Part shown: positions 1 to 38,933 of the stretch, in pieces
Layout of the letters: the number at the start of each line of letters is the position of its first letter
Numbering within the stretch: the stretch's first letter is position 1
Source of the DNA: a virus
Strand: one strand, 5' to 3'
Length of the DNA: 38,933 nt
IMG/VR virus record: IMGVR_UViG_3300045988_053496
Program-made: the position numbers and the translations under genes
The notes under the pieces: model-generated
Database searches by the model: none
Told to the model about the DNA's origin: nothing
Seen by the model: the letters and a program-made list of their open reading frames with translations, nothing else

Positions 1-85
1 CCCGATGATTCAGGCAGAAGAAGCCATCCGCGTGGCGCGGGGGCTGATCGGGACGGCGTACAGCGAGCTGGACTGCATCAACCTC
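1..85. repeat. Left copy of the 85-nt terminal direct repeat
   Basis: cccgatgattcaggcagaag...gcatcaacctc is identical to 38849-38933. Confidence 0.95.
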
Positions 86-742
86 ATCAAGAAGGTCATC
101 CGCACAGCACCGGGCGGCGACAAAAACTACACGACGGCGGGGACGAACGCCCTGTGGGACAGCGACAGCAAGAGCGGGAAATACCGCGACCTGACGTGGA
201 AGCAGGCGGGCATTTCCGGCGCGAAGCCGGGCATGCTGGCGTTTATGGGCGTGGGCACGGGCGACGTGAATCACACCGGGCTGGTGACGGAGCAGGGCAC
301 GGTCATCCACTCAAGCAAGAGCCGGGGCGGCGTGGTTGAAACCGCGCTGACGGCGAAGGCGGGGTGGAACGGGCTGGGAAAGCACAGGATGATTGAGGTG
401 AATGAAATGGAAAAGGAATTTGGCAACGCGACGGTATCGGTCACGTGCGGCTACCTGAACATCCGCGAGGGCGCAAGCACGGCGGCAAAGATCATCGCCA
501 AAGCCGCAAACGGCGCGCGGGTGAACATCATCCGCGAGGCGGGCGGCACAGGCTGGGTCTTCGGCGTGCTGGCAAGTGGCGAGGCCGGGTACATGTCCAG
601 CGAGTATCTGGTCGAGGATGCGCCGCCGGAAAGTGGAGATCAGGGCGAGACAGGCGGCGAAGCGCCGACCACGACAACCCTGCGCAGGAGCGACGGCGTG
701 TATATCACGCTGGGCGGCGCGTGGGCGCTTGCGGAGGATTGA
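5..742 (+). CDS. Endolysin: NlpC/P60-type cysteine peptidase with a C-terminal SH3-like cell-wall-binding domain
   Basis: N-terminal YSELDCINLIKKV (catalytic Cys context) and NHTGLV...IHSS His motifs. C-terminal GYLNIREGASTAAKII...GWVFGV..GYMSSEYL matches bacterial SH3. Sits next to the holin. Confidence 0.8.
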   Translation: MIQAEEAIRVARGLIGTAYSELDCINLIKKVIRTAPGGDKNYTTAGTNALWDSDSKSGKYRDLTWKQAGISGAKPGMLAFMGVGTGDVNHTGLVTEQGTVIHSSKSRGGVVETALTAKAGWNGLGKHRMIEVNEMEKEFGNATVSVTCGYLNIREGASTAAKIIAKAANGARVNIIREAGGTGWVFGVLASGEAGYMSSEYLVEDAPPESGDQGETGGEAPTTTTLRRSDGVYITLGGAWALAED

Positions 743-745
743 CCG

Positions 746-1180
746 ATGACTCTACAAATGCTGCTGGACGGCTTACGAGCGGCTGTCACGACGCACAGCA
801 CGCTGACGCTCGTGCTGGTGTATATCACGCTCAACCTGATCGAGATTTCACCAATCAAGGTGCAGCCGCTTTCGTGGGTCTTTCGCGGCCTGCGAAAGGC
901 GCTTGTCGGCTCACTCGAAGAACGCATGAGCAGGATCGAAGCAAAAAATGATCTCGAATTTGCTAAAATCTCCCGCGCCAGAATCCAGCGGTTTGCCGAC
1001 GAGTGCTATAATAGCGTCAAACACAGCAAGGAGCACTTCGAACAAATCTTTGACGACGTGAAATCATATGAAACGTATTGCAAAGCACACCCGGAATTTG
1101 AAAATCACAAGACGGTAGAGGCCGTCGAAATCATCAAAAACGCTTATCACAAGTGTTTGCAAGAGCGTAAATTTTTGTGA
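746..1180 (+). CDS. Lysis-cassette membrane protein, function unknown (one N-terminal TM helix, helical C-terminus)
   Basis: Hydrophobic LTLVLVYITLNLIEI segment. Lies between endolysin and holin and starts 4 nt after the endolysin stop. Confidence 0.5.
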   Translation: MTLQMLLDGLRAAVTTHSTLTLVLVYITLNLIEISPIKVQPLSWVFRGLRKALVGSLEERMSRIEAKNDLEFAKISRARIQRFADECYNSVKHSKEHFEQIFDDVKSYETYCKAHPEFENHKTVEAVEIIKNAYHKCLQERKFL

Positions 1181-1216
1181 CGTTGCCCGGTAAAGACCGG
1201 GCAGAAAGGGAACAAC

Positions 1217-1471
1217 ATGAAAATTAACTGGCTGGTTCGTTTCAAAAACAAAACTTTCCTCGCGTCTTTCCTGGCGCTCATCATCGCCTTTGCCTACAAC
1301 ATGCTTTCCCTCTTCGGCGTAACGCCTTCCGTGCAGCAGGACGCGCTTTTGACTGCCGTCAACGCGATCCTGACGGTGCTGGGCATGATCGGCGTGATCG
1401 CCGACCCGACGACCAAGGGCATCAGCGACAGCGCGCAGGCGATGACCTACGACAAGCCCAAGGAGGGATAA
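1217..1471 (+). CDS. Holin, phiLC3 family
   Basis: MKINWLVRFKNKTF... followed by two TM helices and IADPTTKGISDS, the signature of phiLC3/LL-H type holins. RBS gaaagggaac. Confidence 0.85.
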   Translation: MKINWLVRFKNKTFLASFLALIIAFAYNMLSLFGVTPSVQQDALLTAVNAILTVLGMIGVIADPTTKGISDSAQAMTYDKPKEG

Positions 1472-1486
1472 AGGAGGCGGTTTCTC

Positions 1487-1714
1487 GTGCGCCTTGATTT
1501 TGACAGGCGCACTAAAGAGGAGATCGCCCGCCGCTGCGGCTTTGACGTTCACGTCCGTCTGGGGCGGGTCTTTGACCTGCTCTGGCGCGGTTACAGCATC
1601 GTGCAGATCAGCATGACGCTTGGCATGTCTCCGGCGACCGTCAGCCGTAGCATTCGCGAAATTAAAAGACGAATGTCTGCATCTATATATACGGATGATA
1701 ACACCCCGGCCTGA
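1487..1714 (+). CDS. Small HTH DNA-binding protein (LuxR / sigma-70 region-4-like)
   Basis: GYSIVQISMTLGMSPATVSRSIREIKRRM helix-turn-helix. GTG start with RBS aaggaggcgg. Confidence 0.6.
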   Translation: MRLDFDRRTKEEIARRCGFDVHVRLGRVFDLLWRGYSIVQISMTLGMSPATVSRSIREIKRRMSASIYTDDNTPA

Positions 1715-1732
1715 TGGCCGGGGCTTTTTTAT
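1704..1732 (+). terminator. Rho-independent terminator ending the late/lysis operon
   Basis: ccccggcc-tgat-ggccgggg followed by ctttttt. Confidence 0.85.
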
Positions 1733-1764
1733 TTGAAAAAACATAAAAATATTTTATAAAATGC

Positions 1765-1793
1765 TTGACAAGTAAATTAAAACAGTTTATAAT
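1765..1793 (+). promoter_or_regulatory. Consensus sigma-70-type promoter driving the accessory cassette
   Basis: TTGACA (1765-1770), a 17-nt spacer, then TATAAT (1788-1793), about 45 nt upstream of the ATG at 1838. Confidence 0.75.
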
Positions 1794-1837
1794 ATAGCCA
1801 TAAGAACAAGGAAACAACGTGATCGGAGGAAACAAAA

Positions 1838-2134
1838 ATGAAGTACAATAAGAAGGTTATCATGCAGCGCGCTTGGATCATGGTCAAGCGCTTCGGCTTA
1901 AGCCTGAGCGTTGCGCTCAAGGGCGCGTGGGCGCTGGCCAAGGCGCTGATCGCTGCTGAAAAAGAAGGCAAGGAAAGCGGCTGGAACTTCAAGGTCGTTT
2001 GCAACGACTGGGTGAAGGGAAGCCACAATCGCACCTACGTTTCCGCGCGCATCTACACCAACGCGTGGAACCGCAAGCGCGATCTTGAGATCGGCTACAT
2101 CGACAACATGACCGGCGCACTCGTCGCCGCGTAA
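1838..2134 (+). CDS. Hypothetical protein (accessory cassette gene 1)
   Basis: ORF with RBS ggagga. No motif recognised. Confidence 0.6.
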   Translation: MKYNKKVIMQRAWIMVKRFGLSLSVALKGAWALAKALIAAEKEGKESGWNFKVVCNDWVKGSHNRTYVSARIYTNAWNRKRDLEIGYIDNMTGALVAA

Positions 2135-2147
2135 AGAAAGGAGAAAA

Positions 2148-2501
2148 ATGAAATATTACATTGAATGTACCGTAAGCAAAAAAGACTCGTTGACTGGTAG
2201 AACGATTGAAACTGACGTTGACCTCTCCCTGCCATATCTGGTGGATGTCGAACCGTCTCAGATGAATGACGATTGGGCGAAAGCCCGCCTTATCAGCGAG
2301 TATTGGGCAGATTTTGACCCCGCAACGCCCGCCCCGCGTATGTGGTGGGAAACCGACAGCGGAAAAGACGAAAACAACGATTATTATACAATGATCATAT
2401 ATACGGCTACTGATGACGGCGAGCCGGATTTTGATAACATGGTTGCGGGCGCATCTATGGACGCTTGTGAAATTTGGAAGGAGAAAAAGCATGAACATTA
2501 A
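2148..2501 (+). CDS. Hypothetical acidic protein (accessory cassette gene 2)
   Basis: ORF with RBS aaaggagaaaa. Overlaps the next gene by 11 nt, which suggests translational coupling. Confidence 0.6.
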   Translation: MKYYIECTVSKKDSLTGRTIETDVDLSLPYLVDVEPSQMNDDWAKARLISEYWADFDPATPAPRMWWETDSGKDENNDYYTMIIYTATDDGEPDFDNMVAGASMDACEIWKEKKHEH

Positions 2502-2985
2502 ACAGCTGCGCGTCTTGCGCGGATTGAAACAGAAAGAGCTGGCAGATAAGATGGGTATATCCGCCCAGCAGCTTAACAACTATGAGGGTGGGCAGAGCAA
2601 CCCCGGAAACAAGATTCTGCCCGCACTGGCGGACGCGCTGGGCGTTTCGACAGCCTACCTTCGGGGCGACGCCCAGTGGCTGGCCGTCTATGACTGGCAG
2701 ACCGGGCGCACGGAGGCGCTGCCCATCATGGCCGAGACGGTGATCGACGATTACGGCATTTTTTACCTCGTCGAGCACCCAGAAATCGGAGTGATGGCGG
2801 TGATCCAGTCCGAGGGCGTGCAGTTTACCCTTGTGGACTGGACAGCAGATCAACCGCTGACCGTCGATGCAATCAGCGGGAAGCAATGGGCTGACAGCCG
2901 AGGCGAGGATGCGGTCATGTACAAGGGACTGCCGCGCATCCTCGTTGGCGGCGAATTCGGAAGCAAGAAAAGCCGTATCATCTGA
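2491..2985 (+). CDS. XRE-family HTH protein with a C-terminal domain of unknown function
   Basis: MNIKQLRVLRGLKQKELADKMGISAQQLNNYEGG is a typical HTH_3. The internal ATG at 2491 has RBS ggaaggaga. The upstream part of ORF 2413 is the 3' end of the previous gene read in another frame. Confidence 0.8.
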   Translation: MNIKQLRVLRGLKQKELADKMGISAQQLNNYEGGQSNPGNKILPALADALGVSTAYLRGDAQWLAVYDWQTGRTEALPIMAETVIDDYGIFYLVEHPEIGVMAVIQSEGVQFTLVDWTADQPLTVDAISGKQWADSRGEDAVMYKGLPRILVGGEFGSKKSRII

Positions 2986-3001
2986 AAAGGGAGAGAAAAA
3001 T

Positions 3002-3283
3002 ATGAAAATCAAAATTTACAAGTCTTACGGTGTTCTGGCGCATGAATACCAGCCGGTTTATACGTGGGCATGCCCGCAGAGCGATATCTATGATGAGATC
3101 ATCGTGGAGATACCGAACGTTGACGGAGAGAATTGCTACGGTCAACCGCTCGTCAATTTTGGCGACGGGGTTGTTTATCCGCTCCCGATGGTGCTTGGCA
3201 ACTGGGGCGATGAGCCAGCGCTTATCTGGTATGACGGCGCGGTACAGCGCCACAAAATTTTGAAAGCGTATACAAAACTATAA
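3002..3283 (+). CDS. Hypothetical protein (accessory cassette gene 4)
   Basis: ATG at 3002 after RBS aaaagggagag. The upstream part of ORF 2867 is judged non-coding. Confidence 0.55.
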   Translation: MKIKIYKSYGVLAHEYQPVYTWACPQSDIYDEIIVEIPNVDGENCYGQPLVNFGDGVVYPLPMVLGNWGDEPALIWYDGAVQRHKILKAYTKL

Positions 3284-3463
3284 GATATCCCCGGCCAGAA
3301 AGCTACTCTCGAGCCGCCAACTACCGCAAGGCCAGCGCAGGAAGAAAAGCCGTCGAGCGCATCCTTGACGGTGAGGAATGGGAAAAGGCTGTCAGCGACA
3401 TGGAGACTGAGTGGCACGAGGCGGCGCTCGAACACATGTGAGACAAAAACCCGATATAAATCT

Positions 3464-3497
3464 GACGTGCATCTGATAGGTGCACGTCCTTTTTTTA
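3464..3497 (+). terminator. Rho-independent terminator
   Basis: gacgtgca-tctgatagg-tgcacgtc followed by cttttttt. Confidence 0.75.
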
Positions 3498-3530
3498 TGC
3501 CAAAATGGGAGTAGAAGCAGGTGAGAGAGC

Positions 3531-3902
3531 GTGTTTGTTCCATTTAATCCAAACCCTTTTCGTTCTCGCGTGGGTGACTGCGCGGTTAGAGCGGTAAGCA
3601 AAGCGACGGGGCAGACGTGGGAAAGTGTATTCGTTGCGCTTTGCCTTGATGGTTTCTGTGCAGGGGATATGCCGAACGCAAATCACGTCTGGGGCGCGTA
3701 TCTTCGGCGAAAAGGCTTCAAGCGTCACAGCATCCCGGAGACGTGCCCAGACTGCTACACGGTTTCGGATTTCTGCCGAGACTTTCCGCGCGGCGTTTAT
3801 GTTTTGGCGACAAATGGACACGTTCTCGCGGTCGTGGACGGTGATTGGTATGACACATGGGACAGCGGCGGCGAAACGCCCATTTACTACTGGGAGGGAT
3901 GA
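3531..3902 (+). CDS. Papain-fold-like (Cys/His) small protein, function unknown
   Basis: N-terminal RVGDCAVRAV (Cys at a helix start) and distal NGHVLAVVDG..YDTWDS give a C...H...D arrangement like C39 or NlpC/P60-type peptidases. GTG start. Confidence 0.45.
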   Translation: MFVPFNPNPFRSRVGDCAVRAVSKATGQTWESVFVALCLDGFCAGDMPNANHVWGAYLRRKGFKRHSIPETCPDCYTVSDFCRDFPRGVYVLATNGHVLAVVDGDWYDTWDSGGETPIYYWEG

Positions 3903-3905
3903 TTT

Positions 3906-4352
3906 ATGGCCTATCCGATGCAAGGCTGGCAGCAGCCATACGGCGGTTATTACCCACCTATGCAAGACCAGCTCGCGCAACTCAGATCACAACCATACAT
4001 GCCGCAGCAGCCAGCACAGCAATCGCCAGCTCAAAATAGCGGCGGAATCATCTGGGTTCAGGGTGAAGCGGCGGCGAAAAGCTACCCGGTCAGCCCCGGA
4101 AGCGGCGTTCTGCTGATGGACAGCGAATCCTTGACGTTTTACCTCAAATCTGCGGACGCAAGCGGGATGCCGTCAATGCGAATCTTTGACTACACCGAAA
4201 GGACAACGCCGAGACAGGCCGAGCCTCCTGTACAAGCAGCCGATTATGTGACCCGCGACGACTTCAACGCGCTCGTGGCGCGGGTCGATGCACTGGCAAA
4301 AAAGCCGAACAGAAAAAAGGAGGATGCAGTCGATGAGCAACCCGCTGTTTAA
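3906..4352 (+). CDS. Hypothetical protein with a Pro/Gln/Tyr-rich N-terminus
   Basis: RBS gggaggg. MAYPMQGWQQPYGGYYPPMQ... low-complexity head, then a globular segment IIWVQGEAAAKSYPV. Confidence 0.6.
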   Translation: MAYPMQGWQQPYGGYYPPMQDQLAQLRSQPYMPQQPAQQSPAQNSGGIIWVQGEAAAKSYPVSPGSGVLLMDSESLTFYLKSADASGMPSMRIFDYTERTTPRQAEPPVQAADYVTRDDFNALVARVDALAKKPNRKKEDAVDEQPAV

Positions 4353-4563
4353 TGCGATGCAGGGCATGTCTGGAAATCTTCCCGGACAGATGGGACAGTT
4401 TCAGCGAATGGCGCAGGAGTTCAAGCGGTTCAAAGCTGAGTTTAGAGGCGATCCGCAGCAAGAGGTTCAGCACCTGCTCAACAGCGGAAAGATGACGCAG
4501 CAGCAGTTTAACCAGCTCTACGGCATCGCCCACCAGTTCCAAAGCATTTTTGAAGGCCTCTAA
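4333..4563 (+). CDS. Hypothetical small Gln-rich protein
   Basis: ATG at 4333 lies 9 nt after aaaaaggagg. Overlaps the previous gene's 3' end. Confidence 0.55.
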   Translation: MSNPLFNAMQGMSGNLPGQMGQFQRMAQEFKRFKAEFRGDPQQEVQHLLNSGKMTQQQFNQLYGIAHQFQSIFEGL

Positions 4564-4614
4564 CGGCTAAATCCGTGCGCACGGTTAGCGATAAAAACGA
4601 AAGGACGTGTGGAA

Positions 4615-5430
4615 ATGTCTTTGACTACTTCGGAAATGACCCCCGCCGATATTGCGGCGGTAACTGGCGGAAATCGCAACAACGGCGGCATGTTTGGAGA
4701 CGGGAACGGCGCATGGTGGATCATCGTTCTGTTCCTCTTCATGTTCTGCGGCTGGGACGGTATGGGCTGGGGCGGCGGCTTCGGCAACAACGGCGCAAAT
4801 TCTCCGGGCTTCCAAGGCTACGCGACCCGCGCGGACATCAACGAAGGCTTTGCCATCAACGGCATTGACAACGGCATCCGTGCCATCCAGAACGGGCTTT
4901 GTGACAGCACCTACGCCATCACCAACGCCGTCAATAGCGGTTTCAGCGCGGCGGAGCTTTCCCGCGCGAACCAGCAGGCGGCGCTCATGCAGCAGCTCTT
5001 CGCGATGCAGATGCAGCAGGCGAACTGCTGCTGTGAGACGCGCGAAGCGATTCAGAACGTGAATTATAACCTCGCTACTCAGGCTTGCGACACGCGCAAC
5101 CAGATGCAGCAGGGCTTCTGCGCCGTCCAGAACACGCTTAACAACAACACCCGCGACGTGATTGACAATCAGAACGCCAACAGCCGCGCGATTCTCGACT
5201 TCTTGACGCAGGACAAGATCGCGACGTTGCAGGCGGAAAACACCGATCTTCGCCGCGCCGCGTCGCAGGATCGCCAGTCGGCGCTGCTCACCACGGAGAT
5301 GGGAGCGCAGACGGCGCAGATCATCAACGCGCTGCGTCAGCCTGTCGCCGTTCCTGCGTATCAGGTGCCGAACCCCTACACGGGCGGTTACGGTTACGGC
5401 TGCGCTGCAAACGCCGGTTGTAGCTGCTAA
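4615..5430 (+). CDS. Membrane-anchored Gly/Gln/Asn/Cys-rich protein, function unknown
   Basis: One TM helix (WWIIVLFLFMFCGW) inside a Gly-rich segment (GGGFGNNG). A long Q/N-rich helical region carries a CCC motif. C-terminal GGYGYGCAANAGCSC. Confidence 0.6.
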   Translation: MSLTTSEMTPADIAAVTGGNRNNGGMFGDGNGAWWIIVLFLFMFCGWDGMGWGGGFGNNGANSPGFQGYATRADINEGFAINGIDNGIRAIQNGLCDSTYAITNAVNSGFSAAELSRANQQAALMQQLFAMQMQQANCCCETREAIQNVNYNLATQACDTRNQMQQGFCAVQNTLNNNTRDVIDNQNANSRAILDFLTQDKIATLQAENTDLRRAASQDRQSALLTTEMGAQTAQIINALRQPVAVPAYQVPNPYTGGYGYGCAANAGCSC

Positions 5431-5496
5431 AATCGCATAAGAGATGCAACTGTTCGGCGTGACCGAGCTGTTCAGCCCTGAGCTGATTCTGCAACG

Positions 5497-5528
5497 ACGG
5501 CGGGGCGAATGTGTCCCGCCGTTTCTTA
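5497..5528 (+). terminator. Rho-independent terminator
   Basis: acggcggg-gcgaatgtgt-cccgccgt followed by ttctt. Confidence 0.7.
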
Positions 5529-5544
5529 TGAAAGGAGATAATCT

Positions 5545-5967
5545 ATGGCTGAGTATACCAACGCCAGCACGGCACTTGTCGCGGCTGGCCAGAATCTACC
5601 GCTAACCGAAACGCCGATTTGTGGCTCTCCGTGTATCGTCCATCGAGAGGGCGCGGGAATCGTAACCCTTCGCGGTATGACAAACCAGTGCCGAGCGCGG
5701 TACTTTGTGGACTTCGCCGGGAACATCGCCATCCCGACGGGCGGAACGGTTGAAGCGATCTCCGTTGCGCTGACGATAAACGGCGAGACGCTGAATAGCG
5801 CCGTCGCTATCGTCACCCCTGCGGCGGTCGAGAACTATTTTAATGTTTCCGTCTCTGCGTTTGTCGATGTGCCGCGTGGATGCTGCGTAACCGTCGCGCT
5901 GAAAAATACCAGTGCGCAAGCGATTGACGTTGCCAACGCAAACCTGATCGTCACGCGGCAGGCGTGA
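5545..5967 (+). CDS. Small beta-sandwich protein resembling BclA C-terminal / C1q-TNF-like domains
   Basis: Alternating beta-strand pattern YFVDFAGNIAIPTGG..ISVALTINGE...VTPAA..NYFNVSVSAFVDVP..CCVTVALKN.S...I.V.NANLIVTR recalled from exosporium BclA-C-like proteins. RBS gaaaggag. Confidence 0.4.
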   Translation: MAEYTNASTALVAAGQNLPLTETPICGSPCIVHREGAGIVTLRGMTNQCRARYFVDFAGNIAIPTGGTVEAISVALTINGETLNSAVAIVTPAAVENYFNVSVSAFVDVPRGCCVTVALKNTSAQAIDVANANLIVTRQA

Positions 5968-5981
5968 GAAAGGAGCAAAAA

Positions 5982-6350
5982 ATGAGCATGAAAGCGATGC
6001 GCGACTTGCGCGATATGCTTTGCGATGAGCTGGACAAAATCGCCGCCAAGCGCGATATGAACCCCGGCGACCTCGAAACCGTCCACAAGCTGACCGACAC
6101 CATCAAAAATATTGACAAAATCGAAATCCTTGAGGACGAAGGGTACAGCAACAGCGCGGAGTGGCGCGCTGACGTGCGCGGAAGCTATGGACGCAACGAC
6201 AGACGCGGCGAGCATTATGTGCGCGGGCATTACAGCCGCGACGACGGGCGCGAAAGCATGATGCGCAAGATGGAAGAGATCATGCGCGATGCAACCGGCG
6301 AACAGCGCGAAATCATCCGCCGCGCGATGGACGAGCTGCGCAACGCCTGA
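5982..6350 (+). CDS. Hypothetical charged helical protein
   Basis: ATG at 5982 after gaaaggagc. Arg/Asp/Glu-rich. Confidence 0.55.
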   Translation: MSMKAMRDLRDMLCDELDKIAAKRDMNPGDLETVHKLTDTIKNIDKIEILEDEGYSNSAEWRADVRGSYGRNDRRGEHYVRGHYSRDDGRESMMRKMEEIMRDATGEQREIIRRAMDELRNA

Positions 6351-6366
6351 CGGGCGGTGAGAGGCA

Positions 6367-6687
6367 TTGATCGACCTTAAAGAGATCGACGAAACCATCA
6401 CCAAGATCAAGCGCGAAGGGACGAGCGTGAAAGACGCTGAACGTCTGGCGGTGCTGTACGGCCTTCGGGCGCACATGGCGAGCGAATCTGTGCAGGATGT
6501 GAGGGAAGCGCCCATTTCGGCGTACTCGATGGCAGCAGAGCCGGAAAGCGAGTTCCGCGCTGCGTGTGCAGGCTTGTCATCTGCTGAGCTCATCGATGCG
6601 CTGGAAGATACGATTCAGGGCTTGCAGATCGTCGCACCGAAGGCGTACGCGGCGGCAATCCGAAAGCTAAAAACGCGCAAAGCATGA
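6367..6687 (+). CDS. Hypothetical protein (TTG start)
   Basis: Only an in-frame TTG is available near ggtgagagg. Composition looks coding. Confidence 0.5.
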   Translation: MIDLKEIDETITKIKREGTSVKDAERLAVLYGLRAHMASESVQDVREAPISAYSMAAEPESEFRAACAGLSSAELIDALEDTIQGLQIVAPKAYAAAIRKLKTRKA

Positions 6688-6692
6688 AGAAC

Positions 6693-6720
6693 GAGGTCGG
6701 GGTAAATCCTCGGCCTCTTT
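6693..6720 (+). terminator. Putative terminator hairpin at the end of the accessory block
   Basis: gaggtcgggg-taaat-cctcggcctc (includes G-U pairs) followed by ttt. The T tract is short. Confidence 0.45.
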
Positions 6721-6721
6721 G

Positions 6722-6964
6722 CGTGTGAATTATCGTGTGAAATGATTTTGAAAATGATTGCACTCTTGCGGGAAAGGAATACACGAAACGAGCAGAATTT
6801 TACACGAGAAAAACCAGAGCACAAAAGAAAAAATCCAGAAACCTTTGTGGCTTCTGGATTTCACACGTGGTGCCGGTGGCGGGGGTCGAACCCGACGAAT
6901 CAGCATAAAAAATCAAAGAATACAATGATTTTTGATTTAACGTGTGAATTTTCGTGTGAAATGA
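6722..6964. other. attP region: tRNA-3'-end-like core flanked by integrase arm-type repeats
   Basis: The 24-nt unit cgtgtgaatt(a/t)tcgtgtgaaatga occurs at 6722-6745 and 6941-6964. An inverted copy, atttcacacg, lies at 6858-6867 directly beside the core. The region is immediately downstream of int. Confidence 0.7.
6868..6895 (-). other. tRNA 3'-end-like segment (half T stem, T loop, acceptor 3' strand, ACCA): candidate attP core
   Basis: The minus strand reads tcgggttcgacccccgccaccggcacca. No matching 5' half of a tRNA is present. Confidence 0.65.
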
Positions 6965-6977
6965 GGCTCGAAAACGG

Positions 6978-8087
6978 CTATTTTTTAGCCGAAACAGACC
7001 CGTACAAGGCCGCTGTTCCTGCCGCCATTTTGGCGTTGATTTCGTCCTGCCGTTCGCGGAAAAGCTCGACGTACACCTGATGGGAGAAAGCGGATGTTGA
7101 ATGACCCATGACGCGGGCAAGCTCTTCCTCGGATGCGCCGGAGTATGCGACCGACGTTGCGAAGAAGTGGCGCAAATCGTAGAAGCGCATGGTTTCCGGA
7201 AGCCCTAGGTCTTTGCGCGTGATATCCCATCTGTAAATAACGCGGCTGGGCTTCATCTGGAAAACCTGCTCGTTGTCTTTTCCTCGTGGCTTTGCGTCGT
7301 AAAGGTTTTCAAAGAAAGACCAGTCAACGCGCAGGACGCGCTCTCCCGCGTCGCTTTTCGTCCCTTTGGGTTGAAATCCCTTTTCGCCGCGCACGATTGC
7401 CTTGTCGATGTTGATCGTGCCGATTTTGTATGTCCTGCCGCTCGAATCCAGCGCATCAATAGGGGATGCGGATAAATCCCCCCACGTCAGAGCGTAAGCC
7501 TCAGAGGGACGCAAGCCCGCGCTGATGATGAAGCAGCAGTAGAGGTAGAAATCCGTCTCCCAGCGTTCCGCGACGTATCGGAGAATGTCGCCAGCCCACT
7601 TTTCGGAAAAGAGCTGCTTTTTCTTCCGCTTGAGCTTTGCGAGAACAATTCCATTAAGCTGTAGATCGGGGACGTTCTTCTCCAAAATCGTCTTGAGGAA
7701 GAAGTAGTCATTTCTGACCGTCTTCGGCGTGTGTTCCCGCGCCCGGTCGTCAAGCGCCTTCTGCACATCACGGGGCGTGATTTGATCGAGCTTCACGTTG
7801 ACCAGCGACGGGAAGCTGTTCTTGCGGATGGTGACATATCCTCTCAGTGTAGACGGCGAATAGCCCTGCACCCGACAAGTGTCTATAAACTCGTCCATTG
7901 CCTGACCGAGCGTCAGCGTTTGCTTCTTCTTCCGCTTGCGATCGGCAGCAGCGACGGCGGCAAGACGTTCAGATTCGCGGGCGGTCGATGCGGTAAAGGA
8001 TTCGACGATTGGCTTTCCTGCTGCATCCCTGCCGAGGTAAACCTGTGTTCGCCAGTTGCCGGACGGCAGCTTTTTTGCTTTTGCCAT
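6978..8087 (-). CDS. int: Tyrosine recombinase / phage integrase
   Basis: N-terminal AKKLPSGNWRTQVYLG arm-binding-type motif. C-terminal RFYDLRHFFATS...MGHST...VY gives the R..HxxR..Y catalytic set. Confidence 0.93.
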   Translation of the reverse strand: MAKAKKLPSGNWRTQVYLGRDAAGKPIVESFTASTARESERLAAVAAADRKRKKKQTLTLGQAMDEFIDTCRVQGYSPSTLRGYVTIRKNSFPSLVNVKLDQITPRDVQKALDDRAREHTPKTVRNDYFFLKTILEKNVPDLQLNGIVLAKLKRKKKQLFSEKWAGDILRYVAERWETDFYLYCCFIISAGLRPSEAYALTWGDLSASPIDALDSSGRTYKIGTINIDKAIVRGEKGFQPKGTKSDAGERVLRVDWSFFENLYDAKPRGKDNEQVFQMKPSRVIYRWDITRKDLGLPETMRFYDLRHFFATSVAYSGASEEELARVMGHSTSAFSHQVYVELFRERQDEINAKMAAGTAALYGSVSAKK

Positions 8088-8168
8088 AAATAATCCCCCT
8101 TTTGATAATTATTTGATAGTATATTCTTCAAAAATCGGCATATGATAAAAAAGAAAGGCGGTGAACGC

Positions 8169-8462
8169 ATGAAAGATGTGAATCGGATGTTTGCATTGTG
8201 TACCCCGGAGTGGATGGTTGAAGACGGAGAAACCAAGGCAGAGGAAAACGCGATTGTGCTTGCAATCGTCGAGAATCTGCGAACATGCCTGAAAGGCTTG
8301 CCCAACGAACTGACGCAGAATCAGAAAAGAATCGCTTTTGAAAGGGCTGTCAAACTTTTCAAGGCGGAAAGCTGTTTCAACGTTCCGAACGCGACGGATT
8401 TCGGGTTGGGTTTGGGGTTCGGTTTTGCATTGCCTACCCCGTGCTGCGGAAAATCCGAATAA
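8169..8462 (+). CDS. Hypothetical protein divergent from int
   Basis: ATG at 8169 after aaaggcgg. No motif recognised. Confidence 0.45.
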   Translation: MKDVNRMFALCTPEWMVEDGETKAEENAIVLAIVENLRTCLKGLPNELTQNQKRIAFERAVKLFKAESCFNVPNATDFGLGLGFGFALPTPCCGKSE

Positions 8463-8465
8463 ACC

Positions 8466-8499
8466 AAAAGGACGCGCCCATCAGGACGCGCCTTTTTTT
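8466..8499. terminator. Putative terminator between convergent genes
   Basis: aaaaggacgcg...cgcgccttttttt forms an A/T-flanked GC stem with one bulge. Confidence 0.5.
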
Positions 8500-8565
8500 G
8501 TCGCTCAGCGCGACCTGATGTTTTGTCGACGTCGGCAAAACATCGCTTGTTTTCATTTCAAGCGA

Positions 8566-8955
8566 TTAAAAACCAAGCCCCTTATAGGTGGAGAAATCCA
8601 ACGTGCCGGACGTTGAGACGATATCCCCATCTTTGAGGGAGAGCTTGCCGATTTCAGGATCTTTTCTCGTCAGATAATATGCGGATTCAAAGCCGTTTAC
8701 ATAAAGCGTCACCATGGCGCTTTTTACGCTGTTTGTGATCGTGTAATCTCCGGCGGGGATATCACTTCCAACGGTGTATTCACCAGAGGGGACGGATACG
8801 CACTTAAATTCTTCACGGCTTACAGCTTCTTCGAGGATTTGGCTTTGTAAATCGACAAGCTCATCAAAGGACATGCTCTTTAGATCGACGTCGGCCATTG
8901 CAACTCCGGCAGATAACATCATGCCCGCCAATACGATAGAAAGTTTCTTTTTCAT
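8566..8955 (-). CDS. Secreted protein with a signal peptide (lysogeny-module moron)
   Basis: MKKKLSIVLAGMMLSAGVAMA signal-like N-terminus. RBS ggaggg. This stretch is visibly more AT-rich than its flanks. Confidence 0.7.
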   Translation of the reverse strand: MKKKLSIVLAGMMLSAGVAMADVDLKSMSFDELVDLQSQILEEAVSREEFKCVSVPSGEYTVGSDIPAGDYTITNSVKSAMVTLYVNGFESAYYLTRKDPEIGKLSLKDGDIVSTSGTLDFSTYKGLGF

Positions 8956-9302
8956 GACTGAATCCCTCCATTTTCTTCATTCAGAATCTTTCCGATTCTA
9001 ACGTAACCGATAAAGCCAAAAATAATTTCCGGGATGCAAAGTTCCGCGTACATGGTAAACATCACGGCGGCGACGCAAAACATGATTGCGGCAGTCAGCG
9101 CCATTCCGCGCTTATTATTAAAGAAGGCAATCCATGCAAAAATTGAACCCAGCACGCACATCAGCATGTGGGGAGTTACAATCATCGTGGCGATAGAGCC
9201 GCCAATCGAACCAGCCGCAGTATCTGCAAAATACGCCAACAGATAAATCGAGTACAGCGTTCCAAGCGCGGCGCAAAGGAACTCAGTTTTTGACCTTCTC
9301 AT
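8952..9302 (-). CDS. Integral membrane protein with about 4 TM helices (lysogeny-module moron)
   Basis: ATG at 9302 is preceded by aaggaagag. Hydrophobic throughout. Its stop overlaps the start of the downstream (minus-strand) gene by 4 nt. Confidence 0.65.
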   Translation of the reverse strand: MRRSKTEFLCAALGTLYSIYLLAYFADTAAGSIGGSIATMIVTPHMLMCVLGSIFAWIAFFNNKRGMALTAAIMFCVAAVMFTMYAELCIPEIIFGFIGYVRIGKILNEENGGIQS

Positions 9303-9511
9303 TGTTTTATCTCTTCCTTTATTCTTTTTTTGTGCATTTGTGCATAAAATCAATCATAACGACTGTGGAGGTGCGTCATGATTATTGTCATCATCTATCC
9401 GAAGCCGACAAAACGAATTTTCGTCATGCCGCCGCCGGAGAGGGTAAGCAACAAGCCGAATTGAAATAAGGGTCAGTACTCTTTCGAACGATTTTTGAAT
9501 GAGGTGTTGAT

Positions 9512-9694
9512 ATGAAATCTTGCGATGCAATCGTGTTAAAGGAAAATTTGAATGAACGACAAATTAGGCTCCTGAAAGCGTTCGACAGATTAAACCCGGA
9601 AGAGCAGGAGAATCTTATCTCTTATCAGCAGCGCCTTCTGCGTATGCAAGAACGCAAAGCTGATTCTCGTTGTTGCATCGATCAAAAGTTTTAA
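9512..9694 (+). CDS. Small protein carrying a copy of the repressor C-terminal motif; convergent with the repressor and overlapping it
   Basis: RBS gaggtg lies 6 nt upstream. LNERQIRLLKAFDRLNPEEQ matches repressor LSERQKTLLKTFDRCNNENQ. The last 80 nt overlap the repressor 3' end. Confidence 0.4.
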   Translation: MKSCDAIVLKENLNERQIRLLKAFDRLNPEEQENLISYQQRLLRMQERKADSRCCIDQKF

Positions 9695-9956
9695 GAAGCG
9701 TTTTTTGCCGCTCTGAAAGTGGAAGCTCGTCAATATTGGCGAGCTTTTTTTGTTGTTCAACGTCTGGCTGATCATAGCCAATCAAATAATCAACCGAAAC
9801 ATCCAGGAAACGCGCCATTTTACGAAGCGTATCAAAATCTGGCTCCCTTTTGCTGTTCTCATACATCGAAGCAGTGCTGACGGCAATACCCAATTTGTCG
9901 CTAAACTCTTTTAAGTTTACCCCTTTGCTCTGCCTGGCTTTCCGTATGTTATTCAT
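9615..9956 (-). CDS. CI-like XRE-family repressor
   Basis: MNNIRKARQSKGVNLKEFSDKLGIAVSTASMYENSKREP is an HTH_3. Divergent from the cro-like gene across an operator-rich region. Confidence 0.88.
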   Translation of the reverse strand: MNNIRKARQSKGVNLKEFSDKLGIAVSTASMYENSKREPDFDTLRKMARFLDVSVDYLIGYDQPDVEQQKKLANIDELPLSERQKTLLKTFDRCNNENQLCVLAYAEGAADKR

Positions 9957-9989
9957 GTAAATCCCCCTTTTTGCTTTATTTTAGCATTT

Positions 9990-10073
9990 ACATTTTGTGA
10001 AGTAAATACTTTTCACAAAACGAGAAATTTTTTCACAAAATGTATTTACAAAAAGTGAAAATAATGATATAAT
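9990..10073. promoter_or_regulatory. Immunity switch: operator repeats with divergent promoters
   Basis: TTTTCACAAAA occurs at 10010-10020 and 10030-10040, exactly 20 bp apart. The inverted partner TTTTGTGAA is at 9993-10001 and GTGAAAA at 10055-10061. Rightward promoter: TTTACA (10045-10050), 17 nt, TATAAT (10068-10073). Confidence 0.7.
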
Positions 10074-10120
10074 CCATTTGAAAGTTCACGAAATGCAAAA
10101 AAGGAGGCCGATAGCTGATA

Positions 10121-10312
10121 ATGGATTTGCGTGAGTTGCGCAGCAAAAAGGGATTATCTCAACAGCTTGTTGCTGATAAGTCTGGGATATCAACATCCCT
10201 TTACTGCATGGTCGAGAACGGAAAACGTCGCCCTTCCGTTGAAACCGCAAAAAAGATTGCGGCGACACTTGGATTTGACTGGACGCGATTCTTCCAAGAC
10301 AAGGAGGCTTGA
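10121..10312 (+). CDS. Cro-like XRE-family HTH protein
   Basis: MDLRELRSKKGLSQQLVADKSGISTSLYCMVENGKRRPS. RBS aaaaaggagg. Confidence 0.85.
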   Translation: MDLRELRSKKGLSQQLVADKSGISTSLYCMVENGKRRPSVETAKKIAATLGFDWTRFFQDKEA

Positions 10313-10317
10313 ACGTG

Positions 10318-10587
10318 ATGAAAAAGCGCCAGCGGAATTGGAGCGCGGAAGACGATCTTTTCCGGCGACAGGTTGGTCAGCTCTGCGGTGTGTCCGGCAT
10401 GAGCAAGGCTGAGCTGGCGCTGAACCTCGGCGTCTCGACAAAGACGCTGTACAACCGGATCAACCACCCGGAAACGCTGACAAAGCTGGAAGAGCGCAGG
10501 TTGTACGAGCTGATGCAAGCCGAAGGGCTTGAGTATCAAGCAGGGTTTGACGGCGTGGCACTGCCGCGCCTGATGATCGCAAGGTAA
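10318..10587 (+). CDS. HTH protein (early regulator or excisionase candidate)
   Basis: MSKAELALNLGVSTKTLYNRI helix-turn-helix. Confidence 0.55.
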   Translation: MKKRQRNWSAEDDLFRRQVGQLCGVSGMSKAELALNLGVSTKTLYNRINHPETLTKLEERRLYELMQAEGLEYQAGFDGVALPRLMIAR

Positions 10588-10677
10588 AAAAAGAACCGCC
10601 CAGCGTTGCAGCGCGGAACGGCCAGAGAGAACAAAAAATGACGTGGTTATTGTACCACGGAAAGGGATGAAATATCA

Positions 10678-10836
10678 ATGCTTAAAGCGCAGTTTATCGG
10701 ATTCTTTGCCCGCCTGCTTGAAGGGCTGGGCATGGCGCTTGCGTACACGCTGGCGGCGGCTTTCGCTGGCGCGGTGCTGCTGCTTATTGTCTGCATCATC
10801 GCGGAAATGGACAAGGAGGGTAAGAAGGATGTGTGA
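10678..10836 (+). CDS. Small single-TM protein (52 aa, below the ORF-track cutoff)
   Basis: ATG at 10678 after aaaggga. MLKAQFIGFFARLLEGLGMALAYTLAAAFAGAVLLLIVCIIAEMDKEGKKDV. Its stop overlaps the next start. Confidence 0.5.
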   Translation: MLKAQFIGFFARLLEGLGMALAYTLAAAFAGAVLLLIVCIIAEMDKEGKKDV

Positions 10837-11053
10837 TATCTGCCACAGCTTCCCGTGTTTGAGCGGTTGCCCGAACGCCGAACCCGATATGCCTGTATGT
10901 CAGTGCAGCAGATGCAAGGCGACGATCTATGAGGGCGACAAGATTGCGGAGATCGGCAACAAGGTTTTGTGTGAGGATTGCGCCGACAGCATCAGCACGA
11001 CGGAGTGGCTTGAGCTGCTCGGCACCGGATGGACATTTGCGGAGGCGATTTGA
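10829..11053 (+). CDS. Cys-rich zinc-ribbon-like small protein
   Basis: ATG at 10829 after aaggaggg. MCDICHSFPC..CQCSRCK...LCEDC. The upstream 62 codons of ORF 10643 are Arg-rich and judged non-coding. Confidence 0.6.
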   Translation: MCDICHSFPCLSGCPNAEPDMPVCQCSRCKATIYEGDKIAEIGNKVLCEDCADSISTTEWLELLGTGWTFAEAI

Positions 11054-11055
11054 AA

Positions 11056-12009
11056 ATGAAAGAAATCTACAGCGTGTACAAGGACACGCGCAACATGAGC
11101 CGCGCAGAATGGCTCGCGGCTCGAAAAGCCGGAATTGGCGGCAGCGATGCGGCCGCGATCATTGGCTTGAACCCGTTCTCATCGCCGCTCACGGTCTGGG
11201 CGGATAAGACCAGCGCGGACGAGCCGCTGGAAGAGAGTGAGAGCGAGGCGATCTGGCTCGGAAACGTGCTGGAAGACCACGTAGCGAGGCGATACGCCGA
11301 AGAGAGCGGTCTGAACATCGTCAGATGCAATCAGATGATGCAGAGCATCGAGCATCCCTACATGCTGGCGAACATCGACCGCCGCGTCAAGGGCAAGAGG
11401 ATCGGCGTTGAGATCAAGACGACATCCTCCTTCACAAAGACCGATTTTGCCGGAGGGGACATCAACCCGTGGTACTACGCGCAGTGCATGCACTACCTCG
11501 CGGTCACGGGCTGGGATGAGTGGAAGCTCGTAGTGCTGGTCATCGGCCGCGGGCTGTATACATACAGCTTTAAGCGTAAAGAGAACGAAGACCAGATCAA
11601 GGCGCTCATCTCCGCTGAAGATTTCTTCTGGCATGAGTACGTCGAGCAAGGCAAATGCCCGCCCGTTGACGGAAGCAAGGCGGCGGAAGAAATCCTGACC
11701 AAGCGCTATCCCGTATCTGACGGCTCGACCATCACGCTTGACTGTGATGATGCAATCAGCCAATACATGACGCTGACGAGCAAAATCAAAGAGCTTGAGG
11801 GAGATAAAGCCCTGTATGAGCAGCGTATCAAGGAGTGCATGGGCGAATCTGAGCGCGGAGAAAGCGCGAATTACATCGTAAGCTGGAAAAACAGCAGCCC
11901 GAGAAAGACCATCGACACCAAGCGGCTCACAGAGGAACACCCCGAAATCGTTGACAGATACATCAAGATTGGCGCACCTACACGCCGATTCATGGTCAAG
12001 GAGGCATAA
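11056..12009 (+). CDS. YqaJ-type viral recombinase exonuclease (lambda Exo-like, PD-(D/E)XK)
   Basis: EWLAARKAGIGGSDAAAIIGLNPFSSPLTVW is the YqaJ N-terminal signature. Paired with recT. Confidence 0.88.
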   Translation: MKEIYSVYKDTRNMSRAEWLAARKAGIGGSDAAAIIGLNPFSSPLTVWADKTSADEPLEESESEAIWLGNVLEDHVARRYAEESGLNIVRCNQMMQSIEHPYMLANIDRRVKGKRIGVEIKTTSSFTKTDFAGGDINPWYYAQCMHYLAVTGWDEWKLVVLVIGRGLYTYSFKRKENEDQIKALISAEDFFWHEYVEQGKCPPVDGSKAAEEILTKRYPVSDGSTITLDCDDAISQYMTLTSKIKELEGDKALYEQRIKECMGESERGESANYIVSWKNSSPRKTIDTKRLTEEHPEIVDRYIKIGAPTRRFMVKEA

Positions 12010-12013
12010 AAGC

Positions 12014-12940
12014 ATGGAAAGACAGGCAAGAAACACGGCGGGAATTATCACAAACGCAACCGCCAGCCGCGCACCCGTCGCGGCGACTACGACCGCACCC
12101 GTCGCGGCGAGAACGGTCAATCAGATTTTGAACGGCATGTTCGATTCTGAGGGCTACAAAAAACGCCTGAGCGACTTGCTGGGTGATCGAGCGCCGCAAT
12201 TTATCTCGGCGGTCATCACACTTTGCAACGCGGATGCAAACCTGACGGCGGCGGTTCGGCAAGCCCCGCAGACGGTCATTCAGGCGGCACTCAAGGCCGC
12301 AAGCTATGATCTTCCGGTTGACAATGCGCTCGGTTTCGCCTACATCGTGCCGTTCAACAACAGCAAAAAGACGGACGACGGAAACTGGATCAAGATTCCG
12401 GAAGCACAGTTCATCCTCGGCTACAAGGGCATGATTCAGCTTGCGCTTAGAACCGGAGCATACAAGCGGCTGAACGTCATGGATGTGCGCGAAGGAGAGC
12501 TGATCTCATGCGACAGGTTGACCGAAGACTTTGAGTTCCGCTGGGAACAGGACGAGGCGGAGCGTGAGAAACTACCGATCATCGGCTATGTCGGATATTA
12601 TCGCCTTGTGAATGGCACAGAGAAGACGGTGTACATGAGCGTTCAGCAGATCGAGGCGCACGAAGCGAAGAACCGAAAGGGAAAGAATCAGGGCAAAGGC
12701 TGGCGCGACGACTGGGATGCTATGGCGCGGAAAACCGTCATGCGCCGCTTGCTCGGACGCTGGGGCGTTATGTCCATCGACTACAAGAGCGCATCTCCCG
12801 CCGCGCTGAAAGCGGCACATGATATAAGCGCGGGGCTGGTCGATGATGAATCTCCGTTGCCTGACGGCATCTTAGATGTAACAGACACAGGAGCGGCGCA
12901 CGACGCGCCGGAGAACGTGTCCGAAGACAAGGAACAATAA
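12014..12940 (+). CDS. recT: RecT-family single-strand annealing protein
   Basis: SYDLPVDNALGFAYIVPF...ILGYKGMIQLALRTG matches the RecT core. RBS aaggagg. Confidence 0.9.
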   Translation: MERQARNTAGIITNATASRAPVAATTTAPVAARTVNQILNGMFDSEGYKKRLSDLLGDRAPQFISAVITLCNADANLTAAVRQAPQTVIQAALKAASYDLPVDNALGFAYIVPFNNSKKTDDGNWIKIPEAQFILGYKGMIQLALRTGAYKRLNVMDVREGELISCDRLTEDFEFRWEQDEAEREKLPIIGYVGYYRLVNGTEKTVYMSVQQIEAHEAKNRKGKNQGKGWRDDWDAMARKTVMRRLLGRWGVMSIDYKSASPAALKAAHDISAGLVDDESPLPDGILDVTDTGAAHDAPENVSEDKEQ

Positions 12941-12944
12941 TAAA

Positions 12945-13425
12945 ACTGCAAGGGCTAAACCCTTGCGCATGGTGCGCAGCTCAGGAGAGCGAACGCGGGA
13001 CGTAAAGCGGCGTTACGCGAGAAGGGGCGGCTCGATACCGCCGCGCGCCGAGCAGCAGGAGAAATCCATATTTTGTAACAAGCACCCCCGCTTGAAACGA
13101 TATCGCCCACAGAAAGGAGGACACAGGGCAGGCAAATTCACACTGGCGGCTCGGAAAGACGAGCAAAAGACCAACAACAATAGGCTCAAAAGGTTTGGGC
13201 AACGCACATTTTTTCTGACAGCCGGAAAGACGGCAAATAAAAAGACGTTTCACAAACGGCCTGCCGTCGGGCTAAAACGGCGGCACTCATGGCAAGCGTG
13301 GAAGGCATCGCGCGGGTGCAACACCCCCCCTATTCGTCAAGGTTTCTTCCTTTCCTTCCGTTCTTACAAGATTGACGCGAAGCACCTTGCCCACGCGCCC
13401 GGTTCGATTCCGGGGCTTGCCACAA
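12945..13425 (+). ncRNA. Candidate large structured ncRNA with tRNA-like modules at both ends
   Basis: About 510 nt with no credible ORF in an otherwise tightly packed genome. Many GC-rich hairpins and two CG-GAAAGA-CG hairpins. T-arm-like ggcgg-ctcgata-ccgcc (13026-13042). Perfect T arm cccgg-ttcgatt-ccggg (13398-13414) with a 7-bp acceptor-like closure. Confidence 0.45.
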
Positions 13426-13450
13426 TTTTACAACCAGAAAGGAGAACCTC

Positions 13451-14146
13451 ATGCTCGATTACTTAAAAATTTTTCCGGAGTTTGAGACGATGCTCAGGCG
13501 ATATACGGACGAAGAGCGCGGTCGGCTTTTTATGGCCATGATGGCCTATGCGTATCGCGGCGAAGAGCCTGATTTCGATGAGGACGCGCACGAATGGTAC
13601 ATCTGGGACACGATCAAGCTAAAGATTGACCAGTGCGCCGAAACGCTCGAATCCAAGCGAGCGAGCGGGAAGAAGGGCGGAAGCGCCAAGCAGACCGAAG
13701 CAGACGCAAGCAAAGCCAAGCAGACTGAAGCAGACGCAAGCGAAACCGACATATATAAGAATAAGAATAAGAATAAGAATAAGAGTAGTAGTAGTTACGT
13801 ACCCCCTACCCCCTACGACGACATCGGCGACGACGAACTGCTGCGACTGCGGCAGGAACAGCAGGACGTGGAGACAGCCGCAAGGCGTGTCGGCTTGCCT
13901 GTCAGCGCTGCTGGCGACTATGACACCATGGACAACCTACGCGCGGAGCATGGAGCGGACAATCTGCTCAAGGCCATATCCCGGATTCAGGGCGCGACCG
14001 AGAAAAGCCGAGACTGGCGGTATATCTCCGGGATTCTCCGCAAAGAGAAAGCATCCGGCTACACATGGACGGAAAAACCGCCGAACGCATCAGGAGGGAT
14101 AAACTATGAACGACCCGAGCCAAGAAGCCACACGCGCGATCTCTGA
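13451..14146 (+). CDS. Replication initiation / replisome-organiser protein (DUF6291-like N-terminus, DnaD-like C-terminus)
   Basis: YTDEERGRLFMAMMAYAYRGEEP at the N-terminus. C-terminal SRDWRYISGILRKEKASG is DnaD-like. Immediately precedes the helicase. Confidence 0.7.
   Translation: MLDYLKIFPEFETMLRRYTDEERGRLFMAMMAYAYRGEEPDFDEDAHEWYIWDTIKLKIDQCAETLESKRASGKKGGSAKQTEADASKAKQTEADASETDIYKNKNKNKNKSSSSYVPPTPYDDIGDDELLRLRQEQQDVETAARRVGLPVSAAGDYDTMDNLRAEHGADNLLKAISRIQGATEKSRDWRYISGILRKEKASGYTWTEKPPNASGGINYERPEPRSHTRDL
13685..13741. repeat. Tandem direct repeat, two 27-nt copies at a 30-nt period, inside the initiator gene
   Basis: gccaagcagac(c/t)gaagcagacgcaagc at 13685-13711 and 13715-13741. 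Confidence 0.9.
13757..13780. repeat. (AAGAAT)x4 microsatellite forming an AT-rich island, followed by (AGT)x3
   Basis: aagaataagaataagaataagaat encodes KNKNKNKN. Confidence 0.9.
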
Positions 14147-15353
14147 GCGGGCTTTTTGCGGCGCGATCATCAGGGGCGACACCAGAGCGACGGACGCGGG
14201 GCTGAAAGCCGATTGGTTCACCGTGCCCGTTTGCCGACGTATATTCTCGGCGGCGCTGGCGATTGAGAGACAGGGACGGCCTTGCGACCTTGCGACGCTC
14301 GAAGAGATTCTTAGCGATGACGATCTCCACGAGGCAATCACCATCGCGGCGGAGACCGTCACGACGGCGCTTGCAGACCAGCAGGCGGACAACATCCGCC
14401 TCGCGGCAATGCGCAGGGAGATCGTCAAAACATGCCTAGAGACAGCGCGAACGGCGAACGAGGGCGAAATATCGACGACAGAGCTGCTAGACGGCGCTGT
14501 GATGCGATTAAATGCGCTCAGCGGACAAACAGACGACTGCGGTGTAATCAGCAGCACAGACGCGATTTGCGGCTTCTACGCGCGACTGACAAGCGGAGCG
14601 GTCGAGCCGGTCACAAAGACGGGCTTTCCCAAACTCGACAGGGCGCTGATGATTGCGGGCGGAAAACTGATCGTCGTCGGCGCGAGGCCGTCGGTCGGCA
14701 AGTCTGCGTTTCTGCTGCACCTTGCGGTTAAGGCGCTGGACGTTGGCCGGAAAATCCTGCTGGTATCGTGCGAGATGGGCGCGGATGAGATCATCGGGCG
14801 CATCGTGGCGCAGAAAAGCCGCGTATCGTCTGACAAGATCGAGCGTCACGAGCTGGACGACAGCGAAATTGTCAAAGTCGCGGAGAGTTTCGCAGAAATC
14901 CCTTCCGAGCAGCTTTTTATCAGCGAAAGGGTGCGAACTGTGCGCGACATAAGGCGCATGGCACTTAGAATCCGCGCGAGATGCGGGCTGGATATGATTG
15001 TCGTCGATTACTTGCAGCTTCTCGACGCGGGGCAGAAGACGAGCAACCGCTCGGAGGCGGTCGGCGTTGTCACACGAGCGCTTAAATCGCTGGCGATGGA
15101 GCTTAAAATCCCGATCCTGACCGCAAGTCAGCTTAACCGTGCAAGCGAGCGCAACGACGCGCCGAGGCTCTCCGATCTGCGCGAATCCGGCAGTATCGAG
15201 CAGGACGCGGACGCGGTGCTTCTTCTCCACGCGCCGGACGACAAGGACAACCCGGAAAGGCTGCTGTTCCTCGACAAAAACCGAGGCGGAGAATGCGGGA
15301 AAATCAGACTGTATTTTGACGGCGCGACCATGAGATTTTCAGAAATGCAATGA
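14106..15353 (+). CDS. Replicative DNA helicase, DnaB family
   Basis: Walker A GARPSVGKSAF. DMIVVDYLQLL, SQLNRASE and LRESGSIEQDADAV are DnaB C-terminal motifs. Confidence 0.92.
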   Translation: MNDPSQEATRAISERAFCGAIIRGDTRATDAGLKADWFTVPVCRRIFSAALAIERQGRPCDLATLEEILSDDDLHEAITIAAETVTTALADQQADNIRLAAMRREIVKTCLETARTANEGEISTTELLDGAVMRLNALSGQTDDCGVISSTDAICGFYARLTSGAVEPVTKTGFPKLDRALMIAGGKLIVVGARPSVGKSAFLLHLAVKALDVGRKILLVSCEMGADEIIGRIVAQKSRVSSDKIERHELDDSEIVKVAESFAEIPSEQLFISERVRTVRDIRRMALRIRARCGLDMIVVDYLQLLDAGQKTSNRSEAVGVVTRALKSLAMELKIPILTASQLNRASERNDAPRLSDLRESGSIEQDADAVLLLHAPDDKDNPERLLFLDKNRGGECGKIRLYFDGATMRFSEMQ

Positions 15354-15364
15354 CGGAGGAAAGC

Positions 15365-15739
15365 ATGAAAAAGCAAGTACCGACCGAATCCGAAGAGCAG
15401 CAGACCCTTTTCCGCTGGGCGGCGATGCAGAGCGGGAAATACCCAGAGCTTGCGCTGATGTTCCATATCCCCAACGAGGGGAAACGAAGCTGGATGACGG
15501 GCGGCAGGATGAAGGCCGAAGGGCTGAAAAGCGGAGTGCCTGACATCTTCCTGCCCGTCCCGCGTAGAGAGTTTCACGGGCTTTTTGTCGAGATGAAGCG
15601 GACGAAGGGCGGGACGGTCAGCGACTGTCAAAAGCTATGGCTGCATGACTTGCAAAAACAAGGCTATTGCGCGGCGGTGTGCCGGGGATGGTGCGAAGCT
15701 GCGGAGCAAATAAAAAAATATTTGGAGGCAAAAGCGTGA
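15365..15739 (+). CDS. VRR-NUC domain nuclease
   Basis: ESEEQQTLFRW...HIPNEG...GVPDIFL...FVEMKR is the PD-(D/E)XK VRR-NUC pattern. The ATG at 15365 has GGAGG 5 nt upstream (alternative start at 15350). Confidence 0.85.
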   Translation: MKKQVPTESEEQQTLFRWAAMQSGKYPELALMFHIPNEGKRSWMTGGRMKAEGLKSGVPDIFLPVPRREFHGLFVEMKRTKGGTVSDCQKLWLHDLQKQGYCAAVCRGWCEAAEQIKKYLEAKA

Positions 15740-16194
15740 ACAAGGTTTTTTTGATCGGGAATCTGACCCGCGACCCGGAAATGCGATCCACGCAGTCCGG
15801 CGTTGCGGTCTGCAACTTCACGATTGCGGTAAATCGCCGCTTTCGTAACCCGCAGACCGGTCAGCAGGAAACGGATTTTCTGAACGTCATCGCGTGGCGG
15901 CAGTTGGCCGAGCTGTGCAGCAAGTATCTTGCCAAAGGGCGCAAGGTAGCCGTGACGGGAAGCATCCAAACCCGCACCTACGAGGCGCAGGACGGAAGCA
16001 AGCGGACGGCGTGGGATATTGTCGCCGACGAGGTGGAGTTCCTGACGACGCAGAACCAGCAGAGCAGCACACAGAGCGCGCCGGGGGCATACACGACGGC
16101 GGCGAGCAAAGACAGCGGGACGGCCTATGCGCCGCAACCGCACAACGATTTTGGCGGGTTCACGCAGGTGGACGACGAAGAATTGCCGTTTTGA
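15736..16194 (+). CDS. ssb: Single-stranded DNA-binding protein
   Basis: NKVFLIGNLTRDPEMR...FLNVIAWRQLAE OB-fold motifs and an acidic tail DDEELPF. GTG start after ggagg. Confidence 0.93.
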   Translation: MNKVFLIGNLTRDPEMRSTQSGVAVCNFTIAVNRRFRNPQTGQQETDFLNVIAWRQLAELCSKYLAKGRKVAVTGSIQTRTYEAQDGSKRTAWDIVADEVEFLTTQNQQSSTQSAPGAYTTAASKDSGTAYAPQPHNDFGGFTQVDDEELPF

Positions 16195-16208
16195 TGGGAG
16201 GTTCAAGC

Positions 16209-16637
16209 GTGAATAGCTGTTTATTTTCAAGCGCAACCGTCGAGTGGGCAACGCCGCAGGCTCTTTTTGACGAGCTGGACGCGGAGTTCCATTTCAACCT
16301 TGACCCGTGCTGCACACATGAGAACGCGAAATGTGCGGAACACTTCACCAAGGTGGAGGATGGTCTTTCCCAAAATTGGGGGGGTAAAAGGGTATTTTGC
16401 AATCCGCCATACGGGCGAGAACTTCCGAAATGGATCAAGAAAGCGCACGACGAGGCCGAGAAAGGCGCGCTGGTGGTGATGCTCATTCCTGCGAGAACAG
16501 ACACCCGAGCCTTTCACGACTACATTTACCATCAAGCCGAGATTAGGTTTTTGAAAGGGCGGATCAAGTTTGGCAACGCGAAAGCGTCCGCGCCTTTTCC
16601 GTCGATGGTGGTTATTTTTAGAGGAGGAACGAAATGA
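16209..16637 (+). CDS. Phage Dam-type DNA N6-adenine methyltransferase
   Basis: WATPQALFDELDAEFHFNLDPC...NAKC...FCNPPYG...MLIPARTDTRAFH is the small phage Dam family pattern with NPPY. Confidence 0.85.
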   Translation: MNSCLFSSATVEWATPQALFDELDAEFHFNLDPCCTHENAKCAEHFTKVEDGLSQNWGGKRVFCNPPYGRELPKWIKKAHDEAEKGALVVMLIPARTDTRAFHDYIYHQAEIRFLKGRIKFGNAKASAPFPSMVVIFRGGTK

Positions 16638-16963
16638 ACGATTTGAACGAATTGCGAAATGAAATCTACGATGACGCGGTGAAACATGGGCTGTGGGAGT
16701 TTAGGGAGAATTGTGCTTGGCTTGACGAACTGGACGAGATGACGGAAGAAGACAAGAAGGATTATTGCGTCGATGTAATTGCAGGAGAGGTAGACGAGTT
16801 AAGGCAAGCAGTGAACGAAAAAGAAGAACATTTTGCTGAGGAGATGGCGGACGTTATCATCACAGCGCTGTCTGCCGCCGGGTATCTGGGCATCGACATT
16901 GACAAGGCGGTGCGGGCGAAGATGGAGATCAACCGAGGGCGTGAATGGAGGCATGGGAAATGA
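16634..16963 (+). CDS. MazG-like nucleotide pyrophosphohydrolase
   Basis: GEVDELRQAV...EEMADVIITALSAAGYLGIDIDKAV..K...N is the EExxE/D metal-binding helix pattern. Confidence 0.75.
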   Translation: MNDLNELRNEIYDDAVKHGLWEFRENCAWLDELDEMTEEDKKDYCVDVIAGEVDELRQAVNEKEEHFAEEMADVIITALSAAGYLGIDIDKAVRAKMEINRGREWRHGK

Positions 16964-17925
16964 GCCTTATCGAGTATGACCTTTTCGGGCAAAAGCGGGA
17001 CAAGGTGCAGACGGCAATAGACCGGCTGCGGGCGTTCGAGCCTAAAGATGGGTATTTCCTTGCGTTTTCGGGTGGAAAAGACAGCCAGTGCATCTATCAT
17101 TTGGCAAAGATGGCAGGCGTGAAGTTTGACGCGCACTATCATGTGACAAGCGTTGACCCGCCGGAGCTGGTGCAGTTTATCAAGGCACAATATCCCGATG
17201 TCCACAGAGATATCCCGCACGACAAAGACGGGAAGCCGGTGACGATGTGGAGCTTGATTGCGCAGCATACGATTCCGCCAATGCGACAATTTCGATATTG
17301 CTGTGGCGAACTCAAAGAGGTTTCTGGAAAAGGAAAAATTGTCGTTACCGGCGTAAGATGGGCTGAAAGCGCAAGGCGAAAGAATCTGCATGGAATCGTC
17401 AATATCAGAACCGAAGACAAAAAGTTTATCGGGCGCGCATTGGACGTAAAAGGAGTATCCTTGAATGTTCGTGGCGGACTGATTATGAACGATGACAACG
17501 ACGATGCGAGACGAATGGTTGAGCACTGTTTCCGCACAAAGAAAACGATGGTAAATCCCATTGTTGATTGGACAGATGACGACGTATGGGAGTTTCTGGA
17601 CAATATCGCCAAAGTGCCGCACTGCAAGCTGTATGACCCGCCATACAGCAAAAAGCGCCTTGGCTGTATTGGCTGTATGATGTCGGGGAATAAGGCGATG
17701 ATCGCGGATTTTGAACAATACCCAAAGTATAAGACGGCGTATATCAAGGCTTTCGATAAAATGATCGTCAATCATCCGGGAAATTATATAAGCCTGCTCG
17801 GCAAACGCATCCCGACAGACAAGCTGTGTGGCAGTCAAGTGCTTGACTGGTGGATTTGGTGGAGCGACAAGAAACCGAAAATCGAGAATTTGCCGGAATC
17901 ACTTAAAAAATTATGGGAGGGATGA
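16960..17925 (+). CDS. PAPS-reductase-family (PP-loop ATPase) protein
   Basis: FLAFSGGKDSQCIYHL is the SGGKDS PP-loop. Size and layout match phage PAPS reductase-like proteins. Confidence 0.8.
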   Translation: MSLIEYDLFGQKRDKVQTAIDRLRAFEPKDGYFLAFSGGKDSQCIYHLAKMAGVKFDAHYHVTSVDPPELVQFIKAQYPDVHRDIPHDKDGKPVTMWSLIAQHTIPPMRQFRYCCGELKEVSGKGKIVVTGVRWAESARRKNLHGIVNIRTEDKKFIGRALDVKGVSLNVRGGLIMNDDNDDARRMVEHCFRTKKTMVNPIVDWTDDDVWEFLDNIAKVPHCKLYDPPYSKKRLGCIGCMMSGNKAMIADFEQYPKYKTAYIKAFDKMIVNHPGNYISLLGKRIPTDKLCGSQVLDWWIWWSDKKPKIENLPESLKKLWEG

Positions 17926-17928
17926 CCG

Positions 17929-18537
17929 ATGAAATGTAAATGGTACGCCGATTTTGAGGGCACATGCACCAATGGCGAGTGTCCGTATCGCGGCGACACA
18001 TGCCCGACGAGCGAACACCCGGAGGTATGCAAACACGCGGAAGAAGCTCCCGAAATTCCGCAGTTGAGCACGGAAGAGCTGGTCAAGTCGCTGAGGCTCT
18101 GCGATAGCGCGAATTGCGTCGGTTGCACACTTTATGGGTTTTACGACTGCGGCAGCATCATAAATCCGCAAGCTGCCGACATGCTCGAAAAGCTGGCGGC
18201 AGAGAAGAACGCGAAGAAGTCGGAGTGGATCAGCGTCAAAGATGGGCCGCCGGAGAACGAGCAAGAAGTCCTTATCTACTGTAACCGTGGTGGATTTAAG
18301 TTTGTCTGCCCGGCTATTTATGAAGACGGAACCATGTTGACGCAGAATAGCCGCTGGAACTGGAACGACTTAGAAGAGTACGGCACTTATAGTGAAGAAA
18401 ATGATGATTATTTCGTGGCGAAAGGCTGGTGGGAGAATAGGCAGTTTACCCCGGACGATGTGTATAACTGCCCAGTAGACTGCGAAGTCACTCACTGGAT
18501 GGCGCTGCCCAAACCGCCGAAGGAGGAAGAGCGATGA
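17929..18537 (+). CDS. Cys-rich N-terminal domain fused to a DUF551-like C-terminal domain
   Basis: C-terminal EWISVKDGPPENEQEVLIY...VTHWMALPKPP is the DUF551 pattern. Confidence 0.65.
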   Translation: MKCKWYADFEGTCTNGECPYRGDTCPTSEHPEVCKHAEEAPEIPQLSTEELVKSLRLCDSANCVGCTLYGFYDCGSIINPQAADMLEKLAAEKNAKKSEWISVKDGPPENEQEVLIYCNRGGFKFVCPAIYEDGTMLTQNSRWNWNDLEEYGTYSEENDDYFVAKGWWENRQFTPDDVYNCPVDCEVTHWMALPKPPKEEER

Positions 18538-18704
18538 AAACGCCTGACGAAATCAAGAAGGCTGTGAGACTGTGCATTTTGAGTGAGAACTGCAAGGCTT
18601 GCCCATATTACGAGGACGTGAATTGTAGTACAATGCTGATGTTTGACGTTTTCGCCTGCATCGAGCAGCTTGAAGCGGAAAGAGAGGGAAAGAGCCATGA
18701 GTGA
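18534..18704 (+). CDS. Small Cys-motif protein (56 aa, below the ORF-track cutoff), paralogous to a segment of the previous protein
   Basis: ATG overlaps the upstream stop (ATGA). AVRLCILSENCKACPYY compares with SLRLCDSANCVGCTLY in the 17929 protein. Confidence 0.5.
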   Translation: MKTPDEIKKAVRLCILSENCKACPYYEDVNCSTMLMFDVFACIEQLEAEREGKSHE

Positions 18705-19131
18705 AAAACCGAAATGCCCCGGATGCGGGGCTGACATGGAGTTGGTGCATTTGTGTAACGCCGCATTTTGCTACGTCTGCAAATGCGGCTGGGATTCGCC
18801 AGTCGGCATTGATTCTGAATCGGCGTTCCGAATGGCGATGCGCCGCACCGAGCCGAAGAACCGCGTGCTGACGCTGGAAGAAGTGGAAGCGTATTGCGAA
18901 GGCGGCGCAGATGTTACGCCGCTGTGGTATGAGAGAAAGGATCATAGCGACATAAATCGCTGGATGGTGATTGACCTTCCAGAACTTGCTTTCGGCAGCG
19001 CGGCAACGGTAAAGCGTTTGGTAAATAGCCCATTTTTTGAATCAACATATGGGGAAAAATGGCGCTGCTGGCTGCGCAAACCGACGAATGAAGAAATGGA
19101 GGGAACGCCATGGGAAGAGAACAGGGCATGA
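18697..19131 (+). CDS. Lar-like zinc-ribbon (restriction-alleviation-family-like) N-terminus with a WRCW..KPT..E...PW C-terminal motif
   Basis: KCPGCGADMELV....CYVCKCGW.....SESAFRMAMRR resembles Lar-family CPxCG...CxxC...A...WNRR. Confidence 0.5.
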   Translation: MSEKPKCPGCGADMELVHLCNAAFCYVCKCGWDSPVGIDSESAFRMAMRRTEPKNRVLTLEEVEAYCEGGADVTPLWYERKDHSDINRWMVIDLPELAFGSAATVKRLVNSPFFESTYGEKWRCWLRKPTNEEMEGTPWEENRA

Positions 19132-19562
19132 TGATTCAATTCACAATGGAATTTGTGGTTCGATTTCTTTTGAGCGCAATCCTCTTGACCATCCTGACCT
19201 TGCTTATACTTTCTTTTAAGCGTCGCCTTGAGGACACAAAATGGAAGAAAGAAAATCGGACGCTGTGGCTAAGACACTATTACGAGATGCATCCAAATCA
19301 AATCATGCTGTACAGCGATGTCATATACATGGCAAAAGAGGGATTACAAGAGGTCGTATATGTGGAGTGGCGCAACGATTATGACGATTACGCAAGACCG
19401 AATCTGACGAAAAACGGCGATATACAGTTCGAGCTGATAGGAGAGGGAAAAAGCGCGGCATTTAAGGCAGAGGATTATAACGTAAAATTCCGTTGTTGGC
19501 TGCGCAAGCCGACAGAAGCGGAAAGGCGGGAAACGCCGTGGGCAGGTGATAGCCGTGAATGA
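19110..19562 (+). CDS. Membrane-anchored hypothetical protein sharing the FRCWLRKPT..E...PW C-terminal motif
   Basis: N-terminal TM helix FLLSAILLTILTLLILSF. RBS ggaggg lies 7 nt upstream of 19110. Confidence 0.6.
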   Translation: MGREQGMMIQFTMEFVVRFLLSAILLTILTLLILSFKRRLEDTKWKKENRTLWLRHYYEMHPNQIMLYSDVIYMAKEGLQEVVYVEWRNDYDDYARPNLTKNGDIQFELIGEGKSAAFKAEDYNVKFRCWLRKPTEAERRETPWAGDSRE

Positions 19563-19755
19563 CGCGCCATGCCGCGACTGCGCGAGCCGCGAGGTCGGCT
19601 GTCACGCGGGATGATGCGAGAGATACAAGGCGTATGCGGACGGACGGAAGACGGCGCTGGAAAACCGCTACACGGCTTGTATAGAAGGCACGGGCAAAAA
19701 GCGCAGTCACGAGCGCTGGCTGAAGTTTCAGAGAAAGACACAAAAAGGAGGTTAA
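19555..19755 (+). pseudogene. Small Cys-rich ORF interrupted by an in-frame TGA (19612-19614)
   Basis: Reads VNDAPCRDCASREVGCHAG-TGA-CERYKAYADGRKTALENRYTACIEGTGKKRSHERWLKFQRKTQKGG. The downstream part has no start codon of its own. Confidence 0.45.
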
Positions 19756-19757
19756 TA

Positions 19758-20186
19758 ATGCAGTTGACGGAAGCGGACAAGCGAACGCTGCTTGACACGC
19801 GAAAAAAGCGCAAGGCGTATGTGAGGACGGAGGAAGCCTACGAGGAAGAGAAAGCCGCCTATCTGACGGCGCAGAAGCTCACGGGCATGCCGTCCGGCTC
19901 ATCCAGTGGTGCAGGGCTTGAAGCATATGTCATACGGCGCGACAAGGCTTTCGAGGCACTGCATGCCGCGAGCATGGCATACGCTATGGCGATATACGCG
20001 GCTCTGGACGTGATCGACAAGATCATCTTGCAGATCGAAACGCCGGAGAAGGTCAGCAGGGTGCGCGAGTTTTGCAAGGCGTATTTTATCGAGGGATTGT
20101 CCGTCACTGAGGCGACGGCGCGTCAAGGGTTGGCTGAAAGCACGGGCTGGGCGTACAAGAGGGAGATTATAGGCGACTTGCAGTAG
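19758..20186 (+). CDS. Putative late-gene transcriptional regulator (sigma-70 region-4-like HTH; ArpU/RinA-like position)
   Basis: ATG at 19758 after aaaaaggagg. C-terminal FIEGLSVTEATARQGLAESTGWAYKREI HTH. Located just upstream of the packaging genes. Confidence 0.55.
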   Translation: MQLTEADKRTLLDTRKKRKAYVRTEEAYEEEKAAYLTAQKLTGMPSGSSSGAGLEAYVIRRDKAFEALHAASMAYAMAIYAALDVIDKIILQIETPEKVSRVREFCKAYFIEGLSVTEATARQGLAESTGWAYKREIIGDLQ

Positions 20187-20432
20187 ACTTATAGAGCGGT
20201 TGGAGCTACACATAGAGTGCGACCGTGTGATAACATTAAAATCAGCGGAGAGCGCAAAGCGCAGGACGCTGGGCTATAATCAGCAGCAAAGCCGCGGCGA
20301 ACGTCACGGCTTTTGTTTTGGGGTGATTTGCGCTTTACCTCCGGCGCAGATCGGGACGCAACGCAACAGGGACGCAGAGTGGGAGCGGCGTTGATTATGC
20401 TGATTCAGGAGGATGTGCAGGGAGGCGAAATT

Positions 20433-21068
20433 ATGGAGATCAAGCGCGTCAAGCTGTCGGAAATCCGGCCATACGAGAAGAACCCGCGCAAGAATGACAG
20501 AGCGGTTGATGCTGTCGCCGCGTCGATTAAAGAGTTCGGCTGGCAGCAGCCCATCGTCGTTGACAAGGACGGAGTTATCATTGCCGGTCATACCCGGTAC
20601 AAAGCCGCGAAAAAGCTGAAATGCAAGGAAGTCCCTGTTGTATACGCGGACAACCTGACCGAAGAGCAGGTCAAGGCGTATAGGCTGGCGGACAACAAGA
20701 CGAGCGAGCTTGCGGAGTGGGACGCTGATCTGCTTTCCGAAGAATTGCTTGATCTCCAAGATTTCGACATGGGGCAGTTTGGATTCGATGATTTTAACGC
20801 AGACATTCAGGAGATTGAGGAAGCGCACGAGGATGAATATGAGGTTTCTTTGCCAGAAGAACCGAAGGCGAAGATTGCAGACATATATCAGCTCGGAAGG
20901 CACAGACTGATGTGCGGTGACAGTACAAATCCTGAGTGTGTTTCCAAACTATGTGAGGGGGGTACGTTGACCTTCTTCTTACAGACCCACCTTATGGGGT
21001 TGACTATACTGGTTCGACGAAAGAAAAGCTCAAGATCAAGAACGATGCGCTTGACGACGATTCCTTAA
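20433..21068 (+). CDS. ParB-like nuclease domain portion of a ParB-MTase fusion, truncated by a frameshift at a G6 tract
   Basis: IRPYEKNPRKND...IIAGHTRYKAAKKL is the ParB N-terminal domain. The sequence after 20962 (TLTFFLQTHLMG...) is out-of-frame read-through. Confidence 0.8.
   Translation: MEIKRVKLSEIRPYEKNPRKNDRAVDAVAASIKEFGWQQPIVVDKDGVIIAGHTRYKAAKKLKCKEVPVVYADNLTEEQVKAYRLADNKTSELAEWDADLLSEELLDLQDFDMGQFGFDDFNADIQEIEEAHEDEYEVSLPEEPKAKIADIYQLGRHRLMCGDSTNPECVSKLCEGGTLTFFLQTHLMGLTILVRRKKSSRSRTMRLTTIP
20957..20962. repeat. G6 homopolymer at the frame junction of the ParB-MTase
   Basis: gaGGGGGGtac. One extra G, or a -1 slip on G_GGG_GGT, joins the two frames. Confidence 0.9.
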
Positions 21069-21598
21069 AAGAAATGCTTGCCAGTGCATTTTCGGCTGCT
21101 GACTCCGTTATGAAACCGGGTGCAGTATTTTACATCTGGCACTCAGATTCAAAAGCACTTGTCTTTAGAATCGCGTGCCAGATGGTCGGCTGGGAAGTTC
21201 GTCAAGTTCTCATTTGGGCAAAAAACTCCCTTGTTCTGGGCAGAAAAGATTACCAATTGAAGCATGAACCGTGTCTGTACGGGTGGAAGTCTGGCGCTGG
21301 TCATCTGTGGGCATCTGACAGAAAACAGACGACGATTCTTGAATTCGATAAGCCGCTCGCAAACAAGGAACATCCGACGATGAAGCCTGTTAAGCTCTTT
21401 GACTATCAGATCCAGAACAACACAAAGGGCGGAGATATTGTTCTTGACCTCTTTGGTGGATCTGGAACGACCATTATTGCCTGTGAACAGAACGGTCGAA
21501 ACGCGAGGGTGATGGAACTCGACCCGAAATATGTTGATGTGATCATCGACAGATGGGAAACTATGACGGGCGAAAAGGCGGTGCTTGTTAATGCTTGA
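20957..21598 (+). CDS. N4/N6 DNA methyltransferase catalytic portion of the same fusion (shifted frame; first ATG only at 21074)
   Basis: This frame opens exactly at the G6 tract and reads YVDLLLTDPPYGVDY...HPTMKPVKL...VLDLFGGSGTTIIACEQ. These are the DPPY and FxGxG motifs. Confidence 0.8.
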   Translation, partial: GGYVDLLLTDPPYGVDYTGSTKEKLKIKNDALDDDSLKEMLASAFSAADSVMKPGAVFYIWHSDSKALVFRIACQMVGWEVRQVLIWAKNSLVLGRKDYQLKHEPCLYGWKSGAGHLWASDRKQTTILEFDKPLANKEHPTMKPVKLFDYQIQNNTKGGDIVLDLFGGSGTTIIACEQNGRNARVMELDPKYVDVIIDRWETMTGEKAVLVNA

Positions 21599-21755
21599 TA
21601 AAGCCAGAGAGCAACACGTCAAAAAAATTAAAGAACTGGAAGAAGAGGCAAAAAGCGCTGGAACTGTCAGAAAAAGAGACTTGATAAAAGCGATCAAAAG
21701 AATGAAAGATGAATTGACGCTGTACGACAGTTACCATGCTCATGCAAAAAGGTAA
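21591..21755 (+). CDS. Small coiled-coil protein (54 aa, below the ORF-track cutoff)
   Basis: MLDKAREQHVKKIKELEEEAKSAGTVRKRDLIKAIKRMKDELTLYDSYHAHAKR fills the gap between the MTase and terS. Confidence 0.45.
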   Translation: MLDKAREQHVKKIKELEEEAKSAGTVRKRDLIKAIKRMKDELTLYDSYHAHAKR

Positions 21756-21772
21756 AAGGGGAGTGCGAAGAT

Positions 21773-22264
21773 GTGCCGACGGTGGACTGGGAGCGGATAA
21801 GAGCCGAGTATATAGCAGGCGGCGCATCCATACGCAATCTAGCTGACAAGTACGGAATTTCCAAGGACGCGGTCGGACGAAGAGCGAAAGCGGAAAAGTG
21901 GAAAGAGACCCGCGACAAAACCGCGACAAAAGTGCGACAAAGGACAAATGAGCGCATTGTTGCGCAGAAAGTGGACGAAGCCGCGAATAACGCTGTTATT
22001 GCTGCAAGAATTCGGTCAAAGCTGCTTCTCCGACTGGAAAGCGAGATAGACGCTCTTCCCAGTAGCATCGGAACGGAGAGTGCAAAGGACATCATCAAGT
22101 CTGAGAAAGGCGGAGGAAGACGTGAGGTCATGTCGAAGCGTTGGCGGCTTCGCGATCTGACGGCGGCTTATAAAGATTTGACGGCAGACATGGACTTGGC
22201 GGATGTTGACACCGAAGACATTGACGCGACACGCGAAGAGGTATATGGTGATGAAGACACGTAA
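21773..22264 (+). CDS. terS: Terminase small subunit
   Basis: N-terminal HTH ASIRNLADKYGISKDAVGRRAKAEKW. Directly upstream of terL. GTG start. Confidence 0.8.
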   Translation: MPTVDWERIRAEYIAGGASIRNLADKYGISKDAVGRRAKAEKWKETRDKTATKVRQRTNERIVAQKVDEAANNAVIAARIRSKLLLRLESEIDALPSSIGTESAKDIIKSEKGGGRREVMSKRWRLRDLTAAYKDLTADMDLADVDTEDIDATREEVYGDEDT

Positions 22265-23549
22265 ATATGTGCCTGTTTTCAGCCCAAAGCACCTCTCGTA
22301 TATCCGCGCCTGTCGAAAAAATATGTACAACATCGCCGAGGGAGCTGTTCGCGCCGGAAAGACGGTTGATAATGTTTTCGCCTTCTGCACCGAGCTTGAA
22401 ACTTGCCCGGACAAGATACACCTTGCGAGTGCTTCAACATCGCCAACGGCAAAGCTGAATATCGGGGACTGTAACGGGATGGGCATTGAAGCCCAGTTCC
22501 GTGGACGCTGCACATGGGGCAAATATCGAGGAAACGACTGCATCCGCGTCAGGACGAAAACGGGAGAGAAGATTGTAATCTTTGCCGGAGCTGGAAAGGC
22601 AGACAGCTTCAAGCGAATCCGAGGAAACAGTTACGGCATGTGGATTGCAACGGAGGTCAACCTTCACCATGAATCTTTTATTCAGGAGGCGTTCAACCGA
22701 ACCGCTGCGGCAAAACTGAGAAAGTTCTTCTGGGACTTGAACCCAAGCGCACCGAATTCTCCGATCTATGAAAAATATATCGACCTGTACCGCATAAAGC
22801 AGGAGCGCGGAGAATTGCCGGGCGGCTGTAATTACGAGCTGTTTCTGATGCGCGACAATGCGACAATATCCGACGAGAGATTCGCGGAAATTGTCGCACA
22901 GTACGACCCACAATCCGTATGGTATAAACGGGACATCGAGGGAAAGCGCGTATCAGCCGAGGGCATGATCTACCCCGGTTATTCCTCAGCGCTCGAAACA
23001 CCGTTCACGCCGCCGCGCTGGCGTGATGTTTTTATTTCCATTGACTACGGCACACAAAACGCCTTCGCTGCTCTGTTGTGGGGCAAGAGCGAGGGCGTTT
23101 GGCATATTTTCCGGGAATATCGCTACTCAGGACGCGACACGCAGGTGCAAAAGACCGATGAGGACTATGTGCGCGACATGGAGCGGTTCGTCAGCGAGAG
23201 CCTGCCGGAAGACCAGCAGCGCAGCGTGATGACGATCATTGACCCTTCTGCTGCATCGTTCATCGCGGCGCTCAGACGCTCACGGCTTGCCTTCCGTGTA
23301 CGCAAGGCAGACAACGACGTGCTGGACGGCATCCGCGACGTTGCGGTTTGTATGCAGCGCGGAGACATACGGATTTTCGACAATCTGCCGGAGCTGCGGA
23401 AAGAATTTGACGGCTATGTTTGGGACGACAAGGCGGACGACAAGCCGATCAAGGTAAATGACCACCTAATGGACGCGCTGCGCTATGGAGTGCGCACCAT
23501 GCGGCTTGTCAAGCCGAAGGAAGAGTATAAAAGCCCATTTTTCGCATAA
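22245..23549 (+). CDS. terL: Terminase large subunit (PBSX-like family)
   Basis: Walker A AEGAVRAGKT. C-terminal nuclease-region motifs IDYG...DPSAASFI. Alternative ATG at 22251. Confidence 0.92.
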   Translation: MVMKTRKYVPVFSPKHLSYIRACRKNMYNIAEGAVRAGKTVDNVFAFCTELETCPDKIHLASASTSPTAKLNIGDCNGMGIEAQFRGRCTWGKYRGNDCIRVRTKTGEKIVIFAGAGKADSFKRIRGNSYGMWIATEVNLHHESFIQEAFNRTAAAKLRKFFWDLNPSAPNSPIYEKYIDLYRIKQERGELPGGCNYELFLMRDNATISDERFAEIVAQYDPQSVWYKRDIEGKRVSAEGMIYPGYSSALETPFTPPRWRDVFISIDYGTQNAFAALLWGKSEGVWHIFREYRYSGRDTQVQKTDEDYVRDMERFVSESLPEDQQRSVMTIIDPSAASFIAALRRSRLAFRVRKADNDVLDGIRDVAVCMQRGDIRIFDNLPELRKEFDGYVWDDKADDKPIKVNDHLMDALRYGVRTMRLVKPKEEYKSPFFA

Positions 23550-23564
23550 GGAGGTGATAGCCCG

Positions 23565-24938
23565 ATGGGTAGAATCGTCACGTATCAGGATTTCGTCGAT
23601 TTCGGCGACAGCGACGAGCAGCGCATTGCAGCTATCAAGCAGCTTATTTTCCAGCACAAGTCAAGCGAGTTCTGCAAGACGGCGCGATCCGCTGACATGT
23701 ACGACGCGCAAAGAAATGAAACCATCATGATGGCTGCGCCGCTCTTGTACGCGCTGAACGGTATGAAAGTGAAGGATTACACCGCGAGTAACCATCAAAT
23801 CGCGTCCAACTTCTTCCGGCAGCTCAACAAGCAGCGCACAACGTACTCACTCGGCAACGGTGTGACGTTCACGCGCGACGGCGTGAAAGAGAAGCTGGGA
23901 AAGGACTTTGACACCGATATTTCAAACGCGGCATACCTTGCGTTGATTCACGGCGTTTGCTATGTGTTTCTCGATGTTGACCATCTACACCGCTTCCCCG
24001 CGTATCAGTTCGCGCCGATGTGGGATGAGCGCAACAGCGCCCTGCGGGCTGGTGTGCGCTACTGGCGCATTGACGACAATCACCCCGGCTATGCCGTACT
24101 TTACGAGGAGGACGGCTTCACCGTCTACAAAGCCGAGAGGGGCGACGATTACAAGATTGACCAGCCGAAACGCGCGTACAAGCTGACCGTTCAGAAAGCT
24201 GCGATTGACGACGAGGAAACCATCGTCGGCGGTGAGAATTACAGTGGCTTGCCTATCGTGCCGCTCTGGGGAAGCGACTTGCACCAGTCAACGCTTGTCG
24301 GCATGCGCGGAGCGATTGACGCATACGACCTTGTATGTTCGGATTTCGCAAACGACCTATCGGAGTGCAGTCAAATCTACTGGCTCGTTGAGAACTACGG
24401 CGGCATGTCGGATGCGGATTTGGCTAAGTTCCGCGACAGGCTGAAACTTACGCACATCGCGGAGGCAGACACGCAGGACGGCGGGAAGATCACGCCATAC
24501 ACGCAAGAGCCGCCGAGCGCGTCGAGAAGCGCGTTCCTTGCGCAGATCAAGGACGATATCTACCGCAACTTCGGCGCGTTTGACGCACAGACAGTGCAGG
24601 CTGGAAGCAAGACCGCGACGGAGATCAACGCCGCGTATCAGGCGCTCGACCAGAATGCAGATGATTTTGAATATCAACTGACTGTGTGCATCCGTCAGCT
24701 TTTGGCGCTCGTCGGCGTTCCCGATGACGTTTTCCCAACGTACAAGCGAAACCGAATCAGCAACCAGCTTGAACAGGTTCAAATGCTGATGCTGGAAGCG
24801 ACGTATCTTGACAGACAGACGATCCTTGAGAATCTGCCGAACATCTACATTGACAAAGTACCGGAGATCATGGCGCGGCTGGATGAGGAAACGGAAGGAC
24901 GGTTCGTGCGCGAGGAATCGGAGGAGGAAACGACGTGA
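23565..24938 (+). CDS. Portal protein (SPP1 gp6-like)
   Basis: Size, position after terL and an acidic C-terminus. RBS ggaggtg. Confidence 0.85.
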   Translation: MGRIVTYQDFVDFGDSDEQRIAAIKQLIFQHKSSEFCKTARSADMYDAQRNETIMMAAPLLYALNGMKVKDYTASNHQIASNFFRQLNKQRTTYSLGNGVTFTRDGVKEKLGKDFDTDISNAAYLALIHGVCYVFLDVDHLHRFPAYQFAPMWDERNSALRAGVRYWRIDDNHPGYAVLYEEDGFTVYKAERGDDYKIDQPKRAYKLTVQKAAIDDEETIVGGENYSGLPIVPLWGSDLHQSTLVGMRGAIDAYDLVCSDFANDLSECSQIYWLVENYGGMSDADLAKFRDRLKLTHIAEADTQDGGKITPYTQEPPSASRSAFLAQIKDDIYRNFGAFDAQTVQAGSKTATEINAAYQALDQNADDFEYQLTVCIRQLLALVGVPDDVFPTYKRNRISNQLEQVQMLMLEATYLDRQTILENLPNIYIDKVPEIMARLDEETEGRFVREESEEETT

Positions 24939-26179
24939 AGCGCTATGGCATACCGTACAAAGGGAGCAAAAACGGCATAGCGCGGAAAATAGTCAGTTTT
25001 CTTCCATCAGCTGATGTTTTGATCGATATCTGCGCTGGCGGTTGCGCCATAACACACGCAGCACTTGAAATCTGTGAAGGACTTGCACCGAAGTGGGAGC
25101 GGATTATAGCGAACGACATTTGCGAAATGCCGTTAAAACTGTTCAAGGACGCAATATGCGGAGAGTATGCGGATGAAAAGCGATGGATTGATCGAGAAAC
25201 ATTTCAAAAATTAAAAGATGTTGACCCATATGTAAGATATTGTTGGAGCTTTGGGAATAACGGAACCGACTATCTATATGCGCAGCAGGTAGAACCGTGG
25301 AAAAAAGCGCTGCACTATGCGCGGGTTTTTGGTGACACGTCGCTCCTGCAAAATATGGGAATTGACGGCGACGGAAGCCGCGCAGACGTTCTGACGCATG
25401 AAGCCGAGTACAAGGATAAATATATTCGGTGGTGGCTTTCACATCAGAAATATTCCCCAGCAGAGCTTGACGAACTGATTAAAAACGTGAAAGCCGATGT
25501 CGAGAGAGACGAGGAAGAACTGAGGGCGTATCTTCTGAAAGCCTTGAAAACGTCAGGCTTGACGCAGGCCGAGGTTCAGCGTCGTCTCGGAACGCAGATG
25601 GCGGGGCATTACTTCGGGCGCTCACAATGGGAGTTCCCGACGCAGGAAATGTACCAACGTATGCAGGAGTTTATGCCGCTTCCCGACGATTACAATGAGC
25701 TTGTCGGATTGTACAGGCTTAGGCAAAGTCTGCAAAGGCTGGAAAGTCTGCAAAGTCTGCAAAGGCTGCAAAGTCTGCAAAGGCTGGAAAGTCTGCAAAG
25801 TCTGCAAAGGCTGCAAAGTCTGCAAAGGCTGCAAAGTCTGGAAAGTCTGGAAAGTCTGGAAATCTCATTCGAAAGATATGAAAACGTCAAAATTCCAGAA
25901 AATAGTGTGATTTACGCAGATATCCCGTATCAAGACACGGACTGCGGCAGTTATGAAGGATTCGACCATGAATCCTTTTTTAATTGGGCAGCGGAGCAGA
26001 AAACTCCCGTATTTATCAGCAGTTACAAAGTGGAGGACGAGCGCTTCACGTGCGTTTTTGAGTGTGACAAGCGATCTCTGAACAACGAAAAAGGTTCCGG
26101 GAAACTGATGAAAGAGCGGATTTATGCGAACGCGGCGGGGGTGACGGCACTTGGCCGATCAAGCGGTACTGTGGACTGA
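24935..26179 (+). CDS. D12-class (Dam-like) DNA adenine methyltransferase with an internal HTH-like segment and an in-frame tandem-repeat linker
   Basis: N-terminal YKGSKNGIARKIV and IDICAGGCAI match YxGxK and FxGxG-like motifs. Catalytic IYADIPYQ (DPPY variant) lies at about 25919-25930. GTG start overlaps the portal stop. Confidence 0.8.
   Translation: MKRYGIPYKGSKNGIARKIVSFLPSADVLIDICAGGCAITHAALEICEGLAPKWERIIANDICEMPLKLFKDAICGEYADEKRWIDRETFQKLKDVDPYVRYCWSFGNNGTDYLYAQQVEPWKKALHYARVFGDTSLLQNMGIDGDGSRADVLTHEAEYKDKYIRWWLSHQKYSPAELDELIKNVKADVERDEEELRAYLLKALKTSGLTQAEVQRRLGTQMAGHYFGRSQWEFPTQEMYQRMQEFMPLPDDYNELVGLYRLRQSLQRLESLQSLQRLQSLQRLESLQSLQRLQSLQRLQSLESLESLEISFERYENVKIPENSVIYADIPYQDTDCGSYEGFDHESFFNWAAEQKTPVFISSYKVEDERFTCVFECDKRSLNNEKGSGKLMKERIYANAAGVTALGRSSGTVD
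25715..25861. repeat. 9-bp tandem repeat array, AG(T/G)CTG(C/G)AA, 15 full units plus a degenerate leader, with a 45-bp higher-order duplication
   Basis: Units run 25727-25861. The block 25727-25771 is identical to 25772-25816. Translates to (S/R)-L-(Q/E) triplets, e.g. SLQRLESLQSLQRLQ. Confidence 0.95.
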
Positions 26180-27191
26180 TAAGCAGATCGAAGAGCTAGA
26201 GCGGCGCATCCGTGACGTGTACACTGACGCGGCGGCTGATATTCAGCGCAAGCTCGACAAGTTCATCGCGAAATTCCGCAGGGATGATAAAAAGTATCGT
26301 GCGCAGCTCGAAGCGGGAGAGATCACGCAAGAGACGTACCGCGATTGGCTGGCGGGGCAAGTGTTCCAAGGGAAGCGCTGGCGGCAGATGCTTGCCAGCC
26401 TGACGGAGACGCTGACGCATAGCAACGAGCTTGCTATGCAGATCATCAACGACACGACCCCGGAAACGTTTGCCTATAATGCCAACTGGTCAAGCTATGT
26501 GCTCGAAAAGGGCGCACGGATAAACATGGGCTTTGAGTTGTACGACGCATCGACCGTGAAGCAGCTTATCCGCGACCAGCCCGACCTTCTGCCGCCGTCA
26601 AAGGTGGATATACCGGTAGACAAGCGCTGGAATCACACGCAGATCACGCAGCAGATCACGCAGGGCATCATCCAGGGCGAACCGCTTGAGACGGTCGTGA
26701 AGCGATTGCAGCGCGTGACGACGGCGAACGAGGTCAGCGCAAGGCGACACGCGAGAACCGCGATGACCTACGCACAGAACGCGGGACGAATCGAAAGCTA
26801 TCATCAGGCGGCAAAGCTGGGTATCAATCTGCAAAAGGAGTGGCGGGCGACGCTGGACAACCACACGCGCCATTCTCACGCCATGCTTGACGGGCAGCGA
26901 GTAGACGTAGACAAGCCGTTTCAAAGCGAGCTGGGCGAGATCATGTGTCCGGGCGACCCGAACGCAAGACCCGCGAACGTGTACAACTGCCGGTGTGCGC
27001 TCGTGTCGTACAATCCCAAGTATCCGCCGCGAAATGAGACGCGGCTCGACAACATTACCCGCGAAACGATACCGTTCAGAACCTACGCGGAGTGGGCAGG
27101 ATGGAAGGAGGCGCACAATGGCGGGAAACCTGATCGACAACAGCGCGGCGTTTCTGGCAGGGCTGGAACGCGCAAAGGCGCGGGCGCTTGA
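26151..27191 (+). CDS. Head morphogenesis / minor head protein (SPP1 gp7, Mu F-like)
   Basis: RRHARTAMTYAQNAGR...ATLDNHTRHSHAMLDGQ...PGDPN....NCRC matches gp7-family motifs. TTG start. Confidence 0.88.
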   Translation: MADQAVLWTDKQIEELERRIRDVYTDAAADIQRKLDKFIAKFRRDDKKYRAQLEAGEITQETYRDWLAGQVFQGKRWRQMLASLTETLTHSNELAMQIINDTTPETFAYNANWSSYVLEKGARINMGFELYDASTVKQLIRDQPDLLPPSKVDIPVDKRWNHTQITQQITQGIIQGEPLETVVKRLQRVTTANEVSARRHARTAMTYAQNAGRIESYHQAAKLGINLQKEWRATLDNHTRHSHAMLDGQRVDVDKPFQSELGEIMCPGDPNARPANVYNCRCALVSYNPKYPPRNETRLDNITRETIPFRTYAEWAGWKEAHNGGKPDRQQRGVSGRAGTRKGAGA

Positions 27192-27540
27192 AACCATCGG
27201 TCAGAAAGCTGAAACATACGCAAAAGACAAGTGCCCCGTCGGAACGGTTGAAAGCACGGGAAAGAAAGGGTACATCGGCGGAACACTTAAAAACAGCATC
27301 ACTCACAGGGTTGATGATGACGTGGTGAGCGTGGGAAGCAACGTCGAGTATGCACCGTATGTTGAGCTGGGCACGGGTTCGCACTTCGAGGCACCACCTG
27401 AATGGGAACAGTTCACGACGACGCGGGGAAGCGGAATCGGTAAATCGTTTATGCGACCACATCACTATCTGAAACCCGCGATTGAAGATCACCGAGAAGA
27501 ATACAAGGAAATCATGCGAGACGAGCTGTCAGGAGGTTAA
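27118..27540 (+). CDS. HK97 gp10-family protein (head-tail/tail completion type) in an unusual position
   Basis: KDKCPVGT...GGTLKNSI...VGSNVEYAPYVELGTG...MRPHHYLKPA is the gp10 family pattern. Overlaps the previous gene by 74 nt. Confidence 0.75.
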   Translation: MAGNLIDNSAAFLAGLERAKARALETIGQKAETYAKDKCPVGTVESTGKKGYIGGTLKNSITHRVDDDVVSVGSNVEYAPYVELGTGSHFEAPPEWEQFTTTRGSGIGKSFMRPHHYLKPAIEDHREEYKEIMRDELSGG

Positions 27541-27542
27541 AA

Positions 27543-27713
27543 ATGGGGCTTATCAAGTGGTTTAGGCGCGAGAAAATCCGCCGTGGAGCGCGAAAAGAGA
27601 TCAAGCATGCGCGAGAATCCGCGGCCGGCACAAGGCAAGGTCAACGCGCACTGGCGCGGAAGATCGAGAAAATCAGGGCAAAGGCAAACAAGGAAATTGA
27701 CAAGCACCGCTGA
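27543..27713 (+). CDS. Small basic helical protein (56 aa, below the ORF-track cutoff)
   Basis: MGLIKWFRREKIRRGAREKEIKHARESAAGTRQGQRALARKIEKIRAKANKEIDKHR. The stop lies inside the terminator stem. Confidence 0.45.
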   Translation: MGLIKWFRREKIRRGARKEIKHARESAAGTRQGQRALARKIEKIRAKANKEIDKHR

Positions 27714-27733
27714 GAACAGCGGTTTTTCTTTTG
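27706..27733 (+). terminator. Rho-independent terminator inside the head module
   Basis: accgctg-agaa-cagcggt followed by ttttcttttg. Confidence 0.8.
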
Positions 27734-27810
27734 GCAAAAACGGCAAAGTACCGCCGTTTGCATATAAAGCGAAGGGCGAAGGACAGCCCCCGAAGTAAAG
27801 GAGCGTAAAC

Positions 27811-28416
27811 ATGGCATTCACGAGAAAATTCCTCAAGGCGCTTGGTCTGACCGAAGAACAGGTTGACAGCGTGGTTGAGGCGCACACGGAAACCGTTGAC
27901 GGGCTGAAAAGCCAGATGGCGGGCTACAAAGCCGACGCTGAGAAGCTGGAAGGCGTTCAGAAGGAGTTGAACGACCTGAAAGCAAAGGGCGGCGGAGAGG
28001 ACTACAAAAGCAAGTATGACAGCGAGCACGCGGCTTTTGAAAAGTACAAGAACGACCAGAACGCCAAAGAATCGGCGGCACTGGCCGAGCGACTGTACCG
28101 GGAGCAGCTTAACGCGCTGGGCATCACTGGAAAGCGAGCTGACAGCATCGTTCGTCTGACTGATCTTTCCGCAGTGAAGGTCAAAGACGGAAAACTGGAA
28201 GACGCTGACAGCGTGAAGAAGGGAATCCAGACCGACTATGCGGACTTCATTCCGAAGAAACGAACGGACGGTGCTGACCCTGCCGACCCGCCTCACAGCG
28301 GCGGCAAGATGAGCCGCGAAGAAATCTACAAGAAAGACGATAAAGGCCGCTATCTGCTTTCTACGGCAGAACGCCAAAAGGCACTTGCTGAAAGCATGGC
28401 GGCTGAATCCGAATGA
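27811..28416 (+). CDS. Scaffolding protein
   Basis: Coiled-coil, charged, immediately upstream of the capsid gene. N-terminal FLKALGLTEEQVDSVVEAH is typical of GP20-like scaffolds. Confidence 0.85.
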   Translation: MAFTRKFLKALGLTEEQVDSVVEAHTETVDGLKSQMAGYKADAEKLEGVQKELNDLKAKGGGEDYKSKYDSEHAAFEKYKNDQNAKESAALAERLYREQLNALGITGKRADSIVRLTDLSAVKVKDGKLEDADSVKKGIQTDYADFIPKKRTDGADPADPPHSGGKMSREEIYKKDDKGRYLLSTAERQKALAESMAAESE

Positions 28417-28433
28417 CCGAAAGGAGCTAGAAT

Positions 28434-29351
28434 ATGGCTGCTAAAACTGGACTGACGACCGCCGCGCAGTTTACCACCGAAGCGCGAGAGGTTGATTTTG
28501 TTACCCGCTTTTCCGACAACTGGGATGCGCTGAGAAAGATCATGGGCATCATGCGCCCGATCCGCAAGACCCCCGGCACGAAGCTGATCTCTTACAAGGC
28601 GACGGTTGACGGCACTCTCGCGGGTGGTACGAGCGTGGGTGAGGGCGAGGAAATCCCGTTCACCAAGCTCAAGGTTGCGCCCACGACCTACGGCGACATC
28701 GAGGTTGCCAAGTACGCCAAGAGCGTCAGCATTGAGAGCGTCGCCAAGTACGGCGCGGAAGTCGCCGTTGAAAAGACCGACGAGGCGTTCATCAACGCCC
28801 TGCAAACGCAGGTTCTGACCGACTTTTACACTTTCCTCGGAACCGGCTCTTTGAAAGTAACCGGCGAAAAGAGCTGGCAGCGAGCGCTCGCCATGGGCAA
28901 GGCAAAGGTGCTTGAGAAGTTCGCGGGCATGGACAAGGACGTGACCGAGGTTGTGGGCTTTGCCAACATCCTTGACGCTTACGATTATCTCGGCGACAAG
29001 GATATCACCGTGCAGACTGCCTTCGGTGTGAACTACATCGAAAATTTCCTCGGCTACCGCACTCTTTTCCTCCTGCCGACCAAGTACATCGCGCAGAACA
29101 AGGTTATCGCAACTCCGGTGGAAAACATCGACCTGTACTACATCGACCCCGGCGACAGCGACTTTGGCAAGATGGGGCTGAACTACACCGTCAAGGGCGA
29201 AACCAACCTGATCGGCGTTCACGCCGAGGGCGATTACAGCCGCGCCACTGGCAACATGTACGCGCTTATGGGTATGAAGCTCTGGGCGGAGTATCTGGAC
29301 GGCATCGCGGTTGCGACGTTTACCAAGCCCGCTGCGGCGGTTGGCGGCTAA
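28434..29351 (+). CDS. Major capsid protein
   Basis: Position after the scaffold, strong RBS aaaggagc, and size and composition typical of HK97-fold capsids in this module type. Confidence 0.88.
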   Translation: MAAKTGLTTAAQFTTEAREVDFVTRFSDNWDALRKIMGIMRPIRKTPGTKLISYKATVDGTLAGGTSVGEGEEIPFTKLKVAPTTYGDIEVAKYAKSVSIESVAKYGAEVAVEKTDEAFINALQTQVLTDFYTFLGTGSLKVTGEKSWQRALAMGKAKVLEKFAGMDKDVTEVVGFANILDAYDYLGDKDITVQTAFGVNYIENFLGYRTLFLLPTKYIAQNKVIATPVENIDLYYIDPGDSDFGKMGLNYTVKGETNLIGVHAEGDYSRATGNMYALMGMKLWAEYLDGIAVATFTKPAAAVGG

Positions 29352-29361
29352 GGAGTAAGCT

Positions 29362-29781
29362 ATGGAGATGCTTGAAGCGGTGCTGACGCACCTGCGAAAC
29401 TGGTTTCCCGTCAGGTGTGACGCTGGAACGTTCACCATCGCTTCCGGCATCCCTGACGTTGACTTTCTGAGGCCGGGGCAGTATTACCGCATCAGGGGTA
29501 GCGTGTTTTCCGACGGGCTGCACGTCTACCAGAGCGGCGAGACGCTGGCAGATGAAACCTTCAAGGGCGAAATCTGGGCGCTGGCAATCCCGAAAAGCGT
29601 CAAAGAGCTTGCGGTTGAAATCACCGCATACACGGAAAAGAACCCGGTGACCGACAAGGTTTCTGAGAGTTTCGGCGGTTACAGTTACTCCCGCGCATCC
29701 GGCACGACTGGTGCGCCGACGGGCTGGCAGGGGGCTTTCGCCTCCCGCCTTGCCCCTTATCGGAGGATAAGCGATGATTAA
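29362..29781 (+). CDS. Head-tail connector region structural protein
   Basis: Assigned by position. Contains the SESFGGYSYS motif recalled from equivalent phage genes. Confidence 0.55.
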   Translation: MEMLEAVLTHLRNWFPVRCDAGTFTIASGIPDVDFLRPGQYYRIRGSVFSDGLHVYQSGETLADETFKGEIWALAIPKSVKELAVEITAYTEKNPVTDKVSESFGGYSYSRASGTTGAPTGWQGAFASRLAPYRRISDD

Positions 29782-30133
29782 CGCGGAGCTAATCGAGATG
29801 TTTTCACAGCCATGCGTGATGCTAAAGAAAAAGCGCGTCCCTGATGGGTATGGCGGCTTTGAAACAAGCTGGTCGGACGGTGACAAGTTCGACGCGGCGA
29901 TTGTCAAAGATCAGAGTTTGCAAGCGCGCGTCGCCGAGAAGCAGGGCGTTTCCAGTGTCTACACCATCACGACGGCGCGAGGCGTTGCGCTTGAGTATCA
30001 CGAGGTTTTCCGCCGCGTCTCTGACGGGGCAATCTTCCGCGTGACGAGTGACTACACCGACAGCAGACCGCCTGACGTGGCGACGTTCGACTTTGAGCGA
30101 GTGACGGCTGAGAGGTGGGAACTTCCGACGTGA
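29774..30133 (+). CDS. Head closure / head-tail joining protein (SPP1 gp16-like)
   Basis: Size, position, and a pattern of KKKRVPDGYGGF.T.W followed by beta-rich sequence. Confidence 0.6.
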   Translation: MINAELIEMFSQPCVMLKKKRVPDGYGGFETSWSDGDKFDAAIVKDQSLQARVAEKQGVSSVYTITTARGVALEYHEVFRRVSDGAIFRVTSDYTDSRPPDVATFDFERVTAERWELPT

Positions 30134-30495
30134 ACGAGACGACAAAGGCACTATATAGCTTTTATTCCGGGTTCGGCATTGACGCATACCCGGAAAGCAA
30201 CGTGCCGGAGGACGCGAAACTCCCATACATCACCTACACCGTCATTGAGCCGGACTGGCGAAACGCCGCAAGCCATCAGGCGCGGGTGTGGTATCGGTCA
30301 GAAGGCTATAAGAAAATAAACGCCAAGGTTGACGAGATTACAAGGGCGGTTGGCGAGTTGCTCATGCTTCCGACGGCGAACGGCTACGTCGCCATTCGTC
30401 CCGCTGACCCGCTGGTGCAGTATCAGCCCATCGCAAACCCGGAAATCAAAGTCGCGTATCTCAATTTTCAAATCAATTCGTACCAATCGAGGTGA
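30130..30495 (+). CDS. Tail completion / tail terminator-type protein (DUF3168-like)
   Basis: Position directly before the major tail gene. GTGA start-stop overlap (alternative GTG at 30115). Confidence 0.55.
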   Translation: MNETTKALYSFYSGFGIDAYPESNVPEDAKLPYITYTVIEPDWRNAASHQARVWYRSEGYKKINAKVDEITRAVGELLMLPTANGYVAIRPADPLVQYQPIANPEIKVAYLNFQINSYQSR

Positions 30496-30500
30496 TATAA

Positions 30501-31127
30501 ATGGGAAAACCTGTTACGGCTGTCAGACCGCAGACGTTTGAGCGGTTGCAGCTCAATGCGGGTGCTTTTCTCAAAAATTTTGACATGAGCACCTACACCG
30601 ATTACAGCACGCTCGAAGAAGCACTTTTCGCCGCCATTAAGGACGGCACAAAGGCGCTGGGCGCGACGCGAGGCGGCGGTACGTTTACCGCGTCTCCGAC
30701 CATGCGCAGCATCGAAGCCGACGGAAAGCGGTATGAGTTCAAAGGCAGTACGGTCATTGATACTTGGGATATCAAGCTGACCGCGACGCTTATGGAGATC
30801 ACACCGGATAACTTCGTGCTTGCGCTTGGCACGGCTGAGAAGACCGAGGACAAGTCTTTTACAACTGGCAAAAAGACCACGATCAAGCTGCGAACCAATA
30901 TCGAAGACGGCGACTATATTCAGAATCTCGTCTGGTTCGGGAATACGTCCAAGGGGCTTGTCGCCATCGCACTTGACAACGCGCTGAACAACACGGGCGT
31001 GACGTTGACTTTCAGCGACAAGGGTGAAGGTACACTCCCGGTCGAGTTCCACGCATACCAAGACACCGTGGAGAACAACGATTACGCGCCTTGCGCGATC
31101 TACTTTTTTGACGAGGCGGCGCAGTAA
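30501..31127 (+). CDS. Major tail protein
   Basis: Position, size, the motif GATRGGGTFTASPTMRSIEADG, and a strong terminator after the gene. Confidence 0.8.
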   Translation: MGKPVTAVRPQTFERLQLNAGAFLKNFDMSTYTDYSTLEEALFAAIKDGTKALGATRGGGTFTASPTMRSIEADGKRYEFKGSTVIDTWDIKLTATLMEITPDNFVLALGTAEKTEDKSFTTGKKTTIKLRTNIEDGDYIQNLVWFGNTSKGLVAIALDNALNNTGVTLTFSDKGEGTLPVEFHAYQDTVENNDYAPCAIYFFDEAAQ

Positions 31128-31132
31128 CAACA

Positions 31133-31166
31133 CGCCGGGGGCTTTGCCTTCGGCGCTTTTCTTTTT
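31133..31166 (+). terminator. Rho-independent terminator after the major tail gene
   Basis: A 10-bp stem cgccgggggc-ttt-gccttcggcg (two G-U pairs) followed by cttttcttttt. Confidence 0.8.
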
Positions 31167-31179
31167 ATGAGGTGAGAAA

Positions 31180-31545
31180 ATGAAACTTTCGGAGATGAAC
31201 GGCGAAGAGCTGTCTGTCTGCCTCTGCAAAATCGCGGAGCCGATTGAACGGATCGGCTTTGACAAGAAGACGACGGAAACCTTCCAAGAAATCGCCGATT
31301 TGATCAAAAACGGCATGAACAACATCCAGCAGACCTCTATAATGATCGGCAAGTTCGTTCCTCTGCTGCTCGGCGACCACAGAGAGGACACGTTCGCGAT
31401 TCTGGCGGCAATCAACGGCAAAACCGTTGAGGAAATCCGCAGTCAGAATGGCATGCAGACCATCAAGGAACTGAAAAACGCGCTCGCAGACCCCGACCTG
31501 ATGGATTTTTTTACGTCGTCCGTGCGTACGGTCGAAAAGCTGTAA
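31180..31545 (+). CDS. Tail assembly chaperone (gpG analogue)
   Basis: Lies between the major tail and tape-measure genes. Contains a slippery T7 run near its 3' end. Confidence 0.8.
   Translation: MKLSEMNGEELSVCLCKIAEPIERIGFDKKTTETFQEIADLIKNGMNNIQQTSIMIGKFVPLLLGDHREDTFAILAAINGKTVEEIRSQNGMQTIKELKNALADPDLMDFFTSSVRTVEKL
31506..31512 (+). promoter_or_regulatory. Slippery heptamer T_TTT_TTT for a -1 programmed frameshift
   Basis: In the zero frame it reads gaT TTT TTT acg. The -1 frame is open from here to 31805. Confidence 0.75.
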
Positions 31546-31805
31546 CGGCGGCGATTTACAGGCACGGAGCACCGCCGACAATCACGACGCTTTCCGACCT
31601 TTTGGCAGATGACCGTCAAAAGTGGCTGGGAGACGTGTACAGCGCGAAGATGCTTTCCGCCATCTGTCAAGCGATGGGAAGCGAACCCGTGAGCTATGAA
31701 GAGTTTGTCGGGTTGGTGGAACAGGATAACCGAACGGGCCAGGAGATCATTGACGATCTGATCGCCGAGCACGAGAGAAGGAAAAAAGCAAGAGGGGAGG
31801 GGTAA
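31512..31805 (+). CDS. Frameshift extension of the tail chaperone (gpGT analogue; the ORF track sees only 31602-31805 from a TTG)
   Basis: The -1 frame reads continuously from the slippery site: YVVRAYGRKAV...LADDRQKWLGDVYS... Confidence 0.7.
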   Translation, partial: YVVRAYGRKAVTAAIYRHGAPPTITTLSDLLADDRQKWLGDVYSAKMLSAICQAMGSEPVSYEEFVGLVEQDNRTGQEIIDDLIAEHERRKKARGEG

Positions 31806-31808
31806 AGC

Positions 31809-33968
31809 GTGGATTTATTTACGCTTGTAGCCAAGATCGGCCTTGATTCGAAAGAATACGAGCAGGGTATCCTAAAGGCTAAAAACGATGCGCAAACTGC
31901 CGCTCAGAGTATCGGGCGCTCGTCCGAATCCGTAAAGAATGCGGCCAAGGAAGCAGGAGAAGGCATCAAGAACGCGACCAAGGGAACGGAAAGCGCGACG
32001 AAGACGACAACGGAAAGAAATAAGACGTTGTGGGAACGCATGTTTTCCGCAGTCGAAAGCAACGGAAAATCGAAGATGGAGAGCCTGAGCGCGTGGACGC
32101 TTGCGAAGGCCAAACTGCTGGCCGACGGGATTAAAAGCGCGTTTTCTAAGATTTTCGACATCGTGAAAAAGGCGATTGTGTCCTCCGCAGACAAGGAAGC
32201 CCTTGATTCTCTTGCAAGTCAAACGTTTGGTGAGCTGGAATCTGCCGCAAATGGCGCCCTTGACACGATCAGCAAGGACACAAACATTCTGGCTGGAAGA
32301 CTTAAAGGCGTTGGCACGTCCTCCTTCATGCAGTTTAGAAGCGCCGGCGTGGACGCGGCGGAAGCTATATCCATGATGGATAAATATGTCCGCCTCGCCG
32401 CTGACGGTGCAGCCGCGTATAACATCAGCGTTGAAGACGCAGACGTAAGGCTGAGATCGTTTCTGCGCGGAAATGTAGAGGCTGGCGATTCAATCGGTCT
32501 CCAAATCTCCGAATCTACACGCGCATCGAAAGCGCTTGAAGTATACGGGAAGAAATGGTCTGAACTCACAGAGGCGCAGAAACAGAATCTTCTTCTCAAC
32601 GTCGTTGACGAGATGTATACCGCTTCCGGCGTTATCGGGCAGGCGGCAAGAGAAGGCCACGAATGGGAAACCGTGGTCGGCAATCTCAACTCCGCGCTAT
32701 ACGGAATAGACGGAATCATGCCAAAGATTGGCGATAGTTTCAGAACAAATCTGATTCCGGCAATCGAAAAAGCGACGGCTTTTCTCACAGACGAAACAAT
32801 TCAAATGCGCGCCGGTATGCTTGCGGCAAGTCTGGCAGACGCGACGGGCTGGGTCTTTGACGGCGTTATTGATCTGCTGGACAAGATTCTGGCGTGGAGC
32901 AGCGGCAAAGAAAAACCCAGCGACACCGCGCAGGCGCTCTTTGATATTGCCAGCTCGTTTGGAAAAATTGCAAGTTTGACATTTGAGACGGTCGTCGGCT
33001 TTGTGGAACTTCTGTTCAACGGATTAGGCAGCGAGACGATTAAAAACGTTGAGAGCTTCCTTAAAAGTTTCAGCGAATTTGTTGATGACCCGATGTTTCA
33101 AGCGGCGGCGACAACGCTAATGGGCATGGCCGTTGCATGGATGGTGATGCATAACCCGCTCGTTTTGGTTGGATCGGCTATTGGAGTTGTCGTTACGCAT
33201 TGGGAAACACTCGAAAAATTTATTGACAACCCCGCTTTTCAAGTTGTGGCTACGGTTCTTGCTGGAATTGCGTCTGGATTTATCATTCTCAAAGCTCCGC
33301 TCGTTGCCGTTGCTGGAATATTGGCGACGATCATAACGCACTGGGAAGATATCAAGCGATGGGCGGACAAGGCGAAAACAGCGTTTACAAACTTTATTAA
33401 CACGCACGTCCCGGAGGGATTTATGAGCGGCGTGACAGCGGCGCTTGAGACAATCTCCGGGCTTGTCTCTGGTATTCAATCCGCGTGGAATACGTTTATT
33501 GAAAGTCTCAGCACGAAGAACATTCCAAAGGTCTTCGGTTCAATTCAAGAAGGTTGGGAGAGCGGCGGCATTGCTGGCGCGGCCTCTGCCGCGTGGGATT
33601 CCGCATGGTACAATCCCTCAAACTGGGGGAAGAACAAGAATTATGGCGCAGGACGCAGTTTCTCGACTGGCGGCGCGGGGCGCAGCTTTGCGACCGGCCT
33701 TGACTATGTGCCGTATGACAACTTCGTTGCCAAGCTCCACGCCGGAGAAACCGTCCTGAACCGCGCAGACGCGACGGCCTACCGCGCCGGAAACGTCGGC
33801 GGTATCAGCGCGGAAAGCATCAGCCAAGCCGTAGCCGTCGCTGTACGCGAAGCGCTTGACGGCGTGGGCGTGTACATGGGCGCGGATAGAGTGGGCGATC
33901 TTGTGACGCAGCGCGTGAGCCGAAACATTGCCAAGGGCGCAAGAGCTATGAGGTATGCAAACGTATGA
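31809..33968 (+). CDS. Tape measure protein
   Basis: Largest tail gene. Helical N-terminal half, duplicated hydrophobic segments at 33078-33362, Gly-rich C-terminus. GTG start after gaggggagggg. Confidence 0.9.
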   Translation: MDLFTLVAKIGLDSKEYEQGILKAKNDAQTAAQSIGRSSESVKNAAKEAGEGIKNATKGTESATKTTTERNKTLWERMFSAVESNGKSKMESLSAWTLAKAKLLADGIKSAFSKIFDIVKKAIVSSADKEALDSLASQTFGELESAANGALDTISKDTNILAGRLKGVGTSSFMQFRSAGVDAAEAISMMDKYVRLAADGAAAYNISVEDADVRLRSFLRGNVEAGDSIGLQISESTRASKALEVYGKKWSELTEAQKQNLLLNVVDEMYTASGVIGQAAREGHEWETVVGNLNSALYGIDGIMPKIGDSFRTNLIPAIEKATAFLTDETIQMRAGMLAASLADATGWVFDGVIDLLDKILAWSSGKEKPSDTAQALFDIASSFGKIASLTFETVVGFVELLFNGLGSETIKNVESFLKSFSEFVDDPMFQAAATTLMGMAVAWMVMHNPLVLVGSAIGVVVTHWETLEKFIDNPAFQVVATVLAGIASGFIILKAPLVAVAGILATIITHWEDIKRWADKAKTAFTNFINTHVPEGFMSGVTAALETISGLVSGIQSAWNTFIESLSTKNIPKVFGSIQEGWESGGIAGAASAAWDSAWYNPSNWGKNKNYGAGRSFSTGGAGRSFATGLDYVPYDNFVAKLHAGETVLNRADATAYRAGNVGGISAESISQAVAVAVREALDGVGVYMGADRVGDLVTQRVSRNIAKGARAMRYANV

Positions 33969-34735
33969 TGACGAGATACGCCTGCCGGTTGAACGGCATT
34001 GATTTGTCGAGCATCGACCCGGCAATCTATGTGCTTGACGTGAGCACCGTTTCGCCCGTGCGCGATCTTGTGACGACACCGCTTGCAGGGAGAAACGGGC
34101 AGAGAATCACGAAGCGCACGACAAACAGCCTGAGCGTCGAGGTGAAATTTGAAATCCACGAGCAGAACACCGTTCGCCGCGCCCTCATCGCGGAGAAAGT
34201 GACGGAGTGGGCGATTCTCGGCGGCATTCTGACGACGAACGACCGACCTGAAAGGCGGCTGCACGTCATCTGCGAGACGTTGCCGAACTTCTCCGCTCTG
34301 CGCTGGACAAACAGCCTGACGGCGACGTTCACGGCTTTTGAAATCCCCTTTTGGGAGAGCGAATACCCGCGAAACGCGACGGTTGACGGGAACGGCGAAG
34401 CTCAAATGATTGCGCCGGGTTTTGCGGACGATTCACGCGTTTGGGCAAGCGTGACCAACGCCGGAACGGGCGCGATCACGACCGTAGACCTGACAGCCGG
34501 ACAAACCACGCTGCACTTCTCCGGGCTTGCGCTCCCTTCCGGATCGGCGCTGGAAGTCGGAACGGACGAGCACGGCGTTTTTTACGCGCGAATCGGAAAC
34601 GAAAGTGTACTGAGCAAGCGGACGGCAGAATCAAGCGACGAGCTACGGCTTGAAGCCGGGAAGTTTGGCAAGCTGTCTGTCTCCACAGATGGAAAAGCAA
34701 AGACGAGATTCGGCGTGAGGGGGTATTACACATGA
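33965..34735 (+). CDS. Distal tail protein (Dit, siphovirus tail component)
   Basis: Position after the tape measure, ATGA coupling, size. Confidence 0.8.
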   Translation: MMTRYACRLNGIDLSSIDPAIYVLDVSTVSPVRDLVTTPLAGRNGQRITKRTTNSLSVEVKFEIHEQNTVRRALIAEKVTEWAILGGILTTNDRPERRLHVICETLPNFSALRWTNSLTATFTAFEIPFWESEYPRNATVDGNGEAQMIAPGFADDSRVWASVTNAGTGAITTVDLTAGQTTLHFSGLALPSGSALEVGTDEHGVFYARIGNESVLSKRTAESSDELRLEAGKFGKLSVSTDGKAKTRFGVRGYYT

Positions 34736-36507
34736 GCGTAAGGCTTCCGCGTCTGCTTGACGCGCAGCTCCGCGAGGTGTGCCGCCTCCATCCCGTTACG
34801 CTGTCCATCAACGAGCGGCTTGTACCGCCGCATGATGCTTCCATGACGCTTCCTCCGGGCGAGGGAGCGCCTTTCCATGCGTGGGTAGAGCTTTATACCA
34901 TCGACGGCAGCGCGGGCGTCTACCGAGTTTCTGGCGCGTCTGAGTGCTATGTCATCACAGGAGACGTTGACCTAGAGCATAGCGCGGCGATTCTCGGCGA
35001 CGCGATCATTCCCGGCGATGGGAAGTACAGCGGAACATGCGCCGAAGTGCTGACGGCGATGCTGGCAAACCAGACGACGCTCATAAACGGTCAAAAGCCT
35101 TGGGTACTCGGAACGTGTGCGAAAAGCGCGAGCATCGAATATGCGTATGACTGCAACAACATTTTGTCAGCAATGACAGAAGTGGTCGGCGACGAGAAAG
35201 ACGGCTACGCGCTCGAATTTGATGATACGCACGGCTTCCCGTGGCGGGTGAACGTCGTATCGGTCGAAACAACCGCGAGTTGCGAGGGGCGACTAAGCCG
35301 AAACCTCGAAAGCGTCAGCATCTCGATATCCGATGACGATTTCTGCACGCGGATTTACTGCAAAAATCTCCCAGAACCGCACTACATCGACGGTCCGACC
35401 GTCGGCGTGTGGGGAATCATCACGAAGACGATCACCGCCGGAGAGGGCGTGACCGCCGAAAGCCTGCAAAGCTATATCGTGCGATACCTTGAAGACCACA
35501 AAAACCCGCGAATCAGCATTGAGATCAACGGCGTTGATTTGGCGACTGCGACCGGGGAAAGCCTTGATTCCTTCCGAATCGGCCGGCTTTTCCGGCTTGC
35601 GCTCCCTGATTACGGCGTGAAGATGGAAGAGCGAATCCTCGTGCGCAGCATCACCGACGTTTACGGCGACCCGCGCGGCGTAAGTCTGACGCTTGCAAGC
35701 AACATCCGCGACACGGCGGAAGACCTCGTGCGGCTGGACAACACCGTTACAGGCGGATCGTCGCAGAACAGCACCAAAAAGTATATCGGCGGCGGCAAGG
35801 GCACCGGCCTGTCGAAAACGTCCGTGCTCGATATGCTTAAAAAGACGGATTCCTTCACCAGCGCAACGGAGGCTTGGGTTAAAGAGGCTGGCGTGAAGAT
35901 TGAGGCGAATCACGCCGACCTGTACGCGACGAAGAAAGCGATCACGGGAAATTGGGCGGGAGACGTTGAGACGATCAACGCCTTGATTACCGCATCAAGC
36001 GACAACGGCGGTTTGGTTTCAATGCTTGTCGGTCGGCACAACAAGATTGAGGACGTGAACGCCGCCATCACTGCAACCGCCGCTGGGGGTGGTCTGGTTA
36101 CGATAAAGGCAGACAACAAAACCGTTACCGATCTAGGCGAGCGCGTCTCAAGTGCGGAAATCAACATTAGCGCGGCAGAAAGCAAAATCGAGCTGAAAGC
36201 GGACAAGATCGCGCTGGATGGATATGTTACGATGTCCAAATTTAACGCGGAAATTGCGGAGATCAAAATCACCGATAGCTCATACGTGACAACAGCAGCC
36301 CTGAATACTAAATCTTTGAGCGCCAACTATGCGGAGATTAGCAGTATCAATATCGGCGGAAAACAGGCGCGCTGGGAAAGCGTGACGGTCGTGACCGGCG
36401 TGACCAGAAAAAAACGGTATGCAATGGCTCCGTCGGGCACAACAAGCATGGAGTTTTACGAGTGCGCCAGCGTAAGCACTGACACATTCACACTTTTGAT
36501 GGCATAG
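34732..36507 (+). CDS. Tail-associated protein (Tal / prophage-tail endopeptidase-like N-terminal domain)
   Basis: Position after Dit, size, C-terminal coiled-coil region. Confidence 0.75.
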   Translation: MSVRLPRLLDAQLREVCRLHPVTLSINERLVPPHDASMTLPPGEGAPFHAWVELYTIDGSAGVYRVSGASECYVITGDVDLEHSAAILGDAIIPGDGKYSGTCAEVLTAMLANQTTLINGQKPWVLGTCAKSASIEYAYDCNNILSAMTEVVGDEKDGYALEFDDTHGFPWRVNVVSVETTASCEGRLSRNLESVSISISDDDFCTRIYCKNLPEPHYIDGPTVGVWGIITKTITAGEGVTAESLQSYIVRYLEDHKNPRISIEINGVDLATATGESLDSFRIGRLFRLALPDYGVKMEERILVRSITDVYGDPRGVSLTLASNIRDTAEDLVRLDNTVTGGSSQNSTKKYIGGGKGTGLSKTSVLDMLKKTDSFTSATEAWVKEAGVKIEANHADLYATKKAITGNWAGDVETINALITASSDNGGLVSMLVGRHNKIEDVNAAITATAAGGGLVTIKADNKTVTDLGERVSSAEINISAAESKIELKADKIALDGYVTMSKFNAEIAEIKITDSSYVTTAALNTKSLSANYAEISSINIGGKQARWESVTVVTGVTRKKRYAMAPSGTTSMEFYECASVSTDTFTLLMA

Positions 36508-36515
36508 GAGGAAAC

Positions 36516-36701
36516 ATGAAAATCAACGTACTTCTTCGCAACGTGAACGCAGCGCTTGCCCGTGTCCATGTGCTTGGTGCTGACGCTGAATTGCTTGCGG
36601 GCGCGATGCGCTCAATCAATGATTGCGTTGACGCGATTGAAAAGGCTCAGAAGGAGGAAATCGAAAATGAAAATCACGACGAGCAAGGGCAAGACGCTTG
36701 A
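36516..36701 (+). CDS. Hypothetical small protein
   Basis: RBS ggagga. No motif recognised. Confidence 0.5.
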   Translation: MKINVLLRNVNAALARVHVLGADAELLAGAMRSINDCVDAIEKAQKEEIENENHDEQGQDA

Positions 36702-36930
36702 TGTAAACTGGGCGTTCGGCCCGACTGACGAATCTGGAAGTCTGATGATCGAACTCGCCGATAATCGTCTCCTGTCGGAAATCGCCGCTGACTTCGAGGG
36801 CAACGGCAAAATCGAAAAGACGGACGAGACGAAACCCGGCGTGACCGAAGTCTACGAAGGATTTACCGAACTTGCAGCCATCCAGCGCAACAAAAACGGC
36901 AGCGTGTTTGTGAAGTTGGCAAAGGAGTGA
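36667..36930 (+). CDS. Hypothetical small protein
   Basis: ATG at 36667 after aaggagga. The upstream part of ORF 36556 is judged non-coding. Confidence 0.55.
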   Translation: MKITTSKGKTLDVNWAFGPTDESGSLMIELADNRLLSEIAADFEGNGKIEKTDETKPGVTEVYEGFTELAAIQRNKNGSVFVKLAKE

Positions 36931-36936
36931 TGACCT

Positions 36937-38295
36937 TTGAATCTCGGCGTATTCAAGCGCAGAATTGACGTTGACGCTGAAATCCAGATGACCCCGCTAA
37001 AGTCGCTGTATGCGTCAGGAGACAAGAACGCGCATATCTTCGAGCTTTCTCTCTATCGAGGTGCCGAAGAAATAGACTTGAGCGGCGCAAGCGCTCAGGG
37101 CTATTTTATCCGCGCGGACGGGTATACCGTTCCCATCACGGGAGCGATCAGCGGCAATATCGTGACCTTCACGCTTTCGGAGGGCTGCTATTACGTCGTC
37201 GGAAACTTTAACCTTATCATTAAGGTTTCCATCGCTGAAAGCCGCAAGTCGGTATTTTGGGGAAATGGCTATGTCGTGCGCAGCATGACAGACGCGATTG
37301 TCGATGAGGAAAACGTTATCCCATCGCTTGATGAGCTTCTGGCACAGATTTCCGCCGCAGAATCGGCGGCGAAGGCCGCGAATCAAGCTGCATCGGCGGC
37401 AAACTCCGCAGCAACCAGCGCAAGGCAAGCAGCAAGCGCGGCCAACACGAACGCATCATCGGCCAACAGCGCGGCAAATGCGGCAAAAGCCGCGGCTACT
37501 ACTGCCACGGAAGCGGCCACCAAGATCAACGACATGACCATCACGGCGACCGGCCTTGCGGCGGGCGCTGCACCGACGGCAGAGTTGACCGAGGTCGACG
37601 GACACTACAATATCGTGCTTGGCCTGCCGAAAGGCGATAAAGGCGATCCGGGCGCAACCCCTCAGATCACGGTGCAAGTCAAGACCGGCGAGCCGGGCAC
37701 GGCGGCGAGCGTCAAGCAGACCGGCACGGCGGAAGCGCCGGTGATCGAGCTGACGATCCCGCGCGGCGACACGGGGAACATTGGGAGCCTGACGATCAAC
37801 GGCAAGACCCCGGACAGCGCGGGAAAAGTCGAGCTGACAGCGGCGGACGTTGGGGCGCGTGCTGACGACTGGATGCCGACCGCGGCGGACGTTGGGGCGC
37901 TCTCCGGCACGGACGCGACGCTGACGCAAGCGGGAGAGGCTGCGGACGCGCAAAAGGTCGGAGAAGCGCTTAATGCTAAAGTTGATCAATCTGATGCGCT
38001 CACGCTCGAGGAAATCCTTGCAAGCACCGATCTGACGAATAAAGTAGCTGGTGCGGCAGCTGTCAAAACAATCAAGAACGACATTACATCATTGAAGCAA
38101 GGCGGTTTCTACACAGAGAAAAATAAAGGCAATACAGTGCCCGCTGACTATGGTGGGTTTATCCGTATTACCGGAAGCAGTTGGCTGGGAAGTTTTGTCA
38201 GCGATACTTACTATTTGGGCGTTGCCTCTGATGGAACAGCATATTCGGGCACGCAAATAAATGGCAATAAACAAGTCGCTTGGAAGGCTCTATAA
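36937..38295 (+). CDS. Tail fibre / receptor-binding protein (BppU-like N-terminus, Ala-rich coiled coil, short collagen-like stretch, C-terminal head)
   Basis: N-terminal IDVDAEIQ...GDKNAHIFELSLYRGAEEIDLSGASAQGYF is BppU-like. Also contains GDKGDPG and two TAADVGA repeats. TTG start after aaaggag. Confidence 0.75.
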   Translation: MNLGVFKRRIDVDAEIQMTPLKSLYASGDKNAHIFELSLYRGAEEIDLSGASAQGYFIRADGYTVPITGAISGNIVTFTLSEGCYYVVGNFNLIIKVSIAESRKSVFWGNGYVVRSMTDAIVDEENVIPSLDELLAQISAAESAAKAANQAASAANSAATSARQAASAANTNASSANSAANAAKAAATTATEAATKINDMTITATGLAAGAAPTAELTEVDGHYNIVLGLPKGDKGDPGATPQITVQVKTGEPGTAASVKQTGTAEAPVIELTIPRGDTGNIGSLTINGKTPDSAGKVELTAADVGARADDWMPTAADVGALSGTDATLTQAGEAADAQKVGEALNAKVDQSDALTLEEILASTDLTNKVAGAAAVKTIKNDITSLKQGGFYTEKNKGNTVPADYGGFIRITGSSWLGSFVSDTYYLGVASDGTAYSGTQINGNKQVAWKAL

Positions 38296-38307
38296 GTGGG
38301 GTAATGT

Positions 38308-38661
38308 ATGATTAAAATAAAATCTAATGGCGCAGATGAATTCCTGGAAGCAGGTTTCACGCGCATTAACGATCATGTTATTGAGCTTGACGGTATTGCC
38401 AACGCGCCAACGACAGGGTTTACAACTTGGCGCATGGATGGTGTGACCCAGCTCGGCAATTTCAGCGGCTACACAACTATTTACCGCGTGCTCGATAATG
38501 CGGTGCAGCTCTCCGACGATGGCAGCGTGTACGTCGAACCGGAAGTGCCGGAACCGGGAGAGCCGCAACCGACGCAAGAGGAGCGCATTAAGGCGCTCGA
38601 AGACCAGAACGAAACCCTACTGCAATGCATCCTCGAGATGAGCGAGATTGTATATGCTTAA
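38308..38661 (+). CDS. Hypothetical protein between fibre and lysis genes
   Basis: ORF with a C-terminal helix, ERIKALEDQNETLLQCILEMSEIVYA. Confidence 0.55.
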   Translation: MIKIKSNGADEFLEAGFTRINDHVIELDGIANAPTTGFTTWRMDGVTQLGNFSGYTTIYRVLDNAVQLSDDGSVYVEPEVPEPGEPQPTQEERIKALEDQNETLLQCILEMSEIVYA

Positions 38662-38701
38662 AATTTTTGGATTGCTCGTGATGAGCGGAAAGGAAGAAGA
38701 T

Positions 38702-38833
38702 ATGATGGCTATGATTTGGGCACAGCAGATTATGCTTGGGAAGAAGACTTTTGCGCAGGTGCCGCGACTGCTCAAGGAGAAGGTCAGGGAAGTCCTGATC
38801 GACAGCGGATGTGAAGACCTCGTGACGGAGTGA
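38702..38833 (+). CDS. Small protein upstream of the endolysin (43 aa)
   Basis: ATG at 38702 after aaaggaag. The motif GKKTFAQVPRLLKEKVREVL is recalled from small pre-lysis genes of Firmicutes phages. Confidence 0.45.
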   Translation: MMAMIWAQQIMLGKKTFAQVPRLLKEKVREVLIDSGCEDLVTE

Positions 38834-38848
38834 CGCAAGGGGGGTGAA

Positions 38849-38933
38849 CCCGATGATTCAGGCAGAAGAAGCCATCCGCGTGGCGCGGGGGCTGATCGGG
38901 ACGGCGTACAGCGAGCTGGACTGCATCAACCTC
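38849..38933. repeat. Right copy of the 85-nt terminal direct repeat (holds the duplicated 5' end of the endolysin gene, ATG at 38853)
   Basis: Exact match to 1-85. An RBS, aagggggg, lies upstream at about 38837-38844. Confidence 0.95.

What the first reader, a model, noticed from the sequence alone, without database searches (positions are those of the whole stretch)
12941..13450. About 510 nt ORF-free, hairpin-dense region between recT and the replication initiator: candidate large phage ncRNA
Seen in sequence: genes elsewhere in this genome abut or overlap, yet no credible ORF exists here. The only long frame (12963..13466) is an Arg/Lys-rich read-through with no RBS, and it runs into the next gene. 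The + strand carries many compact helices. These are gcaaggg/cccttgc (12948-12966), ggcgg-ctcgata-ccgcc (13026-13042), and caagc-accccc-gcttg (13079-13094). Two hairpins share an identical CG-GAAAGA-CG top (13149-13164 and 13221-13234), each followed by AAAAGAC. There is also gccgt/acggc (13263-13281) with a competing acggc at 13256-13260, gggtg-caa-caccc (13314-13326), and a perfect tRNA-type T arm (13398-13414). Established knowledge: very large ornate ncRNAs such as ROOL and GOLLD are typically prophage-borne in Firmicutes and often sit beside tRNA or tRNA-like sequences. Inference: this is a phage-encoded structured RNA, either a member of such a class or undescribed. A replication origin upstream of the initiator gene is the main alternative.
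Basis: partly seen in the sequence, partly recalled or inferred. Interest (0 to 1): 0.8.

Follow-up and report, generated by a model that had tools for sequence, protein, structure and literature searches.

The report
Phage RNA cassette with tRNA-like modules
The gap between the recombination and replication genes of this human-gut phage is a conserved, folded, non-coding RNA cassette (two tRNA-shaped modules, each preceded by a hairpin, around a variable set of identical-loop hairpins) that matches no described RNA family and probably serves as a cutting signal that splits the phage's early transcript and releases small stable RNAs.

Summary
Window 12941-13450 has no conserved reading frame and is conserved at nucleotide level in 53 distinct variants from gut viral and metagenome contigs. 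Rfam 15 and ARAGORN give no hits. It is also probably not one large ornate RNA.

The region is a cassette:
- Hairpin H1 (12948-12966).
- A 79-nt cloverleaf, TL1 (12971-13049).
- A string of local hairpins, including 1-6 copies (2 here) with an invariant GAAAGA loop on covarying stems.
- A second hairpin (13263-13284).
- A 131-nt tRNA-derived module, TL2 (13291-13421). It has a canonical T arm, a 7-bp acceptor stem and a D-like mini-hairpin. A long helix opens into a 73-nt CU-rich loop. N-CCA is encoded in 24 of 53 variants.

Both modules are covariation-supported: 96-97% of cells are paired against 26-53% in slid controls, with 7 and 9 pairs showing compensatory changes.

Best reading (inferred, about 0.5): tRNA-like punctuation. 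RNase P and RNase Z cut the early operon transcript, leaving hairpin-protected 3' ends and releasing small RNAs. A better origin candidate, iterons plus an AT-rich repeat, lies inside the downstream gene at 13685-13784.

The parts
12948..12966 (+). Hairpin H1 (GCAAGGG-CUAAA-CCCUUGC). It ends 4 nt before TL1.
   Evidence: Present in every variant with four different stems: GCAAGGG/CCCUUGC, GCCGGG/CCCGGC, GCGGGA/UCCCGC and GCAGGG/CCCUGC. Fold energies are -12 to -16 kcal/mol. It is kept even where the upstream gene differs.
12971..13049 (+). tRNA-like module 1 (TL1), a 79-nt cloverleaf. Its parts are: acceptor 12971-12977 with 13043-13049; D arm GCUC-AGGA-GAGC at 12979-12990; a long anticodon-like arm at 12994-13019 with an 8-nt loop UAAAGCGG (consensus NNWAGCRG); and a T-like arm GGCGG-CUCGAUA-CCGCC at 13026-13042.
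   Evidence: RNAalifold predicts the acceptor, the inner anticodon-like stem and the T-like arm without guidance. On the model-fitted alignment A5 (44 distinct sequences), 95.7% of cells are paired against 26-53% in slid controls, and 9 pairs have compensatory changes. Model R1 scores the window at 92.5 bits.
13058..13129 (+). Three local hairpins after TL1: GGA-GAAA-UCC (13058-13067); CAAGC-ACCCCC-GCUUG (13079-13094); and GCCC-loop-GGGC (13105-13129). The last loop carries CAGAAAGGAGGAC (13110-13122), a near copy of the real ribosome-binding site.
   Evidence: These come from sequence and per-variant minimum-energy folds. The third stem differs between variant types (GCCC/GGGC, GCUCC/GGAGC, GCGCC/GGCGC) while keeping a purine-rich loop. 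Support is weaker than for the tRNA-like modules.
13149..13164 (+). GAAAGA-loop hairpin, copy 1 (GCUCG-GAAAGA-CGAGC), followed by AAAAGAC.
   Evidence: the family has 14 distinct stems that all pair, with an invariant loop GAAAGA or GAGAGA. Wobble pairs occur only in the + strand sense (7 U.G and 1 G.U). Copy number is 0-6 across 53 variants.
13184..13200 (+). Hairpin GCUCAAA-AGG-UUUGGGC, inside a 40-nt insert found only in the window, L001 and L006 variant types.
   Evidence: Minimum-energy folds and the alignment. It is lineage-specific and shows no covariation.
13221..13234 (+). GAAAGA-loop hairpin, copy 2 (GCCG-GAAAGA-CGGC), followed by AAAUAAAAAGAC.
13263..13284 (+). Hairpin before TL2 (GCCGUC-GGGCUAAAAC-GGCGGC). 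It ends 6 nt before TL2.
   Evidence: Present in all variants at -15 to -20 kcal/mol. The stems covary: GCCGUC/GGCGGC, GCCGCC/GGCGGC, GCCGCUGG/CCAGCGGC and GCUGGCGG/CCGUCAGC.
13291..13421 (+). tRNA-like module 2 (TL2). Its parts are: acceptor 13291-13297 with 13415-13421; a D-like mini-hairpin GUG-GAAGG-CAU at 13298-13308; a long helix 13309-13316 with 13390-13397; a 73-nt internal loop containing a CU-rich tract (13341-13366) and the near-invariant block ACGCGAAGCACCUUGCCC (13375-13392, whose last three bases are already the start of the long helix's 3' strand); and a T arm CCCGG-UUCGAUU-CCGGG at 13398-13414. The discriminator is A13422, followed by CAA.
   Evidence: RNAalifold finds all four helices. 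On A1, 97.1% of cells are paired against about 42% in slid controls. On A4 (54 distinct sequences) there are 7 pairs with compensatory changes, including acceptor GGCAAGC/GCUUGCC to GGCAGAC/GUCUGCC. A matched G/C insertion occurs in the long helix. Model R2 scores the window at 159 bits and also hits genuine tRNAs at 30-40 bits.
13435..13453 (+). Ribosome-binding site CAGAAAGGAGAAC and the ATG of the DUF6291 gene. This is the downstream boundary of the cassette.
   Evidence: The cassette always sits directly upstream of a DUF6291-type gene, whereas the upstream gene varies: RecT, SSB or another gene.

Best explanation
The region is a + strand, non-coding RNA cassette inside the phage's early operon. 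It is built from two tRNA-derived modules, TL1 and TL2. Each is preceded at 3-6 nt by a stable hairpin. Between them lies a string of local hairpins, including a variable number with the loop GAAAGA.

**Shown.** The folds, their conservation and covariation, their tRNA-like geometry, the absence of coding, and the absence from Rfam.

**Inferred mechanism.**
- The tRNA-like modules act as 'punctuation'. Host RNase P cuts at the 5' end of each module.
- RNase Z or 3' exonucleases, plus the CCA-adding enzyme, finish the 3' ends.
- The polycistronic early transcript is thereby split into five products:
  1. a recombination mRNA ending in hairpin H1;
  2. a 79-nt TL1 RNA;
  3. a hairpin-array RNA of about 235 nt (about 365 nt in six-copy variants) ending in its own protective hairpin;
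  4. a 131-nt TL2 RNA ending in CCA;
  5. a separate replication mRNA with a short leader.
- This would uncouple the stability and dosage of the recombination and replication messages and release stable small RNAs.

**Not known.** What the released RNAs do. The invariant GNRA-like GAAAGA loops suggest protein docking, and the CU-rich loop of TL2 suggests pairing with purine-rich RNA.
For: **Non-coding and conserved.**
- 72-100% nucleotide identity across viral contigs, with frame-shifting indels.
- 53 unique full elements.

**Structure.**
- TL2: 97.1% paired, 7 compensatory pairs, no shuffle out of 500 as good.
- TL1: 95.7% paired, 9 compensatory pairs.
- RNAalifold finds the same helices unaided.

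**Strand.** G.U and U.G pairs are abundant while A.C is rare. The region sits in a + strand operon behind a strong promoter at 10045-10073, and the consensus scan finds no internal promoter-like or + strand terminator-like site.

**tRNA geometry relevant to RNase P.**
- Both modules have a 7-bp acceptor stem plus a 5-bp T stem, a 7-nt T loop, and a GG in the D-like loop. The T loop is UUCGAUU in TL2.
- The -1 base of the single-stranded leader is U in nearly all variants.
- TL2 is followed by N-CCA in 24 of 53 variants and by a non-CCA tail in the rest. This is the pattern seen among real tRNA genes.
- Model R2 also recognises bona fide tRNAs.
- ARAGORN, run relaxed and allowing introns, places a tRNA frame on TL2.

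**Hairpin-then-module arrangement.**
- It occurs twice here and in every variant.
- It recurs in an unrelated prophage. There an 89-nt TL2-like element follows the major head gene and a hairpin.

**Precedent (PMC4919922).** RNase P processes non-tRNA substrates with tRNA-like folds. Examples are the phage P1/P7 c4 RNA precursor, polycistronic operon mRNAs, and MALAT1/mascRNA. In MALAT1 the cut creates the 3' end of the upstream RNA.
Against: - No transcript ends have been seen, so cleavage is entirely inferred.
- Rfam's tRNA model does not reach E<=10 on either module. Default ARAGORN finds nothing.
- The hairpins lie only 3-6 nt from the presumed cleavage sites. This could hinder the RNase P protein, which contacts the leader (my own knowledge, not tested).
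- The discriminator base of TL2 varies (A, G, U, C). That is compatible with processing but argues against a specific aminoacylation role.
- Punctuation alone does not explain three features: the invariant 18-nt block in the TL2 loop, the invariant GAAAGA loops, or the conserved NNWAGCRG loop of TL1.
- One close relative of the downstream gene (L025) has no cassette, so the cassette is dispensable.
Confidence: 0.5

Rival explanations
1. One large ncRNA acts as a whole, as ROOL and GOLLD are thought to. The tRNA-like parts would be structural domains of a single particle of about 480-600 nt rather than cleavage signals.
For: - The full set of modules is always found together and in the same order, in 53 variants.
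- ROOL and GOLLD are phage-associated and lie near tRNAs (PMC5737381).
- Several loops are invariant, as expected for tertiary or intermolecular contacts.
Against: - No Rfam match, even at E<=10.
- No long-range helices were found beyond those closing each tRNA-like module.
- The middle part gains and loses 0-6 hairpins by recombination. This is hard to reconcile with one fixed architecture.
- TL2-like elements exist on their own elsewhere.
Confidence: 0.13
2. A cis-acting leader that controls the replication genes. In one version the GAAAGA hairpins are boxB-like docking sites for a phage RNA-binding protein, as in N-type antitermination. In another, the CU-rich tract and the purine-rich decoy loops modulate access to the ribosome-binding site of the DUF6291 gene.
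For: - The cassette always sits directly upstream of the DUF6291-type gene while the upstream gene varies.
- The hairpins have 4-6 bp stems and a GNRA-like purine loop. They resemble boxB, whose penta- and hexaloops are read by N peptides (PMC12550061).
- The loop at 13110-13122 nearly duplicates the real ribosome-binding site at 13435-13447.
Against: - The TL2 loop shows no special complementarity to this gene's start region. It ranks 22 of 37 genes.
- The CU tract does not change with ribosome-binding-site type.
- The consensus scan finds no terminator-like site in or just after the cassette that would need to be overridden.
- Variable hairpin copy number is unusual for nut sites.
- No N-like protein was identified.
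Confidence: 0.15
3. A DNA-level element: a replication origin, or single-strand initiation hairpins used on unwound DNA. The repeated GGAAAGAC units would serve as initiator binding sites.
For: - It lies next to the replication module.
- It has repeated units with a conserved 8-10 bp core and variable copy number.
- It contains GCGAAGC, a sequence known as a very stable DNA mini-hairpin (my own knowledge).
Against: - The stems covary while the asymmetric loop is fixed, so hairpin formation is what is selected, not a duplex sequence.
- Spacing is irregular, at 28-71 nt.
- GC content is 0.53-0.57, the same as the flanks, with no AT-rich stretch.
- Canonical tRNA features (T loop, acceptor stem, CCA) make sense only at the RNA level.
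- A textbook origin candidate lies inside the DUF6291 gene. It has a 10-bp periodic repeat CCAAGCAGAC x5.6 at 13686-13741, then (ATAAGA)5 at 13755-13784.
Confidence: 0.08
4. Decaying remnants of a phage tRNA gene cluster (pseudo-tRNAs) with no function of their own, or a misannotated protein gene (the 167-aa Arg/Lys-rich frame).
For: - TL2 resembles genuine phage-type tRNAs.
- A public annotation calls a 167-aa ORF here.
Against: - Compensatory changes and 96-97% pairing across 44-54 distinct sequences show selection for the folds.
- The ORF is broken or shifted in most variants, and no peptide is conserved.
- The frame has no Pfam hit.
Confidence: 0.05

Closest known systems
tRNA-like RNase P/RNase Z processing elements: phage P1/P7 c4 RNA precursor, RNase P sites in polycistronic operon mRNAs, MALAT1-mascRNA, mitochondrial tRNA punctuation and plant t-elements
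   Same: - A tRNA-shaped fold sits inside a longer transcript, between functional units.
- It has an acceptor/T minihelix and, in many variants, a CCA end.
- The upstream RNA would acquire a protected 3' end, as MALAT1 does (PMC4919922).
- Like c4, the element lies in a phage operon upstream of genes it could influence.
   Different: - There is no sequence or model similarity to any of them. Rfam, which includes the C4 family, gives no hit.
- Here two modules bracket a hairpin array.
- Protection would come from simple hairpins, not a triple helix.
- Cleavage has not been shown.
ROOL and GOLLD large ornate RNAs
   Same: Phage or prophage association, non-coding, several hundred nucleotides long, and close to tRNA-type sequences (PMC5737381).
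   Different: - No covariance-model match at any threshold tried.
[quoted passage not shown] This element is a linear series of local hairpins plus two cloverleaf-type modules, and its length varies.
- This element is confined to one clade of gut phages.
tmRNA (tRNA-like domain plus internal region)
   Same: TL2 has an acceptor stem, a T arm and a D-like loop with GG. It also has a long helix that opens into a large internal region, and a CCA end in many variants. This layout resembles the tRNA-like domain and helix 2 of tmRNA.
   Different: - ARAGORN (also in relaxed tmRNA mode) and the Rfam tmRNA models do not detect it.
- Position 3:70 is C-G, not G.U.
- No tag reading frame is conserved.
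- At 131 nt it has no pseudoknots.
- The discriminator base varies.
Lambdoid boxB (nut) hairpins
   Same: Short hairpins (4-6 bp) capped by a purine-rich, GNRA-like loop, in the early operon of a temperate phage upstream of the replication genes (PMC12550061).
   Different: - The loop is a hexaloop, GAAAGA.
- There are 0-6 copies.
- No boxA, no N homologue and no downstream terminator were identified.
- The host is presumably a Firmicute, where this system is not known (my own knowledge).
Bacterial Y RNA-like (YrlA) tRNA mimics
   Same: A non-coding RNA with a domain that mimics the T and D arms of tRNA; some are phage-encoded (PMC4201824, abstract).
   Different: - No Rfam match.
- The topology differs: here the acceptor stem carries the free 5' and 3' ends, and the insertion replaces the anticodon loop.
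- No Ro (Rsr) gene is apparent in the genes examined around the cassette (10300-16500); the rest of the window was not scanned.

Membership tests
ROOL (Rfam) and GOLLD (Rfam) | Match to the family covariance model at or near the gathering score | tested here: not met
   There are no Rfam hits at gathering score in the window or in 9 homologous loci. There are no ROOL or GOLLD hits at E<=10 in 12700-13700, or at E<=5 in the long variant L008.
ROOL (Rfam) and GOLLD (Rfam) | Large fixed architecture with many multistem junctions and pseudoknots (PMC5737381) | tested here: not met
   Only local hairpins and two cloverleaf-type modules were recovered. The distance from the start of TL1 to the end of TL2 varies from 378 to 589 nt, through gain and loss of hairpins. 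Pseudoknots were not searched for systematically.
tRNA | Detection by ARAGORN or the Rfam tRNA model | tested here: not met
   ARAGORN at default settings finds none in the window or in 8 homologues. No tRNA-model hit at E<=10.
tRNA | 7-bp acceptor stem stacked on a 5-bp T stem with a 7-nt T loop; D loop with GG | tested here: met
   Both TL1 and TL2 meet this. The TL2 T loop is the canonical UUCGAUU. Model R2 aligns to genuine tRNAs.
tRNA | 5-bp anticodon stem with a 7-nt loop and a conserved anticodon | tested here: not met
   TL1 has a 9-10 bp arm with an 8-nt loop. TL2 has a 73-nt loop here, and other variants differ in length (about 66-99 nt). In relaxed intron mode ARAGORN assigns seven different anticodons to seven variants.
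tmRNA | G3.U70 alanine identity pair, a conserved tag reading frame ending in a stop codon, and pseudoknots | tested here: not met
   Position 3:70 is C-G in all 54 sequences. Peptides upstream of the conserved UGA/UAA use three frames and are not conserved. ARAGORN in tmRNA mode finds none.
RNase P / RNase Z substrate of tRNA-like type (c4 precursor, mascRNA, t-elements) | Acceptor/T minihelix of about 12 bp, a single-stranded 5' leader, and G+1 paired with C72 | tested here: met
   Both modules have 7+5 bp and a G1-C72 pair. The leaders are 3-6 nt long, and the -1 base is U in nearly all variants.
RNase P / RNase Z substrate of tRNA-like type (c4 precursor, mascRNA, t-elements) | 3' RCCA or a trailer compatible with RNase Z | tested here: inconclusive
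   TL2 is followed by GCCA, ACCA or UCCA in 24 of 53 variants, by ACAA in 20 and by CCAU in 9. TL1 is followed by GAGC, GAAC or AAGC and never by CCA.
RNase P / RNase Z substrate of tRNA-like type (c4 precursor, mascRNA, t-elements) | Actual cleavage at the predicted sites | not testable with these tools
   No transcript data are available. This needs end mapping or in vitro cleavage.
Iteron-type replication origin | Direct repeats of constant sequence at regular spacing, next to an AT-rich unwinding region | tested here: not met
   The stems of the repeats differ (14 versions) and the spacing is 28-71 nt. GC content is 0.53-0.57. These features are met instead at 13685-13784, inside the next gene.
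CsrB/RsmZ-type protein sponge | Model match, and many GGA motifs in hairpin loops | tested here: not met
   The only PrrB_RsmZ hit scores 16.6 bits against a gathering score of 44. It lies mostly over the end of recT and H1. By my own hand count from the sequence, GGA occurs about 10 times in 510 nt, roughly what base composition predicts. This was not tested by shuffling.
Lambdoid nut site (boxA/boxB) | A boxB hairpin with a GNRA-like loop, plus boxA and a cognate N protein | tested here: inconclusive
   The hairpin shape is similar (PMC12550061). BoxA and an N homologue were not searched for systematically. The only candidate noticed is a small basic HTH-like ORF at 10309-10587, which has no PHROG hit.

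The most novel reading that the evidence does not exclude
The cassette is a new class of phage regulatory locus. Host tRNA-maturation enzymes would carve an operon transcript into several stable small RNAs. One is a CCA-ended tRNA mimic whose anticodon loop is replaced by a 73-nt CU-rich (often CCUCC-containing) region with an invariant 18-nt block. Another is a GA-rich hairpin array that docks or titrates a protein. Together they would manipulate host translation, tRNA-handling enzymes or tRNA-targeting defences during the switch to replication. Related stand-alone TL2-like elements, such as the one after the head gene in L151, would make tRNA-like punctuation a general device of gut Firmicute phages.
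Probability: 0.25. Interest if true: 0.8.

Novelty: new variant of a known kind. Interest (0 to 1): 0.62.

Why it matters
If the model holds, it shows that temperate gut phages use tRNA-shaped signals inside operons. These signals would set the ends and stability of their messages and produce small RNAs without dedicated promoters or terminators.

This principle is known from mitochondria, MALAT1, herpesvirus tRNA-miRNA units and the P1 c4 RNA. It has not been described as a conserved, multi-module cassette in Firmicute phages.

The work also has practical results:
- It flags a recurrent annotation error: a 167-aa ORF is called over the cassette.
- It supplies two calibrated covariance models and 53 variants for wider searches.
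- It yields sharp predictions of transcript ends at four positions and of untemplated CCA on TL2. These can be checked directly in existing gut metatranscriptomes.

The function of the invariant GAAAGA loops and of the TL2 loop block would remain open but approachable.

Tried and rejected
1. **Rfam families.** Gathering and permissive thresholds on the window and on homologues gave nothing relevant.
2. **tRNA or tmRNA.**
   - ARAGORN at default settings found none. Relaxed tmRNA mode also found none.
   - Relaxed intron mode places a tRNA frame on TL2, but the anticodons are inconsistent.
3. **Coding.** No frame is conserved. I tested whether the conserved UGA/UAA before CGCGAAGC ends a tmRNA-like tag or a small ORF. 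The peptides differ and use three frames.
4. **Remnant of an attachment site or a host tRNA.**
   - No genome in the GTDB representative set has a real tRNA with this 3' end, and none carries the element.
   - The integrase is 5 kb away, at 6978-8087.
5. **Anti-Shine-Dalgarno pairing of the TL2 loop with the downstream start region.** Duplex energy ranks 22 of 37 genes, so there is no specificity.
6. **The internal CUUGCC as an alternative partner of the TL2 5' acceptor strand.** It does not change when the acceptor changes in the L006 group, so this is not supported.
7. **Other phages.**
   - Phages with more distant RecT homologues (L053-L109) gave no hits with models R1 or R2.
   - GenBank phages gave no DNA or protein match.
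8. **Other GAAAGA hairpins in the genome.** One extra CGGAAAGACG at 22355 lies inside a large ORF (22203-23549) and encodes a P-loop-like AGKT. It is a chance match.
9. **CsrA-type sponge.** A weak 16.6-bit hit only, and no obvious excess of GGA by eye.
10. **Literature.** A search for GAAAGA hexaloop binding proteins found nothing relevant.
Full report
**1. The observation**

The finding covers the 510 nt between RecT (11951-12940) and a DUF6291 protein (13451-14146). An overlapping DnaB-type helicase follows, and then VRR-NUC and SSB genes.

- Neighbouring genes abut or overlap, so a gap this size is unusual.
- The only long + strand frame (12963-13466, 167 aa) has no Pfam hit. A public annotation nevertheless calls it a gene.

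Chance statistics are mixed.

- The whole-region fold is only mildly better than shuffles on the + strand. It has z = -1.71, and 7 of 100 shuffles fold as well. On the - strand z = -0.16, which is no better than shuffles.
- The 10-mer around the shared loop is enriched: 4 matches against 0.48 expected.
- The T-arm consensus occurs once against 0.12 expected.

**2. Conservation without coding**

Protein-anchored searches and a DNA-pattern search recovered the same intergenic element. Sources were IMG/VR viral contigs and human-gut metagenome contigs.

- BLASTN shows 72-100% identity over the region.
- There are 53 unique full-length versions.
- ORFs in the homologues are cut and shifted in many different ways.
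- Peptides read upstream of a conserved UGA/UAA use three different frames.

The sequence is therefore conserved as nucleic acid, not as protein.

The cassette always lies directly upstream of a DUF6291-type gene. The upstream gene can be RecT, SSB or something else. One close relative of the downstream gene (L025) lacks it.

The lineage is known only from metagenomes.

- GenBank phages give no DNA or protein match.
- No GTDB representative genome carries the element.
- The window matches a 38.9-kb human-gut metagenome scaffold.

**3. Anatomy (window coordinates, + strand)**

- **H1, 12948-12966.** A 7-8 bp hairpin ending 3-4 nt before TL1.
  - It is present in all variants, with four different stem sequences.

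- **TL1, 12971-13049.** A 79-nt cloverleaf with these parts:
  - acceptor GGUGCGC/GCGCGCC;
  - D arm GCUC-AGGA-GAGC;
  - a 9-10 bp anticodon-like arm capped by an 8-nt loop, NNWAGCRG;
  - a T-like arm GGCGG-CUCGAUA-CCGCC.

  Support for TL1:
  - RNAalifold finds the acceptor, the inner stem and the T-like arm unaided.
  - Hand parsing shows compensatory changes at acceptor positions 5 and 6 and one-sided changes (U.G, C-G, U-A) at position 3. It also shows compensatory changes in both parts of the long arm and in the T stem.
  - On a model-fitted alignment of 44 distinct sequences, 95.7% of cells pair against 26-53% when partners are slid. Nine pairs change on both sides, and no shuffle out of 500 reaches the observed score. 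Because this alignment was fitted to the structure, the figures lean somewhat towards it.

- **13058-13129.** Three local hairpins.
  - The third carries, in its loop, CAGAAAGGAGGAC (13110-13122). This is a near copy of the real ribosome-binding site CAGAAAGGAGAAC (13435-13447).

- **The hairpin array.** Here it has two copies, at 13149-13164 and 13221-13234.
  - Across variants there are 0, 1, 2, 4 or 6 copies, in 1, 5, 24, 1 and 22 variants respectively.
  - The loop is always GAAAGA, or GAGAGA in one position.
  - The 4-6 bp stems come in 14 versions, and all of them pair. Examples are CUUCG/CGAAG against CUUUG/CAAAG.
  - Hybrid units in some variants show that copies are lost by recombination between loops.

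- **A second strong hairpin, 13263-13284.** It ends 5-6 nt before TL2 and has covarying stems.

- **TL2, 13291-13421.** Its parts are:
  - acceptor GGCAAGC/GCUUGCC;
  - a three-pair D-like hairpin with a GNAGG loop;
  - an 8-9 bp G+C-rich helix that abuts the T stem with no variable region;
  - the canonical T arm CCCGG-UUCGAUU-CCGGG.

  The long helix encloses 73 nt here, and the length differs among variants.
  - The enclosed region contains a CU-rich tract whose sequence differs between lineages.
  - It also contains an almost invariant block, ACGCGAAGCACCUUGCCC (13375-13392). The last three bases of this block begin the long helix's 3' strand.

  Support for TL2:
  - RNAalifold recovers all four helices.
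  - On the MAFFT alignment, 97.1% of cells pair against about 42% in slid controls.
  - With 54 distinct sequences, seven pairs show double changes.
  - The acceptor switches from GGCAAGC/GCUUGCC to GGCAGAC/GUCUGCC.
  - The D-like stem switches from AUG/CAU to AUA/UAU.
  - One lineage carries a matched G insertion on one strand and a C insertion on the other strand of the long helix.

It can form in all lineages, so an alternative conformation cannot be excluded.

  After the acceptor, 24 of 53 variants encode N-CCA (GCCA, ACCA, UCCA). Another 20, including this window, have ACAA, and 9 have CCAU.

**4. Strand and transcription**

- G.U and U.G pairs are frequent in the helices, while A.C is rare. 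This fits a + strand single-stranded molecule.
- The cassette sits in the rightward early operon, behind a strong promoter-like site at 10045-10073.
- The consensus scan finds no promoter-like site and no + strand terminator-like site within or next to the cassette.
- H1 read on the - strand resembles a terminator in some variants but not in all.

**5. What it is not**

- **Rfam 15.** No family matches at gathering score in the window or in nine homologous loci. Nothing relevant appears at E<=10 in 12700-13700 or at E<=5 in the L008 element region. This covers ROOL, GOLLD, tRNA, the tmRNAs, C4, YrlA, CsrB and RsmZ.
- **ARAGORN.**
  - It finds neither tRNA nor tmRNA at default settings.
  - With lowered thresholds and introns allowed, it places a tRNA frame on TL2 in 6-7 of 7 variants. 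It assigns seven different anticodons, so there is no conserved anticodon.
- **Attachment site.** The integrase lies at 6978-8087. No genuine tRNA with this 3' end exists in the representative genomes.

**6. tRNA ancestry and a wider class**

The TL2 model also hits real tRNAs in environmental contigs, at 30-40 bits.

- These contigs were selected by the shared T-arm/acceptor pattern, so part of the score is built in.
- One of these tRNAs (L188) also shares the 5' GGCAgGC-AUG...CAU arrangement, which the pattern did not require.

The same model finds an 89-nt element in two MAG prophages (L151, L153). It has the TL2 layout:

- acceptor stem;
- a three-pair D-like hairpin with GG;
- a six-pair helix abutting the T arm;
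- a 29-nt loop containing ACCUCCU.

That element lies immediately after the major head gene and a strong hairpin. The arrangement 'hairpin, a few nucleotides, tRNA-like module' therefore recurs in an unrelated place in an unrelated phage.

**7. Mechanism**

The best-supported reading is tRNA-like punctuation. Both modules offer what bacterial RNase P measures:

- a stacked acceptor/T helix of 7+5 pairs;
- a T loop;
- a G1-C72 pair;
- a short single-stranded leader whose -1 base is almost always U.

TL2 behaves like real tRNA genes in sometimes encoding CCA and sometimes not.

Cutting at the 5' side of each module would leave the upstream RNA ending in a stable hairpin. The RNase P-made 3' end of MALAT1 is protected in a comparable way. 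RNase P is already known to process a phage regulatory RNA precursor (P1/P7 c4) and operon mRNAs (PMC4919922).

The predicted products are:

1. a recombination mRNA ending in H1;
2. TL1 RNA;
3. the hairpin-array RNA;
4. TL2 RNA with CCA;
5. a replication mRNA with a roughly 28-nt leader.

All of this is inference, because no transcript ends are available. Punctuation also does not explain the invariant loops. These are GAAAGA, NNWAGCRG and the TL2 block, and they suggest further partners. The GAAAGA hairpins resemble boxB-type GNRA-like loops that phage peptides read (PMC12550061).

I tested one concrete idea: that the CU-rich TL2 loop pairs with the adjacent ribosome-binding site. There is no specificity, as it ranks 22 of 37 genes.

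**8. The origin alternative**

- The repeated units keep an asymmetric loop and vary their flanks while preserving complementarity. Their spacing is irregular, and the region is not AT-rich.
- The DUF6291 gene itself contains a 10-bp-periodic repeat (CCAAGCAGAC x5.6, 13686-13741). This is followed by (ATAAGA)5 at 13755-13784. It has the iteron plus AT-rich layout of origins that lie inside replication-organiser genes (my own knowledge).
- This removes the need for an origin in the intergenic region, though it does not prove the absence of one.

**9. Novelty and verdict**

The element is real, conserved and structured, and it belongs to no curated family. A 2023 catalogue of about 10,000 candidate structured RNAs from IMG/VR reports 'tRNA or tRNA-like' candidates (PMC10690425). 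It may contain fragments of this element, which I could not check.

In kind, it is a new variant of tRNA-like processing elements and phage non-coding RNAs, not a new category.

- Confidence that it is a + strand structured RNA with two tRNA-derived modules is high, about 0.85.
- Confidence in the processing mechanism is moderate, about 0.5.

Interest is moderate to high. The design is unusual and testable, but it is confined to one clade of gut phages and its function is unproven.

Noticed in passing
window 13685-13784 (inside the DUF6291 gene): A 10-bp-periodic direct repeat, CCAAGCAGAC x5.6 (also readable as 30 nt x1.9), is followed by (ATAAGA)5. This is an iteron plus AT-rich arrangement that looks like the phage replication origin. 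It encodes a low-complexity linker of the protein.
   Followed up: partly
L151 3091-3179 (+) and L153 1144-1232 (-): An 89-nt TL2-like element sits right after a major head protein gene (phrog_422, 1e-57) and a strong hairpin. It has an acceptor stem, a 3-bp D-like hairpin with GG, a 6-bp helix abutting the T arm, and a 29-nt loop containing ACCUCCU. It occurs in prophages of Avilachnospira and Ructibacterium MAGs, and ARAGORN does not call it.
   Followed up: partly
L188 762-835 and L189 126-199: Environmental contigs carry a 74-nt tRNA next to tRNA-Ile(TAT). ARAGORN calls it Ser(CGA), which is unusually short for Ser. It shares with TL2 the acceptor GGCAgGC, the AUG...CAU D region and the T arm. 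It may be the kind of tRNA from which TL2 descends.
   Followed up: partly
window 12963-13466; L156 2513-3016: The public ENA annotation of the matching gut-metagenome scaffold calls a 167-aa ORF with no domains across the cassette. Comparison with homologues shows this is an annotation artefact.
   Followed up: yes
window 13110-13122 and 13435-13447: The loop of a conserved hairpin (CAGAAAGGAGGAC) nearly duplicates the real ribosome-binding site of the downstream gene (CAGAAAGGAGAAC). It may be a decoy, or a second site for the same binding partner.
   Followed up: no
L020 2099-2540 (= L037): In one variant an extra 135-aa HTH-type ORF (MDREIVAQRLRKSRKKSGLNQHQAAEKLGTSQSAVVSYETGKRLPP...) is inserted between recT and the cassette. 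The cassette then starts with a different H1 stem, GCGGGA/UCCCGC. L025 has a similar DUF6291 gene but no cassette.
   Followed up: no
window 10045-10073 and 6978-8087: A strong promoter-like site (TTTACA-17-TATAAT with an upstream TG) heads the rightward early operon that contains the cassette. A tyrosine-type integrase is encoded on the - strand at 6978-8087, so this is a temperate phage.
   Followed up: partly
window 22355-22364: A third CGGAAAGACG with partly complementary flanks lies inside the large ORF 22203-23549. It encodes AGKT, a P-loop-like motif. This is a coding coincidence, not part of the RNA family.
   Followed up: yes
window 12948-12966, - strand: Read on the - strand, H1 is followed by a U-run and resembles an intrinsic terminator. 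This holds in this window (AGUUUUAUUA) and in many variants (GGUUUUU), but not in the L001, L006 or L029 types.
   Followed up: partly

Follow-up and report, generated by a model that had tools for sequence, protein, structure and literature searches.

In the stretch of viral DNA analysed here (38,933 nucleotides, IMG/VR record IMGVR_UViG_3300045988_053496; hereafter the window), genes for a YqaJ exonuclease and RecT are followed by a replisome-organizer gene (Pfam DUF6291), which starts at 13451, and then by DnaB. In relatives, SSB takes the place of these genes on the recombination side. The interval between RecT and the replisome-organizer gene contains a region of about 480 nt (12948-13425) that we interpret, from its sequence and that of its relatives, as a conserved noncoding RNA. 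It carries two tRNA look-alikes, termed TL1 and TL2, the second of which is predicted to form its 3' end (Table 1).

Table 1 Features of the putative RNA and of the sequence that joins it to the replisome-organizer gene.
Feature	Position	Strand	Sequence, pairing or basis
hp1, GC-rich hairpin	12948-12966	+	GCAAGGGCTAAACCCTTGC; 4 nt upstream of TL1; no U tail on the + strand
TL1, second tRNA-like cloverleaf	12971-13050	+	fold and homologue pairing
TL1 acceptor stem	12971-12977 with 13043-13049	+	
TL1 D arm	12979-12990	+	GCTC-AGGA-GAGC
TL1 long 'anticodon' arm	12994-13019	+	4 bp, 1x1 internal loop, 4 bp, 8-nt loop with consensus NNWAGYRG
TL1 T arm	13026-13042	+	GGCGG-CTCGATA-CCGCC
TL1 discriminator	13050	+	G
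Local hairpin	13079-13094	+	CAAGC-ACCCCC-GCTTG; 3' strand CCGCTTG (13088-13094) also complementary to TL1 loop AAGCGG
Purine-loop hairpin	13105-13129	+	GCCC-ACAGAAAGGAGGACACA-GGGC; purine-rich, Shine-Dalgarno-like loop
Conserved core, then first GARAGA-loop hairpin	13134-13164	+	core AAATTCACACTGGC
First GARAGA-loop hairpin	13149-13164	+	GCTCG-GAAAGA-CGAGC
Second GARAGA-loop hairpin	13221-13234	+	GCCG-GAAAGA-CGGC
hp2, GC-rich hairpin	13263-13284	+	GCCGTCGGGCTAAAACGGCGGC; 6 nt upstream of TL2
TL2, oversized tRNA-like element	13291-13422	+	inspection, homologue alignment, covariance model
TL2 acceptor stem	13291-13297 with 13415-13421	+	GGCAAGC with GCTTGCC; 7 bp, perfect
TL2 D-arm analogue	13298-13308	+	GUG-GAAGG-CAU; 3 bp
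TL2 main helix	13309-13316 with 13390-13397	+	CGCGCGGG with CCCACGCG; one C-A mismatch
TL2 variable C/U-rich interior	13317-13371	+	C/U tract at 13341-13359
TL2 invariant 3' strand	13372-13389	+	TTGACGCGAAGCACCTTG
TL2 T arm	13398-13414	+	CCCGG-TTCGATT-CCGGG; abuts the acceptor 3' strand directly
TL2 discriminator	13422	+	A, then CAA, not CCA
3' trailer and Shine-Dalgarno sequence of the replisome-organizer gene	13423-13450	+	CAATTTTACAACC; Shine-Dalgarno AAAGGAGAA (13438-13446)

The structure of TL2

TL2 is a genuine tRNA-like element, built around an acceptor/T-arm unit of 7+5 bp. A preliminary description of this DNA had located its acceptor stem, the adjoining T arm and a main helix with a single C-A mismatch, all at the correct coordinates. 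The frequency of such an arrangement by chance was estimated by counting perfect 5-bp T arms with a TTCRANN loop that are followed at once by a 7-mer having its reverse complement 40-260 nt upstream; this combination occurs once in the window, as compared with 0.0025 times per dinucleotide shuffle (one of 400 shuffles). Across 53 distinct homologues, the four helices of TL2 (acceptor, D-arm analogue, main and T) are 97.1% paired, compared with 36-44% in slid registers, and six pairs have changed on both sides. The preliminary description had named the conservation of the acceptor pairing in homologues as a test of the element, and this pairing is retained, with compensatory changes. The T stem has likewise undergone compensatory change in one relative, L194 (CCCUG/CAGGG), and variation within the T loop, UUCGAUU, is confined to positions 57 (G or A) and 59. 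A covariance model of the TL2 family yields a single match in the window (13291-13425, 153 bits) and can be aligned over its whole length with the genuine T4 tRNA-Arg and tRNA-Thr.

The body of the element departs both from a canonical tRNA and, in part, from what had been proposed for it. The GGAAGG sequence, previously assigned to a pseudoknot with CCTTCC, pairs with that sequence no better than it does in neighbouring registers, and is part of the D-arm analogue; the 3-bp stem of this analogue covaries (G-C to A-U in 19 of the 53 homologues) and closes a GNAGG loop in which the GG is invariant. A proposed inner helix, CGTCAA/TTGACG, proved to be 87.7% paired, with no covariation and with two of its pairs broken in 18/53 and 13/53 homologues. 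The suggestion that a long helix replaces the anticodon stem, in a topology like that of the tRNA-like domain of tmRNA, was borne out: TL2 has no anticodon stem-loop, the place of which is taken by an 8-bp helix opening into an interior of 55-90 nt. There are at least four unrelated versions of this interior among the relatives, the C/U-rich tract being the sole feature common to all five versions, and both this diversity and the missing anticodon stem-loop run counter to the earlier idea of an intron-containing or degenerate tRNA. Because nucleotides 8-9 and the variable loop are missing as well, the core of TL2 differs from that of a tRNA. In most relatives the element is 125-158 nt long, as against 73 nt in a divergent lineage (class E).

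The D-arm analogue, a second tRNA-like module 320 nt upstream and the conserved RNA of about 480 nt in which both modules lie had been overlooked in the preliminary description.

The upstream module and the intervening RNA

TL1 is predicted to fold as a cloverleaf, which is the minimum-free-energy fold of this sequence taken by itself and accounts for 48% of the ensemble. In a set of 40 distinct sequences TL1 is 97.8% paired, and in five pairs both partners have changed. Every tRNA-like module, in every class of relative, is preceded by a GC hairpin that ends 4-6 nt before it. The stems of these hairpins covary: that of hp1 is represented by GCCGGGGC-AACCCGGC, GCAGGGGCAACCCTGC and TGCGGGAGTGATCCCGCA among relatives and by GCGGGGGAGATTCCCCCGC in class E, and that of hp2 by GCCGCTGG/CCAGCGGC in L042 and GCTGGCGG/CCGTCAGC in L044.

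The region as a whole, which spans 408-619 nt across relatives, is conserved as a unit. A central core, AAAUUCAYACUGGC, is present in all five classes, class E having been found by searching with it. The stem of the purine-loop hairpin covaries (GCUCC/GGAGC in class 2, GGCAG/CUGCC in class E), and its purine tract is found in every class. The number of GARAGA-loop hairpins ranges from 1 to 6 between relatives; the sequences of their stems differ from copy to copy while complementarity is kept, with G-U pairs that exist only on the + strand. In addition, the motif AAAGAC recurs in the window at 13155, 13166, 13226 and 13241.

Two longer-range pairings within the RNA were considered. The loop of TL1 covaries with 13088-13094 at the level of classes only (AAGCGG with CCGCUU; CAAGCAG with CUGCUUG), which lends this pairing weak support since the sites are linked and the classes few. 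The C/U tract of TL2 can pair over 10 bp with 13111-13121, and over 8 bp with the Shine-Dalgarno sequence that lies downstream. Its complementarity to the purine loop, whether antiparallel or parallel (triplex-type), is significant in some classes only, and this inconsistency between classes counts against the explanation favoured below. When compared with all gene starts, the downstream ribosome-binding site showed no special complementarity to the C/U tract, ranking 37 of 46; a C4-like target at this site was therefore set aside, as it could not be separated from generic pairing between C/U-rich and Shine-Dalgarno sequences.

We also considered whether the region might be translated. A 167-aa open reading frame extends over 12963-13466. 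It was rejected as a coding sequence, since the frame is broken in most relatives and stays open in only about 4 of the 51 variants. The 167-aa protein that public gene callers place over the RNA is spurious.

Distribution and comparison with known RNAs

About 60 distinct relatives were identified, all of them in human-gut phage contigs and all retaining the TL2 fold with compensatory changes. In every case the RNA immediately precedes a replisome-organizer gene, of which there are two types, and the position of TL2, some 28-40 nt before the start codon, is conserved across loci at which the protein is only 48-60% identical. The RNA is better conserved than the flanking genes and is under stronger purifying selection than the neighbouring proteins. 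Class E keeps the TL1 and TL2 architecture in spite of acceptor and T-stem sequences that are unrelated to those of the other classes (GCGGCGC/GCGCCGC and GCCGG/CCGGC), and encodes ACCA.

Searches by DNA and protein returned no match among GenBank phages (INPHARED), and searches by DNA pattern and by protein found the family to be absent from 185,579 representative genomes; a loose scan of viral contigs with a TL1 pattern gave mostly unrelated matches. The window has an attP at 6855-6905 (- strand), directly downstream of int, and the same 26-mer is found at a prophage-host junction. Host placement reaches only as far as an uncultivated Clostridia bacterium. As part of the explanation favoured below, we tentatively take the carriers to be a group of temperate siphophages that infect uncultivated Clostridia of the human gut.

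Standard detectors did not recognise the RNA. ARAGORN, a check recommended in the preliminary description, reported no tRNA or tmRNA gene in the window or in 13 related loci. With Rfam 15, no family reached its gathering score in the window and none, the tRNA model included, gave a match at E<=10 in 12930-13600; the models of ROOL, GOLLD and YrlA were among those negative on both counts, and the C4 antisense RNA model (RF01695) likewise had no match at its gathering score or at E<=10. We found no description of the RNA in the literature, the entries of a catalogue of 10,006 candidate phage RNAs (PMC10690425) lying outside this comparison.

The T4 species 1 RNA (rnaC, 139 nt) shares the general design of TL2. 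Both are phage-encoded and oversized (about 140 nt in T4, where the RNA is known to be stable), and both combine a canonical T arm (CCGGG-UUCGAAU-CCCGG in rnaC) and a terminal 5'/3' stem with a non-cloverleaf body. The likeness ends with this design, there being no detectable sequence similarity: the TL2 covariance model does not match rnaC (L190:2409-2547) at E<=10, although it does match the neighbouring tRNAs. In contrast to TL2, rnaC lies inside the T4 tRNA gene cluster rather than upstream of replication genes, and it lacks a twin module, a hairpin array and a C/U-rich tract. No biological role has so far been assigned to it (PMC3014915).

YrlA, a Y RNA-like molecule with a tRNA-like module and a Ro-binding stem, offers another comparison as a noncoding RNA with a T/D/acceptor module that also occurs in phages. 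Its topology is the reverse of that of TL2, since the ends of YrlA form the Ro-binding helix and its 'acceptor' is closed by a loop; the window has no Ro60 gene. More generally, there are well-documented tRNA mimics among RNA viruses, in tmRNA and among a small number of eukaryotic long noncoding RNAs. To our knowledge, the oversized tRNA-like RNAs of DNA phages have been limited to T4 RNAC and RNAD, which have stood on record without an assigned function for some fifty years. The family described here would be a second, independent case. It is also a tractable one, having a clear address at the boundary of the recombination and replication modules, two mimics in each RNA, an abundant human-gut setting, and natural variants of use in which TL2 ranges from 73 to 158 nt and the hairpin repeats from 1 to 6.

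Putative processing and competing explanations

Each of the two modules combines a 7+5-bp stack of acceptor and T stems with a T loop and a D loop containing GG, which are the parts by which host tRNA enzymes gauge a tRNA. TL1, TL2 and class E all possess, and conserve, the sequence features of RNase P and RNase Z substrates, namely a 12-bp acceptor/T coaxial stack, a T-loop/D-loop elbow, the preferred U at position -1, and either NCCA or a U-rich trailer. Position -1 is a U in 59/60 copies of TL2 and in 55/55 copies of TL1, as well as in class E. The preliminary description had noted that CCA is not encoded, which is true of the window and does not extend to the family: of 61 distinct relatives, 26 encode NCCA and the remainder have a U-rich trailer, and NCCA is encoded in class E also. 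The discriminator may be A, G, U or C; this variation, and the fact that only some relatives encode CCA, disfavour a fixed amino-acid identity. Among the roles that had been put forward for TL2, a substrate of the CCA-adding enzyme or of another tRNA-processing enzyme appears the most plausible, and a tmRNA-type function is not upheld (see below).

The explanation we favour, although we hold it at a little under even confidence, is that TL2 is the 3' tRNA-mimic module of a structured early-operon RNA from which host tRNA enzymes would excise it; we infer both the processing and the function. The RNA would form part of the early-operon transcript, in which it lies between the recombination genes and those for replication. 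Judging by shape alone, RNase P would cut at 12970/12971 and 13290/13291, and RNase Z after the discriminator where CCA is not encoded; exonucleases would trim the 3' end where it is, and the CCA-adding enzyme would complete it. These steps would release stable tRNA-shaped RNAs and punctuate the early transcript, leaving upstream fragments that end in protective GC hairpins and a freed replication mRNA whose leader is short. In TL2, the enlarged 'anticodon arm' would then display the single-stranded C/U-rich tract as its likely working surface, and this tract may pair with purines, whether in Shine-Dalgarno-like sites or in the purine loop of the RNA itself. If so, temperate phages of Clostridia would shape their early transcripts and make stable small RNAs by tRNA punctuation, and TL2 would represent a natural tRNA scaffold displaying an antisense loop. 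A stable hairpin only 4-6 nt upstream of each module might make it harder for the protein subunit of RNase P to bind the leader, the core of TL2 differs from that of a tRNA, and the family is narrow, being confined to human-gut contigs; these observations sit uneasily with excision.

There are precedents for such a scheme. In MALAT1/mascRNA and in mitochondrial tRNA punctuation, a tRNA-like fold within a longer transcript serves as the signal for RNase P and RNase Z, as it would here. The upstream product of MALAT1 is protected by a 3' structure, and in the present RNA a GC hairpin ends 4-6 nt before each module; those systems are eukaryotic or organellar, and the protector is a triple helix there as opposed to a simple hairpin here. 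Any action of the C/U tract would resemble that of the leader RNAs of P4 (CI) and P1 (C4). Work by Forti et al. in 1995 is said to have found that the P4 CI operon is the replication operon and that the RNA pairs with sites both upstream and downstream of itself. Bacterial RNase P processes several phage leader RNAs, those of phi80 (M3), P4 (CI) and P1/P7 (C4), and the CI and C4 RNAs (RF01695), to which TL1 and TL2 may be likened, are cut by the host enzyme from the leader of the operon that they control (PMC5499578). They are hairpin-like and without an equivalent of the T loop (PMC5499578), in contrast to TL1 and TL2 with their full T arms and D-arm analogues.

A more ambitious version of excision, which we regard as unlikely, is that the RNA represents a new composite class of phage RNA, in which two excisable tRNA mimics would, through the tRNA-maturation machinery of the host, give rise to stable tRNA-shaped effectors controlling the switch to phage DNA replication or translation. 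The 8-nt NNWAGYRG loop, the anti-Shine-Dalgarno-like C/U loop, the purine loop and the GARAGA array would act together, by pairing with ribosome-binding sites, directly engaging tRNA-binding proteins or the ribosome, or neutralising tRNA-directed defence. To much the same degree unlikely is the idea that the tRNA-like folds are purely architectural, contributing elbows and coaxial stacks to one large, ornate RNA that is never cut and that might act as a protein scaffold or sponge (through the GARAGA hairpins and AAAGAC repeats) or as a leader acting in cis on the replication operon. Conservation of the 408-619-nt region as a unit, the occurrence of the central core and the purine-loop hairpin in all classes and the possible long-range pairings of the TL1 loop and the C/U tract are what one might expect of such an RNA, and T-loop motifs are common in large RNAs. 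Architecture has no need, however, of the U at -1, the frequent NCCA or the exact 7+5-bp stack, which are features of enzyme substrates, nor does it account for the reduction of TL2 in class E to the size of a tRNA with ACCA. Processed TL1 and TL2 could alternatively be decoys that soak up or misdirect a tRNA-binding host factor, such as a toxin that modifies the acceptor end, a defence nuclease, an aminoacyl-tRNA synthetase, EF-Tu or a T-box leader. The faithful mimicry of the acceptor/T/D elbow in elements with no decoding capacity, and the presence of two different mimics in one RNA, are in keeping with this, and phages are known to use tRNA genes against defences directed at tRNA (bioRxiv 10.1101/2023.03.15.532788). 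We nevertheless judge it improbable: no defence or toxin partner is identifiable, the window encodes no tRNA-related protein, the variable discriminator disfavours mimicry of a single specific tRNA, and the fixed site upstream of replication genes is left unexplained.

The resemblance to tmRNA, raised in the preliminary description, extends to the 7-bp acceptor stem and T arm, the reduced D region, the long helix abutting the T arm and the lack of a variable loop; NCCA is encoded in many relatives, and a conserved alternation of UGA and UAA at 13374-13376 resembles a stop codon. A miniature or unorthodox tmRNA, or some other aminoacylated tRNA-like RNA that enters the ribosome, is nonetheless largely refuted and, in our view, very improbable. 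The caution that TL2 is not a standard tmRNA was well founded, as C3-G70 is invariant (53/53) and G3:U70 is absent; alanine identity can be dismissed on this ground. Close relatives differ by single-nucleotide indels, located in the C run and immediately before the putative stop, that put them in different frames, on account of which a tag reading frame was rejected. The discriminator is not conserved, ARAGORN gave no tmRNA in the window or in 12 loci, Rfam was negative, the window lacks an SmpB-like gene, and TL2 has no detectable pseudoknots and a body of about 100 nt as opposed to about 300 nt in tmRNA. Even less credible is a relic of a tRNA gene, whether a pseudogene, the core of an attP or a tRNA split by inserted sequence. 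It is common for temperate phages to have 3' fragments of tRNAs at attP, and TL2 does have a canonical T arm and acceptor stem; but both strands of the acceptor are present and covary, the structure is kept in a lineage with a different sequence, purifying selection exceeds that on the neighbouring proteins, and the lack of an anticodon stem-loop also argues against descent from a tRNA gene. The location of attP at 6855-6905 rules out TL2 as the attachment site and, together with the covariation, refutes this reading.

Finally, the constraint might act on DNA, with the gap serving as a replication origin, the repeats as iterons for the replisome organizer, and the tRNA shape being incidental or acting in single-stranded DNA. 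Origins are often found beside rep genes in phages of Gram-positive bacteria, and the gap lies directly upstream of the replisome-organizer and DnaB genes, contains AAAGAC / CGGAAAGACG motif repeats of variable copy number and has A/T-rich stretches. We consider this improbable, since the stems of the repeats differ yet remain complementary, with G-U pairs valid on the + strand only, and since the sequence rules of the T loop, like the compensatory changes seen in the four helices of TL2, reflect constraints of the kind that act on RNA; class E, moreover, keeps the structure and not the sequence. An origin could still overlap the central part of the region.

Genomic setting and coding status of the region

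TL2, the oversized tRNA-like element of this temperate siphophage, is very probably a conserved, structured, tRNA-mimicking module of an undescribed composite phage RNA. It lies within the 510-nt gap separating RecT from the replisome-organizer gene. An ORF of 167 aa (12963-13466), called as a gene by public pipelines, crosses this gap; because its translation is of low complexity and an open frame survives in no more than about 4 of the 51 distinct homologous gap regions, we regard the gap as noncoding and the gene call, open in few variants only, as an annotation artefact. Public calls of a 167-aa ‘protein’ over the RNA also occur at two related loci (L189 9513-10016 and L202 4616-5119). Downstream, a DNA-modification-type gene cluster follows the replication module, and at the matching position in a related prophage there is a Mom-like gene (L202 231-683).

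Features of the window and of the composite RNA
Feature	Position	Strand
Endolysin	5-742	+
attP, core ATGCTGATTCGTCGGGTTCGACCCCCGCCACCGGCACCA	6855-6905	-
Integrase	6978-8087	-
HTH repressor	9615-9956	-
YqaJ/RecE-type exonuclease	11029-12009	+
RecT	11951-12940	+
hp1, GC-rich hairpin	12948-12966	
TL1, second tRNA-like cloverleaf	12971-13050	
Local hairpin	13079-13094	
Hairpin displaying purine tract AGAAAGGAGGA (Shine-Dalgarno-like); stem covaries	13105-13129	
Core AAAUUCACACUGGC, then GARAGA-loop hairpins	hairpins at 13149-13164, 13221-13234	
hp2, GC-rich hairpin	13263-13284	
TL2	13291-13422	
DUF6291 replisome-organizer-like protein	13451-14146	+
DnaB	14106-15353	+
VRR-NUC, Dam, MazG, PAPS-reductase-like, ParB-N, methylase	after DnaB	+
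DNA-modification-type cluster (Dam-like methylase, MazG-like, DUF551, N6/N4 methylase fragment)	15894-21598	
Same cluster, PAPS-reductase-like	16945-17925	
Same cluster, ParB-N-domain protein	20313-21068	
Terminase, portal, tail genes	22203 onward	+

The tRNA-like frame of TL2 and its interior

The outer architecture proposed in the preliminary description was borne out in the window: the acceptor strand GGCAAGC (13291-13297) is exactly complementary to GCTTGCC (13415-13421), which directly follows the T arm CCCGG-TTCGATT-CCGGG (13398-13414); the unpaired discriminator A13422 is followed by CAA, with no encoded CCA; and the main helix sets CGCGCGGG (13309-13316) opposite CCCACGCG (13390-13397) with one C-A mismatch. 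That description had missed a D-arm analogue, GUG-GAAGG-CAU (13298-13308), with a 3-bp stem and a GNAGG loop that ends in two invariant G residues, like G18 and G19 of tRNA. A T arm with a TTCRANN loop, a perfect 5-bp stem and, directly 3', a 7-mer complementary to one 40-260 nt upstream occurs once in the window against a mean of 0.0025 over 400 dinucleotide shuffles.

An alignment of 53 distinct TL2 sequences (A2) was used to assess the helices, four of which were 97.1% paired, compared with 36-44% in slid registers. The percentage paired, the pairs/cells changed on both sides and the covariation score were all unmatched by any shuffle, while the count of further pair types was not above shuffles. 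The acceptor pairing, on which the preliminary description had staked its reading, is kept in A2 with compensatory changes: pairs 5:68 and 6:67 alternate between A-U/G-C and G-C/A-U (GGCAGAC/GTCTGCC in 12 sequences). Similarly, in 19 sequences one D-stem G-C pair has become A-U, the main helix of the L044 type has three changed pairs (CAGCGGGG/CCCAGUUG), and the window's C-A mismatch is a C-G pair in 23 of the 53. In a further relative, L194, the T stem is compensated (CCCUG/CAGGG). The T-loop variants seen (UUCGAUU, UUCAAUU, UUCGAAU, UUCAAAU and UUCGACU) confine change to positions 57 (purine) and 59, which is also the case in tRNAs. The covariance model derived from A2 had a single match in the window (13291-13425, 153 bits) and, in the T4 tRNA cluster, aligned end to end with the genuine tRNA-Arg (22.5 bits) and tRNA-Thr (16.4 bits), providing an objective measure that the frame of TL2 is tRNA-like.

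The interior of TL2 is not tRNA-like. It exists in four or more unrelated versions (55-90 nt), whose sole common features are richness in C and U, with CCUCC or CUUCC motifs, and the invariant 3' strand UU(G/A)ACGC..AGCACCUUGCCC. Two interactions suggested earlier did not hold up here: the inner helix CGUCAA/UUGACG had zero covariation and is broken in many sequences, and the GGAAGG/CCUUCC pseudoknot paired no better than shifted registers, GGAAGG being the D loop. A candidate stem, CAAGGU (13338-13343) with ACCUUG (13384-13389), reaches 90.9% pairing (20-46% in slid registers), with a 3' strand that never varies and so leaves no room for covariation. Pairing of the C/U tract (13341-13359) with the downstream ribosome-binding site was not distinctive, and pairing with the internal purine loop was uneven across classes. 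In the window, loop and tract show antiparallel complementarity (10 bp, p ~0.05); in class 2 and the divergent class E the complementarity is parallel and triplex-type, in runs of 8-11 (p 0.001-0.009), and no one pairing rule was consistent over the classes.

The established identities considered for TL2 could be set aside. It has no anticodon stem-loop, which rules out a decoding tRNA, and tmRNA is ruled out by the absent G3:U70, the absent frame and zero detector matches; ARAGORN, recommended in the preliminary description, reported neither tRNA nor tmRNA in the window. A search of the window against Rfam 15 gave nothing at gathering thresholds and only noise at E<=10 around TL2. Nor is TL2 the attP, which is immediately downstream of the integrase gene; its core forms the 3' end of a tRNA-type gene, and an identical 26-mer is found at a prophage-host junction (L202 11180-11215) beside host genes for an AsnC regulator, chromate transporters, LysR and RsmB/F.

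The composite RNA and its divergent lineage

Conservation extends from just past the upstream stop codon to the TL2 trailer, and includes the second module, TL1, 320 nt 5' of TL2. In TL1 the acceptor stem is of 7 bp, GGUGCGC/GCGCGCC, and includes U3-G70; the D arm, GCUC-AGGA-GAGC, closes on the 4-nt loop AGGA; the long ‘anticodon’ arm runs to 9-10 bp and ends in an 8-nt loop of consensus NNWAGYRG; and the T arm reads GGCGG-CUCGAUA-CCGCC. Energy folding alone gives the cloverleaf, and of the four helices every one covaries except the D arm, where no pair changed on both sides; ARAGORN did not detect TL1. The TL1 loop AAGCGG (13003-13010) is complementary to CCGCUU at 13088-13094, the 3' strand of the local hairpin; the other main class combines a CAAGCAG loop with CUGCUUG downstream, a covariation at class level only. 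A local partner, CAAGC (13079-13083), is also available to the 13088-13094 site, and this double fit suggests alternative pairings.

The GARAGA-loop hairpins number 1-6 per relative; their hexaloop is constant and their stems vary yet stay complementary, with G-U pairs valid on the + strand only. CUGRC precedes each, and an AAAGAC motif (13155, 13166, 13226 and 13241) also recurs outside hairpins. These hairpins and repeats could be putative protein-binding sites or overlapping origin repeats. On the - strand, AGTTTTATTA comes after hp1, and the site scores as intrinsic-terminator-like; it might block antisense transcription into the recombination genes.

Class E (L191, L193, L195, L196 and L201; e.g. 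L193 ~2500-2920), retrieved with the central core sequence, preserves the order of parts with unrelated stem sequences. Its TL1' is a cloverleaf whose ‘anticodon’ arm again comprises 4 bp, a 1x1 internal loop and 5 bp, with the 8-nt loop GAUAGUAG. Its TL2' is tRNA-sized (73 nt), with an encoded CCA and a 14-nt C/U-rich loop in place of the anticodon loop: GCGGCGC-AAACGGUUUUG-ACAGUG[UUCUUCCCCUUUGG]CACUGU-U-, continuing GCCGG-CUCAACU-CCGGC-GCGCCGC-ACCA. That fold and C/U loop persist with unrelated stems argues for selection on these rather than on sequence. An extra hairpin, GCGGCA-UGC-UGCCGC, directly follows the CCA, and the class E RNA sits upstream of a different replisome-organizer-type protein.

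Distribution, processing signals and precedents

A viral-contig scan with the downstream protein as query returned 29 loci, in 27 of which TL2 precedes the start codon by ~54 nt even at 48-60% protein identity. Scans for DNA patterns brought in more viral contigs as well as 42 from metagenomes (human-gut assemblies wherever a source was stated), giving ~60 distinct RNA versions in a noncoding region of 408-619 nt. Relatives were absent from 185,579 species (one genome per species searched) and from the GenBank phages searched; the host flanks of an integrated copy belong to an uncultivated Clostridia bacterium. One replisome-organizer relative (L040 ~2770-3003, 64% identity) is without the RNA, the coding region reaching its ribosome-binding site, so a replication module of this type can do without the RNA.

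Position -1 is U in 59 of 60 TL2 and all 55 TL1 copies, and in class E too, and a GC-rich hairpin ends 4-6 nt 5' of every module in all classes. Past the TL2 acceptor stem, the 3' tails are ACAA (24), GCCA (20), CCAU (11), UCCA (4) and ACCA (2). Bacterial RNase P favours U at -1 and gauges its substrates by the acceptor/T stack; Firmicutes RNase Z cleaves CCA-less precursors after the discriminator, the CCA-adding enzyme completing the ends. RNase P also processes the phage non-tRNA RNAs phi80 M3, P4 CI and P1/P7 C4, in which the T loop is absent (PMC5499578).

We tentatively propose, at slightly less than an even chance for the scheme as a whole, that RNase P plus RNase Z or exonucleases would cut out TL1 and TL2, which the CCA-adding enzyme would then finish. 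Excision would punctuate the early transcript, leaving hairpin-protected upstream fragments, and would free tRNA-shaped RNAs whose enlarged arms may bear functional loops. Less probable alternatives are that the RNA acts uncut in an architectural role, that it is a decoy for tRNA-binding proteins, or that a DNA origin overlaps the central part of the RNA region.

For TL2, the nearest phage design precedent is T4 species 1 RNA (rnaC), a 139-nt RNA with a canonical T arm adjoining its terminal stem and with no known role (PMC3014915); homology between the two was undetectable by covariance model. Outside the 10,006 unnamed candidates of a phage RNA catalogue (PMC10690425), no paper or Rfam family was found for this RNA. 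What is new is the RNA family; tRNA mimicry and RNase P-type processing signals are already known, the nearest functional precedents being P4 and P1 leader RNAs, which RNase P processes, and tRNA punctuation in MALAT1/mascRNA and mitochondria.

Follow-up and report, generated by a model that had tools for sequence, protein, structure and literature searches.

The methyltransferase gene and its neighbours

The DNA analysed here (hereafter, the window) is a stretch of 38,933 nucleotides from a virus (IMG/VR record IMGVR_UViG_3300045988_053496), and all the features described below lie on its plus strand. An open reading frame at 24935-26179, which starts with GTG and encodes 414 residues, was assigned by Pfam, PHROG and Foldseek searches as a putative D12-class (alpha-order) N6-adenine methyltransferase. 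It is embedded in the head module of the phage. The upstream neighbour encodes an SPP1-type portal protein (23565-24938; phrog_64, E=2e-47; PF05133 on a homologous contig), whose stop is overlapped by the methyltransferase start by 4 nt, and the downstream neighbour encodes a MuF/SPP1 gp7-like minor head protein (26151-27191; phrog_595, phrog_2468 and phrog_115; PF04233 on a homologous contig), whose start is overlapped by the methyltransferase end by 29 nt. The window also encodes YqaJ and RecT, which form a recombination pair. No near-identical DNA to the 12-kb region at 20000-32000 was found among cultured-phage records, and a scan of GTDB genomes returned a single distant match, in Anaerotignum sp.

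The Pfam profile PF02086 matches residues 8-76 of the window enzyme with 31.9 bits (cutoff, 22), and the protein also matches phrog_56. Motif I of the D12 class, the AdoMet-binding loop, is present as DICAGGCAIT (25025-25054, residues 31-40), aligned with DLFCGGLSVS in T4 Dam, and its residues D31, G35, G36 and C37 are invariant in a 53-sequence alignment of the family. Strand beta4 and catalytic motif IV are found at 25907-25930 as VIYADIPY, which aligns with FVYVDPPY in T4 Dam; the catalytic DIPY itself (GATATCCCGTAT, 25919-25930, residues 329-332) has Ile in place of the first Pro of the motif, both DIPY and DPPY occur among relatives, and Y327, D329 and Y332 are invariant in the same 53 sequences. 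The order of the motifs (I, recognition region, IV) is the alpha order. The top 17 Foldseek matches are EcoDam, T4Dam and Mcbe1 structures (E from 1e-5 to 3e-3, probability 0.98-1.0), with TM-scores that are low (0.28 by query, 0.45 by target) owing to the size of the insert and to the no more than moderate confidence of the model. A profile match to T4 Dam was also obtained, with marginal similarity (E about 2e-5). Taken together, these sequence and model comparisons identify the product of the window gene as a predicted orphan D12-class (Dam-like, alpha-group) N6-adenine DNA methyltransferase.

An in-frame tandem array upstream of the catalytic motif

The gene contains an array of 15 head-to-tail 9-bp units, AG[T/G]CTG[C/G]AA, which run in perfect register from 25727 to 25861 (residues 265-309), as determined by direct reading and by a script parse. 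The array is in frame 0 of the reading frame at 24935-26179, and only positions 3 (T/G) and 7 (C/G) vary within the unit, so that it encodes the triplets SLQ, RLQ, SLE and RLE. Leu therefore makes up one third of the residues in this (S/R)-L-(Q/E) segment, and the remainder (Q, E and R) are helix-favouring. The script parse also showed that a 45-bp block of five units is exactly duplicated in tandem, with 25727-25771 equal to 25772-25816; this duplication (25727-25816) is the trace of a recent multi-unit expansion. A preliminary description of this DNA had reported the 15 units, the 45-bp duplication and the preserved reading frame, and on all three counts it proved exact. The start that it gave, 25715, takes in a degenerate proto-unit, AGGCTTAGGCAA (RLRQ, 25715-25726), which is part of the non-repetitive start of the helix entering the array (YNELVGLYRLRQ, 25691-25726).

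Tandem Repeats Finder delimited the repeat to 25723-25862 (period 9, 15.6 copies, score 210) and ranked it as by far the top-scoring repeat of the window. All 14 matches to a two-unit pattern fall within the array, against 0.04 expected and with none of 100 shuffles yielding as many, and the 9-bp unit is absent elsewhere in the window. Synonymous variants are nearly absent within arrays, in which variation is confined to the two non-synonymous sites (S/R and Q/E).

Predicted structure of the array and its surroundings

In AF2 models computed with the 53-sequence alignment, the catalytic core is predicted confidently and the array is located after the target-recognition region, just before strand beta3 and motif IV. 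The strand beta3 region, ISFERYENV (25862-25888), occupies the "motif III" position directly after the array; the modelled strand at residues 308-311 corresponds to beta3, the region aligns with KIIFSSLHFKDV of T4 Dam, and the segment following the array aligns with residues 145-180 of that enzyme. The models and the T4 Dam alignment thus agree with the original placement of the array between the central segment and DIPY.

The central segment (25511-25684, residues 193-250) is a predicted helical part of the target-recognition region that had been described as HTH-like. The resemblance is a weak one: AF2 places helices at residues 193-207, 211-218 and 237-246, the matches to the RpoN DNA-binding domain (E=0.0066) and to phrog_6952 are weak, and a Pfam search of the segment did not find an HTH domain. 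The region from about residues 127-222 onwards has no aligned counterpart in the shorter lactococcal and streptococcal relatives (M.Phi93II, as aligned by hhalign).

The array itself is modelled with pLDDT values of 33-49 across the 15-unit window protein and a 3-unit homologue. In the window protein it is drawn as helix-break-helix (pLDDT 33-44) and in the homologue as a single helix (residues 253-269), and the helix entering the array starts at residue 253 in both models. The array is hence drawn as a helix at low confidence, and we take nothing further about its structure from the models.

The periodicity of the array can be read from the sequences directly. Hydrophobic power in the array segment reaches 1.0-1.7 at a period of 3.0 residues, compared to 0.23 in shuffled sequences, and does not exceed the shuffled level at a period of 3.6. 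An ordinary amphipathic helix would not give a hydrophobic period of 3.0 residues, nor would a heptad coiled coil, and such strict periodicity may denote a structural element that is neither of the two. Several candidate folds were discarded on these and related grounds: a canonical heptad coiled coil would have a period of about 3.5 residues, the match to GCN4 chains is non-significant (E=0.24), and a leucine-rich repeat is at odds with the sole Pfam match (LRR_14, 14 bits where the cutoff is 40; E=0.022), with E values of at least 0.5 to LRR proteins in the PDB, and with the lack of both an Asn ladder and an LxL strand motif. Pairs of E and R at positions i and i+4 initially appeared enriched (105 observed versus 79 expected in the first set), as salt bridges along a helix would be. 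When retested with within-array shuffles and with lineages taken separately, two lineage groups showed the enrichment, a third lacked it and a fourth showed the reverse; it is an effect of inherited higher-order blocks and was rejected as evidence of a helix. No charge-balance constraint was found on the arrays, whose net charge ranges from -4 to +5, about the random width.

Copy number varies among otherwise identical genes

Many of the copy numbers reported here come from metagenomes assembled from short reads, a procedure that can collapse arrays or break within them, and some database fragments end inside the array. Homologs P0002, P0123, P0130 and P0125 carry 5, 8, 11 and 18 units, respectively, against 15 in the window, and all 264+105 flanking residues are identical. 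Over 9.2 kb, one contig (L098) matches the window at 99.87-99.96% identity, yet has 5 units instead of 15, and only 7 of the 197 protein pairs with at most three mismatches over about 290 flanking residues have the same array. Finished genomes also vary: the S. pyogenes prophages Javan526, Javan493, Javan522 and Javan501 have 8, 12, 12 and 16 units with no mismatches in the flanks, and the alleles of these prophages differ by 36-bp blocks. Lactococcal phages, which were sequenced individually, have 7, about 10 and 19 units. Copy number therefore changes much more quickly than point substitutions accumulate, always by whole units and often by blocks of four to five. The proposal that this is a hypervariable in-frame segment, for which a comparison of related genomes had been put forward as the check, is upheld by the differences between these relatives, among which copy number is not invariant. 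Seven contigs have a 15-unit allele, P0004, in exactly the same form.

In one clade every copy number from 3 to 13 occurs, at similar frequencies, and a search for a preferred phase of copy number (mod 2 or mod 6), which a rigid helical spacer would predict, found none. The reading frame is kept in all of the roughly 200 homologous arrays examined, which differ by whole triplets. Since all the length changes are multiples of 9 bp and cause no frameshift, an on/off frameshift switch is excluded, and the suggestion that the repeat might switch expression is not supported. The array had also been regarded as marking a recombination-prone site. Comparison with the rest of the gene lent this idea no clear support, as the identity shifts across the array (L002 and L011) are no larger than those in the N-terminal half (L004 and L006), and the clear mosaic junction is the boundary between the portal and methyltransferase genes.

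Spread of the array and conservation of its peptide pattern

Arrays are present in all of 80 IMG/VR loci, down to 41% identity, with 5-27 units. A profile search of 1.84 billion representative proteins yielded 4831 matches, and about 115 of the best 150 of these have at least three strict triplets just upstream of DPPY. Members of the family occur in lactococcal dairy phages (more than 200 genome records), S. pyogenes prophages, many gut phages and a cyanophage, and pure arrays that turn over are seen across these widely separated lineages (Lactococcus, Streptococcus, gut Clostridia and the cyanophage). The position of the gene also varies, from the portal/MuF boundary of the window to about 2 kb upstream of the portal gene in a clade at 69% identity and to the replication module in the 936 phages. 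The array marks a very large methyltransferase family, made up of orphan m6A enzymes from phages and prophages.

The lineages encode one peptide pattern with different codon sets (AGY/AGR-CTG-CAA/GAA, CTT-CAG, CTA-CAG, TTG-CAG, CAG/CGG-TTA and CAA/CGA-CTT), and the positions flanking Leu remain S/R/Q and Q/E/K in lineages with differing codons. Because the peptide pattern is kept while the codons differ, selection acts on the protein, and the nearly invariant Leu between polar positions shows this pattern to be under purifying selection. Relatives without a pure repeat still have a hydrophobic period-3 power of 1.03, versus 0.23 when shuffled, and every member examined carries either an array of about 3 units or more or, in its place, an equivalent period-3 stretch.

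Interpretation of the array

We consider that the array is probably a slippage-prone, length-tolerant and protruding helical segment, neither an on/off switch nor a spacing ruler. The in-frame 9-bp VNTR encodes an expandable (polar)-Leu-(polar) segment, inserted at the site of the single helix by which, in Dam-type enzymes, the catalytic Rossmann fold is linked at beta3 to the target-recognition region. Changes by whole units or blocks are what slippage during replication, or recombination that is unequal, would yield, and the phage has a YqaJ/RecT pair of its own. Given that the flanks are unchanged from 3 to more than 20 units and that there is no phase preference, the extra length would not be packed against a fixed partner. 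Instead, the array would protrude as an autonomous element, for example a helical hairpin, a stalk or a helix that associates with itself, from which the chain comes back to one place. The recognition region and the catalytic pocket would then keep essentially the same relative placement, which would leave the short target motif essentially as it is, and the length variation would be largely tolerated drift of a structurally required, length-insensitive element.

The lack of a length preference, the fast change and the very low AF2 confidence would also be consistent with a neutral low-complexity linker, that is, with slippage junk devoid of a structural role and retained merely by staying in frame. 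Such a linker is nonetheless very unlikely, for Leu is almost never replaced even though a single mutation could turn it into Val, Gln, Arg or Pro, its neighbours are kept as S/R/Q and Q/E/K in spite of lineage-specific codons, decayed non-repetitive versions retain a hydrophobic residue at every third position, and all members examined retain about 3 units or more, or a comparable period-3 stretch. The composition of the array, one-third Leu among helix-favouring residues, could alternatively serve oligomerisation, with the array pairing with that of a second subunit, for instance as an antiparallel helical pair. The recognition region of one subunit would then serve the catalytic domain of the other, and array length would set the separation of the active sites. 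A module of this kind would account for the tolerance of any length with unchanged flanks and for the uncertainty of the monomer model over the array; segments that fold only in complexes are often left uncertain in AF2 monomer runs. However, the hydrophobic period is 3.0 and not the canonical 3.5, the match to GCN4 is not significant, and Dam-type enzymes work as monomers, all of which makes this arrangement quite unlikely. Far less plausible still is a DNA-level element (iterons, a packaging signal or a regulatory structure) whose coding frame is incidental. The repeat is perfect at the DNA level and, in the window phage, it is located in the packaging/head module; however, the unit sequence differs by lineage while the peptide is conserved, the gene occupies quite different genome positions across the family, and the unit does not occur elsewhere in the window. 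Lastly, the chance that short-read assemblers generated the variation by collapsing or expanding the repeat is negligible. Database fragments that stop inside the array do indicate that assemblies break there, but copy number varies as well in finished S. pyogenes genomes (8, 12 and 16 units) and in individually sequenced lactococcal phages, many of the variant arrays span only 36-72 bp and can be bridged by single reads, and the identical 15-unit P0004 allele was assembled on all 7 of its contigs.

A different view of the same variability is that the array constitutes a graded contingency locus, in which copy number tunes the output of the enzyme (its rate, stringency, oligomeric state or stability) and the variability itself is selected. 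A phage population would in that case always hold variants with differing methylation, which would be useful where hosts differ in their restriction systems and in methylation-dependent (Type IV) restriction. The extreme turnover between otherwise identical genomes and the variation at two non-synonymous sites with nearly no synonymous change, as if composition mattered, both argue for it. So does the persistence of repeat-pure, turning-over arrays across very distant lineages, which is not explained by simple tolerance and suggests that variability itself might be selected. In the 936 phages, moreover, the motif assigned to the 7-unit enzyme is CCAG, and that of the 19-unit enzymes, CYAG, is looser (PMC4190342). 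Conversely, the 936-phage enzymes also differ at other positions; the similar frequencies of lengths 3-13 in one clade are what weak constraint predicts, and the recurrence of the 15-unit P0004 allele on 7 contigs indicates that arrays are not unstable over short time scales. On balance, we view a contingency locus as possible but not probable, and somewhat more doubtful is the specific notion of a selected graded element that generates enzyme variants in activity, stringency or oligomeric state and thereby lets phage populations hedge between hosts with classical restriction and those whose restriction is methylation-dependent.

Orphan methyltransferases are a main counter-defence of phages against restriction, and the consequences of array length matter in this context. 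If length affects activity or stringency, the array would provide a new route to methylation diversity that is graded and in frame instead of ON/OFF. If length has no effect, the array would still be of use: as a marker with which phage and prophage strains can be typed rapidly, as a recognised reason for broken assemblies and mis-clustering of these methyltransferase genes, and as a natural example of enzyme tolerance, with an internal segment whose length can change about 10-fold.

Comparison with known systems

The solved structures of T4 Dam, E. coli Dam and DpnM share with the window enzyme the predicted fold and the order of motif I, recognition region, helix, beta3 and beta4-IV. The Dam enzymes differ in having one short, fixed and non-repetitive helix where the window family has an expandable array, and a target-recognition region that is much smaller than that of the window enzyme.

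The 936-phage (Skunavirus) enzymes M.Phi15I, M.Phi93II and M.Phi145II have a catalytic core that is homologous throughout to that of the window enzyme, with the same motif order, and are likewise phage-borne orphan m6A enzymes, as the window enzyme is by sequence assignment. The window-family profile aligns with M.Phi93II over 299 columns (hhalign probability 99.9%, E=4.3e-32), and BLASTP of the window enzyme against the 936-phage enzymes returned matches in two halves (E=2e-5 and 3e-4), with 33% identity in the C-terminal part. A length-variable polar-Leu-polar array of 9-bp units is found in these enzymes directly upstream of SY..F..V...ILYLDPPY, with 7 units in M.Phi15I, 19 in M.Phi93II and M.Phi145II, and about 10 in PhiM.5, compared to 15 in the window. 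The unit is (S/R)L(Q/E), encoded by AGK-CTG-SAA, in the window and (Q/R)L(Q/E), encoded by CRA-CTT-SAA, in the 936 phages; motif IV is DIPY in the former and DPPY in the latter, the gene lies in the head module and the replication module, respectively, and the 936-phage enzymes have nothing that aligns with the window enzyme from about residues 127-222 onwards, a stretch that takes in the HTH-like part.

The functional data for the family come from these 936-phage enzymes. The target assigned to M.Phi15I is CC6mAG and that assigned to M.Phi93II and M.Phi145II is CY6mAG, both inferred from phage methylomes without confirmation by cloned genes (PMC4190342). The difference between CCAG and CYAG could, in principle, reflect an effect of array length on stringency, which would speak against length tolerance; the enzymes in question differ at other residues too. 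In the alignment figure of the same study (PMC4190342), 55 and 15 residues are cut out, and these are presumably the array. We found no mention of the repeat in the 936-phage papers examined, including PMC4190342. Searches of the literature on tandem repeats in phage adenine methyltransferases and on three-residue repeats likewise yielded no description of such an array.

Among Type I systems, EcoR124I and EcoR124II reportedly carry two and three copies, respectively, of a repeat of 12 bp (4 residues) in the conserved centre of HsdS. This repeat is part of the coiled-coil spacer between the two target-recognition domains, and an extra copy adds 1 bp to the non-specific spacer of the bipartite target. 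HsdS and the window family thus have in common a short in-frame tandem repeat in a DNA-recognition protein of restriction-modification, altered by slippage or recombination with function retained. In contrast to HsdS, the window family has a single target-recognition region and from 3 to more than 25 units. The preliminary description had drawn on this analogy to propose that the array alters target geometry, but enzymes with 7 and 19 units are both assigned a contiguous 4-bp motif (CC6mAG and CY6mAG; PMC4190342), so the target is not re-spaced by the 12 additional units. A molecular ruler for target geometry, of the HsdS kind, is accordingly unlikely.

In phasevarions, which include Type III mod genes, simple repeats of 1-5 bp that are not multiples of 3 turn expression ON or OFF by frameshift. 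The window family resembles them in carrying a hypermutable simple-sequence repeat in a methyltransferase gene, with heritable heterogeneity of the population. Its unit is 9 bp, however, which is divisible by 3, and every variant seen is in frame, so that the gene was rejected as a phase-variable frameshifting methyltransferase.

A further parallel is provided by block 2 of Plasmodium falciparum MSP1 (PMC2770483), where units of three residues also vary in copy number, type and order among otherwise similar alleles. MSP1, however, is a surface antigen under immune selection, whereas the array of the window family is situated in an intracellular enzyme and maintains an invariant central Leu.

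Results

On the plus strand, 15 head-to-tail copies of the 9-bp unit AG[T/G]CTG[C/G]AA, variable at positions 3 and 7 only, occupy 25727-25861, and the 45-bp block at 25727-25771 is repeated without differences at 25772-25816. Direct reading of the sequence thus confirmed the preliminary description of the array, of its duplication and of a DIPY motif at 25919-25930. Tandem Repeats Finder identified the array as the strongest repeat in the window (period 9, 15.6 copies, score 210), and all 14 matches to a two-unit pattern fell within it, compared to 0.04 expected by chance. The array is in frame with ORF 24935-26179 (+) and encodes 15 (S/R)-L-(Q/E) triplets at residues 265-309.

The 414-aa product of this ORF is a predicted D12-class, alpha-order N6-adenine DNA methyltransferase. 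Its N-terminus matches Pfam PF02086 above the cutoff and its C-terminus matches phrog_56 ("DNA methyltransferase"); the top structural matches to its AlphaFold2 (AF2) model are E. coli Dam, T4 Dam and Mcbe1, and the family profile aligns with T4 Dam over motif I and the β3-β4-DPPY segment. At motif IV, the family alternates between the canonical DPPY and the DIPY of the window clade, such that the first proline appears dispensable from these alignments.

Comparison of the 120 best database homologues revealed length differences in 3-residue steps, with arrays of 3 to 20 triplets among proteins 85-95% identical. Four proteins match the window enzyme at every flanking residue (264 N-terminal, 105 C-terminal) and carry 5, 8, 11 and 18 units, against its 15, bearing out the earlier proposal of a hypervariable in-frame linker. 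Furthermore, one independent metagenome scaffold, 99.87-99.96% identical to the window across 9.2 kb with six mismatches, carries 5 units, the 90-bp array gap being the sole large difference. When 197 protein pairs differing by no more than 3 mismatches over ~290 flanking residues were compared, the arrays were the same in only 7. Short-read assemblies are prone to breaking in such repeats and some database fragments end within the array; finished genomes were therefore checked. In the S. pyogenes prophages of MGAS9429, Manfredo, MGAS8232 and MGAS10750, a distant homologue whose flanks match without exception presents arrays of 8, 12, 12 and 16 units, the alleles being separated by whole 36-bp blocks. 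Since finished genomes vary likewise, the copy-number variation is real. Arrays are nonetheless stably inherited over short spans, as one exact 15-unit protein recurs on 7 contigs.

Sequence comparisons further indicate that the array typifies the family and is subject to selection at the protein level. All 80 IMG/VR loci compared, with identities down to 41%, carry it in the same position, the number of units ranging from 5 to 27. Searching 1.84 billion representative proteins with a family profile yielded 4831 matches (977 at E < 1e-30). Of the best 150 representatives, ~115 have three or more strict triplets directly upstream of the segment ..DY..V.I....V.YCD(P/I)PY, among them short proteins (280-350 aa) devoid of the central insert. 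Of 239 matching phage records, 220 are Lactococcus phages, and cultured members include the Lactococcus 936 phages, Leuconostoc phage phiLN12, Lactobacillus phage Lc-Nu and a Cylindrospermopsis virus. Codons are almost uniform inside any one array and differ among lineages (AGY/AGR-CTG-CAA/GAA in the window; CTT-CAG, CTA-CAG, TTG-CAG, CAG/CGG-TTA and CAA/CGA-CTT elsewhere), with a polar-Leu-polar peptide common to all, a combination that points to concerted evolution at the DNA level and purifying selection at the peptide level. Every third residue remains hydrophobic in relatives that lack a pure repeat, with period-3.0 power of 1.03 compared to 0.23 for shuffled sequences and 0.25 for a control segment, and no rise at period 3.6. 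The segment is therefore structurally constrained, and on this periodicity it is neither an ordinary amphipathic helix nor a heptad coiled coil.

Several family members depart from this arrangement. Distant relatives (P0345, P0299, P0308) carry higher-order versions, such as the 9-residue unit (R/K)CQDIERY(K/T), LQNCERLA(S/R) repeats and RIQSLESLE blocks in which Ile takes the place of Leu; triplet arrays evidently can develop into longer units. Four longer proteins (P0213, 687 aa; P0221, 768 aa; P0261, 532 aa; P0342, 549 aa) with two profile-matching stretches each are presumably methyltransferases fused to additional domains. In Enterocloster phage CB473P3 (45826-46543), a homologue with no obvious triplet array spans two overlapping "hypothetical protein" CDSs in different frames, which could reflect a frameshift or sequencing error. 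The JGI/IMG name of two members (P0145, P0146), "16S rRNA G966 N2-methylase RsmD", looks like a mis-annotation.

The methyltransferase gene lies downstream of the large terminase gene, between SPP1-type portal and MuF/gp7-type minor head genes, and overlaps both neighbors by a few bases, which suggests co-expression with the late head genes. Across the 12-kb region around it (20000-32000), no cultured phage with similar DNA has been recorded. In nine related loci (L003, L005-L011, L094), the portal gene (23565-24938) shows only ~59% protein or ~75% DNA identity to the window, whereas identity reaches 90-97% for the methyltransferase and MuF genes; a sharp junction in the mosaic thus separates the portal gene from the methyltransferase gene. 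The cassette is mobile: in L007, an insertion of ~1 kb (5140-6227) separates the methyltransferase gene from the MuF gene, the methyltransferase gene lies ~2 kb upstream of the portal gene in a 69%-identity clade (L012-L019), and it resides in the replication module of 936 phages.

Other repeats were also detected. The MuF gene contains a small in-frame 12-bp repeat (26639-26678; GCAGATCACGCA x2-3, encoding QITQQITQGIIQG), and ORF 31809-33968 (719 aa) contains a 27-bp unit twice at 77% identity (33645-33698). Within the DUF6291 gene (ORF 13451-14146), just upstream of the DnaB helicase ORF (14106-15353), a cluster at 13685-13816 comprises, in order, a 30-bp unit x1.9 with 10-bp GCAGAC-type subunits, ATAAGA x5, and TAG x3 plus TACCCCC x2; it looks like a phage replication origin of iterons plus an AT-rich stretch, lying within an initiator gene.

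Discussion

Arrays change by whole units and often by several at once, in blocks of 45 bp in the window and of 36 bp in S. pyogenes; replication slippage or unequal recombination leaves this pattern. Because such changes preserve the frame in 3-residue steps, the expression switching initially contemplated is excluded as an ON/OFF mechanism; copy number may still tune activity. A YqaJ-like exonuclease (PF09588) adjoins a RecT annealing protein (PF03837) at 11029-12940, so that the phage has its own Red-like recombination system, which may promote tandem-repeat turnover.

AF2 modeling of a 3-unit homologue predicts one helix (253-269) leading directly into strand β3, and that of the 15-unit window protein a helix-break-helix (253-271, 287-305; pLDDT only 33-44) followed by the same strand. 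Residues directly after the array align with T4 Dam 145-180. Together with the alignment, these models, of low confidence over the array, place it where Dam enzymes have a short helix after their recognition region. No preferred copy-number phase was found, and the flanks remain constant while the array varies 3- to 6-fold, suggesting that added length protrudes as an autonomous element (a hairpin, stalk or self-associating helix) and that the array would not act as a rigid spacer between recognition region and catalytic pocket.

The hypervariable linker is far more general than one gene. No description of the array was found in the searchable literature, and, as an in-frame repeat polymorphism of restriction-modification proteins, it is new in location, unit and family. 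The alpha-group orphan methyltransferases of 936 phages are homologous to the window family (hhalign E=4.3e-32, 299 columns; two BLASTP segments, E=2e-5 and 3e-4), and their genes encode 7 units in M.Phi15I and 19 in M.Phi93II and M.Phi145II. Murphy et al. assigned CC6mAG to M.Phi15I and CY6mAG to M.Phi93II/M.Phi145II from SMRT methylomes (PMC4190342), and a later paper terms the whole group CC6mAG-specific (PMC4759559); neither mentions the repeat, and "55" and "15" residues were taken out of the alignment figure in the former. No cause can be assigned to the small CCAG/CYAG difference, since these enzymes also vary at other positions and their motifs were deduced rather than demonstrated with cloned genes. 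If helical, the 12 extra units would add ~54 Å, with the target still a contiguous 4 bp. The altered target geometry suggested in the preliminary description is thus unsupported: in contrast with the Type I HsdS ruler, 936-phage enzymes differing by 12 units keep a contiguous 4-bp target.
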